Positions 1-64,000 of a DNA stretch of 64,000 bases are shown here, piece after piece. The notes under the pieces were generated by a model. It was not told where the DNA came from. It did no database searches and saw only the letters and a program-made list of their open reading frames with translations. This DNA is from Paraspadella gotoi (lineage: Eukaryota > Animalia > Chaetognatha). Positions within the stretch are counted from its first letter, which is position 1. The number at the start of each line of letters is the position of its first letter. Both the position numbers and the translations under genes were made by a program. Location: positions 1,875,448 to 1,939,447 of the forward strand of contig CM119267.1 of NCBI GenBank assembly GCA_051294375.1, given 5' to 3'.

Positions 1-423
1 AAATGGAATTTAAGAGCGAAAGAAGAGAAAGTGAGGGGAGGAAAGTAAAAGAGAGAAGAAGAAAAAAGGGAAAAAACGAAATCGTTTTTAATTTTCATGT
101 AAAAAGATTTAATTTGTTTACCAACCCCGATACACCTTACCCTCCTTCGCCCCTCCCTCCTNNNNNNNNNNNNNNNNNNNNNNNNNNNNNNNNNNNNNNN
201 NNNNNNNNNNNNNNNNNNNNNNNNNNNNNNNNNNNNNNNNNNNNNNNNNNNNNNNNNNNNNNNNNNNNNNNNNNNNNNNNNNNNNNNNNNNNNNNNNNNN
301 NNNNNNNNNNNNNNNNNNNNNNNNNNNNNNNNNNNNNNNNNNNNNNNNNNNNNNNNNNNNNNNNNNNNNNNNNNNNNNNNNNNNNNNNNNNNNNNNNNNN
401 NNNNNNNNNNNNNNNNNNNNNNN

Positions 424-603
424 GGCAATCCCGAGGGTCTGGAGAACAACAACTTGACAGGCAAGCGGCGAGGCCCCCGTACCACAATCAAGGCGAAGCA
501 ACTGGAGACACTGAAGGCAGCGTTTGCCGCCACGCCCAAGCCAACTCGGCACATCAGGGAGCAACTGGCTCAAGAAACAGGCCTCACCATGAGGGTCATT
601 CAG
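424..603 (+). CDS. Lim1: Lim1/Lhx1-5 homeodomain exon (5' end lost in N gap)
   Basis: Frame from 424 reads [60 protein letters not shown], the Lhx1/5-class homeodomain. It ends at the donor CAG|GTGAGG (GT at 604), at the VIQ|VWFQ helix-3 position. Not in the ORF track. Confidence 0.95.
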
Positions 604-1461
604 GTGAGGATGCTGTTGTGAAATATGCGGCTGTTGTGAATGTTTTGGTTTTGGCTTNNNNNNNNNNNNNNNNNNNNNNNNNAAAAAGAAGAGAGATAAT
701 ATCGAGCTGATATATGTGTAGCAATGAAAAGTTTGGAGAGATATTGTAAGAGAGATATCACCAAAGAGGAGTAAAAGAAGAAGTTCCAAGTATCCCGGAC
801 AGTGATACAAATGCGCTTAATCAACTAGATGCTACTCTCTCTCTTCGCTCGCATCGCGCGTATCTGTCGCTGTTTCGTTACTCATCTTTCGCGTCGCTCG
901 TTGCGTCGGTGTCATCTATTCGGGCATGTTAGTGGTTTCGGAGGTGTCTTTCCCTCCTGCAGTTTATAATCGGGAAGATTTAGGGAAAAAAAGCGTCAAT
1001 TAGTTAAGAAAACAAAAATTCGTGACAATTTTTTTAATCTTATTTTCTATCTTATTTTATTTTCACTTTTCTTTTTTCTTTTCTTTTTTTTTCCTCCTTA
1101 TAAACTTTCCTTTTCTTTAATTTTCTCATTTTTCTTTTTCATTTTCTCTTTTCTTTCATTTTCGCTTCTTCAACTTTCTTCATTTTTCTCATTTTTCTTT
1201 TCCTTTTTTTCTTTTCTTTCATTTTCTCATTTTTCTTTTCCTTTTTTTCTCTAAGAGAGAGATATACTCTCTCTCATCCTCTCTCATCCTCTCTCTCTCT
1301 CTCTCCCTCTCTCTCTCTCTCTCCTCTCTCTTCCTACCTCCTCTCTCGTCGCTTCTGATACATTGCAATAAGAGAGACCAGACGTTTCCCGCGACAATGG
1401 CGGACAATAAAGGACAATCAATTCAATTCAATAGGAACAGCGTCAACCTTGAGTGTGTGTG

Positions 1462-1467
1462 TGAGAG

Positions 1468-1542
<75 letters not shown>
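1462..1542. repeat. (GA)n microsatellite in Lim1 intron, typical of many GA/CT tracts between 1 and 37 kb
   Basis: Directly visible. Other tracts at ~7440-7560, 18733-18790, 23480-23635, 31655-31860 and 34245-34340. Confidence 0.95.
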
Positions 1543-1544
<2 letters not shown>

Positions 1545-2092
1545 GAAACCAGAAGCCACGAGAACACACCGCGAGAGACAGACCCGCACGAACCACACCG
1601 CAGCNNNNNNNNNNNNNNNNNNNNNNNNNCGCTCCTTCTCTATTACAAACTTTTCCGCACCCCGCTCAGTTTATTCATAGAGCCATTAATATTAAAAAGG
1701 ATTTATGTTTTCCCTTTTGAGTGCTTGTGAATTCGAACGACGGGAAACTTCTTTGCCTTTTAGCTTCCTTTTTTTTTCTCAGCCTTTCTTGTTCCGCCTA
1801 TTCATTCTTTCCTCCTCTTTCTATCTTTAACAACTATTTTTTTTTTGTTAGTAGGATTAAATCCGAAAAATGAAACAAATATAAAACAATTCGGAAAACT
1901 CACTTGTCATTAACAATTGCTCGTATTGAATTAAAACGTAAAAACAATGAAAATCAGGAAATGTTATGAACGCCAACATTGTATACCGCCCCTTATGAAT
2001 GAACCCGTTTCAACTAATTGTTGTATAACCTAATGAAAAGCAGTTAAACGAAACAATACAAAAAAAAAACAAAAACCAATTGTAATCAACAG

Positions 2093-2309
2093 GTGTGGTC
2101 TTCAGAAAACAAGCACGGAGGCAAGGAGCGGCGGATGAAGGGCAGTTTTGTCAGCCTCTTGGGGCACGCGCGGCAACTTTGTTCCCGCAACCACCTGCTC
2201 GCGAAAGGACTGCGCGCGCTCCGGCCGATCCGCATACGAGCTACGACAACTCGCCGGATCTTCTCGGTCACGAGGGTTCGGGTATTTGCCGGACCGGATG
2301 CTTTTATGG
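2093..2309 (+). CDS. Lim1: Lim1 exon: end of homeodomain helix 3 and downstream region (indel-corrupted)
   Basis: Acceptor caacag|GTGTGG. The sequence gtgtggtcttcagaaaacaagcacggaggcaaggagcggcggatgaag matches VWFQNKRSKERRMK with extra inserted bases. Donor G|GTAAGG at 2310. Confidence 0.85.
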
Positions 2310-2663
2310 GTAAGGTTAGGGAAGTGGATGCGAGTGGTTGGGTTGAGAAGTGATGGCCGGGGTGGCTTTTGGTAGGGCGATGAGGGCAGAGCGGTGAGTC
2401 ATTTCTGTGATCGGTGTCAGGAAGTGTCGAGTGTTTCTGGAAATGTCAGGTTGTTTTTTAACTGGCAACTCTCTTGGAAGAGGGCCATTTTTCTGTATTT
2501 AATTAAAGTTTGCCAATGAATGTAACATTGAAAAAAAAATTAATGCGATAGTTTTTTATTAAACAATTTGTTAATTGAATCGTAAAGCAATCCAATGATT
2601 ATGGTTTCAAGTAATTCCAATATTTTTCTAATGACCCCTTTCACTCTTATTTTCCCCCTTCAG

Positions 2664-3236
2664 ATGGAAACGAATTTTACCCCACACGGTCCACCGCCCA
2701 CACGGGGTATTTCGACTTCTACCACCGGACCCCCGACTGGGTCAACCGCCCCGGGCCCCCGGGTGGCCTATTCATGGGCCCACGGGGGTCTTTCCGGCCC
2801 GGGCGGCCCGGGCGCGCCCCCTCCGCCCCACGGACTACCCGCCAGGAGGCCCAACCGGGGCGGGCCCCATCCCATTCGCGAATGACGGAACCACTTCTGC
2901 CCCCACATGAACCTTTCACATCATGGGGGTCGAGGCTTCATTTCCCGTCAGACCGCCCTCTGTCGACATGGGCGCGCCACGCGTCCGGCCTCATTCGTCC
3001 GGCGCCGTTGACGCAATGAGCGCCACCAGCGCCACCAGCGTCAGTTCCGCATCCGTCGTCGGTCAGTCGTCGTCGTCGGCCGCTGGAGACTTGAGCCATC
3101 CTCTGCAGCGCGCGGGCGGCGGCGGTCGGCCGGGTGGCGGCCGGAGGAGGAGGAGGAGGAGGATTCTGTTCATCCACTGACGTGCGCCGAATTCATCGAG
3201 TCACCGAAATATCGACGCCGGGGTGAAGTGTGGTGA
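2664..3236 (+). CDS. Lim1: Probable last coding exon of Lim1 (Pro/Gly-rich C-terminus; frame broken by errors)
   Basis: Acceptor tttcccccttcag|ATGG at 2663/2664; GC-rich coding-like sequence (GNEFYPHGPPP...). Tentative end GAA GTG TGG TGA (EVW*) at 3225-3236 resembles the terminal VW of Lhx1/5 proteins. The end point is uncertain. Confidence 0.6.
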
Positions 3237-4919
3237 AGTTAACGAGGGAGTGAACGAGGAAGTGAACGAAGAAGTGACGAGGAAGTGACGACAAAAAAAG
3301 ATAATGAATGAACAACACTTTCATCAATTTGAAACAATGACTATGACGTTCGACGAAAAAGAAAGACGATGCATGACGACGACGACGCACGACGACGACG
3401 ACAAAAAGACGACGATGACGACGACCAAACTATATGAATTTTTTTTATAATTTGTTCGAGCAAATTTGAGGAAATGAATTTAGTTGTTATGTAATTAGAA
3501 ATTCGATGTATTTTCGGGTTTTATTTTCGTATTGCTGTGAGTTAAAAGCTGAAATTGTACAGGGTTTTTGTATATGTTTGAGAAGTACATGGACCTTATA
3601 TTCTATAAATTACGACTAAAGAACGTCTATCTCTGACTTCGTTCTCTGCTCGTCACTGATTCTCTCATAACGATATCATGATAATGATAATGATCTGAAA
3701 AGAATCTGAACTCAGTCTAGCGTTCTCTATTTCGAATTATGCATTGCATCTATGAAAGCATGTGACTTCTTTCCTCGATGCACTATTCGTCTATCACTGC
3801 ATGTCTACGTCTCGCGCGAGCAAAGTCGGTATCGCGTAGAGACATACACTTCCGATTACATTGCAATACAAGAAGAGACGAGGATCGCTTGACCGGCGAC
3901 ATGATTTGGCGAGAATTAATCGAAGTAGCGCATAAATCTCCAATTGAGCGATTTCAGAGAGCGCGACATCTACAGGGCTCGAGCTCGAGAGCCTTTGTAT
4001 GGTGCTCTCGACTGAGAGAAGAGAGAGAGACAACGAGCCATAAGGTATGTAGCTTCAGCAGATATGAGAGTGAGGAGTACGCGACGAGAGAATGGATGTT
4101 AGAAGAGCAGAGGAGAGTGTAGTACGTATAGAAGGAACCGAGAGAGAAGCAGAGATACTAAGAGAGATTCTCTTGTCTATAGTATTTGAATGTCTGGAGC
4201 CGAGGGAGTCGTTAACACACGATCTTTAATATACCCAATCGAATTAGAACTACAGCGGTGTGTACAAGAAATAAAAGGCTAGGATCAACGGTATATAAAA
4301 CTGAGTCGATAGTATGTTCGTACAGATACATCTATTAGCATCAATCATGCTTTAGAATTATGTTTTTTGAGTTATTGTCGTATATATTGACACGTCTGTC
4401 TGAGACTATAATATCAATTAATATGTAATGAAAATATACAAATGCCAAAAAGAATTTATGAACGAGAAAACACCTAATATGCTATGTATATTTATTATCA
4501 AATGTATCCCAGATCAAATAGACACAAGAGAGAAGATTTTTTTGAACTCTCCAATCTTTCTTACACGAATCGATTATGTGCCAATTAGAACTTGTTAACC
4601 GTGGACGTCACCAGGACTTCAATTTTAATTTCAAGTTTACGAGACACGCGCGCGCCGACCATGGCTTCCATCTCTCGGCCTCTATGGACTCAGTACGCCC
4701 GACGCTCTCTCATCAAACGACTTGCGAAAACTCGTATAAGAGAGAGTAGTCCGTAATATATCTTGTATGAGCAGTAAGAAAATATTTGGAATGAGAAATC
4801 GTGTCACAAAAAAACAATCGATAAACTCTCGTCGTCCTGTCGCTAGTTCTGTCCTGTCGCTCGAGAAATCGCTTCCTTAAGCTAAACACGAAGAGAGCGC
4901 GAACAGAGTCTGTACTGCA

Positions 4920-7900
4920 TAGTTAATTGATATTTTTACTAAATCTGTCAAACTCGAGCAGCTTTGTCCACTTTTTTTTGTTCTTTCCCTTTAAAAATGT
5001 TTTCTAACGACTTAGAAGATGTAGTAAAGAGAAAGAATTATTTTGAGAGTCAATCAGTCTTTAACTCTTTTAAAGAAAAAAAAACATTGCTTCATGATTA
5101 ATAATAATTGCATTGTAATATACATGAGGAAATATTATCTCTCCACCCAACCTCTTATCTTCCTTCTCTCCTTAGTACCTGTACACCGATACAATGCTCT
5201 TGCGTGTTTCGGGAAATGAGAAAGTGTCAAACAAACCAGACGTCGCCGTCGTAATCTTTCGTTCTGCCTCTTGTTTTTTCATCTGTTCTTTTTTTTTTCA
5301 TCCCTCTTATTTCCCGCTCTGTTATCAATGGAAATTTTACGCTGTTTCTTGATAGCGCGTTCAAATTTGTTTAATTATATAAAACCGTCCACTGTAAAAA
5401 TATTGATAGTATCTGTTCTGTTAGCTAGTAACGTATTCGAGTCTCGGCTATTAGAACAGAAAATTTCTATCAATTTATCCTACAAATATACGGGAACTAA
5501 TCAGAGATCAAAAAATTTGTCACACAAGTAGATTATAATTCTTGTTAATTGTTAATTATCATGTTGTGACGAAGTTAGTTCAAAGAAATTAATTCAACAG
5601 AGATTACTAGGGTGCACTTAAGGACAGTCCTATTTCAGAAATTCCCGATGGAGGTCGCTAAGCATTTTAAAAATTGTGCAAAGTAAATGATAATGCTCTT
5701 TTCGAGTGAAATGATGACGGTCTAAAGAGATGAGCGCGATTTTCGCGCGTGCACACAAACATAGTAAATGCCCTTCCACGGACTACGGTATCATAAGTGC
5801 CACACAGATAAAGGGTGTTTCATGTTTCGCTTATAAAAGATCCACAGAGTAGAAGGTACAAATCTAAAATGGTAAAAGAGAGAAGATTTGTCCACCCACG
5901 AATCGTATCAAGATGAATGCGAGAGAGCGGGGGGTCAGCAAGAAGGTGAGAAGAGGATCAGTTTGCACACGGAAAAATGGAATAGACTTTAGGCAGATAT
6001 TTCCAGTTTGATATTAAGAGTAATAATAACGCTGAGAACGTGACCGTGCAGGAGACGGAAAGTAAGTATTTGCACAATATTATAAAGTATTTGCTGCATT
6101 CTATAAATCGGAACGAGCAGAATTCTTCAAAGGTAGGACGCAAAACAGCCTTTGTTTTACTCGTGAATAAATTGATTAGTTCCTCCCATGTCTATTATTC
6201 TTCTCTCACTCGTTTCCGGTGGTCCAAAAGACGGCATATCCATTTTCAGCTTTCTATGTCTGGCAAAAAGATCCACTGCAAAAATCATGCAAAAACTTAA
6301 ATCACTAAAAACTCAATAAAATACTTGATTTACTCACAAGTATTAGGTCACAAGGAGTTCTATTGATCGTAGCTCACCCTACACTAGTAGCTGCCTACAA
6401 AATCTCTGATTTTTATGACCTCCCAAGTGGAGATCTACTTCCGCTGATCTAAAAAACCGATAAACGAAAAAAAAAAAAGAATTTCGTGTTTTTAGATAAT
6501 GTTTTTTTCTTCAAAAAAAGTGATGTCGGGTTTAGATTCTTGCCACACTACAAGCGGCTAAGTTAAGGTTACTAAGGAACAAAATTTTCTCATATATTCC
6601 TTTCGGTCCTTTTACACCGAGTTGATGCCAATACATTGTAAAATATCTTACGCTTTTTTTCTTTCTTTCCTTCCTTCCTCTCGTGCTTCCTTCTCTTCCC
6701 TCCTCTTCCTTCCTTCTTCCTTCGCTTCCTTCCCCTCTCCTTCCTTTCCTAAGAAATCCTTCTACCTGGTTTCCCTTCCTTCCCTTTTCATCCTTCCTTC
6801 CAACCTTTATTTTTAAGCTATTTACGCTTCCTGGGGCATTCTGCTTTCTCTCTGAAACTCGAAATTCTCACCTCTTCTCTTCCCCTTCTCTCGCCTCATC
6901 ACGGCTCTCTCTGGGTCACCTCACTCTCCTTCGCGTCGGCCGATATGTCCTTATCTATGTATTTCTTCCTCAATTCGTCCTTTCACAATGACAATGCGCA
7001 TTCTCCCAATAAGTGCGGCATCCGCCCTTTTCCCCTGCCTTTGCACCATCTCTAACATTCGTCCCTCCTCTCTTCTCTCTTCGCGCATTAATGCTTTACT
7101 TTATGATTTCCTCTCTTCATTCTCTTCAACTGCACCCGTCCTTTCCACTCTATCACTCGCATTCTTTCCTTTTTACATCCTTGTCCTTCCTCGCTGCGTC
7201 CCTTTCGCCGCTCTTCCTTTCCTTTTTCCCCCCCCTTTTGGGTCGCTCTTTTCTTCAACCTCCCATTTTTCTTTGCATCTTCTCCGTTTTCCCAATCAGC
7301 CTCTCTTCTTCTCTCATCACTTCTGCCGCGTCTCCTTGTTCTTTCTCGTCGCCGCGGATCCCTCTTTTCGTGGTCTTCTTCCAGTCGCCGCTGGGCCAGT
7401 GGTTCCGCCCGAGTTGAGAGGGAATGTGAGAGACAGAAAGAGCGAGAGAGAGAAGAGAAGAGAGAGAGAGAGAGAGAGAGAGAAGGGAGAGAGAGAGAGA
7501 GAGAGGACAGAAAAGTATGAGCAGAGACAGAGAGAGGTGAGAGAGAGAGACCGGTAGAGAGAGGGGTACGCACTATTACTAAATTCATTCGCTAACTTAA
7601 ATGCAACTGTTTCTTGTTAGCTTTCAATCACTAGACAGCGAATTAATTTCTCTAACCAGCAACACTTTTCTTTTCCTTTTCCCTCATATCCAACATCATC
7701 ACATTCAATCATTCAACTCTTACTCAATCAAATCAATCATTCTCATTAATTACAATCATATCAGATACACGCAGCGCTATCAATGTATATTGTCTCTAAA
7801 GATCGCTGCTTGAGAGATCATTTTTTTTGATCAGAGAGGAGAGAGAGAGAGATAAGAGAGAAAGAGAGAGAGAGGGAATCGAAGGGGAGACGGCGCAGAG

Positions 7901-9900
7901 AAATACTTGTGCGGGGTTCAAATGCGTTTTTTTTTCGCTTTGTTCCTTTGTTTCTTTTCTACCTCACCTCCACGTTTTCTTGCCTTGTTTCTCTTTTGTT
8001 TTTTCTCTCGTCATTATTTTCCTTTTTTTTTGCCTGTTATTTTAAAATGAATTTTTGCGTATCGAAATTCGCGCGTCGAGAGAAAAAGAAATTTGAGATG
8101 GAGAGAATGGAATCCGCCTGCGTCGGCGCCTTTCGACGAAAGTGTGCGATTTGGGTCCGATGAAGGCAGAATTCTTGTTCTGATGCTGATTTGGTCCATC
8201 GGAATACGTCCCGCGCCTCCTCTCGACGCTCGACGCCGATTGGTCCGGATGCAGGGATTCCTTTCTTCCCCCCCATAAAAATAAGGAATGCGAGGGGAAT
8301 CTAATACAAAACAAGATGATCGGAGAAAGGTAAAACAGCACAACTATAGAAATGATATTCTAAGAAACTTGGAAAAGGGAGAAATGCTGAAAAAAAGGGG
8401 TGACTTTAAGAAAGGCGGTCTGGGGGGTTGAGAAAGTTTGGGGTCTGGAAGAAGACAAGAATGCTAAAGGGGATGGGATCTTGAGATTCGTCGGGTCCTG
8501 GATCATCTCGAAATTCTTCTCGCGGGCGTCGGACCAGATTTTTTTGGGTTATAAAAAACAGCAGCAAAAAAAATCTGAAAATTAATTATTTTTATATTCG
8601 GAAATATCTCTAAGTTATAATGTGTTTACTTCGTTAAGAACAAATTGTTGTAAATTTCCAAGCTAACGTAAAATATCGGCATACACAAAATCTAATTCAT
8701 AAATTGAAATAATATACAATAAACAGAGAGAGAGCGCTTACTTTCTTAACGAGGAACAACATGTTTATCTGTATTTGAAAAAGATGTTTACGGTTGATTT
8801 GAGAATGTTATTCAATGTATAATTAAGGGCGTAGGTGAAAGAGTTACATACGAAAATTCTAGTAAAGAGTCAATTATGAACAACTGATACACTATCAGCT
8901 GGAAACAGGTATATTTGTAAAAAAAAATTAATTTTATGTTTTTAATTTCGCAGTAGCTATATTTTATATAGTACTATCTATATAAAATCGAACAAAGTAT
9001 TTTAAATAGGCTTTTCTTAATTTTGATTGCAAAGATTTAGACATTCCTCGTGCAAAAGTTGGTAAGAGGAGAAAAATATAAATCTTTTTTTGTTTATTCA
9101 TGAAGTGGGAGGGTTAAAAATTAAAAACTATATTTAGATATATAAAAAGTTAATTTTCAGTCTTAATAATAGCTTTTTTCCCTAATATTTTGACACCACT
9201 AATGAGGAATTTTTCAAGAAGTATATTTCTGTTTCATCAACTTTTTATGACGAATCCAAATCTGCAAAGAGATATCTTTAAAAAAAACTGTTTTGATTTT
9301 TTAACATTTATTGGTTTTAGTACTAGGAGGTTAATAAATATGCCTACACTGACAGTAAATGTGAAAAAAATTATTATAAAAAAAGTATTTATTACAACCA
9401 TAAATGTTCAATTAAGTAATAGAACATATGGTGTTGCATCGGTCCTGCACATTTTAAAGAAGTTTTAATTAAAGGTTAAATTTAGAATTTGTACTCCACG
9501 AGACACTTAATCGATATACTATTCTCACTTTCCTAATTATAAAAGAGAACATATAACTCAAATGTGGAATCGAATGGTATATCTCTTCGACTGTTATAAT
9601 GGAAATCACAGTCTAGTGAATATTTCTAACCTCTCACTTCCACGTCTCTGATCCATTCTTGTATTGTATAAAATATTGTCAGTTAGTATTTTTTTAGGAT
9701 TTATTTCTGTTCTAATGGTCAGTTGCCAGCGCTCTCTCTCTCTCTCTCTCACTCTTTCTCTTTTCTTTCTCTCTTTAATTGTTCTTGTTTTTCTTCCTTC
9801 GCTCATTCATAAAAATGTCAACTTGTTCATCATTTTTTTTCTTTTCGTTTAACATCGATCCACGTGAAAAATTTCCGAAGCGCCAGAGAGTAATTCGAAT
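4920..9900 (+). repeat. ~5 kb segment, copy 1 of a direct duplication (copy 2 at ~17420-22400)
   Basis: Shared anchors in the same order: ctcttttaaagaaaaaaaacattgct (5065/17516), gattttcagcttt...atccactgcaaaa (6240/18386), cgctgggccagt (7390/18834), aaaatctgaaa...attaattattttatattcggaaa (8570/20563). The copies differ by many single-base indels. Confidence 0.8.
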
Positions 9901-12900
9901 TAAATATCACCAATAAACAAAATCATCCCGCTTTTATCTCATAAGACAAAAATATTCACGAACCGATATATTCTTCTTTCTCTCTAACATGCCTACCCCG
10001 CGTTCCCTGCCTCCCGTCTTGTCTTCGCTGCTCTCTCTTCTTGTTACTTCTCTCCTCTTCTCCTGGCCTCAATGCCTTTGTATGTGGACAATAAGAACAG
10101 ATTTACGCCAAACAGCTGGGAGACTTTGTACAAAAAACATCATGTTTTTCTCACTAGACAAATATCGCCATTATCGTGGGCGTGAGGAGGACCGGGATTA
10201 AAGTAGTCTAGTGCACTACCAAAACTCTGATTCTTCAAAAGCTCTTCGATTTTAGAATTTGATTTCTTCTGATGAGGTATTTGAAAAGGTGAATTGCAAA
10301 GTTCACATCATTTCCTCTATTTTCTCTTAAAATCACGACTTTTTACGCTCGTTTTATACACTGCTATTACTCTCACTCCCTACTTTTTTTTGTGTTAAAA
10401 TCATCAATTATAATACTATTGCTATTCTTCCGTTTTTTTCAACTTTCTCAACAAGACTTCGTTTCTCTGGTTCCTGACGTTTTTGTCGTTCGTTCGTCGT
10501 CGTCTGTTCATTTCTTTTCTATTGACATTCTTTACTTTCTTATTATTGTCGCCTCTGTCTCTTTTCATCTTTCCTGTTCTGAGTTCTGGCGTATAGTCGC
10601 TACATCCGCACTTCCTCTTATCCCTAGCGATTACGATCAGGAGATCGCCGTTCCACGGCTAATTTTCGAGAATTACACGTCTAAATAGACGGCAACGCAC
10701 ATCCGATTTCCTCCTCCCGCATTTGGCCAGATCTCTTTCCTGCCATGACTTCCCTCTACCTCTACCTCTCGCTCCCGACTCAGAGAATTGCTACCTACCC
10801 ATCTCGAACATAGACGACCTTAATTCCCCCTCCTCCTCCCTCACAGCACTCGGATCTTCGACTCTCCTCCCTCTCCGCTTCGCAGGAGGCGGGGAAGTCA
10901 TAGAAGATTATCTCCTTCGTCCTTCGCGCGATTCCAAGCATTGTCCTCCCTGCCTCCCTACTCCTCTCTTCATCTCTCCTAGCTCAACTACACGCTCCTT
11001 GATCCTTACCTCTCCACCTCGTCGGCCTCCCTGTGTCCCCCATCTACCCCTTTCCCCCTCTCTTCACGTTCCTCCTTCTCGGTTCAAGTTTTGCTCTCCA
11101 TACCTCGTCGGTGGTCGATCATGGTGATGCGTCCAACATAAATCTGACGTAGTCGTCATTTAAAGTCCGTGTTCAGATATGACGGAGTCTATTTTCCTCG
11201 TACGGAGCCCGACACACATAACTTACTATTCGGCACTAATTTGCGACAAATGAGCCTTTCTACGATATAATTACTATCAGAAGATCATCCTCTCTCCTTC
11301 AACCATCACACACATCGGCAATCGCGTCTCTCCTACGGAAGGTAAAAAGAGAGAGATAAATCTTTGATTAATCTTTTCTTGCTCATTTGAATTATCATCT
11401 AGTATGTATCTTCGTCCTCGATTTCCGACTTTTAATCCGACTGTATCGTCTTCTATCAATTACTAATCCCACAGTATCTCTTCTATCTCCCCCCCTCCTC
11501 GACGATCAATCCTTGGGGTATATCGTTTTTTTCGTACTTTTCTTTCATTCTGTCGTCTTTTCATCTCCAATATCGGAATCGAGTTCGCGTTCCCTTTTAT
11601 TTTTATTCTCGAAAGTGAACGCGATTCTTCGTCGCTAGATGGGGATTTGCGATCTTGGCGCTCAAACTCAGCGAATGGGAGCGACCATTGTGTGATGTGA
11701 CAGTGATGTCGACGATCGACGACGACGACAGACGCGCGAGACGATTTTTGGAAGTGAACGAATGCTGTATTTTATTTTCGGCAGTGAATAGATTACAGTT
11801 ACGAGCGTAAAGTCTTTTAAAAATAGATAATATTCAACTTTCTTCACCTTTAATCCTCATCAAAAATCACGAATTCTAAAAAATCGAAGCTTTTAAGATC
11901 AGATTTTGCCTTACTACTTTAATTCGGTCCCTCACGCCCGATAAAATTAAAACATTTATCCCGCTTGTAAATCTTTTTTTTTTTGTAAAATTTCTCGTAT
12001 TAATAGATTTTGAGTATAATTTTTTTTTTTCAATTATATTTTTTAAGTCTCTGTCTGGTTTTTTTTTTTTCGTTATAGACAAGGGCGACGGTCATATAAA
12101 ATTCTGTAATATTTTGAAAATTTATTTCTTTTTTTTTAATCTTCTATGAGCGCCGATAAGTAGCGGATAGGAGGAAAGGCAGGATTTAGTACGGATTATG
12201 TGAATCTCAGAGGGGACATGACAACGACTAGTACGCATTGTTGCTTTTTTTCTTAACGTCGAGATCGTGAACCACACTCTCATCCAGATGAAAGAAACAA
12301 AACAAAAACGACAGTACCTAGAATAGATCTCCGGCGATCGTATGCCTAGCATCGCTGGCTGCCTTCCACATCCGCGACCCTCTCCGCCATTTTACTTTTC
12401 CGAACTGATACATTACGTCTGGTTATTATAGCTTTTACCTAAATCCCCTTTTCCCTTCCCCTTCTTCTCCCGCTTCACTCGAATCATACCCATTTCCGTC
12501 CGCCTTCCCTTAAGGTTCGATGCAGACGAGTCTGGTACTCAATATTCATCTCTCTTCATCTTCCTCGGCTCTGCGGCTCGGTTTTTTCTTTCATACGCAC
12601 ATCCCCGTCTCATTCTCCTCTCATCTCTCAGGGTGCTCTTCACATCCAACACGGCACACATCAATTCTTCCCCTGCTCTCTCTGCCCTCTTCCTCTCTCT
12701 CTCTCTGGGCTCTTCCTCTCATCTGCGGCGGCATGCGTAAATATTTGACCCCCTCCCGCACAATATTTCTCCCCGTGCTCACTCTCCCGCCTAACTATCC
12801 CACCTTTATCAAATCACTTCCCTCTTCTCTCTCTTTCTCTCTTATCTACCTCCTCCTCTCTCTCTATCCCTCTCTCTCTCTTCTTCTCCTCTTCTTCTCC

Positions 12901-15900
12901 TCTCCAGAGCTAAAATAAGTTTCCCTTAGGAGAGGGAAGTTTGCGTGGTCGACGACCCGAAACGAAGGAACTCTGCGACTGTCGGCCATTCTGGTAAGAA
13001 CTACTGCAGGCAGGAGATGATTTCAGGTGGAAAGACACAAGGAAGACCGCGAAGTTTGAGAGTATGCCCTCTGCTCTGGAAACGGAGAGAGATTGCAAAA
13101 AAGGGGCGTGAAAAAGAAAAAAGGATCCCTAAAAAGGCTCGGGGGGGAGGAAAAGAAGCGCCAAGACACGGGTGAGAATTAATATCACAGGACAAGGATT
13201 ATTTTTCGAGTGAGAAAGGGATCGTCGTCGACCAATCAGATCAGGTCTAAACAAAACCAATCCGTCCACCAATCTTCACTCAAATATCATGTATAACGAG
13301 GAAATCTGCATCGAACTCGACTCCCGTCTACTGTCTCTCCTGTCCTAGTCCCTTTGCGTGTCTTGTCCGTCTCTTGATCTTACGATTCGGCATAAGGACG
13401 GCGGACCGGTCCCGTCCTCAACCTTAGCAAAATGTGTAAAATGATTCACCGAGGTAATTACTCGGTGTGGAAATTTGATGGATAAGATAGGAGAATTTGA
13501 ATGTATAGTTGTGGAATTGAAATTTTGTGTGGGGTAGGGAAGTGTGTGCAATTTAGAAGCTCACTGTGGATATAATTGTGAAACAGTTTAAAATAGTGGG
13601 GGAACAGAAACGAGAAAAAGAAAAATATAGGAGACTAGAATTTACTAAGATGTCAAATTTAGAACACCACAGGCAGTGAAAGGGGGATTAACTCTGCCCA
13701 TACGACTGTGGTGATTGGGTGGGCGGATCCGAACTTGAAATGTATTTGGTCGGTAGAACAGAACCAGTGTGTGATTAATCTGGAAGCAGAGAAAATACTC
13801 AAGTTTACGTATTTGGGTCATATTGTGTCTTTGACACAGGACACTGAATGAAGTACATAGAAAGAACATATCGCGCGCGCGGCGATCCTGGCCGCGAGGT
13901 GACCAGACTCGAGCTCAGACAGTGTGGTAGAAGAGGACAAAAAAAGGATTAGTTGGGGATAAGCATATGCTACCCAGAACTAATTGAGTTCAGACAATGG
14001 GTTGAAAGGAAAAATTAGGAAAGAAAGGAAAGAACAAAGGAAGAAGCGAAAGGAACCAAAGACCCAGGAACAAGCAGTAAGGAAGGAAGGATAGGCACAG
14101 CGAAGAAGGATAGGAAGAAGGCAAGGTAAATAGTGTAAGGAAGGGCAAGGTAAGGAATGGAAAGATACTAAGCGGCGAAAAAAAGCGTTAAGATATAATT
14201 TTCAGATTGCATAAACTCGCGAAAGAGACCTCGAGATGAATTATTATAGGAAGTAGAAATTTTGATTCGTCTGTTCTTTGGGGCAATTAGAGTTTTTTGA
14301 CCGCTAGTAGAAGGGATCACGGATTTATTCATCGACAATGTAGGTATTTGCCATAATGTCACACGATATGGCAAGCGGTATTTTGCCCGAAAACGTGGCA
14401 AATAATTAAATATTAATCAGAAATAATGAGGATATTCTGCCCGAAAAAAAGAATAACATATAATATTCAAAACTCACTCGCTTACATTTAATTAATTTAT
14501 GATCCCGTACTCGTTTACAAAAAATATGTAGTTGTGCAGCTCCTTTCGTGCAACGACTTCTTCACGACCTGTCTTTGTGACGTACATGCTATTCTCTCTG
14601 GATTGACACGATTCGTCTCTCGTTTTATTTTTCCCCGTTTAACTGGACAAAAATAAACCTTTTACATGATGCCAGTGAAAAAAGACTTTAGTACGTGCTG
14701 CGCTTCCGCTGATCACTACGAAAGAATAATTTTAAGGAACAACCTCGGAATGAGATTAATCCCCCGTTTTAAATAATTCGTTTTAATAGTAAACTGTACA
14801 AATCCTTTGCAACGTCGTACAATTTTGATGCGGTCCGAAGTTTTGAATATTCAAACAGACCTATTACCTAATCGTTTTAAACTCACGATGCAGTCAAAAT
14901 TTAAGACGACTCTCAATTACGAAACAGGTAGAGAGTGCCCAATAAAAAGGTGAAAAATAGGATTAAGGTGTCATACGTGGCACGACGAACCGCAGATAAG
15001 ACGAATCAGACTTACTGATATAACGACCGCACAGATAATTCTTAAACTGTATAATCGCTGGAATCAAAAGCTGTACTGGTGCCCGACAACGACAGTGAGA
15101 GTTCGTGGGGAGCCAGATCACGAGTGGCATTTGTTTGACCTCCAAACTTGTTTGTCTTCTCTGCTCTCTCGAACGTTATCCAATACACATGAAAACCATC
15201 TCTCCTTTCCTCCTACTCTCTCTCTCTCTCTCTCGTGTTCGGTGCTAAAAAAAACAACAACCACGATCTCAGCTTGATCGATAGCCGCATAGCGCGCACA
15301 CGATCGCACGACCCGCACCGACGCACGATCGATCTGGATTCATTTCTTTCCTCCCAAATTCTCGCTCCTCAAATTTTTCTTCTCGATTTTCTCAAGTCGT
15401 TTGCGGCCGTACGAACTGGAGACTGCGCGCGGGCCCGCCACCGCCCCCTCTTCGTATCTGCATCCCGGTCCGCGTCCGGTTGTTGGCAATCTGAGCTGTG
15501 AGACTTAGCTGACGACTCTGCAATGGTCCTAGCGGATAAAATCAACAATATAGCGTCTGCTCCGGTTCTTTAAATTCATTTTCAATATTCACTTCTATTT
15601 TTCGTCCAGCGATAAACAAAAATACTCTTCATCCAAAAAACACCAAAGATGCTTGTAGGAATATTCTTGGTATCACTCGGAACAACCTTTAGTTTATCGT
15701 ATACATTTCTACCGCAGCTCAATTCAGTTCTGAATATATTGTTTTTTGCTTAATTTCTTTCTTATCTGCTCTATAATATAACAAAAAAAATTTTTGTAGT
15801 CTTAGGTCTGCTCGGTGTTCTCCTTTCTGTTTTGTTTTTGAACTGGTTTCGGTATTGTTCATTATACTATTCTTCTATTTTTCCGCTGTCGCGCGGCGGA

Positions 15901-17203
15901 AAAAGAAAAAGAAAAGAAAAAGGGAAAAATATGTAAAAGAAGAGCGGAATGTTTTATTGTTCTCACCTTTAACACTGTGAGCTACAGGTGACTCAGACGA
16001 CTGTGATCCGGAAAGGGCGACGAGAATGCACTGGCGGAAAATATCGAACTTCGTCGAGACTCCGCATACCCTCTGATCCGAGTGGTTATCTCTGCTTACA
16101 ACTTCCTTCAGACGTACGAGTGTATGATCATAACACAGGAATCAGCTACTGTCATCCACATTAAGAGAAACTCTCACATGCATAATCGAAAACCACTTTC
16201 ACTTTTCGAGCGAGAGAATTCAAGTAAATTGAAATTCATGTGATTACATGTGATTCGTTTGAAGAGAGAAGACGAGAGAGCAGCAGATAGAGAGAAGCAT
16301 GAATCAGAGAATCAAGCGCAATCGAAGAAGGAGATCAGTCGCCAGAGAAGAAGGGAGAGAAAGACATAAATTAGAATCGAACGATCAAAGAACTTCGCAA
16401 CGTGTCAACGAAGGGCACGAGTAGACGACAGATCGTACAGTGACATGACAGTGAGGAGAGACGAGAGAGAGAGAGACCAAAGACACAGCAGTGACAGAGC
16501 GATTTCTTCTCATTCAATACGAGGGCAGCGAAGATTATCTTCTTGTGTGCGTCACCGTCAATAAGAAATAGCAATGATGCTAGCATCCTCTTTGCGAAGA
16601 GAGAGAGAAAGAGGACTGAGATGAGAAGAGGAAGGAAGAGAGAGGAAAGAGGAGAGAGAGAGGAGAGAGAAGAGAGTGAAAGAGAGATAGAGCAGCAGGA
16701 GAGAGATCGAGAACGAGGAGACGAGAGAGCAGACATGATGAGAACGATCGAGAGTGTTAGACGGATCGAGAGAGTGAGAGCGGGGGGGTGGCCATTGGGA
16801 TGAGAGAGGAGCGAGAGAGAACGAAAGCAGAGACCCATCGAGAGAGAGAATGAGAAGATAGGTGCATAATCTAAGCATATTGGGCTGCGTCTGGACTTTT
16901 TCCTTTTTTCTGTTTTATTTTCTTTTCTTTTCGTCCTTTCCTTTTAAGAGAGCCTTCAAGGTATTTATTTTAATTTCCGCGAAAGATGTTTATTCCCACA
17001 TTGAACAACTGTGTACATGAATAAGGCTAGTCATGTTTTGTGTGTAATGTCGAAACATTTTTCATCATGTTTATTAATATTATTAGCTTGTAAATTTGAA
17101 TTTCTTTTATTACTTTCATTTAAAAAAAAAAGCCAAAAAATTATGACGGAAAAAAAAAGAGAAAAAAAGAAAAATAAGAAAAAAAGATTTTTTGACTTTT
17201 TTA

Positions 17204-17364
17204 CAGGAATAAGTTTGATTGTTTGTGACTAAGATTTATTTATTTCAGTTTAGAAACGGACATGTTTCGGCTTTGATCACAAGCCTTCATCAGCGTTGAC
17301 AGATTTGTCCGTTTCTAAACTGAAATAAATAAATCGTTGTCACAAACAATCAAACTTATTCCTG
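17204..17364. mobile_element. Penelope-like element terminal remnant forming an inverted repeat (59-bp arms)
   Basis: Arm 17204-17262 (caggaataagtttgattgtttgtgac...gaaacggaca) is the near-perfect reverse complement of 17306-17364. The loop region holds a hammerhead core. Confidence 0.75.
17255..17297 (-). ncRNA. Minimal type I hammerhead ribozyme (Penelope-type)
   Basis: Minus strand reads AACG-CUGAUGA-A-GGCUU(GUGAUCA)AAGCC-GAAAC-AU-GUC-CGUU: intact core, stem I AACG/CGUU, stem II GGCUU/AAGCC, minimal palindromic stem III ACAUGU and a GUC cleavage triplet. Confidence 0.8.
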
Positions 17365-17419
17365 CAAATTCCTAAAGCAACGAAACGAAAGGATTACGCA
17401 ATAATGACATTTTTACAAA

Positions 17420-18727
17420 AATCGTCATCGTTTGTCACTTTTTTTGTCTTTTCCCTTTAAATGTTTTCTACGACTTAAAAGTTAAGAAAAAATTTATTAT
17501 TTTCCTCACTTTAATCTCTTTTAAAGAAAAAAAACATTGCTCATAATTAATAATAATGCATTGTAATATACATGAGAAAATCTTACCCAACCCTACTCTC
17601 TTTACTTTACCCAATGCGCTTTGGAAATGAGAGTTCAAAAACCAAGCGCCAATTTTTTTTCTTTTTTTTTTTCTTTCTTTTTTTTTTTTATTCCCTCTGT
17701 TATCATGAATTCGTGTTTCTTGAACTTTTCATGTTTTATAAAACCAGAAATGAAGTCTGTTTGTACTAGTTTCGATTCTGCATAACGAAAATCTATCATT
17801 TTCCCCCAAAAAGGAATAATAAAAAAAATTCAAAATGAATTTAATTCTTAATTTTATTCTTTTTGTGAGGTTCAGTCAGTTATATCCAGGACGCTTCAAT
17901 TCATATTCGCTACAAATGTGCAAGTAAAGATAATGCTGGAGAAAATATGCGTTAAAAATGCCGTTTTGCGTCAAAGACTAAATGCCCCCAAGGTTCAAAG
18001 GCGATGGGTCAGTTCAAAGTCAAAATAGGTCACAATCTAATTGGAAGAAGTTTCCCCACAGGGGGCAGGAGGTGAGAAAGACAGTTTTCAAACAGACAAT
18101 AAAAATTTGGAAGATATTTCCGTTGAAACAAGTTCTGTGAGCCTCAGAGACTAAAATTATTTTCATTTAATATTTGCGCTTTAAAGGAAGACAGAATTAA
18201 AAAAAAGAGAGAGGATTTTTTTTGTTTTCTTCTGCTCACCGTCAGTTTTCTCCTTGTTTTCTTTTTGTTNNNNNNNNNNNNNNNNNNNNNNNNNCTTCAA
18301 GTAACTATACAGCCGTTTATCGTGAATAAATATATTATTCCTCCATGTCTATTATCTTCTCTGGTTTTCCAAAGACGAGGAATCCGATTTTCAGCTTTCA
18401 GTCAAAAATCCACTGCAAAATCATTGGAACCTTAAACCTAAACTAATAAAATACTTGATTTACTACAGAGTTAGGAAAGTCTATTGATCTGACTCCAAGA
18501 AGTAGTCCACTGTTATACTCCCAAGTGAGAGTCTACTTCCTCTGATTAAAAAACCGATAAACACAGAAAAAAAAAAGAAATTTTCGGTTTTTAATAATGT
18601 TTTTTCTTCAAAAAAAGTGAGTCGGTTTAGATTCTTGCAACTACCAGCGCAAGATTTACGTTTAACAACTGAATTCTCTTCCTTCAAGAAACATGGTCTT
18701 CATCACAATCGCTTTTGAATCGAAAAT

Positions 18728-18794
<67 letters not shown>

Positions 18795-21700
18795 GGCGTC
18801 CCTCTTTCGTGTAAATCTTCCTTTCCAGCCACGGCTGGGCCAGTTGGGTTCCCCCGAGTTAGAGGAGGGATTGAGAGACAGGAGAGCCGAGAGAGAGAGA
18901 GGAAGAGGAGAAAGAGAGAGATAAACGACCAGACGGAGTGAAGCGAGAGAGAGAGGAAGAGAGTGGACAGACATAGAGACGATCGTACCGAGACGACGAG
19001 GAGAGAGTATGAAGGAGGACAGAGGAGAAGAAAGGAGGAGGAAATTGGAAATTATGCCAAAAGACATGAAGGTTATTCTTTCTTAGTTTTTGGATGAGTA
19101 TTTTGGCGAGGGCAAGACGATTCTGTATTCAAGGAGCAAAACAAAAACCTGACTTGTTGATGAGTGCGAGGATGGAAGATTTGATTGGAGAGCTATAAAA
19201 AACGAGTGCAAAAAATTATGGCAAAAGATATTAAGAGTTGAAAGAGGAGAAATCAACAAAATTCGCTGAGAGTCGACAGAGCAGAGAGAGCCGAACGGAG
19301 CGAGAGAGAGGAAGCAGGGACAAATAAATACACTAACTTAAATCATGTCTTCTTTCTCTACTTTCGAATCAACCTACCAATAAATTCTCAACCAACCTTT
19401 TCCGTTCTCTTCTCCTCAATCAACTCAATCAATCAATTCAATCAATCAATCCACCTCCAATCAGATCAATCACATCAAAATCAATTCACTATCCAATCCA
19501 CCGCCCCTTCACTCATATCGCCTAACTCATTTAATTTCTCTTAAAATCTCCGGCGCTCTTCATTTTTTATCGGCTTTTTCTTGTTTTTTCTTTCTCTCCC
19601 TCAGTTTCTCCTTTGTTTTAGTTTTCTCATCTTTAATTTCTTCTACTATGTGTTTTTATTTCTCTCTCAATCTTTTCCTCTTTTTTTTCCTGTTATTTAA
19701 CATGAAAATTTTTGAGCTGGTACCTCCGCACCTAACGTCGAAATGATTGCAATCAAAACACAATAGAATTAATTGAGTTCCACATTAGTCATTTTAGGCA
19801 TCGGGATAGGAATTGAATGAGCGAAGCCCCGCCGCGTCGGCAATCCGGCCTTCGACTGTCGATTGGTCCGATGAAAGCGAATTCTTTCTACGTGCTGATT
19901 CGTCCATCCATCCACCCGCCCGACCTTGAGCCTTCCTCCGAGACACCTGCTCCGACGCCCGATTGGTTTTCGAGTGATTAGCCGACTTGAAAAGAATCCG
20001 AGAAAATTCCAATTTATCTCCTAACCACCACCCCAAAAAAATAAGGAATCGAGGGACAGAATCCTTAAAACAAAAACCAAGACAGTAAGAGAAGAAAAAA
20101 CCTAACTGGAATCCTAATAGCTTGTAACAACTACCAAAACTTAATCTCCAGTTTATCGTAAGACAAATCAGAAGATTAATATGTTCGCCAGTTTGAGTGA
20201 GGTAAAATGTCGGGAGTGAATGCCTGAAAAATAAAACGGTGCACCCTCTCGTACAAGCGCCCACATCGCTTGGAGTACAAAAATAATCTTTGCCTCTTAT
20301 CATTTGTTCACAGGTCATTTGGCCAATTTCGGGCGGCGGTTGAGAAACGTTTGGGCGCGGTTCGGAAGAGACAGAGATGCCTTCATAAAAATTGGGAATG
20401 ATTGGATTATCCTGTGTGAGTTCGTCGGGATCCATGGAATCATCTCGAAATCTCATGGGGTCACTCAGATTCCATTTTCGTCCTTGGCATCGATTTTCGT
20501 CGGACTCTGTATTATTTTTGAGGGTTTAAAATATACAGAAGCTTAGAATAACAAAAAGAAGAAAAATCTGAAAAAATTAATTATTTTATATTCGGAAAAT
20601 CTTAAGTATAATGTGTGATTTACTTCTTAACGAACCAAATTGTTTGTATTCAGCACTAGTAAAATATTGGAGTAGCACGAAATCATAATTCATAAATTGA
20701 TAAAATAATCTTTATTACCGGAATTAGCGAAAAAACTTAGGCTACATTTTCTTAAAAAGAAAAGTTTAATTTTTAAAAAAATACCTTGTTAGTGTCTTGT
20801 TTTGAAATAGGTGAGTTATACTTGATTTTTTTTTTATTCATAAGATTTGTGCCAAATAGATAATAATATTATTAAGCCGAGTAGTGAAATTGTTTTAACA
20901 TACGAAAGATTTCTAATAATGATTCAAAGGTGTATGCACGACAACATACATTCCAGTGACATCAAACTTACATGTTCGTAACAAAAAAAAATTCATTATT
21001 GCTATTTTATGTCTTTTTATTTAATTCTCATTCGCAGCTAGGCCCTTACAATTCAAATACAGAATTATGTTGTACTATTCCTTAAAAATCGAAAATTTTA
21101 AATAGGCTTTTATCGTTAATTTTAAAATTTTTTGATTGCAGATTTGAATTCCTGTCAAAAGTTGGCTACACAGAAAATAATAAATCTTTATTTATTTTTT
21201 TTTTTGTACCGTTACTGTTGGTTTCAAAAATTCTTTCTCTTGTTGGATCATTAGGTAAAATTAAAAAAAAAAACTATATTTCCAACCTATACTAAAACTG
21301 TTGTCAATTTTTCAGCTTAAGATTTTAGATAGCTTTTTATTCCTTCTTAATTTGTGAATCCCTACTATATGAAGGTTACATAGCTCTTTTCAAAAAAGGT
21401 CTACTACGCTCTTATATTTTCTTTTATTCCTGCAACCTTTTCTCGCTTTCTCGCTTTTAATTGCTCATCTCTCGAATCCTAAATCCCGTGCCGTGCCAAA
21501 AAATAATCCCATTCTTTAAAAACGAACTGTTTTCTTTTGACTCATACTCTTCTCGTTTCAGATCCACATCTTAGTGGTATTCTGGCTCTGCTCTTCCTAG
21601 ACATCATCGACATCCTGTAGTTATATTTCTCTCTCTCTTACTTACTCCGTAATCATACTACTATTGTGCTCTCTCTCTGCTTGTCTCTCTCTCCTAGCGA

Positions 21701-22400
21701 CAATCCTCATCTCTTCGTGTTCTTATCATAGGCCGTAAATTTTGAAAAATTATTAATAAGTTTTATATATCACACTATTTGTTTTCTTTTTTAGATTTTA
21801 TAATTGTCTCTGTTCTTTATCCTTTTTTCTCTAGAATTGTCTATATCTATTTTAATATATTTTTTAAGTTATAGATTTAGATATTTTCTATCTACTCACA
21901 AAGTCAAAGTTTCTGTGTACTGTTATATCTCATTTTAAAAGAGACGAAAACATTAAACTCAAAATGTGGAGAATCGAATGGAACCGAAATGGAATCAAGT
22001 AGGAAAATTCTACCCACCTTGTGCTCTGATTACGCACTCTCACTGATACAAATGTGATGTAATGCGTCATATAAAAAGAAGCGAGTAGGAAATTTTTTGT
22101 TTAAAGTAAGTGTCATTCTGCTAATGCGTCGAAGATCAGGGATCTGCGTCAGTACTCGATCTTATCTACTCACTCTGTCACTCGTGTTACTTTCTCTCCT
22201 TTACTTGTTCTTGTTTCTTTTTGAGAAAACTCAATACTAATGAAAGTCAACTTATCTACCTTGATTTTTATTCTTATTTTCTTTAACTCGATTCCTAATG
22301 AAAAAAGATTTACGGGCACAAATGAAATATCGAATTATAACCATAATCATCCAGAATAAGAAAAGTATATATCATTACTCCTCCAGTGAATTAGGAATAC
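17420..22400 (+). repeat. Copy 2 of the ~5 kb direct duplication
   Basis: Same anchors as 4920-9900. Deletion-rich in the first part and insertion-rich in the second part. Confidence 0.75.
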
Positions 22401-22429
22401 CTGAAACCAGCTAAACATATTGAGACCTT

Positions 22430-23460
22430 GAGACTCTTCTCTCTCATCTTTTCCTCTTTTTTTTCCTGTTATTTTAAATGAATTTTTGCGTCGAAATCTC
22501 GAGAGAAAAGAAAATTGAGATGAGATGAATGGAAGCCGCCGTCGCTCGACGCCGATTGGTCCGATGAGCGAATTCTTTTCTCGATGCTGATTGGTCCAAT
22601 CGACGCCGCCTCCTCTCGACGCTCGACGCCGATTGGTCGAGAATCCTTTCTCCCCCCCAAAAAAATAAGGAATCGAGGGGAATCTAAACAAACAAGATGA
22701 TCGAAAGGTAAACAAACAAACTATAGAAATGATAATTTAAGAAAGTGGAAAAGGAAATGCTGAAAAAAAGGTGACTTTTAGAAGGCGGCTGGGGGGTTGA
22801 GAAAGTTTGGGGTCTGGAAGAGACAGAGATGCTAAAGGGGATGGGATCTTGAGATTCGTCGGGTCCATGGATCATCTCGAAATTCTCTCGGGGCGTCGGA
22901 CCTGATTTTTTGGGGGTTGAAAAAACAGAAGCAAAAAAATCTGAAAAATTAATTATTTTATATTCGGAAAAATCTTTAAGTATAATGTGTTTACTTTCTT
23001 TAAGAACAAATTGTTGTATTCAGCACGTAAAATATGGCATACACACAATCATAATTCATAAATTGAAATAATATTACAATACAAAACTTGCTTTTACAGA
23101 AAGGTTTATCTGTTTTGAAAAGTTATTCGATTTAGATTTTCATGTATATATCTCATTAAAAGAGAAACATAAACTCAAAATATGGAATCGAATGGAACAG
23201 AAATGGAATCAAGCTCTCTCTTTGGTCGAGACCCGAATGAAATCGGCTAATAGGCGGATGGGTTTCCATCCGCTAGGAAATTCTACCCACTTTTCTGATC
23301 CACTTGTATTGTATAAATAGCAGTAGATTTTGTATAGGATTATTCTGTCTAATGGTCAGCGACCAGTCTCTCTCTCTCTCTCACTCTTTCTCTTTCTCTC
23401 TCTCTTTACTTGTTTTTGTTCTTCTTCTTCCTCATCATAAAAGTCAACTTTTTTCTTTTT
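22430..23460 (+). repeat. ~1 kb dispersed repeat with several GATTGG (CCAAT) boxes; related copies at ~8000-8750, ~19680-20750 and ~26920-28000
   Basis: Shared motifs gacgccgattggtccgatgagcgaat, aaataaggaat...ggggaatctaa, gggatcttgagattcgtcgggtcc and gaaaaattaattattttatattcgg. Confidence 0.8.
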
Positions 23461-23463
23461 TTT

Positions 23464-24000
23464 GTGGGAGATGAGGAGGGAGAGAAGAGAGAGAGACAGA
23501 GAGAGACGAGAAAAGAGAGAGAGAGATGAATGAGAGAGAGAGAGGAAAAGAAGAGACAGAGAGAGAGGAAAGAGAGATTTAGATAGAGATGAGAAAGAGA
23601 GAGAGAGAGAGAGGAGAGAGAGAGATGAGAGAGCGAGACAACCATCGATTGAACTCAATGTAATCATTTAATGAACATTCACTTGGACGTGATAAACATT
23701 CATAAACCACCGTTTTATTTCGAATAATGAGACAGCGAAACCCTCGTTTCGTTTAACTTGTCTTGCCTTACTTTTCGTCGTCATTTATCGTCGTATATGT
23801 CGTCGTCATCTTAATCTAATTTCACAATTTTAATGACTTTAATGATTCATTATGAATTAACATCATTCAAAACTTAATTAAAAACATTTTTTTTTTTGTT
23901 CAAAATATTTTTTTAATTGTTTTTGTGACTTCTTTTATTCTTTCTTTCTTTCTTTCTTTCCTTTCTTTCTTCTTTTCTCTTTCTTTCTCTTTTCTTTTTT

Positions 24001-24032
<32 letters not shown>

Positions 24033-24130
24033 GTCTTTCTTCTTTTTCATTCTTTCTTTCTTTCCATCTCTCATTTTCCCCTCAGACTTTCTCAGTATTC
24101 CAGATCCAACGTTTTTGAGAATTTTTGCTC

Positions 24131-24161
<31 letters not shown>

Positions 24162-25194
24162 GAAATATTTTGGATTAAGTTTCACAAAAATTTTCACACC
24201 GAAAATAATGTAGGAGTAAAATTTGCTGGAAGGAAACTGGAACGCAAGATGTAGAAAGTAACCGTGCAGTGTTTATTGTGAATTGGATAAATGGAAGGAA
24301 AGGTGAGGATGGGTAGGAGACTGACTGTGAGACCACTTGTACTGTTGGCTGAGTCAAGCTCAGTCTAGTAAAAGCGTGAATGTGAAAAAATTTCAGTCAA
24401 AATTCAATAAAGAAAAAAAAAAACGGAGCTAAATCGTTTCTCTCGCCATCGAGACGTCGTCGTCGTCGTCGGTCGTCGTCGTACTCTTAGTGCGACGCCT
24501 CCTCCATCTTCCTCAACTTTCGTCGCCATGACAACCCAATTTGCGAACCTCGTCTGGGCGCCGTTCTCTTTAAAAGAGGGAAGAAAGATAGTAGGAAGGA
24601 AAGGAACAGAGAGGGGAAGGAAGGAAGGAGGAAAGGAGAGAGGGAAGAGAAGGAAGGGAGGAAGGAAAGAGAGGAGGAAGGAAAGGGAAGGGAGGGAAAG
24701 GAAAGACGAGGGGAAAGAAGGAAGGGAGGAAAAGGAAAAGAGAGGAGGAAGCGAAGGAAGGGAGGAAAGGAAGACGAGGGGAAAGAAGGAAGGTGAGGAA
24801 AGGAAGAGAGGAGGAAAAAGGAGCAGGGAGGAAGAAAGAGAGGAGGAAAAGAGGAAGGGAGGAAAGGAAAGGGGAAAAGAGGGGGAAAGAAGGAAGGGAG
24901 GAAAAGAAAGAGAGGAGGAAAGGAAGATGGAAGGAAAGCGAAATAGAGGGAAGGAAGGAAGGAGGAAAGGAATGGAAAAGCAGAAAGAAACAAGGAAATG
25001 TTTTCAATTTGTAAAATAAAACTATAAATACGATCCGTCATCTAATTTTAAGATGAACCATTTCGTTTCTCTCTATTCTCTCTCTCTCTCTTTTTTGATC
25101 AAGACAACGGATGATCGGACTTAATCCCATGGGGATTTCTTCTTGCTTAAAGTACCATAAGCGATGCGTGAACAAATCGTCCACCTCTCTCTCG

Positions 25195-25247
<53 letters not shown>

Positions 25248-26677
25248 TCTCTCTCTCCTCTCCTGCTTTCCCGTAACCATCCCCGAAAACGATAGCTCCC
25301 TCTGATTGGTCAGGCCCTCGCTTTTCCTCGCTTCTGATTGCCGACAAAAAAAAAAGATAAAAAACGCTCTTAGGTTTAGGATTCTCGTGAGGACGACCAG
25401 ATATACGCGTTAGTCTGTCGGAAGGTCCGTGTTCTGTCGTCCGTTTTCGGTCCGTCTCTCAGTCGGTTAAATGTGTCTGTCGGTTGGGTCGGCTGGTGGT
25501 TTTCGGTCGGTCCGTCTGTATGTGTATATGTTTGTGGTTTTTGTTCTTTTCTCTTCTCCCTACAAACGCTGATGAGCGGAATTTATTGCCAGAGAGCGTC
25601 ACCTCAACTCAGTAATAAATATCGACTTCTTGACCTGACCAATCATCAAATCGTTGAGTCTTAATTAACAAATCAATACTGAGCATCTTGACCATCTGAT
25701 TGACCAAATCAGCGGAATCTCGTCAACGTCTTAATTCGAGTCGACGGAAAGTCGTCTAAATCGTCGTCGTAGTCAGTCGTCGATCGTCACGGCAGTCTGA
25801 TTGGTCGATGGATGGTATTTCGTCGAAATCTATTATTGGCTAATCGGTGGTTCATCGTCAGAATCTAATTGGCGGATTTATTGACTTCATTGACTCTCTC
25901 ATTGGCCTGATCTCTCGGCGAAGTTAAGAATTCGAAATTCGCCCCAAATTTTTGAAACGATGACGAATTCAGTTCTGGTTGGAGTCGTCGTCGTCTTCAG
26001 CTGTCGTTTTGTGTGTAGTGTTGTTGTTGTTTTCGTTGCGTTGTTGTGTGCTGATTGAAATCTCATTGTGAGAAAGAGAAAGGAAAAAAAAAAAGTTTTG
26101 GCGAATTTCGAAAAAGATCTCGGAGGGGGTGAGGGGAGACGAGAGAGAGCAGGAAGAGGAGAGAGACGAGAGAGAGAGAGACGAGAGAGATGAGCAGAAG
26201 AGAGAGAGACAGGGCGAAGAGGGGGCCGAAGAGAAAATGCCGTCACACTGAACGAAAGAATGACGTCAGATTTATGGTGGATCGCATCACCATGACGGAC
26301 CGACAGGATGGGAGCAAAACTACCCGAGAAGGAGGAGTGAAGGGAGGCGGGAGGGAGGGGGAAAGGAAGAATAGGGAGGAAGGAAGGTGAAGGTTGAGGG
26401 AGAAGGAAGGGGAGAGGGTAGCGATTAGCGAAATAGGAAAAGAGGAAAAAGGAAAAAAAGGGGAAAAAAGGGAAAAAGGAAAAAGGGAGGGTTGTAGAGG
26501 TCAATGGGTTTGCAAGCGATAGTTTTTGCAAAGTCAGGTGGCCGGTATGCACAACAAGCAGGCGAGGAGGAGCAGGAAGGAGGAGTAGGAGGAGGCAGAG
26601 AGAAGAATATCGGATGCAGGATATAAATCGAATGATTTGGCGAAATTTTTCATGGCATCGAAGTTAAAAGAAAAGAA
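23464..26677 (+). repeat. Left arm of a ~3.2 kb inverted duplication
   Basis: ORFs 25899-26552(-) and 28134-28787(+) translate identically, as do 25473-25664(+) and 29022-29213(-). Coordinates sum to 54686, placing the axis at ~27343. Confidence 0.95.
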
Positions 26678-28008
26678 NNNNNNNNNNNNNNNNNNNNNNN
26701 NNAAGAGAGAGAAACGGAAATGGTTCCATCTTAAATTAGAGACTGATCTGTATTTATAGATTTTATTTTACAATTGAACATTTCCTTGTTTCTTCTCTTT
26801 TTCCATTCCTTTCCTCCCTTCCTTNNNNNNNNNNNNNNNNNNNNNNNNNAAAAAAAAGAGAGAGGATTTTTTTTGTTTTCTTCTGCTCACCGTCAGTTTT
26901 CTCCTTGTTTTCTTTTTGTTTCTCTCTCGTCATCTTTCCTCTTTTTCCTGTTATTTTAAATGATTTTTTGCGTCGAAATCTCGAGAGAAAAGAAATTGAG
27001 ATGAGATGAACTGGAAGCCGCGTCGCTCGACGCCGATTGGTCCGATGAGCGAATACTTTTCTTCGATGGCTGATTGGTCAATCGACGCCACCTCCTCCTG
27101 TCGAGCTCGCGGGCCGTTGGGTCGAGAATGCCTTTCTCCCCCCCCAAAAAGAAATAAGGAATGAGGGGAATCTCAACCAACAAGATGATCGAAGGTAAAC
27201 AAACAAACAATATAGAAATGAATAATCTTAAGAAAGTGGAAAAGGATAATGCTGAAATAAAAGGGTGACTTTTAGAAAAGGCGGCTGGGGGGGTTTGAGA
27301 AAAGTTTGGGGTCTGGGTTGAGACACGAGATGGCTTAAGGGGATGGGATTCTTGAGATTCGTCGGGTCCATATGGATGCATCTCGAAATTCTCGTCGGGG
27401 CGTCGGACCTCGATTTTTGGGGGTTGAAAAAAAAGAAGCAAAAAAATCGTGAAAAATTAATTATTTTATATTCGGAAAAATCTTTAAGTATAATGTGTTT
27501 ACTTTCTTAAGAACAAATTGTTGTATTCAGCACGTAAAATATGGCAGTAGCACGACAATCATAATTCATAAATTGAAAATAATATTACAATACCAAACTT
27601 GCTTTTATGCGTTACAGAAAGGTTTTCTGTTTTGAAAAGTTATTCGATTTAGATTTTCATGTATACTATCTCATTAAAAGAGAACATGAAACTCAAGAAT
27701 ATGGAATCGTGGAACAGAAATGGAATCAAGCTCTCGTCTTTGGTCGAGACCCGAATGAAATCGGATAATAAGGACGGATAGGGTTCCATCCTGCTAGTGA
27801 AATCTTCTATACCCACTTTTTCTGGGATCCACTTGTATTGTTAAAAATAGCAGTAAGAATTTTGTATAGGAGTTATTCTGTCTAATGTCAGCGACGCAGC
27901 TCTCTCCTCTCGTCTCTCACTCTTTCCTTTCCTCTTTCTCTCTCTCCTTTACTTGTTTTTGTTCTTCTTCTTCCGTCATCATAAAAAGTCCACTTTTTTC
28001 TTTTTTTT

Positions 28009-29438
28009 TTCTTTTCTTTTAACTTCGATGCCATGAAAAATTTCGCCAAATCATTCGATTTATATCCTGCATCCGATATTCTTCTCTCTGCCTCCTCCTA
28101 CTCCTCCTTCCTGCTCCTCCTCGCCTGCTTGTTGTGCATACCGGCCACCTGACTTTGCAAAAACTATCGCTTGCAAACCCATTGACCTCTACAACCCTCC
28201 CTTTTTCCTTTTTCCCTTTTTTCCCCTTTTTTTCCTTTTTCCTCTTTTCCTATTTCGCTAATCGCTACCCTCTCCCCTTCCTTCTCCCTCAACCTTCACC
28301 TTCCTTCCTCCCTATTCTTCCTTTCCCCCTCCCTCCCGCCTCCCTTCACTCCTCCTTCTCGGGTAGTTTTGCTCCCATCCTGTCGGTCCGTCATGGTGAT
28401 GCGATCCACCATAAATCTGACGTCATTCTTTCGTTCAGTGTGACGGCATTTTCTCTTCGGCCCCCTCTTCGCCCTGTCTCTCTCTCTTCTGCTCATCTCT
28501 CTCGTCTCTCTCTCTCTCGTCTCTCTCCTCTTCCTGCTCTCTCTCGTCTCCCCTCACCCCCTCCGAGATCTTTTTCGAAATTCGCCAAAACTTTTTTTTT
28601 TTCCTTTCTCTTTCTCACAATGAGATTTCAATCAGCACACAACAACGCAACGAAAACAACAACAACACTACACACAAAACGACAGCTGAAGACGACGACG
28701 ACTCCAACCAGAACTGAATTCGTCATCGTTTCAAAAATTTGGGGCGAATTTCGAATTCTTAACTTCGCCGAGAGATCAGGCCAATGAGAGAGTCAATGAA
28801 GTCAATAAATCCGCCAATTAGATTCTGACGATGAACCACCGATTAGCCAATAATAGATTTCGACGAAATACCATCCATCGACCAATCAGACTGCCGTGAC
28901 GATCGACGACTGACTACGACGACGATTTAGACGACTTTCCGTCGACTCGAATTAAGACGTTGACGAGATTCCGCTGATTTGGTCAATCAGATGGTCAAGA
29001 TGCTCAGTATTGATTTGTTAATTAAGACTCAACGATTTGATGATTGGTCAGGTCAAGAAGTCGATATTTATTACTGAGTTGAGGTGACGCTCTCTGGCAA
29101 TAAATTCCGCTCATCAGCGTTTGTAGGGAGAAGAGAAAAGAACAAAAACCACAAACATATACACATACAGACGGACCGACCGAAAACCACCAGCCGACCC
29201 AACCGACAGACACATTTAACCGACTGAGAGACGGACCGAAAACGGACGACAGAACACGGACCTTCCGACAGACTAACGCGTATATCTGGTCGTCCTCACG
29301 AGAATCCTAAACCTAAGAGCGTTTTTTATCTTTTTTTTTTGTCGGCAATCAGAAGCGAGGAAAAGCGAGGGCCTGACCAATCAGAGGGAGCTATCGTTTT
29401 CGGGGATGGTTACGGGAAAGCAGGAGAGGAGAGAGAGA

Positions 29439-29491
<53 letters not shown>

Positions 29492-30452
29492 CGAGAGAGA
29501 GGTGGACGATTTGTTCACGCATCGCTTATGGTACTTTAAGCAAGAAGAAATCCCCATGGGATTAAGTCCGATCATCCGTTGTCTTGATCAAAAAAGAGAG
29601 AGAGAGAGAATAGAGAGAAACGAAATGGTTCATCTTAAAATTAGATGACGGATCGTATTTATAGTTTTATTTTACAAATTGAAAACATTTCCTTGTTTCT
29701 TTCTGCTTTTCCATTCCTTTCCTCCTTCCTTCCTTCCCTCTATTTCGCTTTCCTTCCATCTTCCTTTCCTCCTCTCTTTCTTTTCCTCCCTTCCTTCTTT
29801 CCCCCTCTTTTCCCCTTTCCTTTCCTCCCTTCCTCTTTTCCTCCTCTCTTTCTTCCTCCCTGCTCCTTTTTCCTCCTCTCTTCCTTTCCTCACCTTCCTT
29901 CTTTCCCCTCGTCTTCCTTTCCTCCCTTCCTTCGCTTCCTCCTCTCTTTTCCTTTTCCTCCCTTCCTTCTTTCCCCTCGTCTTTCCTTTCCCTCCCTTCC
30001 CTTTCCTTCCTCCCCTCTCTTTCCTTTCCTCCCTTCCTTCTTTCTTCCCTCTTTAAAGAGACGCCCAGACGAGGTTCGAAATTGGGTTGTCATGGCGACG
30101 AAAGTTGAGGAAGATGGAGGAGGCGTCCACTAAGAGTACGACGACGACGACGACGACGACGACGTCCTCGGATGGCGAGAGAAACGATTTACTCGTTTTT
30201 TTTTTCTTTTTTGAATTTTGACTGAAATTTTTTCACAATTCACGCTTTACTAGACTGAGCTTGACTCAGCAACAGTCAATGTGGTCTCACAGTCAGTCTC
30301 CTACCCATCTCACCTTCTTCATTTATCCAATTCACAAAAACCACTCACGGTTACTTTCACATCTGCGTTCCAGTTTTTCCTTCACAAATTTTCACTCTTA
30401 CATTATTTTCGGTGTGAAGAATTTTTTGTGAAACTTAATCCCAAAATATTTC

Positions 30453-30483
<31 letters not shown>

Positions 30484-30581
30484 GAGCAAAAATTCTCAAA
30501 AACGTTGGATCTGGAATACTGAGAAAGTCTGAGGGGAAAATGAGAGATGGAAAGAAAGAAAGAATGAAAAAGAAGAAAGAC

Positions 30582-30613
<32 letters not shown>

Positions 30614-31167
30614 AAAAAAGAAAAGAGAAAGAAAGAGAAAAGAAGAAAGAAAGGAAAGAAAGAAAGAAAGAAAGAATAAAAGAAGTCACAAAAACAATTA
30701 AAAAAATATTTTGAACAAAAAAAAAAATGTTTTTAATTAAGTTTTGAATGATGTTAATTCATAATGAATCATTAAAGTCATTAAAATTGTGAAATTAGAT
30801 TAAGATGACGACGACATATACGACGATAAAGAGCGAATAAGGCATAGACGAAGTTTAACTACAACGAGGGTTTCGCTGTCTCATTATTCTGAAATTAAAA
30901 CGGTGGTTTATGAATGTTTATCACGTCCAAGTGAAATGTTTCATTTAAATGATTTCATCATTGGAGTTCAATCGATGGGTTGTCTCGCTCTCTCTCTCTC
31001 TCTCTCTCCTCTCTCCTCTCTTTCTCTCTTATCCATCTCTATCTCAATCTCTCTTTCCTCTCTTCTCTGTCTCCCTTTCTTTTCTCTCTCTCTCTCTCAT
31101 TCTAATCTCTCTTCTTCTTTCTCGTCTCTCTCTGTCTCTCTCTCTTCTCTCCCTCCTCATCTCCCAC
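28009..31167 (-). repeat. Right arm of the inverted duplication
   Basis: Reverse complement of 23464-26677. The inner ~2 kb looks identical; the outer part has indels. Its distal end (30800-31150) is repeated again at ~31490-31860. Confidence 0.95.
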
Positions 31168-31657
31168 NNNNNNNNNNNNNNNNNNNNNNNNNTTGCATTT
31201 ATAAAAGCAATGGTCTAAAATTTTTGGTAAGCCGTTGAATTTGATGTTGCTATTATTATTGCCTTCATCTTTTTTACTATTTTTGATCTTAGTTAGCTTT
31301 TTGTTGGAGGGTCAAGGGTTATGGTTTCAGATACAGATATGTCCAGTAGTGTTTACTATGCGCACAATATACCCAAGTAGTATCTCAATTAATTTGGAAT
31401 CTTCAGGAAACATTTTAAAAGGACAATAATTCAGCACTGAGACCGTTTTCGCCACGTATTTTTCATGTGTTCACTATACGCACGAAAATGACTCGACGAT
31501 AATGACGACGAAAGTAAGCATAGACAAGTTAACTACAACGAGGGTTTCGCTGTTCATTATTCTCGAAATTAAAACGGTGGTTTATGAATGTTTATCACGT
31601 CCAAGTGAATGTTTCATTAAATGATTCATCATTGAGTTCAATCGATGGGTTGTCTCG

Positions 31658-31688
<31 letters not shown>

Positions 31689-33278
31689 TCTCTCTTTTCA
31701 TCTCTATCAATCTCTCTTTTCTCTCTCTGTCTCTTCTTTCCCTCTTTCTCTCATCTCTCTCTCTCTTTTCTCGTCTCTCTCTATTCTCTCTTCTTCTTTC
31801 TCTCTCTCTCTGTCTCTCTCTCTCTCTCTCTCTCCTCTCTACTTTCTCTCTCTCTCCTGTTTCTTTATGTGTCTCTGTCTCTTTTCCACTTCTCTCCCCC
31901 ACTCTGGTATTCATTTAAGGTAGAGAATAAAATCCTCTTGTTTTCTTTTTCCCCGAAGGAAAAACAGAAAACAAAATTCTTCTAAACAGGATAAAGAAAA
32001 TATCGAGTCGCTGTATGAGAAGAGATGAGTGGAGAGAGAGAGAGGAGACGCAGAGACTGAGATCGAGGGACAATGATAGAGAGAAGACTGATATACAATC
32101 TTCATGATGATGAGGAGAGAGAGAGAGTTCAGGATAAGTCGAGCAGAGGAGGGATGGAAAACAAGTTTGAGCAAACAATGCCAGATCTGCCCACGATCAT
32201 TTGCGGGAAGCAGCTGATCAGATAATTAATTAATTAATTAATTTATATTAATTTTTTTATTCGTGTCAAAATTGTTTTCCACTTTGTCTCGCCTCTCAAT
32301 CTCAAAACAACAATCTTGATCATAAAATTAATTAATTAATTAATTATTTATTAATATTTAATTAATGCAGCTTGAATTGACATTTAATAGAAAAATATAA
32401 AAGAACATAATCAAATAGTGAAAAAGATTGTTTGTTTTTCCCATTTTAACTAATTTCCACATAGACGATTCCATCGAAACTTGATTTCCAGCTTAATCAC
32501 ACACTTTTCTACCCAAATACAAAATTTCAAGTCGATCGCCCCATCCACTCATGAGTAATTGGTGTTCAATTAGTAAACTATATTTTTTTGTTTTTTTCCA
32601 TTTAAACTTCATATCCAGCTCAATCACACACTTCCCTACCCACACACAAAATTTCATTCCAATCCATCCATCAAATCACGAGTAATTGGTGATATTTGCT
32701 AAGGTGGGACGGACGGACGGACGGACAGACAGAAAGGCAGACAGACAGACGGATCGATCGATGATCTGACATGATATGAGTGAAGATTGGGGGGAGGTAG
32801 ACCGACGGACCGACAAAGTGAATTATAGAGTCGGAATCTGCTGATAAAGAGATCCTGCTAAAAAGGGAAAAGCGGGAGAGATGAGAGGAATGTATCTGGG
32901 ACGATGCCCCTGAAGAGGAGATTGAGACGAGACGATAGAAGAGAGAGAGAAGGCTTACGAAGAATCGAGGAGAGAATAGAGAGAGAGGTCCACTTGGCGA
33001 AGGCTCTATCGTTCGGGTTCCGCGGCAGCGCTGCTGTTCCCTGATCATATCGGACTTTCCAGGGATTTAAAAAAAAAAAATAGAAAAAAAACCTTTTAAC
33101 AAAGAACAAAGTTAATAATTTGCTTTTCCGTCGATTCACCACCCTTTTGAGCCCTTAACACCCCACTTCAGAACGACTACGAGAGAGAGAGAGAGAGAGA
33201 GAGAGTTGAGTATCCTTCTTCATCAAATCTTGGTTCCTTAAAGATTAAGGGGAGTATCTTGAACGGAACCGCCCTTCT

Positions 33279-33382
33279 CTTTTAACTTTTCTTTTAACTT
33301 ATCTTTTAACTTATCTTTTAACTTCTCTTTTAACATATCTTTTAACTTCTCTTTTAACTTATCTTTTAACTTATTTTTTAAC
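33279..33382. repeat. 12-bp tandem repeat (TCTTTTAACTTA-like, ~8 units)
   Basis: Visible tandem cttttaacttat/cttttaacttct units. Confidence 0.9.
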
Positions 33383-33416
33383 TCATATCTTTTTATACCA
33401 GTTGATCCAATTTTTC

Positions 33417-33570
33417 AAGTTGACCAAATTATGCTCGTTGAACAAATTATGCCCGTTGAACAAATTATGCCAGTTGACCAAATTATGTCAGTTGACCAAA
33501 TTATGCATGTCTACAGTTTGATCTTAGATCTCAGATCAAATTATGCAAGTTGACCAAGTTATGCAAGTTG
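33417..33570. repeat. 18-bp tandem repeat (GTTGACCAAATTATGCNN, ~7 units)
   Basis: gttgaccaaattatgctc / gttgaacaaattatgccc / gttgaacaaattatgcca / gttgaccaaattatgtca and further degenerate units. Confidence 0.9.
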
Positions 33571-34339
33571 GTATACGCGCAGCTACAGCCTACTGGTAAT
33601 GATCAAAAATAATTAATTGATTCTATAGGAATTTTCATAGATTATTAAAAGTCCTGTTATCGCATTTTGTTATGTTGCATTAGTGATGATCTGTTAGATC
33701 AACAAATTGAAAGTCAAAACGAAATTATCTGTGATTTATTATCGGATTAGCCTTATTAACCTGGTAAATTATCGTAGGCAGATCCGAGATTGTTGATGCA
33801 AACTTGTTTTACAAAATTCTCTAAGTCAAAAAATTGCAACAAAAAAACCCTATAATTTAAAGCTGTAAATTATTAAGTTATTATATTATATACATTTTTT
33901 ATTTGATATTACTTTAATATGAATCAATATCACCGCCTAAATTTTAATTTGAATAACAAGTAGACGAAGCGGATTCGATAACGATTTCGGACATCAAAGC
34001 GCGAAGTGTGATTGTCTGAGCGAAAATGTGATAAAATGGGAGGAGGAGAAAAAGTGTGAATTCTGACTTCAGGAGGCGGAAAGAGTGAAAACTGTGAAAA
34101 CTTTGATACAATCACGGTTCTTCTTTTCGGTGAAACAAACGTAAAATTAAATTCTTTTTTACTTCCATCAGTGAAAAGGAAAATAAAAGTGTAAGTTTAT
34201 CAGGGAAACTTTAATACAGGAGGCCGAGGGGAGAGAGGGGTAGGGAAGAGAGAGAGGAGAGAGAGAAGAGAGAGAGAGAGTAGTAGAGAGGAGAGAGAGA
34301 GAGAGAGAAGAGAAGAGAGAGAGGAGAGAGAGAGAGAGA

Positions 34340-34642
34340 GCTGAACTCCCTCGAGGGAGGAGAGTGCCTCAGAGCGGAGCGGCGAAAAGGAGTCGAGGTG
34401 TAGCCGGGGGTGAAGGGGAGGTGGCCGGGTGGGAAGGTGGCAGGAGTGAGGACCTGGTGGAGGAATGGGGAAGGTGGCAGTGGGTGGCAAGGGTAGGGAG
34501 GTGGCAGGGCGGGAGTGCAAAGGATTTGGTGGAGACTGTCCGAATTGCAAAGGGAATTCGGCCGCGGGTTTTGACACCGACCGACTGAGGGCGGCGCAGC
34601 TTAAAAGGAATGCTGTTAATAGACATAATGCCACTGGTCTCA
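34340..34642 (-). CDS. Possible first coding exon of a host secreted protein
   Basis: MRPVALCLLTAFLLSCAALSRSVSKPAAEFPLQFGQSPP looks like a signal peptide, and an acceptor-like ttatattttcgtcag lies upstream at ~34701. No family was recognised. Confidence 0.3.
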
Positions 34643-35149
34643 TGTTCGAGACATAATATCTCATGTTATACGAACGTGATCGTCCTATCAGTCGTTGGCT
34701 CTGACGAAAATATAACAAATAAATTCGAGGCAAGTTTCGAATTAAAAATTAAATTACAAAGCTTTTTTTCGATTGAAATTTTTTTTTCACTAATAAATTC
34801 GTGACTTTGAAAAAAAATTTTCGTTTTGTTTCTTTAAAAATTCGAATTTACGAAGTTTCCTTGATTTTGGTTCTTTGTTTTTTGTTTTTTTTGTTCGTTT
34901 TTTTATTTTTTTTTCGTATCAGAAATTGAATAAGTAACGTGGTTTGTTTTTTTTTTTAGTTTTAAAATAGAATATCCTACTTTGGTTCTAACTAGTATTT
35001 AAATAATTAATTTTAATTAACTACTTAATTAAATCATTTACAATAATTTATTTTAACGTTTTATTGTTTGGCTTTGGACATCATTTTTTCCATTTAACTT
35101 TATCATTGTTCAGTTATCATTGTCTTTTTGCTGTTTGAATAAATTTTAG

Positions 35150-35328
35150 AGTAATAAGAAACAAAATCCGTTGGTACAGCAAATTTAGTTTTTATTTATA
35201 GATGGCAACATGTTTTCGACCGTCTTATTCATTAGCTGGTGACAGACTCGTAAATAAGAGTCGAAACCATGTCCATTATAATAAAACGTAAATTGCGTGT
35301 TAGCAACGGATTTTTTGCGTTATTACCA
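35150..35328. mobile_element. Second Penelope-like inverted-repeat remnant with a degenerate hammerhead (35236-35273, + strand)
   Basis: Imperfect arms gtaataagaaacaaaatccgttg... / ...caacggattttttgcgttattac. Internal ctggtgacagactc-gtaaataa-gagtc-gaaaccatgtc resembles CUGAUGA-stem II-GAAACAUGUC. Confidence 0.55.
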
Positions 35329-38300
35329 TCATTTATTATCAAAATGACTTTCCGTTCCAAAAATTGTAATACCCACTACTATATAATTGAAATATCGGAA
35401 AAAAATTGAAAAATACGCAATTGTTTGATAACTAAAATAAATAATAAATAAATAAATGACACAATGTGGCGAACTAATTAAATTTTCTGACTTAAAAAAA
35501 AAAAATTGTTAAAAATTTAAAAAGAATTTATTGTAAAAGTAAATCCTTCTAAAGATAGCCTGCTTGTTTGATCTGTTCGAGTTTCTGCTGCGAGATCATG
35601 TTGGTTTCGTCGGTTCTAGGTTTCTGTTTTTTTCTTTCCTCTCTCCGCATTACAAGCGACGAGCGCTGCGGTTCGCTTTTCCCGCGAAAATCTCCGACGC
35701 AAATCAACTTACATGTCCTGAAATTAATTTTCTTGCTCAAGCGGATTCAAATTTAACATAAGGAAATGAACCCAGAGGCCAGGACCAAGACTTGTCTGCT
35801 GGCCGGCGGGCATGAGGGTCTCGACTCTCTCTCTCTTCTCTCACATCTCTGTCTTCATCTCTCCTTCGTTCTCTCCATCTCTCTCTCTCCTTACCTCTCC
35901 TCTAAACCGGCGAAAAACCGCCTCCCTCATTCTCTACTTTCCTTCACTTTTTTCCGCTTCTTCTCTTCTTTTCGCTCCAAATGTTTCCTTCCCTTCTCTT
36001 TTTTTTATTTCTGTTTCTTCTCTCCTTTTTTTAATATTATATTTATTTTCTTTATACTACTTTTCCCCAGTTTAGTTTTCTCATTCCTTTTTTTCTTCCT
36101 TCCTTTTTTCTCCGCTAAATTTTCTCCCCTACTCTAATGCCTTTTTTTCCCCTTTCCTCTCTCTACATCCTTTTCTTTCCTTCCCTCCCTCTTAATCGCT
36201 TTCTTTCCTTTCCTCCTCTCTAATCCTTTTCTTCCTTTCCTCACTCTCTAATCTCTTTCTTTCCTTTTTTTCCTTCATCTTTAGCACCTTGTATGCTTAT
36301 AAAACTAATTCCGGGAACTCCTCTTTTTCTTTTCTCTACTCATGTTTCCCACTTACCCTCCCTTTCTCTCTTCTTTCGCTCTCTCTTCCTATTCTCTTGC
36401 TTCTCTCTTCAACCTCTCTCTTCCCCTTTCCGCACTCCTTCCTTTCCTCTCTCTTACTCTCTCCCCACCTCTGCTCTTTCCCCTTTCCCCAGATGTAACT
36501 CACTCCTTCTCTCCTTATCCTCTCCTCTTCCTCACCTCCCCCATCTCTCTCTTTACCCTTTCCCCACTCGCTTCCCTTTCCTCTCTCTTCCTCTCTCCCC
36601 CACCTGCTCCTCTTTCTCCTCATTTCCCCCCCTACGGGTCTCAAAGACTCCCGTTATGGCCATCGTAAACTTTAATTGGCTACAATTACAATTCTCGTCT
36701 CCGGGCAACAAATGCCCGGGGGGAGACCGTACGCGCCACCGAGTCCAGTTAACTGCGACGAAAGACCCAACTTTTGGGGAGGGGGCCGGTTAGAAGGGAG
36801 GGGGTATTTGGGGGGGCAAGTTATAGGGTAGGGGTTAAAAGGGGGTCTGTAGGCCAGGGGGAAAGAAAAGGAAGAGAGGTAAATGAAAAGAAAAAAAAGG
36901 GGGAAGATGGAGAGGAAGAAAAAGTGAGCAAAAGAGAGGAGGAAAAGGAGATGAAAGAGGAGGAAAGGAGATAGGAGATAAAGAGAAAGGAAAGAGAGAA
37001 AGGAATAGAGGAGAATAAAAAAGAAGAGGAAAGGAGATAGGCGATAAAGAGAAAGGAAAAGAGAGAAAAAGGTAGAGGAGATAAAAAGAGGAGGAAAGAA
37101 GATAGGAGATAGAGAAAGGAAAAGAGAAGAAACGGATAGAGGATTAAAAGAAAGAGAAAAGGAGATAAAGAGAAACTAAATAGGAGGAAGGAGAGAAGCT
37201 GTACTCAGAAGGAAAAGTGCAGTTTAGATTTATCTCTCGTTCCAGTTTCTATGCGCCAGAAGACTTTAGTCGGGAACAAAATTGGATGGCAATTATGGCC
37301 GATTTAGACTTAGTTTATTTGCTATTTATGAATAAAGGTTGAATATGCGAAACAAGTAAAAAATATATATGATTTAACGAACAATTGTTTATATTCTGCT
37401 CTCTCTTCGTCTCATGATCTCATCTTCTCTCGGTCGGCTTCGTCTCTCTATCTCTCAAGCTCTGCTCTCTCTACCTCTCTACTCTCTCCTCTTCCTCGTC
37501 TGCTCTATCTGAATATTGATGCACAGTGACAAAAGAGGTGACGCGACCGTCATTGTTATGTAAATCTTAAGATCGAACCGCGATACGTTCGGCTCGAAAC
37601 CGCCGACACGACAATGCGTCGGCAATTGGCAATTGCCATTGTGTCGGCAACGCGTCCGGCGATCGAAAGAGGGCGCGGCCCATCCGGCGAGTGACGCGGG
37701 GTTGACACGAGCGTGACAGGAGCGTGACACGAAGAAACCCGAGTCTGAGTCAAACCTGTCAAAAGTTCCTTTCATCTTTTGCATCAAAAGATTTGAAATT
37801 GAGAAAGATTTTTACAATTTGATTTAAAAAAAAATTTAAAAAAAAAAGATTTTTTTTCTGTCATTTTTTTAAAATATTTTTTTTTTCTTTTCTTTTGTAT
37901 TTTTTAAACTTTTCTTTCTGTCCCTTTTTTTTAATTTCATTTTTTCTTTCTGTTTTTTCTTTCTTTCTTTCTTGCCGATGTCTCTCCAACTTATTAATTT
38001 TTAAGTCATCTTATGTCAATTTCAGTCGTTTTACGTCGCTTTTTTTATGTCACTTGACGTCATCTAACACTAATTTATCTTTTCATATTTTCTTTATTAA
38101 ATATTCTTACCTTTTTCGATATCCTTCGTTCAAAAACATTTGTCTCAAGGTCAGTCGCTGTCCGTGAGTCAGTCGCTCCTTACCCATCGAGCTTGATGTA
38201 TTTCTTCGTCTTTGTGAAGACTCACAGTAGTTTTTACTGTCCAGATTTTTGACTTTTGTCGTCCGACGTCGCGAACCGAGGTGTCCATCTAATGCCTTTT

Positions 38301-39864
38301 GTCCCTTCACAGATCCCAGTCCTCTGACGACCACACGCTTCTTGTCCAGTAACATTCTTGTTTTTTCGCGGAGCAGCTCTTTTAGTTTACTTTTAGATCG
38401 GTCGGTCAGGTAAATTCTGCCATCCGGTCTGGTCCACTACGGTAAATTCTCAAATATGGCATATAATCTGCAGTCGGTTGCTCCATTTTGTTAAGAACGA
38501 AAAAACATCAAAATCTAAAGTGACCTGCTTGCGCCCGCCTTCCAGGAAATCTTAAAAACTATATAAGAGATACAAAGGACGAAGAAGGGGATAATAGGTA
38601 CGTGTCAGAGCACCGACAAAAATTCTTAGACATACTTGCCTATCCTGATGAGTCCATCACTCACTTTCCGGTGCATGACTGTCACAAACTTCCTCCGGAA
38701 GACGTACATTTCACTCCTCCTCGTGTTATTCGACGTGTCATCACTGTTATTATTATTAACGCCATTCCGATCATGAACGTCATCTACCCTTGCCGGTTCC
38801 GAGTCATACGTCCATCACTTTCATCGTACTGTCCGATCATGCGGTCATCATTTCTGGTACGATTCAAACGTATGTACGTTCTTACTATGTGAGTCAAGAT
38901 TCAAGAACTCGTTCAACTCATGACGTTTAAGAGATCATAGACGTCAACATCTCAGCCCATGACGTCACCAATCCTTTCTCTCTCAATTTCAACATATGAT
39001 GCAAGATATAAGAATCACCCTAAGCAATGAGAAGTAACAATGGATATATTTGAGAACTGTTATATCTCTTGACTTTCATTAAATCCTTTATCATTATTAG
39101 ACTGAAATGAATTAAACAATTGTGGCTGAAATAAAAGTGGATCATTTGTTTTTTCCTTAATTGCTTGAGATTGAAAATGCTCTCGCGGATATTTGTAGAA
39201 GAAAAAACAAAAGATAAAAGCGAACTTCCATTTATAATATTTTTTTTGGAAGCAACTTTATATTTCACTTGTCTTATTTAGCTATCTCATATTTATTGAC
39301 GAAACTCATTAATCTAATTTTTTTAATGTTTAAACTAAAGATTTATGTAACTAATTTTATTAATTAATTAATTTTGAAAAACGAGAAGTTTATTTTACAA
39401 CAAAGCTAAACATTTTTTTGTTAATGAACGAAATTTAGTTCAGTTTTCCNNNNNNNNNNGAGTCAAATCGTCGAAGATAGCTGTATTAATAAAATACAAA
39501 TTTAATTATTTAATGTATTAATAACGATATAAGATAAAGAACACTGAGCAATGTAAATTTTTTTTATCCACTGACCTTGGATCTCCTTTAGGCGTTCAAT
39601 AATTACTTTGTTTGGCCGAGGTGGTGGTACCGGAGGAGCTTTTTTTGGCCTCATCATCGTTGTCTTCTTTGTCTTTAAAAAAAGTAGAGAAAAGAAATAT
39701 TAAGTACTAATATGTTTACGTATTACTAAAAATACCCAAAGCATTAATTTGAAATTTTGGTGATATATGTATTTAATTAAACCGATTAATTTGAACGCGA
39801 TAATAGAACCTAAAACTAAACCTGCTATTAATCTATCTAGTCTAATCATATATTAAACTAATAA

Positions 39865-41361
39865 CTAACTCTGTTTACCTTTTATTGAAGACAATCTATC
39901 AAGTTTTATGTAACAAGTCCTAAGTTGTTTTCCGCTTCTTAATGTTAAGATATTACTCTCTACCATTTCCTCTTTTTCTTCAGTTTCACCATTTTCTTCG
40001 CCACAAATCACGCACTCCATCCTTTCATCCTCTTTTTCCGTCTCTTCCACCGTACTGTCTGGATATTCATCTACTTCATCGCAGATTTGAAATTCATTCT
40101 CAACCGCCTTATCAACGCTGTCCTCATCTTCCATTGTATTCGTTAAATTATTCCTAACTTTTTCTATAACTGAGTGTAATCTGACCTTTTTGTCTTCCAC
40201 TTCGTTTTCAATCCCCACCATCTCATTTTCTTGTTCCTTTTCATCTATGATAATTACTCTACTGTTGCCACTTTCTTTGTTGCCGGTGAATAGTCGTGAG
40301 TAATTTTTCATATTCATTTGTAACGATGGAAAAGCAACATCGTTGTTGTTGTTGTTGGTCGCCGTCTCTTGTTGTTGACGCTCCATTTCTTCTAACTTTT
40401 TTTTTTCATTTTCTTCTCTGGCTTTGATCTGACATGTTAATAGTTTTGTAACCTTTCTCTTTTTCTTAAGTAATTCTTTCTTCTGTTCTTTTACCATCTC
40501 TTCCTCTAATTGTATTCTCTTAAGATAATTACTAAACTCATTTTCATAATTTAATGTTTTCATTTGTTTTTCCGTCATTTGTTCCAAGTTTTGTAACGGA
40601 GTGGTTGAAAGAAGTGTAGTAGCAATGGAAGATGGTGAATGATGTATCGTCATTCCTGCTGTTGTTTGCTGAGTTGTTGGCGTTGAAATAATCGCGCTCG
40701 GTTGTTTATCAATTGCGTTTTCTTTTAGAGGTGTTGCTTGATAGTTGTTATTGTTGATGTTCGGCAAAGGATGTCGAACGATAGATGGAGCTGATTGCAA
40801 GATAGATGGAGGTGATTGCAAGATAGTAGGACGAGGCGAAGTAAAAATGATAGATGGCGCTGCTTTCGTTGAATGAGAGAGAGAGATAGATTGAGCAGAA
40901 GGCTGTTTTAATTTTTGAGAAAAGATGATCTGTTTCGTTTGTAAGGTTGCTATCAAGTTCTCTTGTTGCCTAATCTTTTCATTTTGCTGATTAAGCATCA
41001 TTGACTGCTGATTGATTTGTTGAATTTGTTGGTTTTGTATTTTTTTCAAATGCAAAATTTCCTCCTGTCTCATTTCTTCTCTCTTATTAGTTGTAAGGTA
41101 AATTGCAAAGTTTTTACCAATATCTCTCACGCAAGGCGGATTTGTTGGTATAAAACGCCTAGAATTTCTTAATACCATCTCCGTTCCTCCATATATCCCC
41201 CATTGTAAAGTTGGTTGCACCTCGTTTTTAGGGCTTGCGAATACAGGGGTTAGTATCGCGGTATTAAATTCTAGGGGTGAGGCAATAATCGACCCTGATT
41301 CTTGAACCGTCACCTGATTTCCTTGTGCTTCCTTGTTATCTTGTTGTTGTCTGGAATCCAT
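39865..41361 (-). CDS. 498-aa Q/E/K-rich, probably coiled-coil protein of unknown function, head-to-head with the ATPase
   Basis: Long clean ORF of mixed composition. C-terminal CVIC, LRSGK and CYIKLDRL motifs. ATG is 81 bp from the ATPase ATG. Possible donor AG|GTAAAC near the 3' end. Confidence 0.7.
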   Translation of the reverse strand: MDSRQQQDNKEAQGNQVTVQESGSIIASPLEFNTAILTPVFASPKNEVQPTLQWGIYGGTEMVLRNSRRFIPTNPPCVRDIGKNFAIYLTTNKREEMRQEEILHLKKIQNQQIQQINQQSMMLNQQNEKIRQQENLIATLQTKQIIFSQKLKQPSAQSISLSHSTKAAPSIIFTSPRPTILQSPPSILQSAPSIVRHPLPNINNNNYQATPLKENAIDKQPSAIISTPTTQQTTAGMTIHHSPSSIATTLLSTTPLQNLEQMTEKQMKTLNYENEFSNYLKRIQLEEEMVKEQKKELLKKKRKVTKLLTCQIKAREENEKKKLEEMERQQQETATNNNNNDVAFPSLQMNMKNYSRLFTGNKESGNSRVIIIDEKEQENEMVGIENEVEDKKVRLHSVIEKVRNNLTNTMEDEDSVDKAVENEFQICDEVDEYPDSTVEETEKEDERMECVICGEENGETEEKEEMVESNILTLRSGKQLRTCYIKLDRLSSIKGKQS

Positions 41362-41441
41362 TCCTAAAAAAAAATATTAACATATTGCGAGTGATCATAT
41401 ATAATAAATGGTTTTCCTTATATCTTATCATTTTAAAAAAA

Positions 41442-42265
41442 ATGGAATCACTATCGAATAAAAACATTTTTGACGCTAACATAATTACTCCGTTTTGCAT
41501 GTTAGCGGTCGGTTCTTCAAATTCAGGTTCATAGAAACTAGTTAATTATTTATCACTACTTAAAAAACATGTTGTTGTTTTTTTTTACAGGAAAAACTAC
41601 ATTTGTTTCAAATCTCATAAAACACAGCGGGGAGATAGTCGACCAACCATTTGGAAAAATACTAATCTGCCATCAAGCGAACGGAGACAATTATAACAAC
41701 GACAACTTTCCGGCGCCTCTTTCCATCAAGGAGCGCCATCGCTGGAGCAAGTGGAAGATCTTGCCGAAACTCCAAACAGCGTCTTGATCTGCGACGACTT
41801 GGACAACTCGGCCGATCTGAACTACGACCTCTTGCAGCGCATTTTTTGCGTAATCTCGCATCACTCGGTATGACATAAAAATTAATATAAATATCATTAG
41901 ATTGTTGATTAACTTTATTTTTATTGTTTTTTTACTTTAGAGACTAAACTGCATCTTCATACTTCATAATCTTTATTCGAGACAAAATCCAGTTTTGAGG
42001 ACTCTAAATTTAAACGCCTCTTATCTCGTCTTGACCAAGTTCTCCCGCGATCGAAGCGTCTTTCAAGTTTTAGGAAGACAACTGTATCCTGACAAGCCCA
42101 ACCTGCTCGTCGAGTGTTACGTCACAATCAAGAAAACTCGGAACATCAGTTTCCTTATCTATTGATCGATTGTCATCCCCATAGCAAGTCGAAACGTTAA
42201 AGATCAGATCGCGGATCTTTCCCTTCGAGGCGCCCTCTGTTATTTACAGAAGCAAGACGTCGTGA
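41442..42265 (+). CDS. A32/FtsK-like genome-packaging ATPase, 3 exons (introns 41527-41590 and 41868-41940)
   Basis: Spliced: MESLSNKNIFDANIITPFCMLAVGSSNSG|KTTFVSNLIK (Walker A), VLICDDL (Walker B), IFCVISHHS|RLNCIFILHNLYSRQNPVLRTLNLNASYLVLTKFSRD (Polinton ATPase SHH...RTISLNA.Y...RD pattern). Frameshifts near 41730 and 42130-42190. Confidence 0.92.
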
Positions 42266-42639
42266 TGAAGCCACGGAACAATCTGGCCGCCAGAGAGCGT
42301 TTCGCCACCCAGTTTCCGCTTCTAAAAAAAGTTAACAAACTCCCGCGCAAACATCAAAAAGCATTTTGGCGTTCAAAAAAATCGAACGAAGCCTGCGTAT
42401 GTCTCAGCGAAATATGCTTGAACGTTCTCAAGCGTAACATACCGGTAACCGGAAGTCAGTTATCTCGATTACGCCCATATAAGAAGCAGATGCACGCTCT
42501 CTCTCTCAGAAGTTCGCCCATGAAACACCGAAAGCGAATCGTACAAAAAGGAGGCATGTTGTCTACCCTGATTTCCTTACTAGCTCCCTCTATCATCAGC
42601 CTCATCGTCGAAGCGGTCGCCAGAAAGAAAAAGAAATAA
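42265..42639 (+). CDS. Conserved small basic Maverick protein with QKGG followed by a hydrophobic segment
   Basis: CLSEICLNVLKRNIPV...LRPYKKQM...IVQKGGMLSTLISLLAP matches the Maverick EICLNILKGNVP...QxGGFL protein. Its ATG overlaps the ATPase stop (TGATG). Confidence 0.8.
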   Translation: MKPRNNLAARERFATQFPLLKKVNKLPRKHQKAFWRSKKSNEACVCLSEICLNVLKRNIPVTGSQLSRLRPYKKQMHALSLRSSPMKHRKRIVQKGGMLSTLISLLAPSIISLIVEAVARKKKK

Positions 42640-42642
42640 ACG

Positions 42643-43593
42643 ATGTCGTCGAAGCCGTTGAGATACGCGGAGCGCATGTTTCTCGTTTCCGCAAAGGATT
42701 TGAAAAAACTCGGTTACAACGTCCCTCCCACCGTCTCCTCCAATCACATCGTCGATTCCTTCGCCCCTAACCCTTCGCCGATTCCACCCAAGAACGTCAA
42801 CATTCCCGAAGATTGTTACATGGTTGACTTTAACAGCGAGTTTCTCAAGTCTAAGAAGCTCGCGGAGAACTTGGTGGAGAGCGATTGGAGGGGATTGGAA
42901 TCGAGAATATCGCCGCTGATCGAAAACATTAGCAAGGATCGATTGATGCGAAACAGAGACAGAATTAAAAGCGAAATTCTTTCTCTCAATGGAGTAGAGA
43001 TAAAAAAAGATAGAGTTTTCGTGGATGACGTTTCGGTGGGCGACGTCGATGAAATCTCTAATCACTTGTCGTACACAAAGTCCATCTCCCCCGATCAAAT
43101 TCAAAATTATTTGTTTTGGTTGAAAGATCAGAAGCCATCGAAAGAAGATGTCTCTCTCCCCGAGGACGTCAAAGAGATTCCTCAAACTTCGATAAAATTA
43201 GATTCCTCACCCGTCGTTAAAAAATCTGGCGTCATTTCGACGCCGGTTAAAAAGGCGGGAATCTCTCAGACTCCAACCAAGAGAATTAACGCCCTATCTT
43301 CAACGCCGGTCAAGAAANNNNNNNNNNCCGGAACGCCCGTTAAAAGACCGGCGCCGTCTTCACCCGCGGTCACCACTCCGGTTAAGAAGATCTCTACCCC
43401 TACCAGAAGAGAGGAACCGAAAAAGAAGACCGGGAGCCCCTTTAAAAAGAAAGTCACGACAACGACAACGACGTTAAAAAAAGCGCCGACGATCACTTCT
43501 CCGCCCAAAACTAGATCCAGAAAAAAGACGGTAGATACGGAGGATGTCCAACAAAAGAAAAAAGCTCNNNNNNNNNNATACCTCAGTCTCTGA
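42643..43593 (+). CDS. Basic protein with repeated (S/T)PxK/R motifs, putative DNA-condensing core protein
   Basis: 316-aa ORF containing two 10-N gaps, with STPVKK, TPTKR, STPVKK, GTPVKR, TTPVKK, STPTRR, GSPFKKK and TSPPKTR. Confidence 0.7.
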   Translation: MSSKPLRYAERMFLVSAKDLKKLGYNVPPTVSSNHIVDSFAPNPSPIPPKNVNIPEDCYMVDFNSEFLKSKKLAENLVESDWRGLESRISPLIENISKDRLMRNRDRIKSEILSLNGVEIKKDRVFVDDVSVGDVDEISNHLSYTKSISPDQIQNYLFWLKDQKPSKEDVSLPEDVKEIPQTSIKLDSSPVVKKSGVISTPVKKAGISQTPTKRINALSSTPVKKXXXXGTPVKRPAPSSPAVTTPVKKISTPTRREEPKKKTGSPFKKKVTTTTTTLKKAPTITSPPKTRSRKKTVDTEDVQQKKKAXXXXYLSL

Positions 43594-44713
43594 CAAAGAG
43601 AGAAAGAACAAAACGATAGGCGACATTTACTACGACGCGAAACATCCGGCAGGCTTTTCCACCGTATCCAGAGTATTTCAAGCTGCTCGTCGACGAGACC
43701 CATCCATCGTCAAGTCTGACATACAANNNNNNNNNNGCGCCCAAAGAGTATTTACTAATTATAAACGCCCCCCTAAAAAGCTATTCAGAAAATATTACGT
43801 TTTGAGACGAAATTCTGAATTCAGCATCGATTTAGTCGACGTTCAAGCCTTGAAGACCCGTTCCAACGGGTTTGCCTACTTTTTATCTTGCGTAGATGCC
43901 TTTAGCAAATGGGGATGGTGTCGTCCGTTAAAAACAAAGACCGCTTCCGAAGTCGCTTCCGCTTTCGCTTCCATCATTGAAGACAATGGTTTTCAAGCCC
44001 CTGACTTGATAGTCATGGATCGGGGCAGAGAGTGGAGCGGAAACTTTGCCAGATTGATGGAGGCGCTGGAGATCGAGGTCGTATACCCGCCCAGCGGAAT
44101 GAAGGCTCCGTTGGTCGAATCATTCAACTCGACCATAGAATCTTATCTTTACAGAGTCATGTACGCCATGTCCGACTGGAATTTCGTCAAGTATCTTCAA
44201 CCCTGCGTCAGCGCCTACAACGCTCGTCCTCGAGCGTCGCTTTTTGGAATGTCACCTGCCTCGGCCCATCGAGCCTCGAACGAGAACGAACTGAGAGAGA
44301 AGTATTTGAAAGCCCGTCTCGCCCATCGCGCTAAATACGCCGGCCGTCGCCCAATTTTTAAGGTCGGTCAGTCAGTCAAAAGAGTTTTGAAGCGGGGTCC
44401 ATTTTCGCGAGGATACGCTCAACGTTTTCAGGATCAAATTTTTCGCATCTCTCGCGTACAGCGAACGGTGCCTCCAACGTATAAATTAGAAAACTCGCGA
44501 AAGACGTACTACGATCATCAGCTGGTCGCCGCCAAAGAACCTAATCGCCCTCGAGAAAAACGTTACTTTGTAATTAAAACGCGCAAAACCGACGGTAGAA
44601 AATTAAGGTCTGGAAATCGTTCCGGTCAGTCGACCAGCTACTTGGTCAGATCGAGCGACTCGGATCGCGGGCGTTGGATGAGTCAGGAAGATGTCGATCG
44701 CCTCGTTGACTGA
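43544..44713 (+). CDS. Retroviral-type (rve) DDE integrase of Maverick type
   Basis: IYYDAKHPAGFS N-terminal motif; IDLVD, CVDAFSKW, MDRGREW and VESFNSTI supply the D-D-E; FKVGQSV...FSRGY...YKL SH3-like tail; degenerate chromo-like YLVR...W at the C-terminus. Confidence 0.95.
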   Translation: MSNKRKKLXXXXTSVSDKERKNKTIGDIYYDAKHPAGFSTVSRVFQAARRRDPSIVKSDIQXXXXAQRVFTNYKRPPKKLFRKYYVLRRNSEFSIDLVDVQALKTRSNGFAYFLSCVDAFSKWGWCRPLKTKTASEVASAFASIIEDNGFQAPDLIVMDRGREWSGNFARLMEALEIEVVYPPSGMKAPLVESFNSTIESYLYRVMYAMSDWNFVKYLQPCVSAYNARPRASLFGMSPASAHRASNENELREKYLKARLAHRAKYAGRRPIFKVGQSVKRVLKRGPFSRGYAQRFQDQIFRISRVQRTVPPTYKLENSRKTYYDHQLVAAKEPNRPREKRYFVIKTRKTDGRKLRSGNRSGQSTSYLVRSSDSDRGRWMSQEDVDRLVD

Positions 44714-45716
44714 TTCCGACTTTTACGTCATGATGAGTAGCGACGGAGTCGATGACAGCTTCGTAGAGGGCAACGTCAGCGGAGATTTTCGTCTTCGTTT
44801 ACCGGATCCCATTCAACTGGACGGCGGAGTTTGGGAATGCGCCTTATTAGAATTCAGTTACATTAATCATATCTATAATGTACTCAACCCTGAGGAAAAC
44901 TATATATTAATTTTCGACTGGCTTTACAAAATATCCGACGACCCGCCCATCCCAATTTGGGGAAATTTCACCTGGATTAAAATCCCTAATGGCAACTATC
45001 GAACCGGCGATCAACTCTGTCAAACTTTGAACAAATTATTGACAAAAGCGGTTCCTCGCCTCAACGACGTNNNNNNNNNNAATTCCATCAACAGAAAAAT
45101 ATCGTACAAGATCGCCAACGAGTACGTCACCTTAAAAATTGTCGGCCCCGTTCTCTTTCTCATGGGAGTTAACACGGAACCCGCGAATGAAAAATACTTC
45201 ATAATTGGTAAAACGAAACGGGGTGATAAGTACGATTATCAATACGTCAACACCGACGGAAAGACGGTCAAGGAAATNNNNNNNNNNGACAATCCAAATG
45301 TCGTTTTAGTCAGCGCTAATGACGACAAGGATGGGGAGATGGAGTTGGTGGTGCAAATGGAAATAAGCACGGCCCTGATGGTATATTGCAACTTCCTTCG
45401 ACGTTGGAGAGTCAGCAATTCTTACAGCTCTTTATTGAAGATTGTGCCCCTAGAAAGACCCAAGGAAGAAGAAGCCCCATCTCGCAAACTGTTTCACATC
45501 AAATCGCCCATATATTTGGAAGTGGAAAGGAAGCACTTGGACGTCCTGCACATGTCCATCAAAAATTTCTTTGGTCAAACCATAGTTTTTCAAGTGAGTC
45601 TAGGCATTTTTTTTTCTATAAAAACTCAAAGTTATTAACTTTTTTTTTTATTTCAATCGCAGGAAGGATTGACTTGGGCCTTACTTCATTTCCGTCGAAA
45701 AATACCGAGATATTAA
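44691..45716 (+). CDS. Minor capsid protein (penton, PX), 2 exons (intron 45594-45662)
   Basis: FYVMMSS...GNVSGDFRLRLPDPIQLDGGVWECALLEFSY, IPNGNY, LMVYCNF, LLKIVP and PIYLEV. Splicing CAA|GTGAGT...CGCAG|GAA adds EGLTWALLHFRRKIPRY*, restoring the terminal LHFRR motif. Confidence 0.9.
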
Positions 45717-45724
45717 AAAAAAAA

Positions 45725-46216
45725 ATGTCGGACATAAACTTTCTCCATTTACCGTTTCATCGATCCGCTCCCTCTAGAGGCGCCGTCTATCCTCTTCGTC
45801 GTCTGGCGCCTTCTCATCCGTATCAAGCGGTGGGCGGGGGAGTGTCGAACGTTTTCGCTCGTTTAGCTAAATTTATAGTACCGTTCTTTAAAAAGGGAGT
45901 ATCTTTGGTCAAACCGGCTATTAAAGCGGCCGCACCAGCGGTGAAAAAAACTTTGAAACGAACCGGCGACGCCTTAGCCAAGGAAGCCGTTTCTTCTGGC
46001 ATTTCCGCCTTGACCGACTTAACGACCGGACAGTCGCCTAAGAAATCTATAAAGAGAGGAGCGGATCGCGCCAAGGGAGTGGTCAAGGATAATCCTAACC
46101 GCACCAAGCGTTCGACTGTCAGAAGGCCTTGTGACGGCGCACTCCACGCCTGCTTTGGAACAAGAGAGCCCGTCAATAATAAAAAAAAAAAAAATAAAAA
46201 AACAATACTTAATTAA
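45725..46216 (+). CDS. pVI/cupiennin-like amphipathic basic virion protein
   Basis: YQAVGGGVSNVFARLAKFIVPFFKKG...KRTGDALAKEAVSSGISALTDLTTGQSPKKSIKR matches the Maverick QxGxG...LFR...P..K.G...DVL.G...K.S pattern. 3' end uncertain. Confidence 0.75.
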   Translation: MSDINFLHLPFHRSAPSRGAVYPLRRLAPSHPYQAVGGGVSNVFARLAKFIVPFFKKGVSLVKPAIKAAAPAVKKTLKRTGDALAKEAVSSGISALTDLTTGQSPKKSIKRGADRAKGVVKDNPNRTKRSTVRRPCDGALHACFGTREPVNNKKKKNKKTILN

Positions 46217-46325
46217 CCAAGGCAAGACGCTCTCTCAACAAGGGAAAAACGGCAAAGGATCAAGAAAAAAACGTAAAAAGATTTAACTCCTCGCTTCAAA
46301 AATATCCTTTATTAATAAAAAAAAG

Positions 46326-48047
46326 ATGGAAGATAAACTTTTTCGCGCGGGCAGGCATTAAGAGAGGCCGAGCCTTGCGTGGAAGAGCGCCCCTGAACGT
46401 CTTCGAAGGCGTCTCACTAATCCATCCTTATACTTAACCTATCCCATACCACTCTCTGCTCTCCTGATCTGCGACACTAATCAGCATGCGATCGACATGC
46501 ATCCTCACTGTCTACGTACTAACAAATCTAACGCCGTACTGTCAAGGGAATACGATGCGGTCTACCACATTACTAATTCACTGTACGAATCGCCGCAGCA
46601 TCACACCTCCCGACTGCGCCCTAACAAGAAGCACCGGCCCTACAGTACGTCCCATCCCTCACTGTTTCACGGGCAACGAGGCCGTTGTATCACGAGAGCA
46701 GTCCCTATCACGCGTTAGTTTCTGCGACCAATTCGCTGTGACATCGCCGAACAGCAATACCATTCTTGTTCGATCTTCCTCCCTGCAGCGAGTTTTCTAG
46801 ATATGAACGGATCTTTTTTTCATCGTCGATCTCTCGATAACTACAAGGCCGGATGCGCAAATTCCGCGAAGTAACAGACGCCGCCACTAGCGTTGGCTAT
46901 AATCAATAACGTTTTCTTCTTCGATCTTTGAAAGCGTGACCTTTAAAATACAATTCCAGAAAACCTGAGCGATAATTTTCACCTACGCCTTTTCCTCATA
47001 CTTCAACACGGCTTCTCAATTAACTCGTGCGGAGGCTCAAGCTAAGTTATCCGTCGGGATGGGATCTGGACGACAATTTTCGCGGCGAACGAAGCTGCAG
47101 GCCGCCGGCAACAAATTCCGCCTTCAAGACACGCTCTCAATGGTTTGGCCGCGAAATTTGGTCAGGTTGATCGGATTCGTCAATCACGCGGCATGTGGAA
47201 TCAAAATAAATTACTGGGATTCCGCAAGTCAACGCCTCTCTCGACGTTTGTTCGTAACAAAGATAATTTTGTGTCTACTTAACGCGGGGCGACCACCCTC
47301 GGACTTTAAGTTGAATCTGAAACAAATGAGGCTCTACTGAGAAAAGTTGGTGTTTACCTTCGATCAATTGAGTATTCGAACGCCGAACTCGCCACTCAGA
47401 GCCGCCAAGTATACGTTGCGATCTAACTCGACTCGCGCATTACCATAGCGGCGGTCGATGAGAAGACGGCGCCAGTTCGAATCGGTTTTCCCCTTCCAAC
47501 ATTTTTCCAGATTTCATACTCTGTTGCTTCATCGAGACCGAAAACTACCATCGGAAGCTTTCGCTAAAAATCCTTTAATTTTGAAAACTTTTCCTTCAAT
47601 CTCTCGAAGCTGGTCGTCGAGTCGGAAATCTACCTCCAATTGGCATTTGGCATAGTCGTTGAGTTTCTCCAAGACCTCCAAGGAGAGAGGACTTCGCCCT
47701 CGCCTATTACCATCTTTTCGAGTCGGACCTTTCTAAAATTGAACGTGGTTTGCCCATAACTCAAAAGATGTTCGCCGACGGGGGGTACGCCATATACGTC
47801 ATGTCCAACGTCCGGTAAACGGACCGTTTCGCCGATCACCGTGCTCCCCGACAGATCGTCAATTCGCGGATCGAGGTTGTTGATGTTTCTTCGGCCGATA
47901 CACTAATCAGCTTGCCCCGCTCTCTGCTATCTACATGGTAAAGCCCTATTCTCACAGACATACAAAAGCTTGACCCTCCTTCTTGTTCAGCGAGATAAGC
48001 GGCACGTATTTCGCTGGATTCACGCGTCAGGCTCACCAAAGACTTTT
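46326..48047 (+). pseudogene. Major capsid protein (PY), heavily frameshifted as assembled
   Basis: Lies between the pVI-like gene and the protease. Fragments IINNVF/SSIFESVT (~46900-46940) and YAFSSYF (~46985) correspond to NNxLxSLF.V and YPYRAY. C-terminal LFSEISGT-like stretch near 47985. ATG follows an A-run at 46326. Confidence 0.65.
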
Positions 48048-48057
48048 AAAAAAAAAA

Positions 48058-48530
48058 ATGGATTCGAGTCGGATGAATAAAATTGACCGCAGTCGGATCC
48101 TCTACGGTAGCGCAATCTACGGTGGCATTTTTGCGCCTCTATACTACTCCCCCCCTCAGTCGAACCGTCGATCGTCTTTACGAATTTGGACCCCGATTAA
48201 ATTTGAGGCTCGCATTGGCTTATTGTTTGCAATGCCGACGAGCATAGATACTTCGTCATGGACGCTTCGGGCGATTCGCGCGATCGATTTAAACCCCCCC
48301 CCTTATCTTTCGCCGATCGAATAAAAAACCATAGTTTATTCCAACGTGGGTCATTCAGTCGGAACAAACTCAAACTTGCTTCGCTCATTGTCTTGGTCTT
48401 TTTACTCTTTCTGGCTAGAGGGATGTCGGCCGAGAGGGATCGTCGAGGAGGTCTACGATTTATCCCCGGGTCACGGATACCATGGAACACGATTTTAATC
48501 GCCACTCTACTGAATCAGATCGTTTGGACG
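48058..48530 (+). pseudogene. Adenain-like (C5) maturation cysteine protease, frameshifted as assembled
   Basis: Fragments YGGIFA, HWLIVC (~48213), RYFVMDASG (~48246) and WVIQSEQTQTCFAHCL (~48347-48395) give H-D-Q-C in adenain order. End approximate. Confidence 0.75.
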
Positions 48531-50864
48531 CCGAAGACGGACGAATCGTGCCATTTTTCGCCCGCCCCAATAATTACTAGTAAAGACTATAAAGCAAAGA
48601 CATGTCGATCGAAGAGATAAATAAATAAAAAAATGGCTAAAAGCAAAGAAAGGTGGAGCAGCGACGGGCGTCGTAATAAAAGGACGCAATTTTTGGTGGA
48701 AAAAAGAAAAAAATGCGGAAAAAAGGAAAAAAATGCAAACTGCGGAAGACGCAAGCAAGAGGGCCAAAAAAAAAATGTCACGGAATTACGCAATGACAAT
48801 ATGTCTAGACTAGACTTGTACAAAAAAAACTTGATTGAGATTTTGAACATTAAAACGTTACTCACCGATATTTCTCTCTCTCTCTCTCTCTCTGTCTTCG
48901 ATGATGACGATGATTAGATTTTGGAGGGACAGCGACGGGATGCGAAGCTTCTATTCTTTCTTTATCTTTAACTTAACTGTTAAAAAAAAGGGAGAGAGAA
49001 AAAAAAATAAAATTCATCAAAAAAAAAATGGTCTAAACTGCGGGGCGCTGAGTGAGCGCCGATCTCGATTGAGCGAAAGAGAGAGATATCGCTTCATCGA
49101 AAACTTTTTTCCATTTCTCTCTCTCTCTCTCTCCCCCCCTTTTTTTTTTCTTACCCATTATCTAAACCAAACATCGCCGTCGCCTCTCACAATATCGCGG
49201 CGACATTAAAAAAAAAAATAAATCGGCGGCAAATTTTTTTTTTTAAAATTTCGATAGTATATTTTACCGATCACATCGATATATCTCTCTCACTTCAATC
49301 TCCGAGAGACGACGCCTTTCTACCATCGGCAAAAAAAAAAAAAAGGAAAAAAATGTCCTCAATTTTTTTCGTTTTCCGTCGGTGAGAGGATATCGATTTC
49401 GTGCCACTCAAATCTAGAGGACCATCTCCGTTCAAAATTAAAGAAAAACGGATTAAATTGGAAAACGATCCTCATAAGAGCCATTTGGCTAAAGCAGTGG
49501 GGAATGGCGGGCTCTTAGGTCGAACGCTTACCATTTGCTGACGAGGCGAACTTCGCTTACCTCGAGAATCGACTAATAAATGATGGGGGTCCAGAACATT
49601 TCGCGGAGTCGAGCCACGGTTTAAGCATTACTAAGCGATAGATGAGGCGATAATAGTCGCTCTGTTCCGAAACGATTCCAAATGGTGCGACTATCTGCCG
49701 AGAGTGGCGGTGGAACGAGCTTCGCGTTTGTAGATGCAAACGACGGCAAGGGGCGTTTCCCCAATCTCCGTGCACCACGGGACGCCCCTGGAAAATCGGA
49801 CAACGGGTGCCCCATAACGGTGGTCCTTCGGTTCCTGGAGCCAGAAATTTTCGTACATTGAGGTTAGTTTTTTTTTTTTTTCTCTCATATATATTTTTTT
49901 TTAAAAATAAACCAAAAACCTTTTTAACTCGCCTTTTATGTCTCTTCGTCTCTCTCTCTCTCTATTTTTTTTTCTATTCAGCATTTTATCTCATCAAACC
50001 GTCACGGCCTGCTCTCCTGAGGACTCGAACCGTCTGCTTGACGATTGAATCAGGAGTCGCCGGCGAGAGAAGAGATGAGCCGATCCTGGGAGAATTCGTC
50101 TCGGCGTTTTGCCGGGTTCCGGGTTCGGGGAGAGGCCTAAATCTCTCCTGATAAACGCCGCGATCAATTCGAACCGCGGCGGTCGGGCGTCCTTCCGACG
50201 CCGGCTCTTCCTCGGAAACTTTCCTTCGTGGTCGAGCGGGTGATGGAGTGTACGAAGAAGAAAAGTCAGTAAGCGCCAAGAATAGAAATCGTGGCTGTCA
50301 CCTCTCTGTCTTCTTTGTCTTTTCTTCCTCCACCTATTATCCTCCTCCCTTTCCTACTCCTCTCCCATCTTATTCAACTCCTCGCTCGCTCCTCTCCTCC
50401 CCCTCCCTCCTCCTCCTAACCATTCTACCGGCACCGACGAAAAGGCCAAGGGGATCGAAGAGAAAGGACCGTCCGTCGACAGAGCCGACCTATGACGAGC
50501 GACGACGGCACGACGACAGCCACTCAGAAGGAGAGGAGAAGAAACAACGGAGGGAAAAAGAAGACAAAAAAAAACGAAGAAGAAAAAACGAGAAGAAGAA
50601 GGAAGAAGTGGCCAATGTTATTGCGATCAACTTTGAATCTGTTTAAAACGATATATCTTTTTGAAATCTGTTTAAAACATATCATTTTTCTCTATCTCTT
50701 TCGCTGTCTAACTTTAATAGATCTTCTCTCTCTCTTCCTCTCTCTTATCTCTTTTGGTGCGAAACGAAAAAAATAATTTTTATAATAACAATTTAATTAA
50801 TGTACAATACAATACATTAATTTAATGTTATAATTTCCTTTTTTCTTCTTTTTTTTCTCGAACA

Positions 50865-53800
50865 ATGAGCTGCCCCAACGATCCCGGGCGCGATAATCGG
50901 CGCCAGAGCCAGGGACCCGCAAATTTAGACAGCCAGAATCTCTTTGTCGTCCGAAGCGGCGGCACGCTCTTGTTCTTGAACGAGGCGTTTTGGAGGTAAA
51001 TTTTCAGATCCTGTGTTGAGCTGCCTCTGAGTCCCGTTCTTGACGGGAACGAGAGTTTTTCAAGGAATTCTAAAGATATCGTGATTCAGTTGGGTTTTTT
51101 GATCGTGGCTCGGCATGTCTCCCTTGGCCCGAAATCTCTTGCGCTCGTCTTCGACTTTGCGTGCCGCGCAAAAGCGCGCACGCAAGTCCTCTCGGCGCGC
51201 GCACGCTTTGCGTGCCGCAGGGGGGGATCGCACCTCTCGCTGCAGCGGCTTGTTCAGCCTGCGCAGCGGTGAGTCGCCGCGGCTTGGTCAGCCCGCGGCT
51301 AATGTTTTCCGGAGGAAGAAGATTCGCGTTTCTTCTTCTCTCTTCTTCTCTCTTTCTTCTTCTTCTTCTTTAGCCTCGGAGTCGGAGGATGCATGACTGA
51401 AGTCACTGACGTCGAGAAGAAAAGTTTTTCGGTCTCCAAATTGGCGCATTTTTCAAGAAAGTCGTCGCCAATCGGCATTCGCCGATCGAAACTCGAGGGG
51501 TCGAGGAGGCGAGGAGAGGGAAGCAACTGCCCCGAACGTACGTGATACGACTCTATATCTCCGCGCCACCGTCTCTGCGCCCGGGAGGAGGTCGGAGGTA
51601 AAATCGTCCTCGGTCGTCTCGTCATCAGTCGTCGTGCTTTTAGCGTCGGCCTGATCTCAGGGGGCGGGTTGGACCGGCTCGTCGAGCACGGAAACGGCGT
51701 AAATTTCGGGCAGCAATGTTACAAGCTGCTAATTTATCGTCTGCTTTCCGCCAATGTTCGTCTACGAAAGAGAGAAAGAGAAAGAAAGAGAGAGGATTGA
51801 GGAGGAGAAAAAGTTGTTGTAAAACAAGTTAAAAATGAAAATGCGAAAGAAGAAAAAGAAGAGAGAGAGCAGAGAGAGAGAAAAAGTTACTTTTGAAAAA
51901 ACACGACCCTGGCTTCGGATTTCTCTCTCTGTAAGCCAAAAGAATCGAACGCTTTTCGCAGGCGGCGTTGTTGACAAAGACGAGGATGCTCCAAGGGATA
52001 TACGCTGGTGTCCAACATTCCGACCACTTGCCGAGGATCTCGCCAAAGTTGGATCGTTGCGCGTCTCCTTTGGCGATACTCAATGACAACAAACCGCCGT
52101 CCGTGGTCCGTGCGAACGAAACGACCTCGGGTCTCCCCTCGCAATCCGGAAACACCCTCTTGACGCCTTCGCCCCCCCATAGGTAAAATCTGCCATCAGC
52201 AGCTTGCTAGCGTCCAATATGGCGACGCCACCGAATGATCGGCGAGAAGTTTTGCCTTGACTCGCGCCAACTTGACGACTGGCCAAATTCGGCGAAACGA
52301 CGTTGAACCGAGTGAAAGTCTACTCTGGACGACCAGCTTGGGAGAGGTCGTCGGTGAACTCCGGACGCAGCTTGACGGTTTGACAAAGAGCCAAGCGATT
52401 CATTATCGGTATCGATCCTGCGGGCGATGACGATCGGTTAGTTACATTATTAATTATTAGCTTTAATTATTAACTATTAGTTTAATGTATTAATTTATTA
52501 GTTAATTATTAATCTAAATTATCTAATTAATTAGTTAATTAAAATTCCTAACTCCGAAACAGGAATTGCACACACACTTGAGAAGCGTCTTTCATGAAGG
52601 AAGTTTTCGCCAGTCTTTCTCTCGCGGCGTGGGAAATGAATCGCACGAAATCCTTCTATTAAAACGGGCTTTTCTGTCTGTACATTCGATCGCCGCAATG
52701 AAAGGGTCGCTGAGTTCCGACCAAACGACAGGGCGAAAGCGAGACTCTCTCTAGTCAAAAAGTATCTCTCTATGTCCAGTCAAGCAGGCTATCAACTTTT
52801 CCGTTCAACGCCCACTCTGTGAATTCGTACTTTCGTAGCCAGGGAGACGACTAACGGACTGAGTCTCGGAGTGCGAAGCTCTCTTTCTTCGGGGAGAATT
52901 GGGAAAGTCTTTTCATGGCGTGATGAAGATTGCTCCGGAGGGTTGCGCAGATCGACTTCGAGAATCAAGCCTTCGCCATCTTTCGTCCCGACGCGTGCAC
53001 ATTGCGCGCCAATTTCCGGGCCGTACAACTCGCTTCGAATCTCTTTACCAAACGATCATTGGACACGAAGCGTAACCGGGCGTTAAGGTAAGGCCAACCG
53101 CGGACAACTGGCGTACCGTAATAAACGAACAGGATGTGAATAAAATTTGTTTTTTTTTTTTGCCCCGCTCTTTTTTATTCCCCATTCTATTCTTACAGAT
53201 TGTATGCGCGTCCACGTGAACGATCAAACGCGTCGCCGAAAATTCTGGGGATCGTCGTCGTTGCTTAGCCGGATTCGTTCGGACGACACCGGAAAAAAAA
53301 TCGTGAGTTGAACGGGGAAACGAACCCTCCCCCTATAAAGGACGCAGAGATATGTTAATTATCATTAGATTTTTTTTTTTTTTTTTTTTGGGTTTGTTAA
53401 TTTATCTCTTCTACCTGAGCCATGGGATTCGAAGGCTAAAAAATTCTTGACGAGTTTTTTAAGTAGAAAATGAAGCTTCTATTTCCCAGAGAATTGAAAG
53501 CATGATGTCTTGAACTGAGAGAGACGCAGAAAATAAATATAAATAAATAAATACATAAATATCTCTTTCTCTTATCTTTCCTCATCTTAATCGCCAGCTT
53601 CCGCTGACGTAATAGGCTGCGGTTCGAGATTGAAAGTTTTGTCTGTCATCACACCTGCTAGTTCGAAACTATATCACAGAGAAATAGAGAATCCAGTTCT
53701 ATAAAAAATAGAAATAAATAAAATTGCGCCCCTCTTATTTCTTAATGAATTTATATATATATATATTCTCACGTGTAAATAACAGATATTCGCCAGAGTG

Positions 53801-56042
53801 TCGAAGCGACGAAGGCGCTCCCAGATCCTCAATTATCTCGAGTATTCCTCTTCGGATATCAATCGCTGCCGCCATCTTCGTTCGAAATTATTTCTCTCTT
53901 CGGTGCGGGTCGCGAAAAGGCGAGGTATCGTTTCAAAACGTCTCGAGACTGATGTAATTGAAGGGCCATGGTCATCTTGAACGCATGACAGGTCCGATCA
54001 GACTCTCGCGCCTGAAAAGGAATCGATTGACGTGAGCGTTAAGTCATGCGGAAACTATGATCGCGGGTGGACTCTTGCCTCGACAAGTTGCGCCAAACCT
54101 CTCCTCTCGACGCGCCGCAAATGAACAATGTATTTTGAAGCATTCTTTCGCCCGCGAATCCACGATATTTTCCCAGGGATCTGTTATCAAAAATTGTAAG
54201 AGTCCGGATGGTCAAGTAGCGATTTTTGTGGCAATCGCAACGAAAAAACCTCAAGCCTCTTTCGCCCTCATCATCCGTCTCTATTTTCGTCGTCGTCGTC
54301 GTCGTCGTCGTCGTTTCATCGTCGTCTTCGTCTTCTCGTCCCTCGTCGTCGACGCGCCTTCCGTTCTCGTACCACTCGATCGGTAACAATGATCGCACAA
54401 AAAAGTTGATGTCCAGCGGGTGTGAAAGGCGTTGCCCTTGGCCAATTACGTTGCCGATGTTTCTAGACCATCTTTGTTGGCTCCCACGCGCAGGCTTGAG
54501 AATGAGATTTGGGTCAAACCTTTCCGGCGCCTGATTAAAAAAAAAATTTTGTAAAGATGAGTCGAAAGATGAAAACGGCAATGCTTTCTTACTTTTGATG
54601 GAAAGCTACATTATCCATTTGCCCGATGATTGGTTTTTTGCGCGTTACAAAATCAGTAATGTGCTTTGAAACGTATGACTCCGAGCGATGATCGTGATGT
54701 CGCGTAACCTTTTCACCCTCCAGATTTCTCTTTTTGCCATGAAGAAGACCAAAAATCGGACCAGCTCAAGTTGAATGTCGATTCGGCTCTTCGTTCATCA
54801 CCCATTGGGAAGTTCTGTCGCAACAAAGCGCGATGATGATCGGAGTCCAGGCGCGGCCCGTTGAAGGAAGCGAAGACCCGGCGTTCGTCTCCCACGTATT
54901 TTCTCACGGGAAAGTCGTCCGAGGGTAGGGAAGATTTAATCTTATCGGCGAAGCTGATGCCGATAACTTGGTCCGATATTTCTTTCGCATCCTTGATCCT
55001 TGTTTACCAAGGATGATATTTGTTTGGCAATTTGAGCAACTATCTTAGCGTGAAGACTTTTCATGAGGACAGGAAATCTTATCCAAGACAATCGGCCTCA
55101 TCGCTCTTCATTTCTTTTATCTCCCTCTTCTCTAGGAACCGTGTGAACTGGACAGACATCTCGTCCTCAATATCGACGCGTAGGCCGACAGTAAGCTCAA
55201 CTCGGCGTGAAAAAAATTTTCCTGCGCGTCATAATGCCAACATTAAGTTCCTTCCGGTGATTAAGTTTCTAATTGGGCCGTCGCCGTACTTCTCGCCCGC
55301 CCATAAACGGAGTGAGCCGAAAACGTCGACGACTAAAGCGTGCTAAAGCAGGGACACTTTGATGCACAACGAACGACTTCCGTGCGATATTACCAAGACT
55401 GCGAAGAAGTAGTCGAGAAAGGTTGGTTATAGAAACCAGATGTCGTTCGCTATACTTGAAACGTTGTATCTTACATGCTCGATTCTTTTTTTAATTATTA
55501 AAAGATTACAAACTTTTAATATCCATTGGAACAGATTCGTTCTTATATAGAGACTTCTGCTACGGTATATATATTCTTTCTAATCCTTTAATCCCCACCT
55601 TCTTTTTAAAAATTGCATAAACGTTGATGCATAAATCGAGATTGAGTCTCTCGACGTGCGCAAAGGTGTTGGGCGTGGCCGGACAAGGTACTTGTTCTAA
55701 ATTAATTCTATGCTGATATTTTCTGTAACTACTTTCTAATTCAGGGTGACTGCGAGGTTTATACAGGCATGCCAGAAGAGCCAACTTCAAGCATATGGGG
55801 CTGCGCGATTTCACATTTACGACACATTTTTTATGAAGTAACCATTTAGGGGTAGGGAAGTGATGACCAAAAAGAGTCGTCTTTCCAGAATTTGGATAAA
55901 AACCCGCCAAGGTCAAGTCGGCTCGCTCAATTTTTGAATAGGAAATGTTAGACCCCATTTCGACTCTGTCGGATATTTGATTATACAGTTTAGCCAACAT
56001 GGTCGATAAGATTTTCATGATGCTGTCGCTCTCGTATATCAC
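50865..56042 (-). CDS. Protein-primed family B DNA polymerase, multi-exon and error-laden; true start probably further upstream
   Basis: N-terminal GSNI...TPKWLLHKKCVVNVK..ICLKLALLACL...INVY; exonuclease FD.NLIL (~54520); DSLFLCDIV; DIMLQF..VKIEL; LR|GGFVS; VDANNL|YG (motif A); GLILEVDL; KCVCNSCFG (motif B, ~52555-52580); AILDASKLLMADFTY; a DTDG-like motif C (~52100); LDTSVYPLEHP; RAKG; DDKR-like end. Confidence 0.9.
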
Positions 56043-59000
56043 GACGCTTCTTTGATCGAAAAAGAAAGAAATGTAGTTGTCGTCTCTTTCGTTATAAAAC
56101 TTGACGGAAAAGCATAAATGAATCTTTTAAAATCTTTCTCTTTTTCAGTTCTTTCTTTATTATCGGTAAAATTTCTTTCTTCAAGTGTCTAGTCTCTATC
56201 TCGTATGTTTCTGTGGCGAGAGAGGCACGAGTGAGAGAGAGAGAGAGAGCCACTGTGTGATAGAGAGAGAGAATGGTGAGACATGAGTTGGAACAAAAAC
56301 TCCAGACGACGAGGACCAAGGAGATGAAAAGGAGGAAAGGAAGAGGAAGAGGAGGAGAAAGAAAATAGAAAAAGGAAAAGGAAAAAAGAAAAACAAAGGG
56401 AAAAGAAGGTTGAGATTAAATGACAGACGGGAGAGGAAAGGAAAAGAAATAGCATTTTTAACGATTTTTATTATTTCCCACACTCCGCGAGAGATCGATC
56501 CAAGGTACACCAATATACTTCAGAATCTATCGTCATCCGAATAGCCTCATATGGCTATTAATATCCTGTCACCATTCCATCGCACGTTCCTAAGCAGAGA
56601 ATACTTGAAGACGGAACCTCATCCTAGTCTATTCATCTCTCTGACTGCGTCTAAATTTCTTCTAGAATTAGTCTATCGTCCCATACGTCAAATCGTTCGA
56701 CCTCAGAAGACGTATCTTTATCGTGGTTCTCCCTAGAGACATAGCTCGCCTCACCGGACCTCTTTCTCTCTCCCAGTACTCACTTCGGCAGGTCTCTCTC
56801 GATCGTGACACTGCTGAGCCCTAGAGCCATTTTCCTCTCATCGTCTTGATGAGTAGAGCAAAATTCCGCCACCCATGCTCTTTCCTGCCCTACATTCTCT
56901 AGCTTCTCGTTCAACCTCTTCTCCCTCCTGCTCTCCTATATCTAATACGTGCTCTCCTCATGTCGTCACAGCCTGCTCTCCTGCTCAAATCTCCTCACTC
57001 CGCACACTTCTGTTCTGGACCATTCGTCTTCTCTCTCCCCCTGCTCGCTTCTCGGTCGTCTTTTCGAGGCTGACAGTTGAAACTTGACCTCCGTTCATCT
57101 TGTCTCGTCCGTCTCTCTCTTCCTCCTCTTCTTCTCCTCCTCTCTCTCTCTTCCTCTCCTCTCCTCCTCACCTCTCTCCTCTCGCTGTTCGATCTCCTTG
57201 TCCCGTACCGGCGGGGTCTGTTGCACATCGTGACCAAGACGAGTAAGGAAGCTGGCTCCGCCCCTCTGCGGATGCGGATGAAGAACGAGCCCTTGCCTGA
57301 GGACGTGTGCGCCCTATGGCACAGGGCTCTCCCAGCGTCTAGCTGCTCGCATGAAAACCTCTCGTAACGGTCGGATCGGTCCTCGAGAGATTCTCGGAGG
57401 CGATGCGCGAAAGCAGCGTAGTTGAACGAGGCGAGTGGCGTTATAAGAAGATCGCGCGCCGATCTTCGCGGCAAGCGTCCGCCGATGGCTATGAGGAACA
57501 GCCCTGAAGGAGCTCCGCGCTAGGCCGTCGAAGCGGAAACGTCCAACTCCATATGGAAAATAACATGGCCAGAGCTGGGCTTGTGGGGAAGAGGGCGTCT
57601 ATGGTGCGGGAACTGTTTGCTCTCTCCGACGACGATCCTCTTGCTTGGTTCGGACTACCTGACTTTCTCGTTATTCTCTTCCTCGCCAACTCAAGTCGTA
57701 AGCTCGGCTCTCCATTCGTTCGATCCCTCGAGGCTCCTCCGGTTTGCATCGCCGATAAGCGTTCCGAATAAGTGATATCGCCTCCTCTGAAGTAATAGAA
57801 TAATAGTATCTGAAAATGGTAAAAAAAAAAAATAGTCATTAGAGAAACAATTTAAATTTCTATTCTTTCTTCAGACATTACCTAACGAAGAATTCAATTC
57901 TATTTTTGCCCATACTGCAGAATAAACTCGGCCGAAAGATAGACAATATCTGTTCCGTTAAAAATAACAACGGTGGTTATTAGTTCAGTGTTAGATAGAC
58001 ATCGAGTAACACATATAAGTCTCAGTCAGAGCGTATAACTCTACGGTTGAACCTCACAAACATTGGAAATAACAACAACTCGAAGAACACCACCACAAAA
58101 TGAAATCTCCACAAAGTACCACTCTTAAGTAGATCTAAATGATCTTCGGACGTCCACTGATTCTTACTCTGAGTCCTAACGTAATTTTTTTAACGTTACA
58201 TTGATATTTCTACTCGGAAGGAGCGGAGCGCTCTATCCAGTGAGCGCACGTGCACCATTTCGAGCATACAAGTTTGTAAAAAACGGATAAAGAGATCTCT
58301 ATCGTTATTTGACTTTTCGTTTTACCATTAAATCAATTATATGAAGTGGCATAATCATTCAAGAATCTTTATCAAATCAAGCTGATTTGTGATGTTAAAT
58401 GAGGCTCGAAGCTGCCCATCAATGTTATCTAGGATGTTGAGTATCACTACTAATGGTACTCTGCACTTACGCAACGTAGAAATACCATATCTCTCAAATC
58501 TTTTAATTTTTAGCATTTGAATTAAGAACCCTGGCAATATATGCAGGTCAATAGGATCAACAGAAATTTTTTTTCTTTATTGGACAAGTGAGAAACGAAA
58601 TCGTAGTTATCTCAAATTATACCATCAGTGAAATAATAAATACACTAATAATATATTATATATAATATAAATATATATATGTCGTTTATTTCGAATTCAG
58701 TATGATTCAGTACAGTTCAAGTGAACATCAAGCAATCACTTAGGTCTAGAAAAACATACAAATATGTGACAAAGAACAAAGGATATAATATATGGAGTAT
58801 TATGATCATCTGTAACCAAAAAAGAACCATTCTCTTACCTGAGTCCATCGACCCTCCGCTTCCTCTCGCAGTACCACTCCTCGCGCTCCATCCCGACATT
58901 CCATACTTCCTCGTCCACGTCTCCCACTCTCTTTCTTCTTCCCGTAACAAGACAATCCAGAGTCGGTCCTGTTGACCGCCACTTCTTCACATACTGCTCC

Positions 59001-59717
59001 ATCTCCTCTCAGAAGAAATTGTCGCACGCTCTTCTCTTCGGACACGAGATCTACTCCAGCATGGACAAATCTATGGTTTTCTGCTCCCATTTAGGGCTCT
59101 ATATGTTAGGTCCTTTCGGATGCATACGTTTTCCCGGGTTCCGTTTCAAAAAATGGAGATAGAAGAGAACAGAGAGAGAAGTAGTGGAGCAAAGAGGACG
59201 TGCTTGATATATGATAAAAATCCTAACTCTGATAGATGCGCGAAGTGCTGCGAGGACTAAAAATTAATGTAGAGGTGAGAGAGTGTGAGAGTGTGTGTGT
59301 GCGTATCTGCTCGTAACAGTGAAGTACAGGAATTTATGCCGATCGACTCTAGTGTCCCGAGATCCTCTCTTTCGTCCCTCCAATTATTTCATAAACGCGT
59401 CTGAAAAGATCAGATAGGTTCTGCGTGCGCGCCCGAATATCTGTAAAGTGATTGTTAGCTTTTTCATCTTCCGCTTTCGCATACTAGCAGTATTGCGATA
59501 GCAGAATTCTAACCTAACAGATACCAATCGTATCAGGCCGAGAGATTGACAGTTTTTTTATCGACGATATTTATCAACAAAAGAGAGTCGAAGTAAACTA
59601 GATTGATAGTCAGTATGAAGAATATAGCTTGGATCCAGACCAAAGTTTACATAACCCAAATATTGATTTTATAACAAATATCAAGAGCTTAGATTGTATA
59701 TGATTAGCCATCTGTTG

Positions 59718-60545
59718 TTAACGGAAAACATTGAATAAAGATATAAAGAGATCAAATTTTGAAGGTACCACTTGTAAGATCGGATACAATGATAAAGAAT
59801 AACCTTGATAAAAACGACAGCTACAATTCCCTTCGTAGGGATCGGAATAAAAAATATGTGGTGATTTAGTATTACAAAGCTTATTAACTTCTTTCTGCCA
59901 GTGTAGATGATATCGACAAAATAAGTTTTTATTGTCATCCTTAAAAATATTTTTGTGGGCGATGGAATCGTATCGCCATGACATACCCTCGTCGTTTAAA
60001 AGAGTAGAAAGCGAAAGACACGCGTCGTATCGATTAAACCATTCGCAAAAATGATGCAATTCTCGGCCAATCGCGCAAAGAATGATAAACATGTCCTTGG
60101 GCAGGTGATCGCGGTAATCTTGCTCCGGAGAAAAAACAAACTGAGTTAATTTCAAACCGGTAAGAACGTCCGGGATGGTAGTAACAGATCTGACGACTTG
60201 CTCCATGGAGACGTACAAAAGTTGAAGGTTCGGTGCCGAAGAGAGACTCATGATTCTCACGATGTCTCGCTTAACTCTGAGCCAGCGCAAAGGAGGGTCG
60301 AAACCGTAACGAAGAAACGTCGCGTTAGCCAGTTCGGTCGAATGATGAAGAGGATAAAAGTTTTCGTGGAAGATTCGATCGGCAGTCGTTAAAGTCTGCA
60401 AAAGACGCTTGACTAAAAAGCCATAGTGCGATTTGTGATAGTTTCGAGGAGGGGGTGAAACTTTAAGACCCGACCCCGGCGTTAAGTACCACTTATCTTT
60501 GTCCGAGTCATCTTCGCATAGTTCATCTTCCATGGAGTCGTTCAT
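59718..60545 (-). CDS. 275-aa orphan accessory protein with a Cys/His-rich C-terminus
   Basis: Clean complex ORF directly downstream of the PC4-like gene; FCRYHLHW...CSCRFY. No family recognised. Confidence 0.7.
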   Translation of the reverse strand: MNDSMEDELCEDDSDKDKWYLTPGSGLKVSPPPRNYHKSHYGFLVKRLLQTLTTADRIFHENFYPLHHSTELANATFLRYGFDPPLRWLRVKRDIVRIMSLSSAPNLQLLYVSMEQVVRSVTTIPDVLTGLKLTQFVFSPEQDYRDHLPKDMFIILCAIGRELHHFCEWFNRYDACLSLSTLLNDEGMSWRYDSIAHKNIFKDDNKNLFCRYHLHWQKEVNKLCNTKSPHIFYSDPYEGNCSCRFYQGYSLSLYPILQVVPSKFDLFISLFNVFR

Positions 60546-60716
60546 CTTGTTTAATCAACCTAAACGATTAAGCACCCAGCGCGCGCGCATTGATTATTTA
60601 ATGAAGCATCGCAGTAAAAATGATAACATATTTTTTTTTTAAATTCAATCAACCATCGTTTAGATACATAACTTTTTTTTCATTTTTTCTTCTTATAAAA
60701 AAAGAAGAAAAAAGTT

Positions 60717-62292
60717 TTACATGGCCTTGAGAATTTTTTTGACCAACTTAAGCAACCCTCTAAACTCGTCGGCGGATAAAGAAAGCCCGGCCAAATTTGA
60801 CGTGACGAAAAGAAGCCCGAGCGCGTTGTCGAAAAAGTAAGGCCTTAAAGCGACATTGGCCTTTGACGTTTCATCCTTTGACTTGTAAACGCTAAGGGAT
60901 ATCCCCAAGCTTTCCGTGATGGCGTAGCGAGGCCCGTTGACAATGTCGGCAACATCGCTCAGACTCTCCAGCTTATTCAACTCGTCTTGAATGCGAACCT
61001 CATAGAGTTGAACCAAACGCTCCATCTCGTTCTTGTTGAGAACGACGCGAGTGACCGGCTCAATCGCCCGAGATTTAGACGATAAAGAGTAACCGGTACC
61101 CCCGTCAGGAGCAGACGACGACCCCGCGCCATTTTGAGAAGGAACGAATCTTTCCTTGTGGACCACGATACCGTTGTTGTCCGAAGCGAGAGTGACCATT
61201 ACGTAAGTCGAAAGGGTCCAGTAATCGCTGGGCGTCAACTTGGCGCTGCGATGCATGTCGTCGAGTCCTCCCCCTTCGCGCAAAGTCGGCTGACGAAGGA
61301 GAGCCTGCGGTCTAAAAAAATATTTTTTTATTTACTTTTCTTTCTCTCTTTCTTTCGTCGGTTGTTTTTACAATTACCTCTTGCAAGGCTTTTTACCACC
61401 GCCGCTCGGAGACGCCGAGACGTTAAAAGGCCCTGATGATGATGATGATGATGCGTGGGCGCCAATAGCCTCGTCTTCGCCAAATTGCTGATTCGACTGG
61501 TGTTCTTCGATGTAAAGGTCATCGTCATCGTCATTCATCATATATACTAACTGGCGTCTAATTAAATACATGATAATTTTTTTATTTTTTAAAAAATAAA
61601 CAAACGAAAAAAACTTACCTTTTCGCTTTGTCCCGTTCATCTTTGAGCTGTTTGACCTCTCTTCTCAAATCGATCAACTCCTTTTGAGTGTCTCGTAAAA
61701 CCCCGCAAGGAAGAGAATGGTAGAATCTTTGTTTTGAATTTCAATTCTAAAAAGATTTATTATATTAATACATAATATAAATAATATATGTATATATATA
61801 TTACTTGTTTTTATCTAGGACTTTGAAGGAGTTTTCAAAACTTCTGGCCCTGGCGTAAGTCGTAAATTTATATTCGTGACAAATTTCACACAAAGTGATA
61901 AACTGTATAAAGAAAAAGATATTTTTTACTATTGCAATATCAAAGAGAAAAAAAATATAATTACCGAAATACGGCAAATGGCGCAGGTAGGATTTTTGGT
62001 AGAAATAATTTTGTCAAAACAAAGAGAACACAATGGTGACCTAATAATTAATTAATTAGTTAATTAGTTAATTAAACAAACGTATAAAAGAAAGTGTCAT
62101 TATGCTCATTTGTTTTTTTTATAATAAAATTACGCGCTCTCATGGACATTTAAAAAACTAAAATAAAAAGATTTATGTTCAAAAAGTTACTTGAACGCAA
62201 CATATATTTTACTATTTTGTTTAAATTCCGTGAAACAAATTGGGCAATTTAGAAAAAGAAGAATCTCCGTTAAATTGTGAAAAATCCTCCAT
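60717..62292 (-). CDS. Multi-exon gene: RING finger, coiled/acidic linker, tandem PC4-like ssDNA-binding domains
   Basis: Exons give LNCPICFTEF (~62250) and GH..CSLCFDKIISTKNPTCAICR (62040-61965). Introns at 61903-61964, 61747-61804, 61558-61618 and 61312-61377; the last two splice in frame (phase 2) into ORF 60717-61283. That ORF's ISLSVYKS...VALRPYFFD...GLSLSADEFRGL fits the PC4 pattern. Confidence 0.7.
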
Positions 62293-62640
62293 ATAAAAAA
62301 GAAAGAAGAAAAGTTAGAAAAAAGAAGAATACGATCGACGTAGATCCGAGATTCAAAAGTCATTTTCTTTTATAGGTAAGAACATTGCAAAATATAACCT
62401 CACCTAGTTGAATGAGAAATGACCAAGTAAATAAAATAATTTTACTAGCTCTCGATAATCTTTTCAGTGTAAATAGGCGAGTAAAAAAAAAATTCTTTTA
62501 ACTGGCCAAAAAAAATAATCTCTTATCAATGATTTTTTTAAATTAAAGTCCGGTTTATTTCTAGTTAGGACTTCTTTCTCTTTTTCGTCTTCTTCTCTGT
62601 CTCTGTCTCTGTCTCTTCTCTTTCAAATTTTTATCATATA

Positions 62641-63443
62641 ATGATGAAACACAACCTTTTTTGTAGTGTGTTTTTTCCTGGGGATCGTAAAGGCAGCAAA
62701 TAGGACCCGAAGACGTGAGTAATTGTCTTATTTTAAATTTACATACTAAAAAGGAACAGAATAATTAGGTAAAAAACAATGGGCCTGGTGATTTACTGCC
62801 GCCGTGGAAACGGCCGTCGTCGACGACGCCATTGATCACAACGACATCAAGCAGGCCGTCGTCAACGACACCATTAATCACAACGACATCAAGCAGGCCG
62901 TCGTCAACGACACCATTAATCACAACGACATCAAGCACCTCGACTAAAAGACCGACAAAAACTACGATTAAATAACGAGTCCAACGACATCAACAACACT
63001 ACAAACAAAATCACGACAAATGATCGACTCGATAAAACAACGACAATGGCAACAGCAACAACAAGTAAAATGAAACAACAACAAACCGAACGAGATAATA
63101 CAGAAACAAAGATGTCATCAACAAAGCCAACAATGACAATAACAACGACCGAGAAAAAAAACACAACGACATGGAGTCACAAACAAACGATGACAATGAC
63201 GAGGCCAACGACGATGACAATGAGACCAACGACGATAACAACGACGATGACAATGACGGAGCAAAGCCCGACAACGACGACCGAGAATAAAACCACAACG
63301 ACGATGACAATGACGGAGCAAAGTCCGACAACTACGACCGAGAATAAAACCACAAGTATGATGACAATGACGAGGCCAATGACAACGACGACCGAGAATA
63401 AAACCACAACGACAACGACGATGACAAATCCAAATACAATGAC
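62641..63443 (+). CDS. Mucin-like Thr/Ser-rich secreted glycoprotein (runs into N gap; several frameshifts)
   Basis: Signal-peptide-like MMKHNLF..FFLGIVKA after one homopolymer correction; donor C|GTGAGT at 62715. Three 42-bp repeats encode RPSSTTPLITTTSS; 57-bp repeats encode TMTMTEQSPTTTTENKTT. Repeat copies differ mainly at synonymous sites. Confidence 0.6.
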
Positions 63444-63544
63444 ANNNNNNNNNNNNNNNNNNNNNNNNNNNNNNNNNNNNNNNNNNNNNNNNNNNNNNNN
63501 NNNNNNNNNNNNNNNNNNNNNNNNNNNNNNNNNNNNNNNNNNNN

Positions 63545-64000
63545 GGTAAGGCCAAGCGACTGGCGTAACCGTAACTAAAAGAAAAAATGTGAATAAAAAA
63601 ATTTTTTTTTTTGCTTTTTTTTATTCCCATTCCTTCTTACAGATTATTGGCGTCCACGTGAACGATCAAACGCGCCGGAAATTCTGGATCGTCGTCGTTG
63701 TAGCCGACTTCGTTCGATGAACCGGAAAAATATCGTGAGTTGACGGAAACGAACCCTCCCCTAATAAAAGAAAGAGAGAGATTAGTTAATTATCATGATT
63801 TTTTTTTTTGTTCTCACTCTCTACCTGAGCATGGATTCAAAGGCTAAAAATTCTTGACGAGTTTTAGTAGAAAATAACTCTATTTTCACCCCCGAGAATT
63901 GAAGCATGATGTCTTGACTGAGAGAGAGAGAGAGAATAAAAAGAGGAATAAATAAATAAATAAATAAATATCTCTTTTCTCTATCTTTCCTCACTTAATC
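63545..64000 (-). CDS. Second, cleaner copy of the PolB segment at ~53086-53590
   Basis: Colinear with copy 1. Spliced reading: DIMLQFSGVKIELF...FLAFESMLR|GGFVSVNSRYF...RLIVHVDANNL|YGYASRLAL, with introns 63761-63824 and 63575-63640. Confidence 0.9.

Follow-up and report, generated by a model that had tools for sequence, protein, structure and literature searches.

The window analyzed here is a 64,000-nt stretch of genomic DNA from the chaetognath Paraspadella gotoi. Judged by its sequence, the region 41442..62770 is a Maverick/Polinton element with PolB and integrase genes. The sequence-only reading had called it Maverick/adintovirus-like, and the PolB homologs and the Pfam rve match of the integrase agree with that. 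The assignment was made by homology for the integrase and the protein-primed PolB; the ATPase, capsid and protease labels are presumed from sequence motifs. The plus-strand module begins with a three-exon gene at 41442..42260 (frameshifted here, 3' end approximate) in which Walker A and B patterns can be read, and which we take to be a packaging ATPase on account of these patterns; its single exons found no Pfam or database homolog. It is followed by a 124-aa basic ORF (42265..42639, no Pfam match), which we assume to resemble a small conserved Maverick gene, an ORF of ~316 aa (42643..43593) and an intron-free retroviral-like integrase (43535..44713; Pfam rve E 1.1e-8, above cut-off; homolog P0001, E 8.6e-21). 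Downstream lie a two-exon gene presumed to encode a minor capsid (penton)-like protein (44694..45716), a basic ORF that is presumably core-protein-like (45725..46110), a region taken to be major capsid-like (46325..47900, many frameshifts, ends approximate) and a frameshifted region that we regard as an adenain-like protease (48058..48620). The capsid-type genes have no Pfam match, none of the libraries matched the penton-like label, and both capsid labels are presumed from motifs and position. Divergent from the ATPase-like gene, at a distance of 81 nt, a 498-aa open frame (39865..41361, minus strand; no Pfam match) likely belongs to the element.

The minus-strand module consists of the PolB region (51400..56230), an intact 274-aa ORF (59718..60542) and a gene of at least five exons with a RING finger and a part that we assume to be PC4-like (60717..62300). 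RING support is weak (a 22-aa exon matches zf-RING at E 0.02), the single-sequence fold of the PC4-like exon reached pLDDT 34, and the last exon found no match in the searches made, Pfam among them. The compact two-module Maverick layout, integrase included, is retained in the window. Open frames are retained by the integrase, the penton-like gene and the 274-aa ORF; the PolB, capsid-like and protease-like regions are heavily frameshifted. Neither terminal inverted repeats nor a target duplication were found in the window, whose right end enters tandem repeats and an assembly gap. The assembly is indel-noisy: the homeodomain of the host Lim1 gene is also affected, and contigs from two studies share single-base insertions relative to the window.

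One PolB exon has 555 homologs at E<=0.001, and the PolB profile path runs along 56259-52179. The model of homolog P0023 (pLDDT 86.8) has phi29 polymerase as its top PDB match (E 1.6e-17) and matches adintovirus PolB folds at E 1e-53. None of six homologs matched PF03175 at E 0.001, and word searches with a PolB exon or an ATPase exon returned no homolog.

Sixteen candidate introns were located in the element, 12 of them 58-74 nt long. In the main copy 14 of the 16 have GT...AG ends; for the remaining two, canonical ends are present in a second partial copy. The candidates are 65-91% AT (flanks, 40-73%), and their GT...AG ends with a pyrimidine-rich 3' end are those of U2-type spliceosomal introns. 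On the plus strand, the ATPase-like gene carries a 64-nt phase 1 intron within the Walker A motif (41527..41590) and a 73-nt phase 0 intron (41868..41940), and the penton-like gene a 69-nt phase 0 intron with a stop 17 codons downstream (45594..45662). On the minus strand, the RING-PC4-like gene has three phase 2 introns (61312..61377, 66 nt; 61558..61618, 61 nt; 61747..61804, 58 nt), one of phase 0 (61903..61964, 62 nt) and a possible 93-nt intron within the RING finger (62041..62133); a further 72-nt candidate lies in a small gene (57810..57881). The seven PolB introns, also on the minus strand, are designated a to g: a (54531..54592, 62 nt) at the Exo II motif, b (53699..53772, 74 nt) at Exo III, c (about 53515..53587, ~73 nt; canonical donor only in the second copy), d (53333..53414, 82 nt) at a conserved RGG-type motif, e (about 53131..53196, ~66 nt; canonical acceptor only in the second copy) within polymerase motif A, f (52418..52552, 135 nt; acceptor unsure) at polymerase motif B and g (51762..51890, 129 nt, 84% pyrimidine), loosely placed and probably at the KxY motif. 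We discarded a further AT-rich patch, near 55517-55569, as a candidate, since the alignment with relatives continues across it with a frameshift.

The second partial PolB copy (63545..64000, minus strand) lies beyond the assembly gap and is 77.5% identical to 53087-53592. It holds all three introns that it spans, namely c, d (63761-63824) and e (63575-63640). Every size in the intron list of the sequence-only reading was recovered, including a 64-nt PolB intron, which is correct for d in the second copy and wrong for the main copy, where d measures 82 nt; g and the 93-nt RING candidate were missing from that list. Its claim that core genes contain numerous short introns of the GT-AG type holds as well: 10 candidates sit in the PolB, ATPase-like and penton-like genes, a departure from the intronless core ORFs described for Mavericks. 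The proposed unusual size class found no support. Three candidates measure 93-135 nt, and the two host Lim1 introns (604-2092, 1489 nt; 2310-2663, 354 nt) do not establish the host's modal intron length.

Each of the nine junctions outside PolB has one phase that stays open over at least 17 codons on both sides, and read-through meets a stop. Of the 12 gaps in a homology-only PolB alignment, five coincide with AT-rich candidates, and one of these begins exactly at the GT of intron a; the other seven gaps are not introns, and e and g were unrecovered in the main copy. In the second copy, the top homology-scored excision lengths (64 and 66) equal the GT-AG lengths at both junctions tested; the chance for a fixed-length gap to meet GT...AG within 3 nt is 1.5-2.7% (~0.02 each). 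In none of seven regions of the noisy main copy did GT-AG ends outperform 60 control pairs, and strict excision ranking left GT-AG outside the top-scoring set in 8/8 tests, ranking it low (114-1679) at five junctions of this noisy copy. A splice-constrained whole-gene PolB alignment halted after the first exon, and splice-signal counts on the sense and antisense strands (9 vs 3, p = 0.15) did not differ significantly. A block-shuffle null (0/100) was dropped as too lenient because the antisense strand beats the same null.

Sequencing runs were searched for spliced joints over 60560-62250. None was seen in four runs, none of which is recorded as RNA. Runs X6 (RNA by guess) and X7 resemble a single data set and end at 61240, before the first intron; holes in coverage carry no weight. 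The stretch is present in 9 of 11 data-set rows from three studies, none recorded as RNA, and these carry no evidence on expression. In run X9, a short-read contig of 893 nt bears the 66-nt segment 61312..61377 unskipped, with 6 differing letters and 5 gap bases overall. Runs X1 and X6 show two variants, which together with the second partial copy indicate at least two sequence variants of the element.

We consider it highly probable that the locus is an integrated Maverick/Polinton in which short GT-AG segments, likely excised by the host spliceosome, split the PolB, ATPase-like, penton-like and accessory genes. Directly observed were PolB and integrase, the segments themselves with their ends and read-through stops, and their presence in the second copy. 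Removal in vivo by the host spliceosome would mean that the element needs host splicing for any working polymerase or packaging motor; this dependence, also suggested by the sequence-only reading, is likely. The introns may have entered one at a time in this lineage, when selection still acted on the element. Six of the seven PolB intron sites have a profile conservation in the 92nd percentile or higher (p 5e-5 to 1.5e-4), in a test in which intron placement was partly motif-guided and site g loosely placed. The simplest view of this bias would be a survival filter: a motif intron survives because its loss requires exact removal, and an intron in a loose loop is open to deletion or absorption. 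The short lengths probably reflect a minimal intron class of the host together with a capsid size limit.

Compatible with this explanation, and given a small but real chance, is that the introns persist because they are useful, as a stage- or tissue-specific splicing switch or as a mimicry of host mRNA that evades silencing. Silencing of intronless RNA is known from other systems. With catalytic motifs split, unspliced RNA would yield no active enzyme, and introns occur in both modules; against this, the integrase has no intron, none was seen in the major capsid-like region (46325..47900), and sites differ among relatives, which fits gain and drift. Stage-specific control, raised in the sequence-only reading, is not supported.

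That this is a dead copy in which the segments were inserted after integration, by slippage, small transposons or host introners, we regard as improbable. The frameshifts and the lack of detected terminal repeats fit such decay, and so do two precedents: most introners in dinoflagellate viral elements entered after integration, according to the available text of PMC11957031, and short Genewise 'introns' are described for degraded vertebrate copies in the available text of PMC8097293. The candidates share no intron family: among 105 pairs the best scores (28-43) were low-complexity only (z <=6.4), compared with z 11-15 for the same intron across two copies, and similar introns at unrelated sites, the mark of introners, were not found. 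Three introns are common to both copies, three frames remain open, and the indel noise recurs in Lim1 and in the contigs of two studies. Marginally less probable still is that the introns are real and the element, domesticated or immobile, gained them like a host gene. The missing terminal repeats and target duplication are in line with this; the retained compact layout with integrase, the presence of at least two sequence variants and the same pattern across a wider clade speak against it. Errors of a noisy long-read assembly, or AT-rich patches arisen by chance, which the indels and the permutation and excision tests might favor, are largely refuted by the X9 short-read contig, by the same three segments in both copies and by the excess over homolog length at conserved motifs.

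The comparison also covered the PolB relatives. Among the 61 relatives listed that span a marker insertion, full-length PolB frames were predicted in 0/9 with the insertion and 21/52 without it (Fisher p 0.021). The tails of the marker-bearing relatives resemble intron read-through and vary within clusters, downstream of a conserved part. The window continues past the points at which these relatives stop, and P0172 continues across the sites of introns a and b. This suggests that relatives in the PolB clade gained introns repeatedly and independently, as judged from proteins alone, where short contigs can likewise truncate frames; other branches of the clade may have gained different introns at different sites. 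A quick PolB tree placed the window in no strongly supported clade. Neither viral scans nor a genome scan yielded marker-clade DNA, and a metagenome scan gave four loci of other types, intronless or decayed, of which L005 lacks an insert at the window's sites. We put forward only tentatively, at somewhat less than an even chance, that a clade of still-mobile animal Mavericks keeps gaining introns independently, that these are fixed preferentially in catalytic motifs, like inteins and group I introns, and that intron-blind surveys have missed it. If so, host splicing would gate replication, and such a clade would offer a natural system for observing intron gain and retention in a virus. The motif bias yields a specific prediction. 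Since the ancestral genes are intronless, every intron is a gain, and the origin and retention of introns become directly testable.

Repbase entries may annotate exons in some Polintons. According to the available text of the vertebrate survey of Barreat and Katzourakis (2021, PMC8097293), which filters for intact intronless ORFs, all 134 intact elements have intronless ORFs and no introns were observed; these Mavericks share with the present element pPolB, integrase, two gene modules and capsid-type genes, and differ in lacking introns. A large survey (PMC10120064, in the text available) uses prokaryotic gene callers and states that these viruses have no introns, which bears out the concern that ORF-based mining fragments such an element. 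Such surveys would take lineages with introns for fossils or overlook them, and the nine marker-bearing relatives are a case in point. The Beta PolB class of adintoviruses (Starrett et al. 2021, PMC8502044), for which the available text mentions no splicing, fits the P0023 fold match and the divergence from PF03175, the element here being known from its genes alone. Introns had been expected to be on record for some Maverick lineages, and they are. Nematode Mavericks (Widen et al., 10.1101/2022.07.12.499685, text available in part) have the same core gene set and introns within the element, with the core genes called intronless and the introns in captured cargo genes; here they lie in core genes. 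Dinoflagellate maverick-polinton-like proviruses (Gozashti and Corbett-Detig, PMC11957031, likewise in part) also contain spliceosomal-type introns, in a protist host with introner families as opposed to an animal without an intron family. The sequence-only observation of many short introns in a Maverick/adintovirus-like element is largely confirmed; the papers cited describe the core genes of Mavericks as intronless, with published introns in dinoflagellate elements and nematode cargo genes.

The element spans about 39.9 kb to 62.8 kb of the window as two compact modules. The plus strand has an integrase (Pfam rve, E 1.1e-8), an ATPase-like gene and two small ORFs, together with regions resembling penton, core, major capsid and protease genes; on the minus strand lie the polymerase (PolB), a gene of RING plus PC4-like type and an ORF of 274 aa. 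The ATPase, penton, core, major capsid and protease labels are assumed from characteristic motifs, and no library matches confirming labels were found for the plus-strand genes other than integrase. A search with one PolB exon found 555 homologous proteins at E<=0.001 (150 of the 555 listed), and the fold model of one full-length homolog (pLDDT 86.8) matches phi29 polymerase and adintovirus PolB. The two name-giving Maverick features are present in the element. No terminal inverted repeats were found in the window. At the right edge, tandem repeats are followed by a gap and then by a second, partial PolB copy (63545-64000, minus strand), which is 77.5% identical. The repeats (42 and 57 nt units, 62812-63425) run into the gap and could be a piece of a terminal repeat or of a Thr/Asp-rich gene. 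Left of a 498-aa frame, positions 37500-39700 are GC-rich and contain short repeats as well as a number of short ORFs, and the element may reach into this segment. The window also contains a perfect inverted repeat of 2010 nt (24668-26677 and 28009-30018) with further nested arms (23784-24173 and 30441-30830), to be explained either as a fold-back element or as an artefact of the assembly.

Sixteen candidate introns were found in the window: seven in PolB (a, 54531-54592; b, 53699-53772; c, about 53515-53587; d, 53333-53414; e, about 53131-53196; f, 52418-52552; g, 51762-51890), two in the ATPase-like gene, one in the penton-like gene, four and possibly a fifth in the RING-PC4-like gene, and one at 57810-57881. 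By hand count 12 of the 16 are 58-74 nt long; the remaining four are 82, 93, 129 and 135 nt. GT...AG ends are present in 14 candidates of the main copy, and the other two lack one canonical end there that is canonical in the second copy. The many short introns described in the sequence-only reading are borne out; its list holds overall, except that one PolB intron was missing and some sizes needed correction. The second copy retains all three introns within its span. Each of the nine junctions outside PolB (9/9) has a phase that stays open on either side for 17 codons or more, and reading through the intron leads to a stop. A strong donor-like site lies at 58838 (minus strand) behind a short ORF; candidate acceptors follow it at a distance of 29 or 93 nt.

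A PolB homology alignment carried out blind to splice sites gave 12 long gaps, five on candidates a, b, c, d and f and seven that are noise. One gap begins exactly at GT; introns e and g were not recovered by this alignment. In the second copy the best-scoring excisions have the GT-AG lengths, 64 and 66 (ranks of the GT-AG excisions, 33/1539 and 2/1769), the chance of a length fit being about 0.02 at each junction. Splice-signal pairs numbered nine in sense vs three in antisense (p 0.15), GT-AG outperformed the control end pairs in none of seven regions, and a strict excision test had GT-AG in the top set in 0 of 8 cases, in part because the split codon received no score. No spliced junctions were seen over 60560-62250 in four sequencing runs, none on record as RNA. 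A contig of run X9 contains the 66-nt intron in unspliced form; this establishes the segment as real DNA, and the contig is silent on splicing. Runs X6 and X7 contain a second variant at 61016-61173, which differs over 155 nt by six substitutions and a single in-frame gap of 3 nt.

Profile conservation at six of the seven PolB introns reaches the 92nd percentile or higher (p 5e-5 against the whole profile, 1.5e-4 against the catalytic core), in a test that is partly circular since intron sites were placed with the help of motifs. We take the motifs at these sites to be Exo II, Exo III, an RGG-type motif, motifs A and B, and KxY. In the sequence itself, motif residues adjoin the splice sites of introns a, d, e and f; the placement of c and g is less tight. 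In the ATPase-like gene, Walker A is interrupted by the first intron. The AG/G proto-splice context does not account for the motif bias because it is clear only in d among the seven PolB junctions. Most likely the element undergoes nuclear transcription by host polymerase II and its candidate introns are removed by the host spliceosome; without splicing, PolB and ATPase would stop inside their own motifs. The introns were presumably gained in the lineage of this element, and those in motifs may persist because only exact loss would be tolerated there. They might also be kept for regulation or to escape silencing, which is rather unlikely.

The window frame partly shows a marker insertion (a W-I-x-F-P word, then cysteine pairs) common to a set of PolB homologs. 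Among the matches listed, 61 representatives span the site, and full-length PolB was found in 0 of 9 with the insertion vs 21 of 52 without (p 0.021). Marker-bearing relatives have frames that stop at profile position 612-644, 682 or 802; many of the tails look like intron read-through, with repeat or poly-T lengths that vary within a cluster. In one 14-member cluster, 13 members reach no further than 422-428 aa, on contigs of as much as 11 kb. The relatives' introns are judged from protein sequences, and some frames may end at contig edges. The frame of the homolog P0172 continues through intron sites a and b, and that of the window through the relatives' 612-632 stop sites; at the protein level this points to separate intron gains. 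A quick tree, leaving out 25 of 150 homologs as too short, grouped the window with two marker-bearing relatives (SH-aLRT 94) in no strongly supported clade. Four near-identical 890-aa N-terminal halves (P0124, P0193-P0195) come from contigs of 18-22 kb, probably whole intron-bearing elements. An endonuclease VII-like domain immediately precedes Exo II in the family (54531-54720; Pfam E 1.4e-6 in P0172), and first introns of relatives cluster at its end. Upstream of the first PolB exon, 56230-57500 is of low complexity; relatives carry long acidic N-terminal extensions, so this region may hold the start of PolB and additional introns.

The PolB profile path contains about 21 frameshifts; frames in the capsid and protease regions are broken as well. 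The animal host is represented in the window by a Lim1-type homeobox (a name from the sequence-only reading), one exon of which covers Pfam homeodomain positions 1-45 of 57; the next exon, where the end of the domain is garbled, has no match. Contigs of two studies share single-base insertions relative to the window in one 160-nt stretch. For both reasons the frameshifts are not readable as decay of the element, and in this noisy assembly they do not decide the intactness of the main copy.

A literature search outside subscription journals and Repbase found no report of spliceosomal introns in the core genes of animal Mavericks. Endogenous viruses "do not contain introns" according to PMC10120064, splicing is unmentioned in the passages of PMC8502044 on adintoviruses, and group I introns are known in PLVs (PMC12220804). 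Polinton-like proviruses of dinoflagellates carry introners (PMC11957031), whereas 105 intron pairs compared here gave no introner family. Nematode Mavericks have introns in cargo genes and intronless core genes (bioRxiv 2022.07.12.499685); in contrast, ten of the candidates here lie in PolB and the ATPase-like and penton-like genes. Intact vertebrate Mavericks are intronless (PMC8097293), while this element has 16 candidate introns: it works like a Maverick yet differs from the intronless state so far described.

What the first reader, a model, noticed from the sequence alone, without database searches (positions are those of the whole stretch)
41509..41945. Walker A of the packaging ATPase is split by an intron
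GSSNSG|KTT exists only after removing 41527-41590 (TCA G|gttcat...ttttacag|GA AAA ACT; phase 1). A second, phase-0 intron (41868-41940) sits right after the conserved SHH motif. The unspliced RNA stops at 41534, so packaging function would depend entirely on splicing. The first donor (GTTCAT) is weak, which could allow regulated intron retention (inference).
Basis: partly seen in the sequence, partly recalled or inferred. Interest (0 to 1): 0.7.

Follow-up and report, generated by a model that had tools for sequence, protein, structure and literature searches.

The report
Introns split Polinton packaging ATPase
A virus-like jumping element in what is likely an animal genome has two short intron-shaped inserts in the gene for its DNA-packaging motor, one cutting the ATP-binding loop, so the motor would likely be made only after host splicing; this is unusual because such core genes are reported to be intron-free, but no RNA was available to show the splicing.

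Summary
Confirmed at the stated coordinates. A Polinton/Maverick-type packaging ATPase gene (ATG 41442) holds two AT-rich GT-AG segments, 41527-41590 (phase 1) and 41868-41940 (phase 0). Each is the best of 14 open-frame donor/acceptor pairs against two profiles of homologues, with no gap; the first restores GxxxxGKT. Two diverged element families in the same organism carry different pyrimidine-rich AG acceptors at the intron-2 position. The 'weak donor, regulated retention' idea is not supported: that donor pairs better with U1 than the intron-2 donor. Other core genes also have homology-supported introns (minor capsid; polymerase motif A). No RNA holder was listed, so splicing is inferred. 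Papers read call Maverick core genes intronless; I found no report of this in seven searches. This scan noted similar ATPase introns in other genomes before. Verdict: real, new variant of a known kind.

The parts
41442..41526 (+). ATPase exon 1 (ATG 41442; 28 codons + 1 base; ends in the first part of Walker A)
   Evidence: aligns to profile positions 3-19 when joined to exon 2 and 4-23 alone, weakly (E 2)
41527..41590 (+). Intron 1, phase 1, GT-AG, 64 nt, 22% GC, splits the codon of the second Gly of GxxxxGKT; CAG|G at both ends; in-frame stop at 41532-41534 if kept; an ATG at 41569 is in frame with exon 2
41591..41867 (+). ATPase exon 2 (KT of Walker A, Walker B LICDD, SHH motif); one frame break in the window at about 41700-41720
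   Evidence: profile 19-53 (E 0.001) and 59-103 (E 0.0009) in different frames; length difference inside the break in 4 of 4 runs
41868..41940 (+). Intron 2, phase 0, GT-AG, 73 nt in the window, 15% GC, YTRAY at -32/-36; length varies by single bases between runs; acceptor position shared with two diverged families
   Evidence: (tables 4, 7, 8)
41941..42265 (+). ATPase exon 3 (stop TGA 42263-42265 overlaps next ATG); two frame breaks in the window at about 42120-42130 and 42185-42195
   Evidence: profile 107-167 (E 1.7e-13), 160-184, 184-203; 189 hits at E<=0.001 among 1.84 billion representatives
42265..42639 (+). Small basic ORF, homologue of the gene that follows the ATPase in intronless Polintons
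   Evidence: tblastn E 4e-17, L086; 14 of 23 listed substitutions synonymous vs 23% expected, p 1e-4
43613..44713 (+). rve integrase
   Evidence: Pfam PF00665 E 1.1e-08, above cut-off; tblastn E 6e-34
45594..45662 (+). Intron in the minor-capsid-like gene (about 44691-45716; label from gene order and a recalled C-terminal motif), phase 0, GTGAGT..TCGCAG, 69 nt
   Evidence: 13 of 37 identities, ungapped across the junction, to the matching gene of intronless L086
51700..57900 (-). Protein-primed PolB region, error-rich, with several intron candidates (57881-57810, 54592-54531, 53414-53333, about 52550 after motif B, 51890-51762); ends approximate
   Evidence: tblastn and profile hits; candidates, not validated
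63575..63640 (-). Intron in PolB motif A of a second polymerase copy, phase 2, GTAAGA..TTTTAG, 66 nt, 20% GC
   Evidence: flanking peptides are colinear with motif A of L086 PolB; 63545-64000 is 77.5% identical to 53087-53592

Best explanation
This is the packaging ATPase gene of a Polinton/Maverick-type element, interrupted by two short GT-AG segments that are likely ordinary spliceosomal introns, constitutively removed by the host, so a complete ATP-binding loop would exist only in the spliced product. Shown: the anatomy, the fit of both junctions to intronless homologues, the stops if either intron is kept, the shared intron-2 acceptor position in two diverged families, and further homology-supported introns in the same element. 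Inferred: host RNA polymerase II transcription and U2-type splicing; that the lineage gained its introns before its families diverged and has kept them; that the three frame breaks are assembly errors; that the protein packages DNA.
For: Six pieces tile the ATPase profile in order, with breaks at the two introns and three frame changes. Both proposed introns are best of 14 open-frame pairs with two profiles, no gap; 119 of 120 homologues have GxxxxGK[ST]. In one search, one diverged family matches 41939-41997 (12 differences) and is preceded by a CT-rich tract; another matches 41945-41987 (5 differences) and is preceded by a T-run and AG that fall at the same acceptor position; both go on colinearly into the next gene. 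Intron 2 tolerates single-base length changes between runs, while the laid exons show no length change except at the three breaks. Minor-capsid-like gene and PolB motif A have the same kind of intron. Gene order matches intronless L086. Neighbouring ORF shows a synonymous excess among copies.
Against: Splicing was not observed. Conservation of position was seen for the intron-2 acceptor only, from 23-30 letter loose ends of single contigs; nothing at 80% likeness covered intron 1 in diverged families. Intron 1 has no branch-point-like YTRAY nearer than -49. The window's own pieces gave no Pfam hit. The ATPase is divergent: 39 of 66 columns conserved in the first, tight homologue set are matched, with His for the usual Gln in the strand-4 motif (8 of 56 diverse homologues also have His, 37 Gln, 11 not parsed). 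Substitutions inside the ATPase were 3 synonymous of 8, which shows no selection either way.
Confidence: 0.84

Rival explanations
1. Intron 1 is a control switch: regulated retention gives a 30-residue peptide, or re-initiation at the intron's ATG (41569) gives an isoform without the first half of the P-loop, turning packaging off without silencing the element.
For: Donor +3 to +5 (TCA) departs from consensus; stop 6 bases into the intron; ATG 41569 is in frame with exon 2 and has A at -3; no variant listed inside intron 1 in six covering runs, against four variant places in intron 2. Adenovirus IVa2 has a minor unspliced mRNA (PMC7851563, passage).
Against: Donor 1 pairs with U1 at 7 of 11 positions, better than donor 2. 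661 of 5000 shuffles of the intron hold such an in-frame ATG. Early stops are expected in any AT-rich 64-nt intron. Variant counts are too small to mean anything.
Confidence: 0.07
2. The copy is dead and the two segments are neutral AT-rich insertions that happen to look like introns.
For: The window reads with three frame breaks in this gene and many in the capsid and polymerase regions; most vertebrate Maverick loci are degraded, with insertions that gene finders call introns (PMC8097293, passages).
Against: Exact GT-AG ends with zero-gap restoration at four sites in three genes; same acceptor position with unrelated intron sequence in two other families; 4 of 4 runs differ from the window inside each break.
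Confidence: 0.05
3. The introns are recent introner-type transposon insertions gained after integration, as in dinoflagellate Maverick-like proviruses.
For: CAG|G stands at both ends of intron 1, as a target duplication could leave; introners populate Maverick-like elements in dinoflagellates (PMC11957031, passages).
Against: Seven introns or candidates of the element share no sequence beyond composition: of 21 pairs the best was reached by 2 of 200 shuffles. The intron-2 site is shared by families about 80-88% alike in the exon with unrelated intron sequence, which points to old age. An old introner origin cannot be excluded.
Confidence: 0.04

Closest known systems
Animal Polintons/Mavericks (vertebrate: Barreat and Katzourakis 2021, PMC8097293, passages; nematode: Widen et al., bioRxiv 10.1101/2022.07.12.499685, passages)
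   Same: Integrase, PolB, packaging ATPase and capsid-like genes; gene order as in intronless locus L086.
   Different: Both papers describe the core genes as intronless (introns only in nematode cargo genes). Here the ATPase, the minor-capsid-like gene and PolB carry short GT-AG introns.
Introner-bearing Maverick-like proviruses of dinoflagellates (PMC11957031, passages)
   Same: Spliceosomal-type introns inside Polinton-like elements.
   Different: There the introns are repeated transposon families, mostly gained after integration; here they are unrelated in sequence and at least one position is shared between diverged families.
Adenovirus IVa2 packaging ATPase gene (PMC7851563, passages)
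   Same: A related packaging ATPase (homologues hit PF02456) made from a spliced mRNA, with a minor unspliced form.
   Different: The IVa2 intron lies after the first few codons, outside the ATPase motifs; here intron 1 splits Walker A and a second follows SHH.
Group I introns in cryptophyte and other protist polinton-like viruses (PMC12220804, passages)
   Same: Introns in polinton-like genomes.
   Different: Self-splicing, 309-376 nt, in a small gene upstream of the capsid gene; here 64-73 nt AT-rich GT-AG introns in core genes.

Membership tests
Polinton/Maverick | Retrovirus-like (rve) integrase | tested here: met
   PF00665 E 1.1e-08, 35.7 bits vs cut-off 32.6
Polinton/Maverick | [quoted passage not shown] | tested here: met
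   tblastn E 1e-08 and 9e-06 to PolB of related loci, motif A and B peptides; fragmented in the window
Polinton/Maverick | Packaging ATPase | tested here: met
Polinton/Maverick | Minor capsid protein | tested here: met
   tblastn E 8e-08 to a neighbour ORF of a related locus; 13 of 37 identities at the C-terminus to L086; the label is from gene order and a recalled motif
Polinton/Maverick | Major capsid protein and adenovirus-like protease | tested here: inconclusive
   46300-48600 is error-rich; protease-like match only E 0.44, no capsid match
Polinton/Maverick | [quoted passage not shown] | tested here: inconclusive
   none found; assembly gaps at 39450-39459 and 63445-63544, and the element may run past the window
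A32/IVa2-like (FtsK-HerA) packaging ATPase | Walker A GxxxxGK[ST] | tested here: met
   only across intron 1
A32/IVa2-like (FtsK-HerA) packaging ATPase | Walker B hhhhDD and SHH motif | tested here: met
   LICDD and SHH in exon 2
A32/IVa2-like (FtsK-HerA) packaging ATPase | Conserved Gln and Arg-Asn after SHH | tested here: inconclusive
   His for Gln, Ser-Arg for Arg-Asn; His also in 8 of 56 diverse homologues
A32/IVa2-like (FtsK-HerA) packaging ATPase | Pfam PF04665 or PF02456 match | tested here: inconclusive
   no hit for the window's short pieces; homologues hit; one Atlas cluster with 25% PF04665, score 0.92
U2-type spliceosomal intron | GT donor, YAG acceptor, pyrimidine tract | tested here: met
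U2-type spliceosomal intron | Branch-point motif 18-40 nt before the acceptor | tested here: inconclusive
   YTRAY at -32/-36 in intron 2, only -49 in intron 1; such words are common in AT-rich DNA
U2-type spliceosomal intron | Removal from the RNA | not testable with these tools
   no RNA holder listed
Introner (intron-generating transposon) | Repeated family of look-alike introns | tested here: not met
   within the window only: no similarity among 7 introns or candidates beyond composition; host genome not held

The most novel reading that the evidence does not exclude
The Walker A intron is an old, shared feature of a widespread, overlooked clade of intron-rich animal Polintons that prokaryote-style gene calling misses, and its retention acts as a splice-controlled switch between a transposon state and a particle-packaging state.
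Probability: 0.08. Interest if true: 0.85.

Novelty: new variant of a known kind. Interest (0 to 1): 0.5.

Why it matters
Surveys of Polintons look for intact, intronless open reading frames or use prokaryotic gene callers on the stated ground that these elements have no introns (PMC8097293, PMC10120064; passages). Intron-bearing lineages would be scored as broken fossils or missed. If the introns are spliced, the element depends on nuclear transcription and the host spliceosome, as adenoviruses do, and shared intron positions become markers for dating and tracing Polinton families. The junctions also give a clean RNA test of whether the packaging module is expressed, which bears on the open question whether animal Polintons make particles.

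Tried and rejected
No whole genome was held, so copy number, host introns and element ends could not be examined; the host was not identified (49 flank and element ORFs gave no Pfam hit above cut-off). RNA: no RNA holder listed. X9, guessed as RNA, has flat depth, keeps both introns and shows no splice joint, and is probably DNA; this says nothing on expression. X10 and X11 (other organisms) laid nothing at 80%. Word-index protein searches with the window's pieces found nothing, nor did viral contigs, PDB sequences or PHROGs. The 80 metagenome loci show no intron at either site (74 of 80 one ORF across both; 4 broken by in-frame stops without extra DNA; 2 cut by a contig end), but they were ranked by full-length match, which favours intronless genes. 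A third intron in place of the exon-2 frame break was rejected: no fitting GT-AG, and the conserved stretch is continuous. Programmed frameshifting was rejected because the runs differ from the window at each break. The first identity count for the minor capsid (3 of 37) was off by one residue and is replaced. A protein-level hint of the same Walker A intron in a distant relative (P0202: non-homologous leader, then GKT; 1 of 150 hits) has no DNA behind it and is only a lead. No fold was run. Kapitonov and Jurka 2006 was not held; Pritham 2007 and Repbase reports were not seen; no supplements were read, and they may hold intron annotations.

Full report
Observation. The two segments are in the sequence as written. 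From ATG 41442, exon 1 is 85 nt and ends TCA G; intron 1 (41527-41590, 64 nt, 22% GC) runs GTTCAT to TTACAG; the next bases give GSSNSG|KT across the junction. Intron 2 (41868-41940, 73 nt, 15% GC) runs GTATGA to CTTTAG and follows SHHS in phase 0. Keeping intron 1 gives a stop at 41532-41534, keeping intron 2 a stop at 41871-41873.

Is it more than chance? I obtained an intronless ATPase from a viral contig (L004; Pfam PF04665 and PF02456), its 120 best relatives of 1706 and built a profile. Among 2559 six-frame fragments of the window, the four best hits are pieces of this gene and tile the profile in order: 19-53, 59-103, 107-167, 160-184, with 184-203 at rank 7. A second profile from 56 full-length proteins among the 150 listed hits of an unindexed search with exon 3 (189 hits at E<=0.001) gives the same ranking, 40.3 vs 25.9 and 109.6 vs 89.0. 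That profile was chosen with exon 3, so its exon-3 score is biased, but the junction ranking is not. 119 of 120 homologues have GxxxxGK[ST].

In the window the frame changes three times inside the exons, at about 41700-41720, 42120-42130 and 42185-42195. Nine runs of one organism from three studies hold the stretch. All 4 of 4 runs laid differ from the window by one base in length inside each interval; X4 does so at the first break, X3 does not cover it, and X10 and X11 laid nothing. One study may be the source of the window. The window is visibly error-rich further right. The breaks are therefore likely assembly errors.

Comparative support. One search shows contigs of two diverged families in the same runs. 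One matches 41939-41997 (12 differences) and is preceded by a CT-rich tract; the other matches 41945-41987 (5 differences) and is preceded by a T-run and AG whose position, counted back, equals 41939-41940. Both continue colinearly into the next gene. So exon 3 begins at the same place behind unrelated intron-like sequence in three families. This rests on loose ends of 23-30 letters from single contigs per run, seen in several runs. Intron 2 also varies by single bases in length between runs. No diverged contig covered intron 1 at 80% likeness, so its age is untested.

The element. An rve integrase, PolB pieces on the minus strand and a gene order like that of intronless L086 make this a Polinton/Maverick-type element; capsid, PZ and protease labels rest on gene order and recalled motifs, and the major capsid, protease and terminal repeats were not established. 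The host was not identified; an invertebrate animal is my inference from the repeat-rich flanks and the animal-type relatives (1 of 10 top hits looked up carries a species name, a mussel). Two more introns are supported by homology: 45594-45662 in the minor-capsid-like gene (13 of 37 identities, no gap) and 63640-63575 in PolB motif A. Several more are candidates. That the validated introns fall in conserved motifs is partly a bias of detection, since only there can a junction be checked. The introns share no sequence.

Mechanism. Most likely the gene is transcribed in the nucleus and both introns are removed constitutively by the host spliceosome (inferred, 0.84). The retention idea gets little support: donor 1 has 7 of 11 matches to a recalled U1-pairing consensus, donor 2 has 5, and 3 of 196 GT sites in the region reach 7. 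An in-frame ATG in intron 1 (41569) would give a product without the first Gly of the P-loop, but 13% of shuffles hold one. ATPase activity is untested, and the protein departs from close-knit homologues at several conserved sites.

Literature. Passages read: intact vertebrate Mavericks are intronless (PMC8097293); nematode Maverick core genes are intronless, cargo genes have introns (10.1101/2022.07.12.499685); a protist survey used prokaryotic gene calling because such viruses lack introns (PMC10120064); introners occur in dinoflagellate Maverick-like proviruses (PMC11957031); group I introns occur in some polinton-like viruses (PMC12220804); adenovirus IVa2 is spliced near its start (PMC7851563). 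Term look-ups in six more papers showed nothing on spliceosomal introns in Polinton core genes. Seven searches (listings only) gave no such report, but subscription papers, Repbase reports and supplements were not seen. Earlier notes of this scan describe introns in or just before Walker A of Polinton ATPases in other genomes, and one intron-rich animal Maverick; these are unchecked and are not counted as support; none was near this window or like it in sequence.

Verdict. It is a new variant of a known kind: an intron-bearing Polinton whose packaging ATPase would depend on splicing. Interest 0.5.

Noticed in passing
window 45594-45662 (+): 69-nt phase-0 GT-AG intron near the end of the minor-capsid-like gene; ungapped match to an intronless homologue across the junction.
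   Followed up: yes
window 63575-63640 (-): 66-nt intron splits PolB motif A in a second polymerase copy; 63545-64000 is 77.5% identical to 53087-53592, an error-rich copy or a second element.
   Followed up: partly
window 51700-57900 (-): At least five further intron candidates in PolB, one directly after motif B; not validated because the stretch is error-rich.
   Followed up: partly
window 61300-62400 (-): Several short AT-rich GT-AG candidates (e.g. 61964-61903) between Cys-rich coding-like pieces: possibly a multi-exon accessory gene.
   Followed up: no
window about 41435: In runs X2 and X3 some contigs continue upstream of the ATPase start into other sequence, so the ATPase cassette has at least two upstream neighbours among copies.
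   Followed up: no
window 39868-41376 (-): 503-codon open frame, divergent from the ATPase gene, no Pfam hit.
   Followed up: no
window 59721-60554 (-) and 60720-61331 (-): Two clean ORFs of 278 and 204 codons without Pfam hits, probably accessory genes of the element.
   Followed up: no
window 24668-26677 / 28009-30018 and 23784-24173 / 30441-30830: Perfect inverted repeats of 2010 and 390 nt beside 25-N gaps; likely an assembly artefact.
   Followed up: no
protein P0202 (no locus): Distant ATPase homologue with a non-homologous leader directly before GKT, as a gene call begun inside a Walker A intron would look; P0199, P0207 and P0235 look similar near or after the SHH motif.
   Followed up: partly

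Follow-up and report, generated by a model that had tools for sequence, protein, structure and literature searches.

Short AT-rich segments, probably spliceosomal introns, at conserved motifs of a Maverick/Polinton-type DNA polymerase gene in the chaetognath Paraspadella gotoi

A 64,000-nucleotide stretch of the Paraspadella gotoi genome (assembly GCA_051294375.1, contig CM119267.1, positions 1,875,448 to 1,939,447; hereafter the window, whose own numbering is used throughout) carries what is probably a Maverick/Polinton-type protein-primed DNA polymerase gene, interrupted by six short AT-rich GT-AG segments that, judged by their sequence, are very likely spliceosomal introns. The conserved sites hit are ExoII, ExoIII, a stretch approximately 30 residues before RGG, RGG itself, motif A, and motif B. 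A Maverick polymerase split by introns is unusual, as such genes are usually described as intron-free. Core genes of intact vertebrate Mavericks are stated to be intronless in the available part of one report (Barreat and Katzourakis, 2021; PMC8097293), as are Maverick core genes in the accessible sections of a large survey, where genes were predicted with a prokaryotic gene finder because they were held to be intron-free (PMC10120064). With nematode Mavericks, the accessible portion of the preprint describes core genes without introns, introns occurring in captured cargo genes only (Widen et al., bioRxiv 10.1101/2022.07.12.499685). As portrayed in these sources, vertebrate and nematode Mavericks resemble the present case in element kind and polymerase family but differ in that their core genes are intronless.

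The polymerase gene (copy A; 51880-56213, minus strand, with an uncertain 3' end) was delineated using a profile of its relatives together with collinear 12-mer matches to that profile. Its N-terminal domain is represented by an open 188-codon ORF (55560-56126, minus strand), for which an HMMER search of 1.84 billion proteins returned 617 matches at E ≤ 0.001, 13 of them at E ≤ 1e-10. PF03175 was found in seven and PF02945 in ten of the 21 long relatives (at least 1000 residues) of this ORF, and 20 of the 21 were used to build the profile. The relatives compared are all distant (22-40% identity to the N-terminal domain in the window), and those from animals carry the names of spider, scorpion, Hydra, butterfly, ant, and coral. 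The corresponding domain was named OTU-like by Starrett et al. (2021), in the part of that paper available (PMC8502044), and the name is taken over here by analogy for what may be called the OTU-like domain of the polymerase. The alpha-class PolB of Mavericks/Polintons and adintoviruses described there (OTU-like plus pfam03175) has in common with the gene the N-terminal domain family followed by exonuclease and polymerase motifs; animal relatives and an rve integrase near the gene add to the likeness. The difference is that the exonuclease and polymerase parts in the window are split by six introns and that their own frames have no Pfam match; a further one is an HNH/endonuclease-VII-like insert.

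The profile aligned at columns 54-306 with 56213-55368 (133 bits) and, by HMMER, at columns 786-869 with 52986-52723 (i-E 2.6e-4) and at columns 948-996 with 52322-52176 (i-E 0.014). The 12-mer scan gave 273 matches on the gene strand versus 59 on the control strand, with collinear anchors at columns 83, 133, 174, 283, 469, 624, 650, 791, 807, 909, 979, and 1035. Together, the collinear matches cover ExoIII, RGG, motif A, motif B, and the stretch before motif C. All on the minus strand, the individual matches include an HNH/endonuclease-VII-like His motif in an insert between ExoI and ExoII (54667-54702; columns 469-480, 17.1 bits), an insert also present in ten of the 21 long relatives; ExoIII directly after intron 2 (53670-53705; columns 650-661, 13.8 bits); a conserved stretch after motif A (52936-52971; columns 791-802, 17.0 bits), which was also matched by HMMER and by tblastn with relatives P0027 and P0089; motif B, K...N..FG (52553-52588; columns 909-920, 18.0 bits); and the conserved stretch before motif C (52194-52229; columns 979-990, 22.8 bits), within the HMMER match to columns 948-996. 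Motif C itself was not recovered in copy A by the profile. All three frames of 51800-55400 were without a Pfam match, and 11 ORF pieces searched one by one matched no polymerase family, likely because the frames of copy A are broken; one whole frame, used as query in a word-based protein search, gave no match either. An N-terminal domain, an HNH-like insert, and PF03175 characterize the family of relatives to which the gene belongs, and homology together with the order of its motifs marks it as a protein-primed PolB.

The six segments, which the original prediction had placed on the minus strand in or beside conserved polymerase motifs, were borne out by the sequence at every position. Intron 1 (54592-54531; 62 nt, GC 0.29, GTAAGA...TCAG) lies in ExoII between HN and YD/FD, near column 503; its downstream flank returned columns 502-515 as the second-best match (7.5 bits), which agrees with extrapolation from the HNH anchor. 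Intron 2 (53772-53699; 74 nt, GC 0.20, GTGAGA...ATAG) falls inside the Y..D of ExoIII, near column 652, with an upstream anchor to columns 624-635 at 53856 and a downstream flank that matched columns 653-665 best (11.4 bits, z 4.7). Intron 3 (53585-53515; 71 nt, GC 0.25) has the acceptor CAG and, in copy A, a donor other than GT; its position, near column 686, was obtained by counting 31 codons back from column 716 in a second copy of the gene (copy B). Intron 4 (53414-53333; 82 nt, GC 0.23, GTAGAA...ATAG) interrupts the R codon of RGG at column 716, a placement taken from copy B, which HMMER aligned with columns 712-754. Intron 5 (53196-53122; 75 nt, GC 0.31) has the donor GTAAGA and, in copy A, an acceptor other than AG; it splits motif A as DxNNL|YG between columns 754 and 755, its upstream flank matching columns 742-754 best and its downstream flank columns 755-767 second best. 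Intron 6 (52552-52418; 135 nt, GC 0.21, GTTAGG...GCAG) directly follows the G of motif B (NxxFG|K, columns 920|921), and its upstream flank matched columns 907-920 best (18.0 bits, z 6.0). The A/T-rich body and branch-like site ascribed earlier to this last segment are indeed present: a putative branch-site-like word, TAACTAAC, can be read at 52444-52437 (minus strand), its last A lying 20 nt from the acceptor. No clear pyrimidine tract is seen in copy A of intron 6, and the donors GTAGAA/GTAGAG and GTTAGG differ from GTRAG.

Because these segments had been noticed beside motifs recognizable by eye, a bias in their detection was suspected at the outset. A composition scan that ignores motifs (50-nt windows with GC ≤ 0.30, over 51870-55400) did not support this suspicion: it returned seven islands, six of which are the segments described above, and the seventh (53440-53499) is an exon, itself AT-rich, that separates intron 3 from intron 4. 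Composition, and not motifs seen by eye, hence defines the set for introns within the AT-rich range, as G+C-richer introns would slip past such a scan. The stretches flanking the six segments have a GC of 0.36-0.55. Both ends are canonical in four of the six segments of copy A. By itself, a GT or AG bordering an AT island is poor evidence of an intron, and the weight of the case comes from copy B and from contigs of short reads.

Copy B (63545-64000, minus strand) was recognized by its alignment to copy A and an HMMER match to columns 712-754, and is bounded by a run of 100 N (63445-63544) and by the end of the window. It contains three introns (63994-63918, 77 nt; 63824-63761, 64 nt; 63640-63575, 66 nt), all with GT..AG ends and all in phase 2, and exons at 63825-63917 (93 nt), 63641-63760 (120 nt), and 63545-63574, those of 93 and 120 nt being stop-free in the phase-2 frame. 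The clean phase-2 junctions anticipated for RGG and motif A were thus confirmed, with a third of the same kind. When the two copies were aligned, copy B showed canonical ends where introns 3 and 5 lack them in copy A, such that the copies together have GT..AG ends at all six positions. Removal of the segments keeps the frame in copy B, whereas the frame of copy A is unreadable across the junctions. As only 456 nt of copy B lie in the window, introns 1, 2, and 6 rest on copy A and the read contigs.

Copy A itself is poorly assembled. Compared with contigs of short reads, it has approximately five extra letters for each missing one. Contigs of run X1 over 52143-52460, 53819-54275, 54385-55152, and 55211-56210 fall short of the window by 23, 29, 38, and 42 letters, with 31, 45, 70, and 52 gap letters versus 6, 8, 20, and 5 substitutions, respectively, and all 12 indel rows listed for copy A are letters present in the window and absent from the contigs. 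In contrast to 55592-56210, where an X5 contig differs by no substitution and one gap, 51871-55591 constitutes an error-rich stretch of the assembly. This excess of indels bears out the earlier call for polishing, and the frameshifts of copy A are probably not biological; they would be errors in a stretch filled with uncorrected long reads, and not decay. The AT-rich segments are nevertheless kept in contigs of four runs from three studies. Intron 1 is present in contigs of X1, X5, and X6, and intron 2 is spanned by one X6 contig. To be set against splicing is that X6 may be an RNA run, though this is a guess, and that its contigs retain introns 1, 2, and 4B. A continuous ORF after polishing, which would speak against introns, would not be expected, given that contigs of genomic reads retain the segments. 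Hence, the view that the segments are assembly artefacts, to which the errors of 51871-55591 might lend some color, is contradicted by their recurrence in copy B as well as in contigs of short reads of three studies, and is almost certainly wrong.

A related reading takes copies A and B for dead pseudogenes, with the AT-rich segments as insertions that were never spliced. Consistent with this, the frame of copy A is broken by stops and shifts at intervals of a few dozen codons, two of its splice ends are non-canonical, the read contigs diverge from copy A near 51918 (at loose contig ends), where the 3' end may be missing, and no spliced RNA was seen, no run being on record as RNA. However, the defects of copy A bear the signature of assembly error, and copy B keeps its frame through three segments. 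Moreover, several variants of the gene occur within single read runs, and those aligned with copy B differ from its exons by four substitutions and no indels in 205 covered exon letters, three of the four being synonymous and one a Y to F change, while all nine indel rows fall in the 64-nt intron at 63761-63824. Death of both copies is thus very unlikely.

With the segments read as introns, their placement calls for comment. The six positions, at profile columns ~503, ~652, ~686, 716, 754|755, and 920|921, are all locally conserved, as had been proposed. The suggested comparison of intron position with column conservation gave a mean information content within three columns of the positions of 1.12 bits against a background of 0.65 bits (p 1.2e-4; at worst 6e-3 with introns 1-3 shifted by up to three columns, and 6e-3 for introns 4-6 alone; all post hoc, the test having been made after the pattern had been noticed). 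With a half-window of three columns, all six positions lie between the 80th and 98th percentiles of local conservation. Expected columns were the best match in three of 12 flanks and second best in two more, so that introns 1 and 3 are assigned to columns only approximately, and introns 1-3 in general are placed to within a few columns. There is, accordingly, an appreciable if minor chance that the introns are real and their placement at motifs reflects coincidence or ascertainment with no biological cause: the positions number only six, half of them loosely placed, and were tested after the pattern was seen; G+C-rich introns would have been missed; and an AG|G proto-splice-like exon context is found in just two or three of the six, so that no simple sequence rule accounts for the placement. 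Against coincidence stand the recovery of the set by composition alone, the high conservation percentiles of all six, and p values no greater than 6e-3, whether positions are shifted or only the three best-placed introns are counted.

Relatives of the gene lack the insertions. Among 62 metagenome loci examined, 25, 16, 16, 15, 15, and 12 loci run through the six columns, in order, as a single in-frame stretch, and no inserted DNA was found at any of the columns in the spanning loci. The best 120 shorter proteins all extend over columns 597-984, and 115 do so in a single stretch. Since these distant relatives have no insertion in either DNA or protein, the introns look derived and would have been gained in the lineage of the chaetognath gene.

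Introners occur within Maverick-Polinton-like elements of dinoflagellates, according to the available parts of the work of Gozashti et al. (2025; PMC11957031/PMC12166617), and the segments could be imagined as introner copies or as a small MITE, given their AT-richness and the short palindromes held by two of them. The present gene would resemble that case in having spliceosomal introns inside an integrated virus-like element whose expression requires host splicing. The two differ in that the dinoflagellate introns are copies of transposon families, while the six segments of the present gene are unlike one another, are not repeated elsewhere in the window, and belong to an animal host. In blastn searches within the 64-kb window, the nine intron sequences matched only themselves, their homologous copies, and low-complexity DNA, and neither terminal repeats nor target duplications were seen. 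On this 64-kb search, an origin as introners or MITEs is most improbable.

The surroundings of the gene bear on whether it still belongs to a mobile element. An uninterrupted ORF with a retroviral-type integrase core (43535-44713, plus strand; PF00665 rve, E 1.4e-8, above the curated cut-off) lies on the strand opposite to the polymerase gene, approximately 7 kb away, and the two may belong to the same element. No convincing terminal inverted repeats were found in 37000-63440, where low-complexity pairs alone were seen. The element is possibly incomplete, or it may extend beyond the window. Pfam matched no family in the 13 other ORFs searched, capsid, packaging ATPase, and adenain-like protease included; near 48200 is what we take to be a protease-like motif. 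These absences, together with exons apparently under purifying selection and the intronless core genes of Mavericks as described in the available parts of the literature (PMC8097293; bioRxiv 10.1101/2022.07.12.499685; PMC10120064), would fit a family of host genes that descends from a Maverick polymerase, is no longer mobile, and gained introns in the manner of host genes. Set against it are the presence of at least two copies in the window and of several variants within single runs, the nearby integrase ORF, and flanks made up of low-complexity DNA with no recognizable host exons, and this explanation is considered improbable.

As part of a Maverick/Polinton-type element, the gene would require the host splicing machinery to remove the six segments from its RNA before an active enzyme could form. 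Since such elements are copied as DNA, the introns would be carried along with each new copy, which would be why copies A and B and the copies seen in reads share them. Our best guess for the placement at motifs is survivorship: an insertion in a catalytic motif may persist only if it is exactly spliced and is not lost by imprecise deletion, while in variable parts insertions would be absorbed into the coding sequence or deleted.

Intervening sequences at catalytic motifs have precedents of another kind. Inteins and group I introns sit in conserved motifs of B-family DNA polymerases and home into conserved sites by means of their own endonucleases. The segments of the present gene share their location at catalytic motifs but, at 62-135 nt, encode no homing endonuclease. 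Splicing of the third intron of the P element is regulated, and dependence of a transposon enzyme on splicing, predicted for the present gene, is common to both. By extension, though we consider it quite doubtful, this could be a spliceosome-dependent Maverick lineage in which six lineage-specific introns became fixed inside catalytic motifs, with active polymerase formed only where and when all six are spliced, a P-element-like switch that might, for example, be restricted to the germline.

For the assembly, the stretch holding copy A is unusable for judging whether the gene is intact. For the family, pipelines that assume intron-free genes would overlook a polymerase split into at least seven exons or count it as degraded, and such a polymerase would depend on the nucleus and on host splicing for its expression. 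That the introns are short and AT-rich points to a long stay in the host. Derived introns at catalytic motifs, if repeated in other lineages, would offer a modest natural experiment on whether introns are preferentially gained or retained in conserved sequence.

The original prediction of a PolB gene split by introns is supported, and comparison with distant protein relatives points to a polymerase gene of Maverick/Polinton type in the minus-strand region at 51880..56213 (copy A). Pfam searches of the interval 51800-55400 identified no family in any of its three minus-strand reading frames, and those of 11 single ORF fragments of the gene region identified no polymerase family; a 1200-residue translation of one frame, used as query in a word-based search of proteins, had no match at E<=0.01. 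Just upstream of these Pfam-negative frames is an open 188-codon ORF (55560-56126, minus strand), for which HMMER identified 617 matches at E<=0.001, 13 of them at E<=1e-10, among 1.84 billion representative proteins. Every relative found is distant, with 22-40% identity to the N-terminal domain encoded in the window. Among the best 150 of the 617 matches, 21 proteins are at least 1000 residues long; PF03175 (DNA_pol_B_2) is present in seven of these 21 and PF02945, an HNH-type module of endonuclease VII, in ten. The PF02945 module was observed between ExoI and ExoII in P0027, P0028, P0032, P0038, P0045, P0069, P0072, P0079, P0089 and P0099, and a matching HNH His motif occurs in the window at 54702-54667 (minus strand). 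An HNH insert, which may or may not be the same, is described by Jeong et al. (2023; PMC10748475) as peculiar to the pPolB2 of nematodes and oomycetes. The layout of copy A, with the OTU assignment being putative, is as in the Maverick/Polinton and adintovirus polymerases, which Starrett et al. (2021; PMC8502044) describe as an N-terminal OTU-like domain together with pfam03175.

A profile of 1169 columns was built from 20 long relatives, and 56213-55368 matched it with 133 bits. Two further matches follow in the same order on the gene strand, 52986-52723 to columns 786-869 (i-E 2.6e-4) and 52322-52176 to columns 948-996 (i-E 0.014). Scanning with 12-residue words at a threshold of >=11 bits gave 273 matches on the gene strand vs 59 on the opposite strand, with collinear anchors at columns 83, 133, 174, 283, 469 (the HNH His motif), 624, 650 (ExoIII), 791, 807, 909 (motif B), 979 and 1035. 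Because off-diagonal word matches reach 16 bits in lysine-rich low-complexity sequence, collinearity counts here besides score.

The six segments that interrupt copy A (predicted introns 1 to 6: 54592-54531, 53772-53699, 53585-53515, 53414-53333, 53196-53122 and 52552-52418, minus strand) were confirmed, their coordinates, lengths and ends being as originally predicted. They are 62, 74, 71, 82, 75 and 135 nt long, with a GC fraction of 0.20-0.31 compared to 0.36-0.55 in the stretches between them. Both GT and AG are present in four of the six; the non-canonical ends are the donor of the third segment and the acceptor of the fifth, and the homologous ends in the second copy of the gene (copy B; 63545-64000, minus strand) are GT and AG. 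The original prediction had warned that detection was biased toward motifs recognizable by eye. A motif-blind scan of 51870-55400 for AT-rich 50-nt windows recovered the six segments, one AT-rich exon and nothing more, which lifts most of this ascertainment bias, at least for AT-rich introns. AT-rich sequence with three in-frame stops is also found at 55440-55600 (minus strand), downstream of the 188-codon ORF and ahead of a conserved HxxxIxNLSRLL-like stretch at 55442; this could be a seventh intron (GT ~55592, AG ~55485) or assembly noise where an error-rich stretch begins. Ciliate-type eliminated sequences were dropped as an explanation for the six segments, given that their ends are GT..AG and not TA and that the host is an animal.

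Copy B starts after a 100-N gap and continues past the end of the window, and its stretch 63774-63640 matches columns 712-754 of the profile (i-E 0.0096). It holds three of the six introns (63994-63918, 63824-63761 and 63640-63575, minus strand), each GT..AG and each in phase 2, separated by exons of 93 and 120 nt that are stop-free in the frame aligned to the profile by HMMER; the clean phase-2 junctions originally read in this copy were thus recovered. Contigs from public sequencing runs differ from the copy B exons by four substitutions (three synonymous and one Y to F) and no indels over 205 covered letters, and all nine indels lie inside the 64-nt intron at 63761-63824. The occurrence of several variants within single runs shows the gene to be multi-copy, and the exon frame appears to be maintained among the copies. 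In these respects, the segments of copy B behave as introns. Since the contigs behave as genomic sequence and retain the segments, polishing would give no single continuous ORF, the outcome that would have refuted the original prediction. Contigs of X6, a run that is RNA only by guess, also retain the segments; these were set aside as evidence on splicing, being neutral and uninformative in either direction.

The poor assembly of copy A, the copy with all six introns, is a main weakness of this reading. When contigs from four public runs of one organism were compared with 51800-56300, the stretch 55592-56210 was near-perfect, with no other letters and one gap relative to a contig of run X5. 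From ~55591 down to 51871, all contigs differ from the window by many one- and two-letter gaps, amounting to approximately one gap letter per 9-11 bases relative to the short-read contigs, and almost every such letter is an insertion in the window. Four pieces from run X1 are shorter than the window by 23, 29, 38 and 42 letters, with 31, 45, 70 and 52 gap letters and 6, 8, 20 and 5 substitutions, respectively; over the X1 total, ~165 letters of the window are extra, 33 are missing from it and 39 are substituted. Every one of the indels listed (12 of 275) consists of letters present in the window and absent from the contigs. The sharp boundary and the large excess of insertions over deletions and substitutions point to uncorrected long reads and not to the decay of a pseudogene; 51871-55591 looks like a gap filled with such reads, and the same fault may affect other parts of the scaffold that are free of N. 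The stops and frame changes in copy A are therefore of little value for judging the gene. GA/CT-rich low-complexity sequence borders the polymerase gene on both sides (51860-51920 and 56210-56250), and the contigs part from the window at 51918. Joints of 51881 to 56229 in one X1 contig and of 56250 to 51860 in X5 contigs fall in GA-rich low complexity with short sides, and no conclusion was based on them; together with the divergence at 51918, they are compatible alike with truncation of the gene at its 3' end, with a tandem arrangement and with artefacts of the assembly graph.

Positions on the profile, approximate for introns 1 to 3, could be assigned to all six introns. Two are fixed by copy B: intron 4 interrupts the codon for R of RGG (column 716), and intron 5 separates L from Y in DxNNLYG (754|755). 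For the flanks of intron 5, columns 742-754 are the best match and columns 755-767 the second best. The flank upstream of intron 6 has its best match at columns 907-920 (18 bits, z 6), which puts this intron directly after the G of NxxFG, and the downstream flank of intron 2 at columns 653-665 (11.4 bits), which puts intron 2 between Y and D of ExoIII. A match of its downstream flank to columns 502-515, second best only, puts intron 1 inside ExoII, past HN and ahead of the aromatic-D pair, and this place agrees with the codon count from the HNH anchor. Intron 3 was located at approximately column 686 by subtracting 31 codons, counted in copy B, from column 716. The seven remaining flank tests gave unrelated best matches, as expected where frames are broken. 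Consistent with the prediction that the introns fall at conserved polymerase motifs, mean information within three columns of the six positions was 1.12 bits vs 0.65 for all positions of columns 495-1120 (resampling p 1.2e-4), in a test that is post hoc and involves six points. The p value was 6e-3 at worst with introns 1-3 shifted by up to three columns, and 6e-3 with introns 4-6 alone.

A search of metagenomes with the single protein P0001 as query identified 62 loci encoding relatives, of which 25, 16, 16, 15, 15 and 12 span the six respective columns in one in-frame stretch; 11 loci cross all six. No inserted DNA was found at the six columns in any of the loci. Likewise, columns 597-984 are covered by each of the best-scoring 120 shorter proteins related to P0027, proteins for which the method of gene calling is not stated, and 115 of the 120 cover them in a single stretch. 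The existence of spanning relatives without insertions indicates that the introns are no general trait of the family, and on these alignments they look derived in this lineage. Eighteen truncated relatives end in columns 495-1000, and five of these (P0129, P0094, P0096, P0074 and P0055) end no more than three columns from introns 1, 4 or 5 (p ~0.02 by a rough Poisson estimate). The five sit on contigs of 2.6-7.5 kb, long enough for ORFs to end internally; their ends hint, as a lead only, at shared intron positions in other lineages. Frame changes with 12-62 nt of extra DNA were also observed in loci L001, L002 and L059 at columns other than the six, examples being columns 519-522 (L001 and L002) and columns 538-541 (L059, where the gap is 62 nt). 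Small introns or frameshifts could account for them, in places unlike those of copy A.

The predicted intron-split polymerase of copy A differs from the core genes of vertebrate (PMC8097293) and nematode (bioRxiv 10.1101/2022.07.12.499685) Mavericks, which are called intronless, and one survey states that endogenous viruses lack introns (PMC10120064). Dinoflagellate Maverick-Polinton-like elements are reported to contain introner transposons (PMC11957031), whereas an introner or MITE origin of the copy A segments is unsupported within the window. A literature search that had the founding Polinton/Maverick papers outside its scope returned no account of an animal Maverick polymerase with spliceosomal introns; introns in some Polintons may have been described before. 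Multi-exon Polinton genes may be present in Repbase.

The window itself carries a LIM-homeobox exon (424-603) of the animal host, abundant GA/CT low complexity, and N runs of 10, 25, 100 and 262 letters. An rve integrase ORF (Pfam) is encoded at 43535-44713 on the plus strand, opposite to the polymerase gene, within a row of long uninterrupted ORFs (42166-46216, plus strand) broken only by 10-N gaps. A Pfam family was found in the integrase only, and these ORFs, unlike the polymerase, have no introns; they may represent further genes of a Maverick-like element. A search of 37000-63440 for terminal inverted repeats around the polymerase gene gave none. An inverted repeat within 23784-30830 has arms of 2010 nt (24668-26677 and 28009-30018; 100%), with two 25-N gaps between them, and outer arms of 390 nt (23784-24173 and 30441-30830; 100%); this is a genuine large palindrome or else an artefact of assembly. 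Two adjacent minus-strand ORFs of 204 and 278 codons (59718-61331), with 160 AT-rich bases between them and an ATG at the start of the second, lie between the polymerase copies; Pfam identified no family in either. A repetitive Thr/Met-rich open frame with TTTMTMTEQSPTTTTENK-like units (62780-63440, plus strand) abuts the 100-N gap beside copy B.

Likeness to the proto-splice site AG|G, a concept set out in PMC3488318, was seen in only two or three of the six exon contexts. As a guess, the placement of the introns at motifs could reflect survivorship: an insertion in a catalytic motif would last only if spliced exactly, and its sloppy deletion would be barred. The gene would be transcribed in the nucleus, where the host spliceosome would remove the six segments and restore ExoII, ExoIII, the RGG stretch, motif A and motif B; any segment left unspliced would break the frame or add stops. 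With the element copied as DNA, every new copy would inherit the introns, in agreement with their being shared by copy A, copy B and the read variants.

Follow-up and report, generated by a model that had tools for sequence, protein, structure and literature searches.

A likely RING ubiquitin ligase gene with an orphan last exon in the chaetognath Paraspadella gotoi

The stretch of DNA analysed here, referred to as the window, comprises 64,000 nt of Paraspadella gotoi (GCA_051294375.1, CM119267.1: 1,875,448-1,939,447), and all coordinates given below are those of the window. An earlier note had described part of it as the exons of a RING ubiquitin ligase fused to a tandem PC4-like binder of single-stranded DNA, which raises the question of whether this locus encodes a working ligase and, if so, whether the tail and the surroundings of the gene mark it as part of a mobile element. 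The reading that we favour, with a confidence somewhat above even, is an intron-split minus-strand gene for a RING ubiquitin ligase of about 390-410 residues, ending in an orphan last exon of 197 codons. Judging from the sequence, the locus likely holds a genuine gene for a RING E3 whose tail is an orphan, and the RING finger itself appears recognizable at the level of its motif and of model fragments. A single transcript, a ligase activity and any target of that activity are presumed.

When a script was applied to the window's unchanged letters, six exons could be joined via five GT-AG introns of 61-150 nt, and the spliced model is one open frame of 409 codons. The introns of this model have a GC content of 0.12-0.23, compared to 0.29-0.52 for its exons. 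The features of the locus are as follows:

62367..62374, minus strand: TATA-like box TATAAAAG, as read from the letters, about 75 nt upstream of the ATG at 62292; presumed function
62191..62292, minus strand: exon 1, coding part, with the start codon and the putative first RING half (CPIC); donor gtaac
62041..62190, minus strand: intron 1, 150 nt, GC 0.20, GT..AG
61965..62040, minus strand: exon 2, 76 nt, with the putative second RING half, CSLC-x11-CAIC
between exons 2 and 3, minus strand: intron 2, 62 nt, GTAATT..ATACAG
61805..61902, minus strand: exon 3, 98 nt, 33 codons with a CxxCH motif, joined to exon 2 in phase 0
61619..61726, minus strand: exon 4, charged and helix-prone, donor AG/gtaagt; 5' end uncertain, maybe 61746
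61378..61557, minus strand: exon 5, with an acidic run (D5-L-Y), an S6 run and a Gly/Lys end; acceptor ttaattag, donor AG/gtaattg
60717..61311, minus strand: exon 6, 197 codons plus the stop codon (60719-60717), encoding the orphan C-terminal domain (P0001)

Much of what the earlier note had read from the letters can be found in this layout. Its span of 60717-62292 fits the stop codon at one end and the ATG at the other, the CPIC and CSLC...CAIC motifs that it placed upstream are present on the minus strand in exons 1 and 2, and its charged helical exon and its acidic DDDDDLY/Ser-rich exon correspond to 61726-61619 and 61557-61378, respectively, the latter with both the D5-L-Y and the S6 run. 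Likewise, the in-frame splice that it proposed from AG/gtaattg to tttttttag/A into the long ORF is there to be read. Its GH..CSLC pattern is a partial match, as both elements lie within exon 2, whose first letters read Gly-His, but in a different frame from CSLC. The ORF given as 188 aa in fact measures 197 codons when counted from the acceptor, 204 between the two stops and 179 if it starts at the first Met. Exon 3, with its CxxCH motif, is absent from that note's list. Among the 36 residues of exon 4 are 10 K/R and 7 D/E, while the 60 residues of exon 5 include 10 D/E and 16 S/G; Pfam searches with exon 3 and with exon 5 returned no family.

The junctions of the model differ in quality. Those between exons 4 and 5 (AG/gtaagt..ttaattag/A) and between exons 5 and 6 (AG/gtaattg..tttttttag/A) are strong and in frame, whereas exon 3 joins exon 4 in frame solely through the weak acceptor acaaag, which agrees with the earlier view that the last two junctions are surer than the upstream link. 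A stronger acceptor, tttttag at 61747, lies 20 nt upstream of the weak one, but splicing there meets a stop after 23 codons of the window's letters; its use would require a further indel. As read from these sites, a single fused gene extending from the RING exons through exon 6 is plausible.

C3HC4 RING fingers follow the pattern C-x2-C-x(9-39)-C-x(1-3)-H-x(2-3)-C-x2-C-x(4-48)-C-x2-C, with all eight zinc ligands in one frame. The spliced frame of the window reads CxxC-x18-CxxC-x11-CxxC-x7-CxxCH, in which ligands 1-2 and 5-8 are in place and ligands 3-4 are absent; the 150-nt intron splits the RING at the position of ligands 3/4. In Pfam, the C-terminal 21 residues encoded by exon 1 hit zf-RING_11 (E 0.0022, positions 1-18 of the 29 in the model) as well as zf-RING_2 and zf-RING_5, and the 25-residue product of exon 2 hits zf-C3HC4_3 (E 0.0056, positions 25-43 of 49), zf-RING_4 (E 0.011) and zf-C3HC4 (E 0.021), with the exon-2 matches falling in positions 21-46 of the RING models. 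Hence the two pieces, which share a strand and follow each other in the correct order, match complementary ends of the models, and their resemblance to a RING is probably beyond chance. With the exon pieces searched separately, no model reached its Pfam cut-off (15-18 bits versus 21-27), the best scores being 18.1 bits for zf-RING_11 (cut-off 27) and 16.9 bits for zf-C3HC4_3 (cut-off 27); the matches remain below the curated cut-offs because each piece represents only one third of the domain. The RING, B-box and coiled coil order of TRIM/RBCC proteins is not seen here, as Pfam finds no B-box family on exon 3, and the charged helix of exon 4 is only about 27 residues long.

Further evidence on the RING comes from short-read contigs from two studies (four runs), none of which extends over 61619-61719; variant readings were made by hand, by applying the contig difference tables to the window's letters. 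In the window, the ATG at 62292 and CPIC lie in different frames. An in-frame ATG is located at 62363, which would lie outside the mRNA if the TATA-like box is used. Over 62255-62262, between the ATG at 62292 and CPIC, two of three contigs exhibit a net length difference of one letter, which brings this ATG into the CPIC frame. At the exon-1 donor, one extra letter relative to the window is present in all seven contigs, and 12 nt upstream of the donor there is another in six of the seven, with two letters at that place distinguishing two variants. By hand reading, both variants have a Cys codon 12 codons past CPIC, although their flanking codons differ, and in both of them the final base of exon 1 opens a codon whose other two bases come from exon 2, yielding Gly, with His as the next residue. 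The variants thereby read C-x2-C-x12-C-x3-H, which is the first half of a C3HC4 RING. For this Gly-His to continue into the CSLC frame, the variants must differ from the window by one more letter close to where exon 2 begins; contigs that cover exon 2 do show a single gap relative to the window, at an unlisted position (62038-62084 being missing from the difference tables). We had also considered that a micro-exon at 62156-62133 might supply ligands 3 and 4; this was dropped, since in the short-read variants the Cys lies where exon 1 ends. With complementary model-end matches on the one hand, and a short-read in-frame start and Cys-x3-His at RING spacing on the other, the RING claimed by the earlier note is supported.

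The same contigs bear on the origin of the frame breaks. Over 142 nt, one X1 contig shows 5 single-letter gaps and 0 substitutions relative to the window, whereas in the GC-richer 59795-60680 two X1 contigs agree with it at all 865 nt. Gaps in AT-rich sequence combined with identity in GC-richer sequence are the pattern of homopolymer assembly errors, and the frame breaks of the AT-rich 5' exons most likely stem from assembly errors of one letter each, rather than from decay. The small indel corrections thought necessary in the earlier note are therefore needed in the sense that the window does contain frame breaks, but the short-read gaps make most of these look like errors of the assembly. 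Between the two variants, length differs at 5 places; intron 1 accounts for all of these, and exon 1, as far as both variants span it, has none. This distribution fits an exon under constraint. We had also considered the three variants as members of a multi-copy family, a reading that was dropped as the contig depths fit alleles of one locus (X5 contigs at 10.2 and 8.0, compared to 21.3 alongside). In practice, the reading frames of the AT-rich 5' exons in this assembly, with their probable single-letter errors, are untrustworthy without short reads.

Compared to C3HC4 RING ligases, the predicted protein shares the CxxC start, the CxxC-x11-CxxC end and, in the short-read variants, a Cys-x3-His at the expected spacing; it differs in that its RING scores below the model cut-offs, lacks ligands 3-4 in the window and is followed by an extra CxxCH in the next exon. 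In the reading that we favour, the RING would bind an E2 that carries ubiquitin, the short charged helix may pair two chains, and the acidic, Ser-rich stretch would act as a flexible linker to the orphan, lineage-specific C-terminal domain, which could select the target, either a protein or a nucleic acid.

The last exon looks coding, beyond what chance would give. An open frame of at least 197 codons arose in only 2 of 2000 shuffles of a 615-nt stretch, and the codon positions are coding-like, with A at 0.11 in the third position and G at 0.34 in the first. Its substitutions (5 non-synonymous and 2 synonymous; n=7) are too few to read. No relatives of P0001 were obtained by a word-indexed search, by phmmer (0 of 1,835,955,588 representative proteins at E up to 0.001), by tblastn against phages or in IMG/VR; no family matched in Pfam at E up to 10, whether with the whole exon or its halves, and there was no match in PHROGs. 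In PDB sequences, phmmer gave just one chance-level match (0.28), and Atlas yielded no usable match for the whole exon, the best for residues 118-197 being 0.77, below lead level. One metagenome locus was examined as a possible relative and rejected: it is a high-GC bacterial contig sharing an 8-residue word inside a longer ORF, which we attribute to chance. As the last exon is without any relative, conservation cannot vouch for it.

It is this exon on which the most elaborate alternative depends. Here, the gene would belong to a Maverick/Polinton and encode a RING E3 joined to a tandem type I PC4-like binder of single-stranded DNA, which would coat the strands displaced during protein-primed replication and ubiquitinate host factors found there. 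We consider this alternative unlikely. According to the available part of a review of the PC4-like fold (PMC7549692), the fold consists of a four-stranded antiparallel sheet followed by a helix and occurs twice per chain in type I proteins and as a dimer in type II. The same source states that PC4-like domains show "no apparent sequence conservation", with the consequence that silent sequence searches are compatible with such a fold, a point in favour of this alternative. By crude Chou-Fasman prediction, the first half of the exon contains E31-40, E47-51, E86-92 and H93-118 and the second half E138-142, E155-158, E165-172 and H177-197, and by eye both halves present hydrophobic strand-like runs and then an amphipathic helix. 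This pattern of propensities is compatible with a type I topology, beta-beta-(beta)-beta-alpha twice, and would thus fit the Maverick alternative. There is also a stretch at P0001 residues 156-182 that we take to be a look-alike of the PC4 motif, R-x-Y-x-x-D ... G-h-S-L-x-x-E, and the Ser/acidic stretch ahead of the last-exon domain presumably resembles the N-terminal region of PC4; both of these points likewise speak for it.

None of the tools applied supports the resemblance to PC4 that the earlier note saw in both halves of the exon. At E values up to 10, Pfam yields neither PC4 nor Whirly nor PurA families for the exon and its halves, and PC4 chains in the PDB are found neither by phmmer at E up to 10 nor by a profile of the two halves. 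The two halves are without detectable similarity to each other, as the local score of 20 lies below that of shuffles (24.2 +/- 4.1) and is reached by 909 of 1000 of them. As a stand-in for PC4, we used a phage T5 PC4-like gene, which PF02229 finds at 32.8 bits as a positive control, along with 25 close relatives that are 92-100% identical, an identity that makes for a weak profile. Against this weak profile, hhalign assigned P0001 a probability of 0.9%, and the Smith-Waterman scores of P0001 against the T5 protein were reached by 622 of 2000 and 259 of 2000 shuffles. AlphaFold single-sequence models are helical and of a confidence too low for them to be used (pLDDT 34.4 for the exon and 52.3 for its second half). 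Pfam, PDB, Atlas, hhalign and Smith-Waterman are thus all without a PC4 signal, which counts against a PC4-bearing Maverick gene, as do the dissimilar halves and the helical models. Set beside the type I proteins treated in the available part of the review (Whirly/P24, MRP1/2 and Pur-alpha repeats I-II; PMC7549692) and beside PC4/Sub1 (PF02229), the domain is similar in having about 170 residues and two halves, each rich in strands and closed by a helix according to the crude scan, but differs from them in the 30-residue Gly/Ser loop that breaks its first half and in the lack of any sequence or profile match. A tandem PC4 fold and a role in replication are speculation.

The surroundings of the gene provide a second line of evidence regarding a Maverick/Polinton origin. 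In its favour is an rve integrase, encoded by a plus-strand ORF at 43535-44710 (PF00665, E 1.4e-8, 35.4 bits with a cut-off of 32.6), which sits 16 kb from the RING gene. This integrase is the sole recognizable family among 181 ORF pieces from 41.5-60.7 kb, comprising 115 ORFs of at least 65 aa and 66 out of 76 shorter pieces on the minus strand at 50.5-59.3 kb. Its relatives in IMG/VR are only 23% identical, no PC4 was present in the one of their four records that was searched, and the integrase ORF has no match in the PDB. Against a Maverick, no protein-primed polymerase (PF03175, DNA_pol_B_2) was found in the 181 ORF pieces, where indel errors may hide such a gene, nor was there a Pfam match to capsid, packaging ATPase or protease families within 41.5-60.7 kb. 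No pair of terminal inverted repeats brackets 42-63 kb, a test limited by the N gap at 63445-63544 and by the end of the window. An ORF at 55563-56126, which we take to be like the N-terminus of a polymerase, gave no relatives upon searching, and another at 48207-48617 bears a GSHW...DASG motif presumably reminiscent of adenain-like proteases. The rest of the window consists of repeat-rich surroundings without recognizable genes. A co-oriented, intronless ORF of about 275-278 codons (59721-60545) begins 171 nt past the stop codon of the RING gene; this ORF is an orphan as well, with no relatives and no match in the PDB.

Nematode Mavericks, as reported in the available part of 10.1101/2022.07.12.499685, have intronless core genes together with intron-bearing cargo (WASP proteases and KRMA kinases), and in complete elements the cargo is located 2-5 kb from the integrase, between the integrase and the left terminal repeat. 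The RING gene has introns, and this too counts against the Maverick alternative. It resembles the cargo in being an intron-bearing, non-core gene near a Maverick-type integrase and in its link to the ubiquitin system, as the cargo proteins carry ubiquitin-like domains; it is unlike the cargo in lying 16 kb off and on the other side of the integrase, with no complete element seen. As far as the available part of that source goes, the RING gene suits neither the core nor the cargo pattern well. A RING finger protein cluster is common to polinton-like viruses and virophages of Halocafeteria according to the portion available of 10.64898/2026.07.28.741278; these elements are comparable, by description alone, as Polinton-related elements with a RING-finger accessory gene, and differ in coming from a protist, whereas the present gene is from an animal. 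In the available portions of PMC11161782, 10.1101/697771 and 10.64898/2026.10.13.758929, PC4 and RING-domain are unmentioned, and our literature search found no paper that has "RING finger" together with "PC4-like". The contig depths, which fit alleles of one locus, are a further point against the Maverick alternative.

For the role proposed in the earlier note, namely Maverick replication along with the removal of host factors, there is no basis here; among mobile-element genes an rve integrase alone could be recognized, 16 kb off, and neither a match to a protein-primed polymerase family nor terminal inverted repeats were found. The mode of action envisaged is that of herpesvirus ICP0, a viral RING E3 through which host restriction factors are eliminated at viral genomes; ICP0 has no PC4-like domain, and likeness to ICP0-type ligases ends with that proposed mode, as there is no sequence relation. 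The boldest form of the idea, in which a Maverick/Polinton has an E3 ligase fused to its own tandem PC4-fold binder of single-stranded DNA, parked on replicating element DNA and marking host repair and restriction factors for destruction, is in our estimation a long shot.

Rather than one gene, the locus may contain two, with a RING and helix protein encoded by exons 1-4 and a separate protein starting at the Met-Met of exon 5 and consisting of the acidic/Ser stretch plus the orphan domain. Two in-frame ATGs are indeed present in exon 5 just ahead of the acidic run, the exon 3-4 junction is weak, rendering the 5' half less certain, and in the short-read run guessed to be RNA no spliced joints were seen at the introns. 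Reading through the exon-4 donor also hits a stop at once (AG/gtaa), but every phase-2 GTAA donor yields such a stop, so that it is no sign of a gene end. Furthermore, the exon 4-5 and 5-6 junctions are strong and keep the frame, and the intron between exons 4 and 5 amounts to 61 AT-rich nt, which leaves little room for a promoter. We regard the two-gene alternative as rather improbable as well.

Finally, it is highly doubtful that the locus is a decaying copy in which the frame breaks of the 5' exons are real and no RING protein is made any longer: the ATG at 62292 out of the CPIC frame, the missing ligands 3 and 4, the repeat-rich surroundings without recognizable host genes and the X1 contig closest to the window, which has no extra letter behind 62201 among the positions listed, would all be in keeping with a pseudogene, but that same X1 contig, with its 5 single-letter gaps and 0 substitutions, points to assembly error, without any change to the window's letters the spliced frame remains open over 409 codons, the last exon is intact with its 197 codons, and the two other variants, by hand reading, keep the frame and the Cys codon despite differing neighbouring codons.

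What the locus means for the biology of this lineage depends on its tail. If the tail is a nucleic-acid-binding PC4-like module and the gene rides on a Maverick, the finding would matter; we know of no animal Maverick with its own ubiquitin ligase or single-strand binder, and to our knowledge the RING E3-tandem PC4 architecture is known from no mobile element. If the favoured reading of a RING ligase with an orphan last exon is true, the gene would represent one more lineage-specific RING ligase, and an ordinary one.

The RING gene, a predicted intron-split gene on the minus strand in which two RING halves precede an orphan last exon, is surrounded by the following features:

59718-60554, minus strand: intronless 278-codon ORF
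39868-41376, minus strand: 503-codon open frame
43535-44710, plus strand: rve integrase ORF
23784-30830: large perfect palindrome
62812-62937, just upstream of the RING gene: tandem repeats, three 42-nt units, 93% alike
63106-63434, just upstream of the RING gene: tandem repeats, four 54-57-nt units
53087-53592 and 63545-64000: direct repeat, both copies in the same orientation

The 278-codon ORF lies on the same strand as the RING gene and starts 171 nt downstream of its stop codon. A search for its relatives found none and it belongs to no Pfam family, its sole match being phrog_31615 (E 0.002). Over most of this ORF, the window is identical to the short-read contigs, which were assembled from four sequencing runs. 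Between 62086 and 62300, the two differ mainly by single-letter gaps within AT-rich stretches, with the closest contig exhibiting 5 gaps and 0 substitutions in 142 nt. Because such gaps separate the window from the contigs, open frames in AT-rich parts of the assembly are unreliable.

Further away, the 503-codon open frame is rich in Gln/Asn/Glu, encodes long charged helical stretches, and likewise matches no Pfam family. The rve integrase ORF is broken by 10-N runs and is followed by several orphan ORFs (region 42.1-49 kb). Among the ORFs of this region, 44682-45635 is reminiscent of Maverick penton-like proteins, and the GSHW...DASG motif in 48207-48617 of Maverick adenain-like ones, but neither resemblance was confirmed by any tool.

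The palindrome consists of 2010-nt arms (24668-26677 and 28009-30018) and 390-nt outer arms (23784-24173 and 30441-30830), both with 100% complementarity, and contains N runs, one spanning 26678-26702 and the other 26825-26849. Either a foldback element or an artefact of the assembly may account for the palindrome. Nearer the RING gene, both sets of tandem repeats give rise, on either strand, to long open frames of low complexity. The direct repeat copies share 77.5% identity over 521 aligned nt, the second beginning immediately after a 100-N gap (63445-63544) and reaching the window end, and they probably represent an unclassified repeat family.
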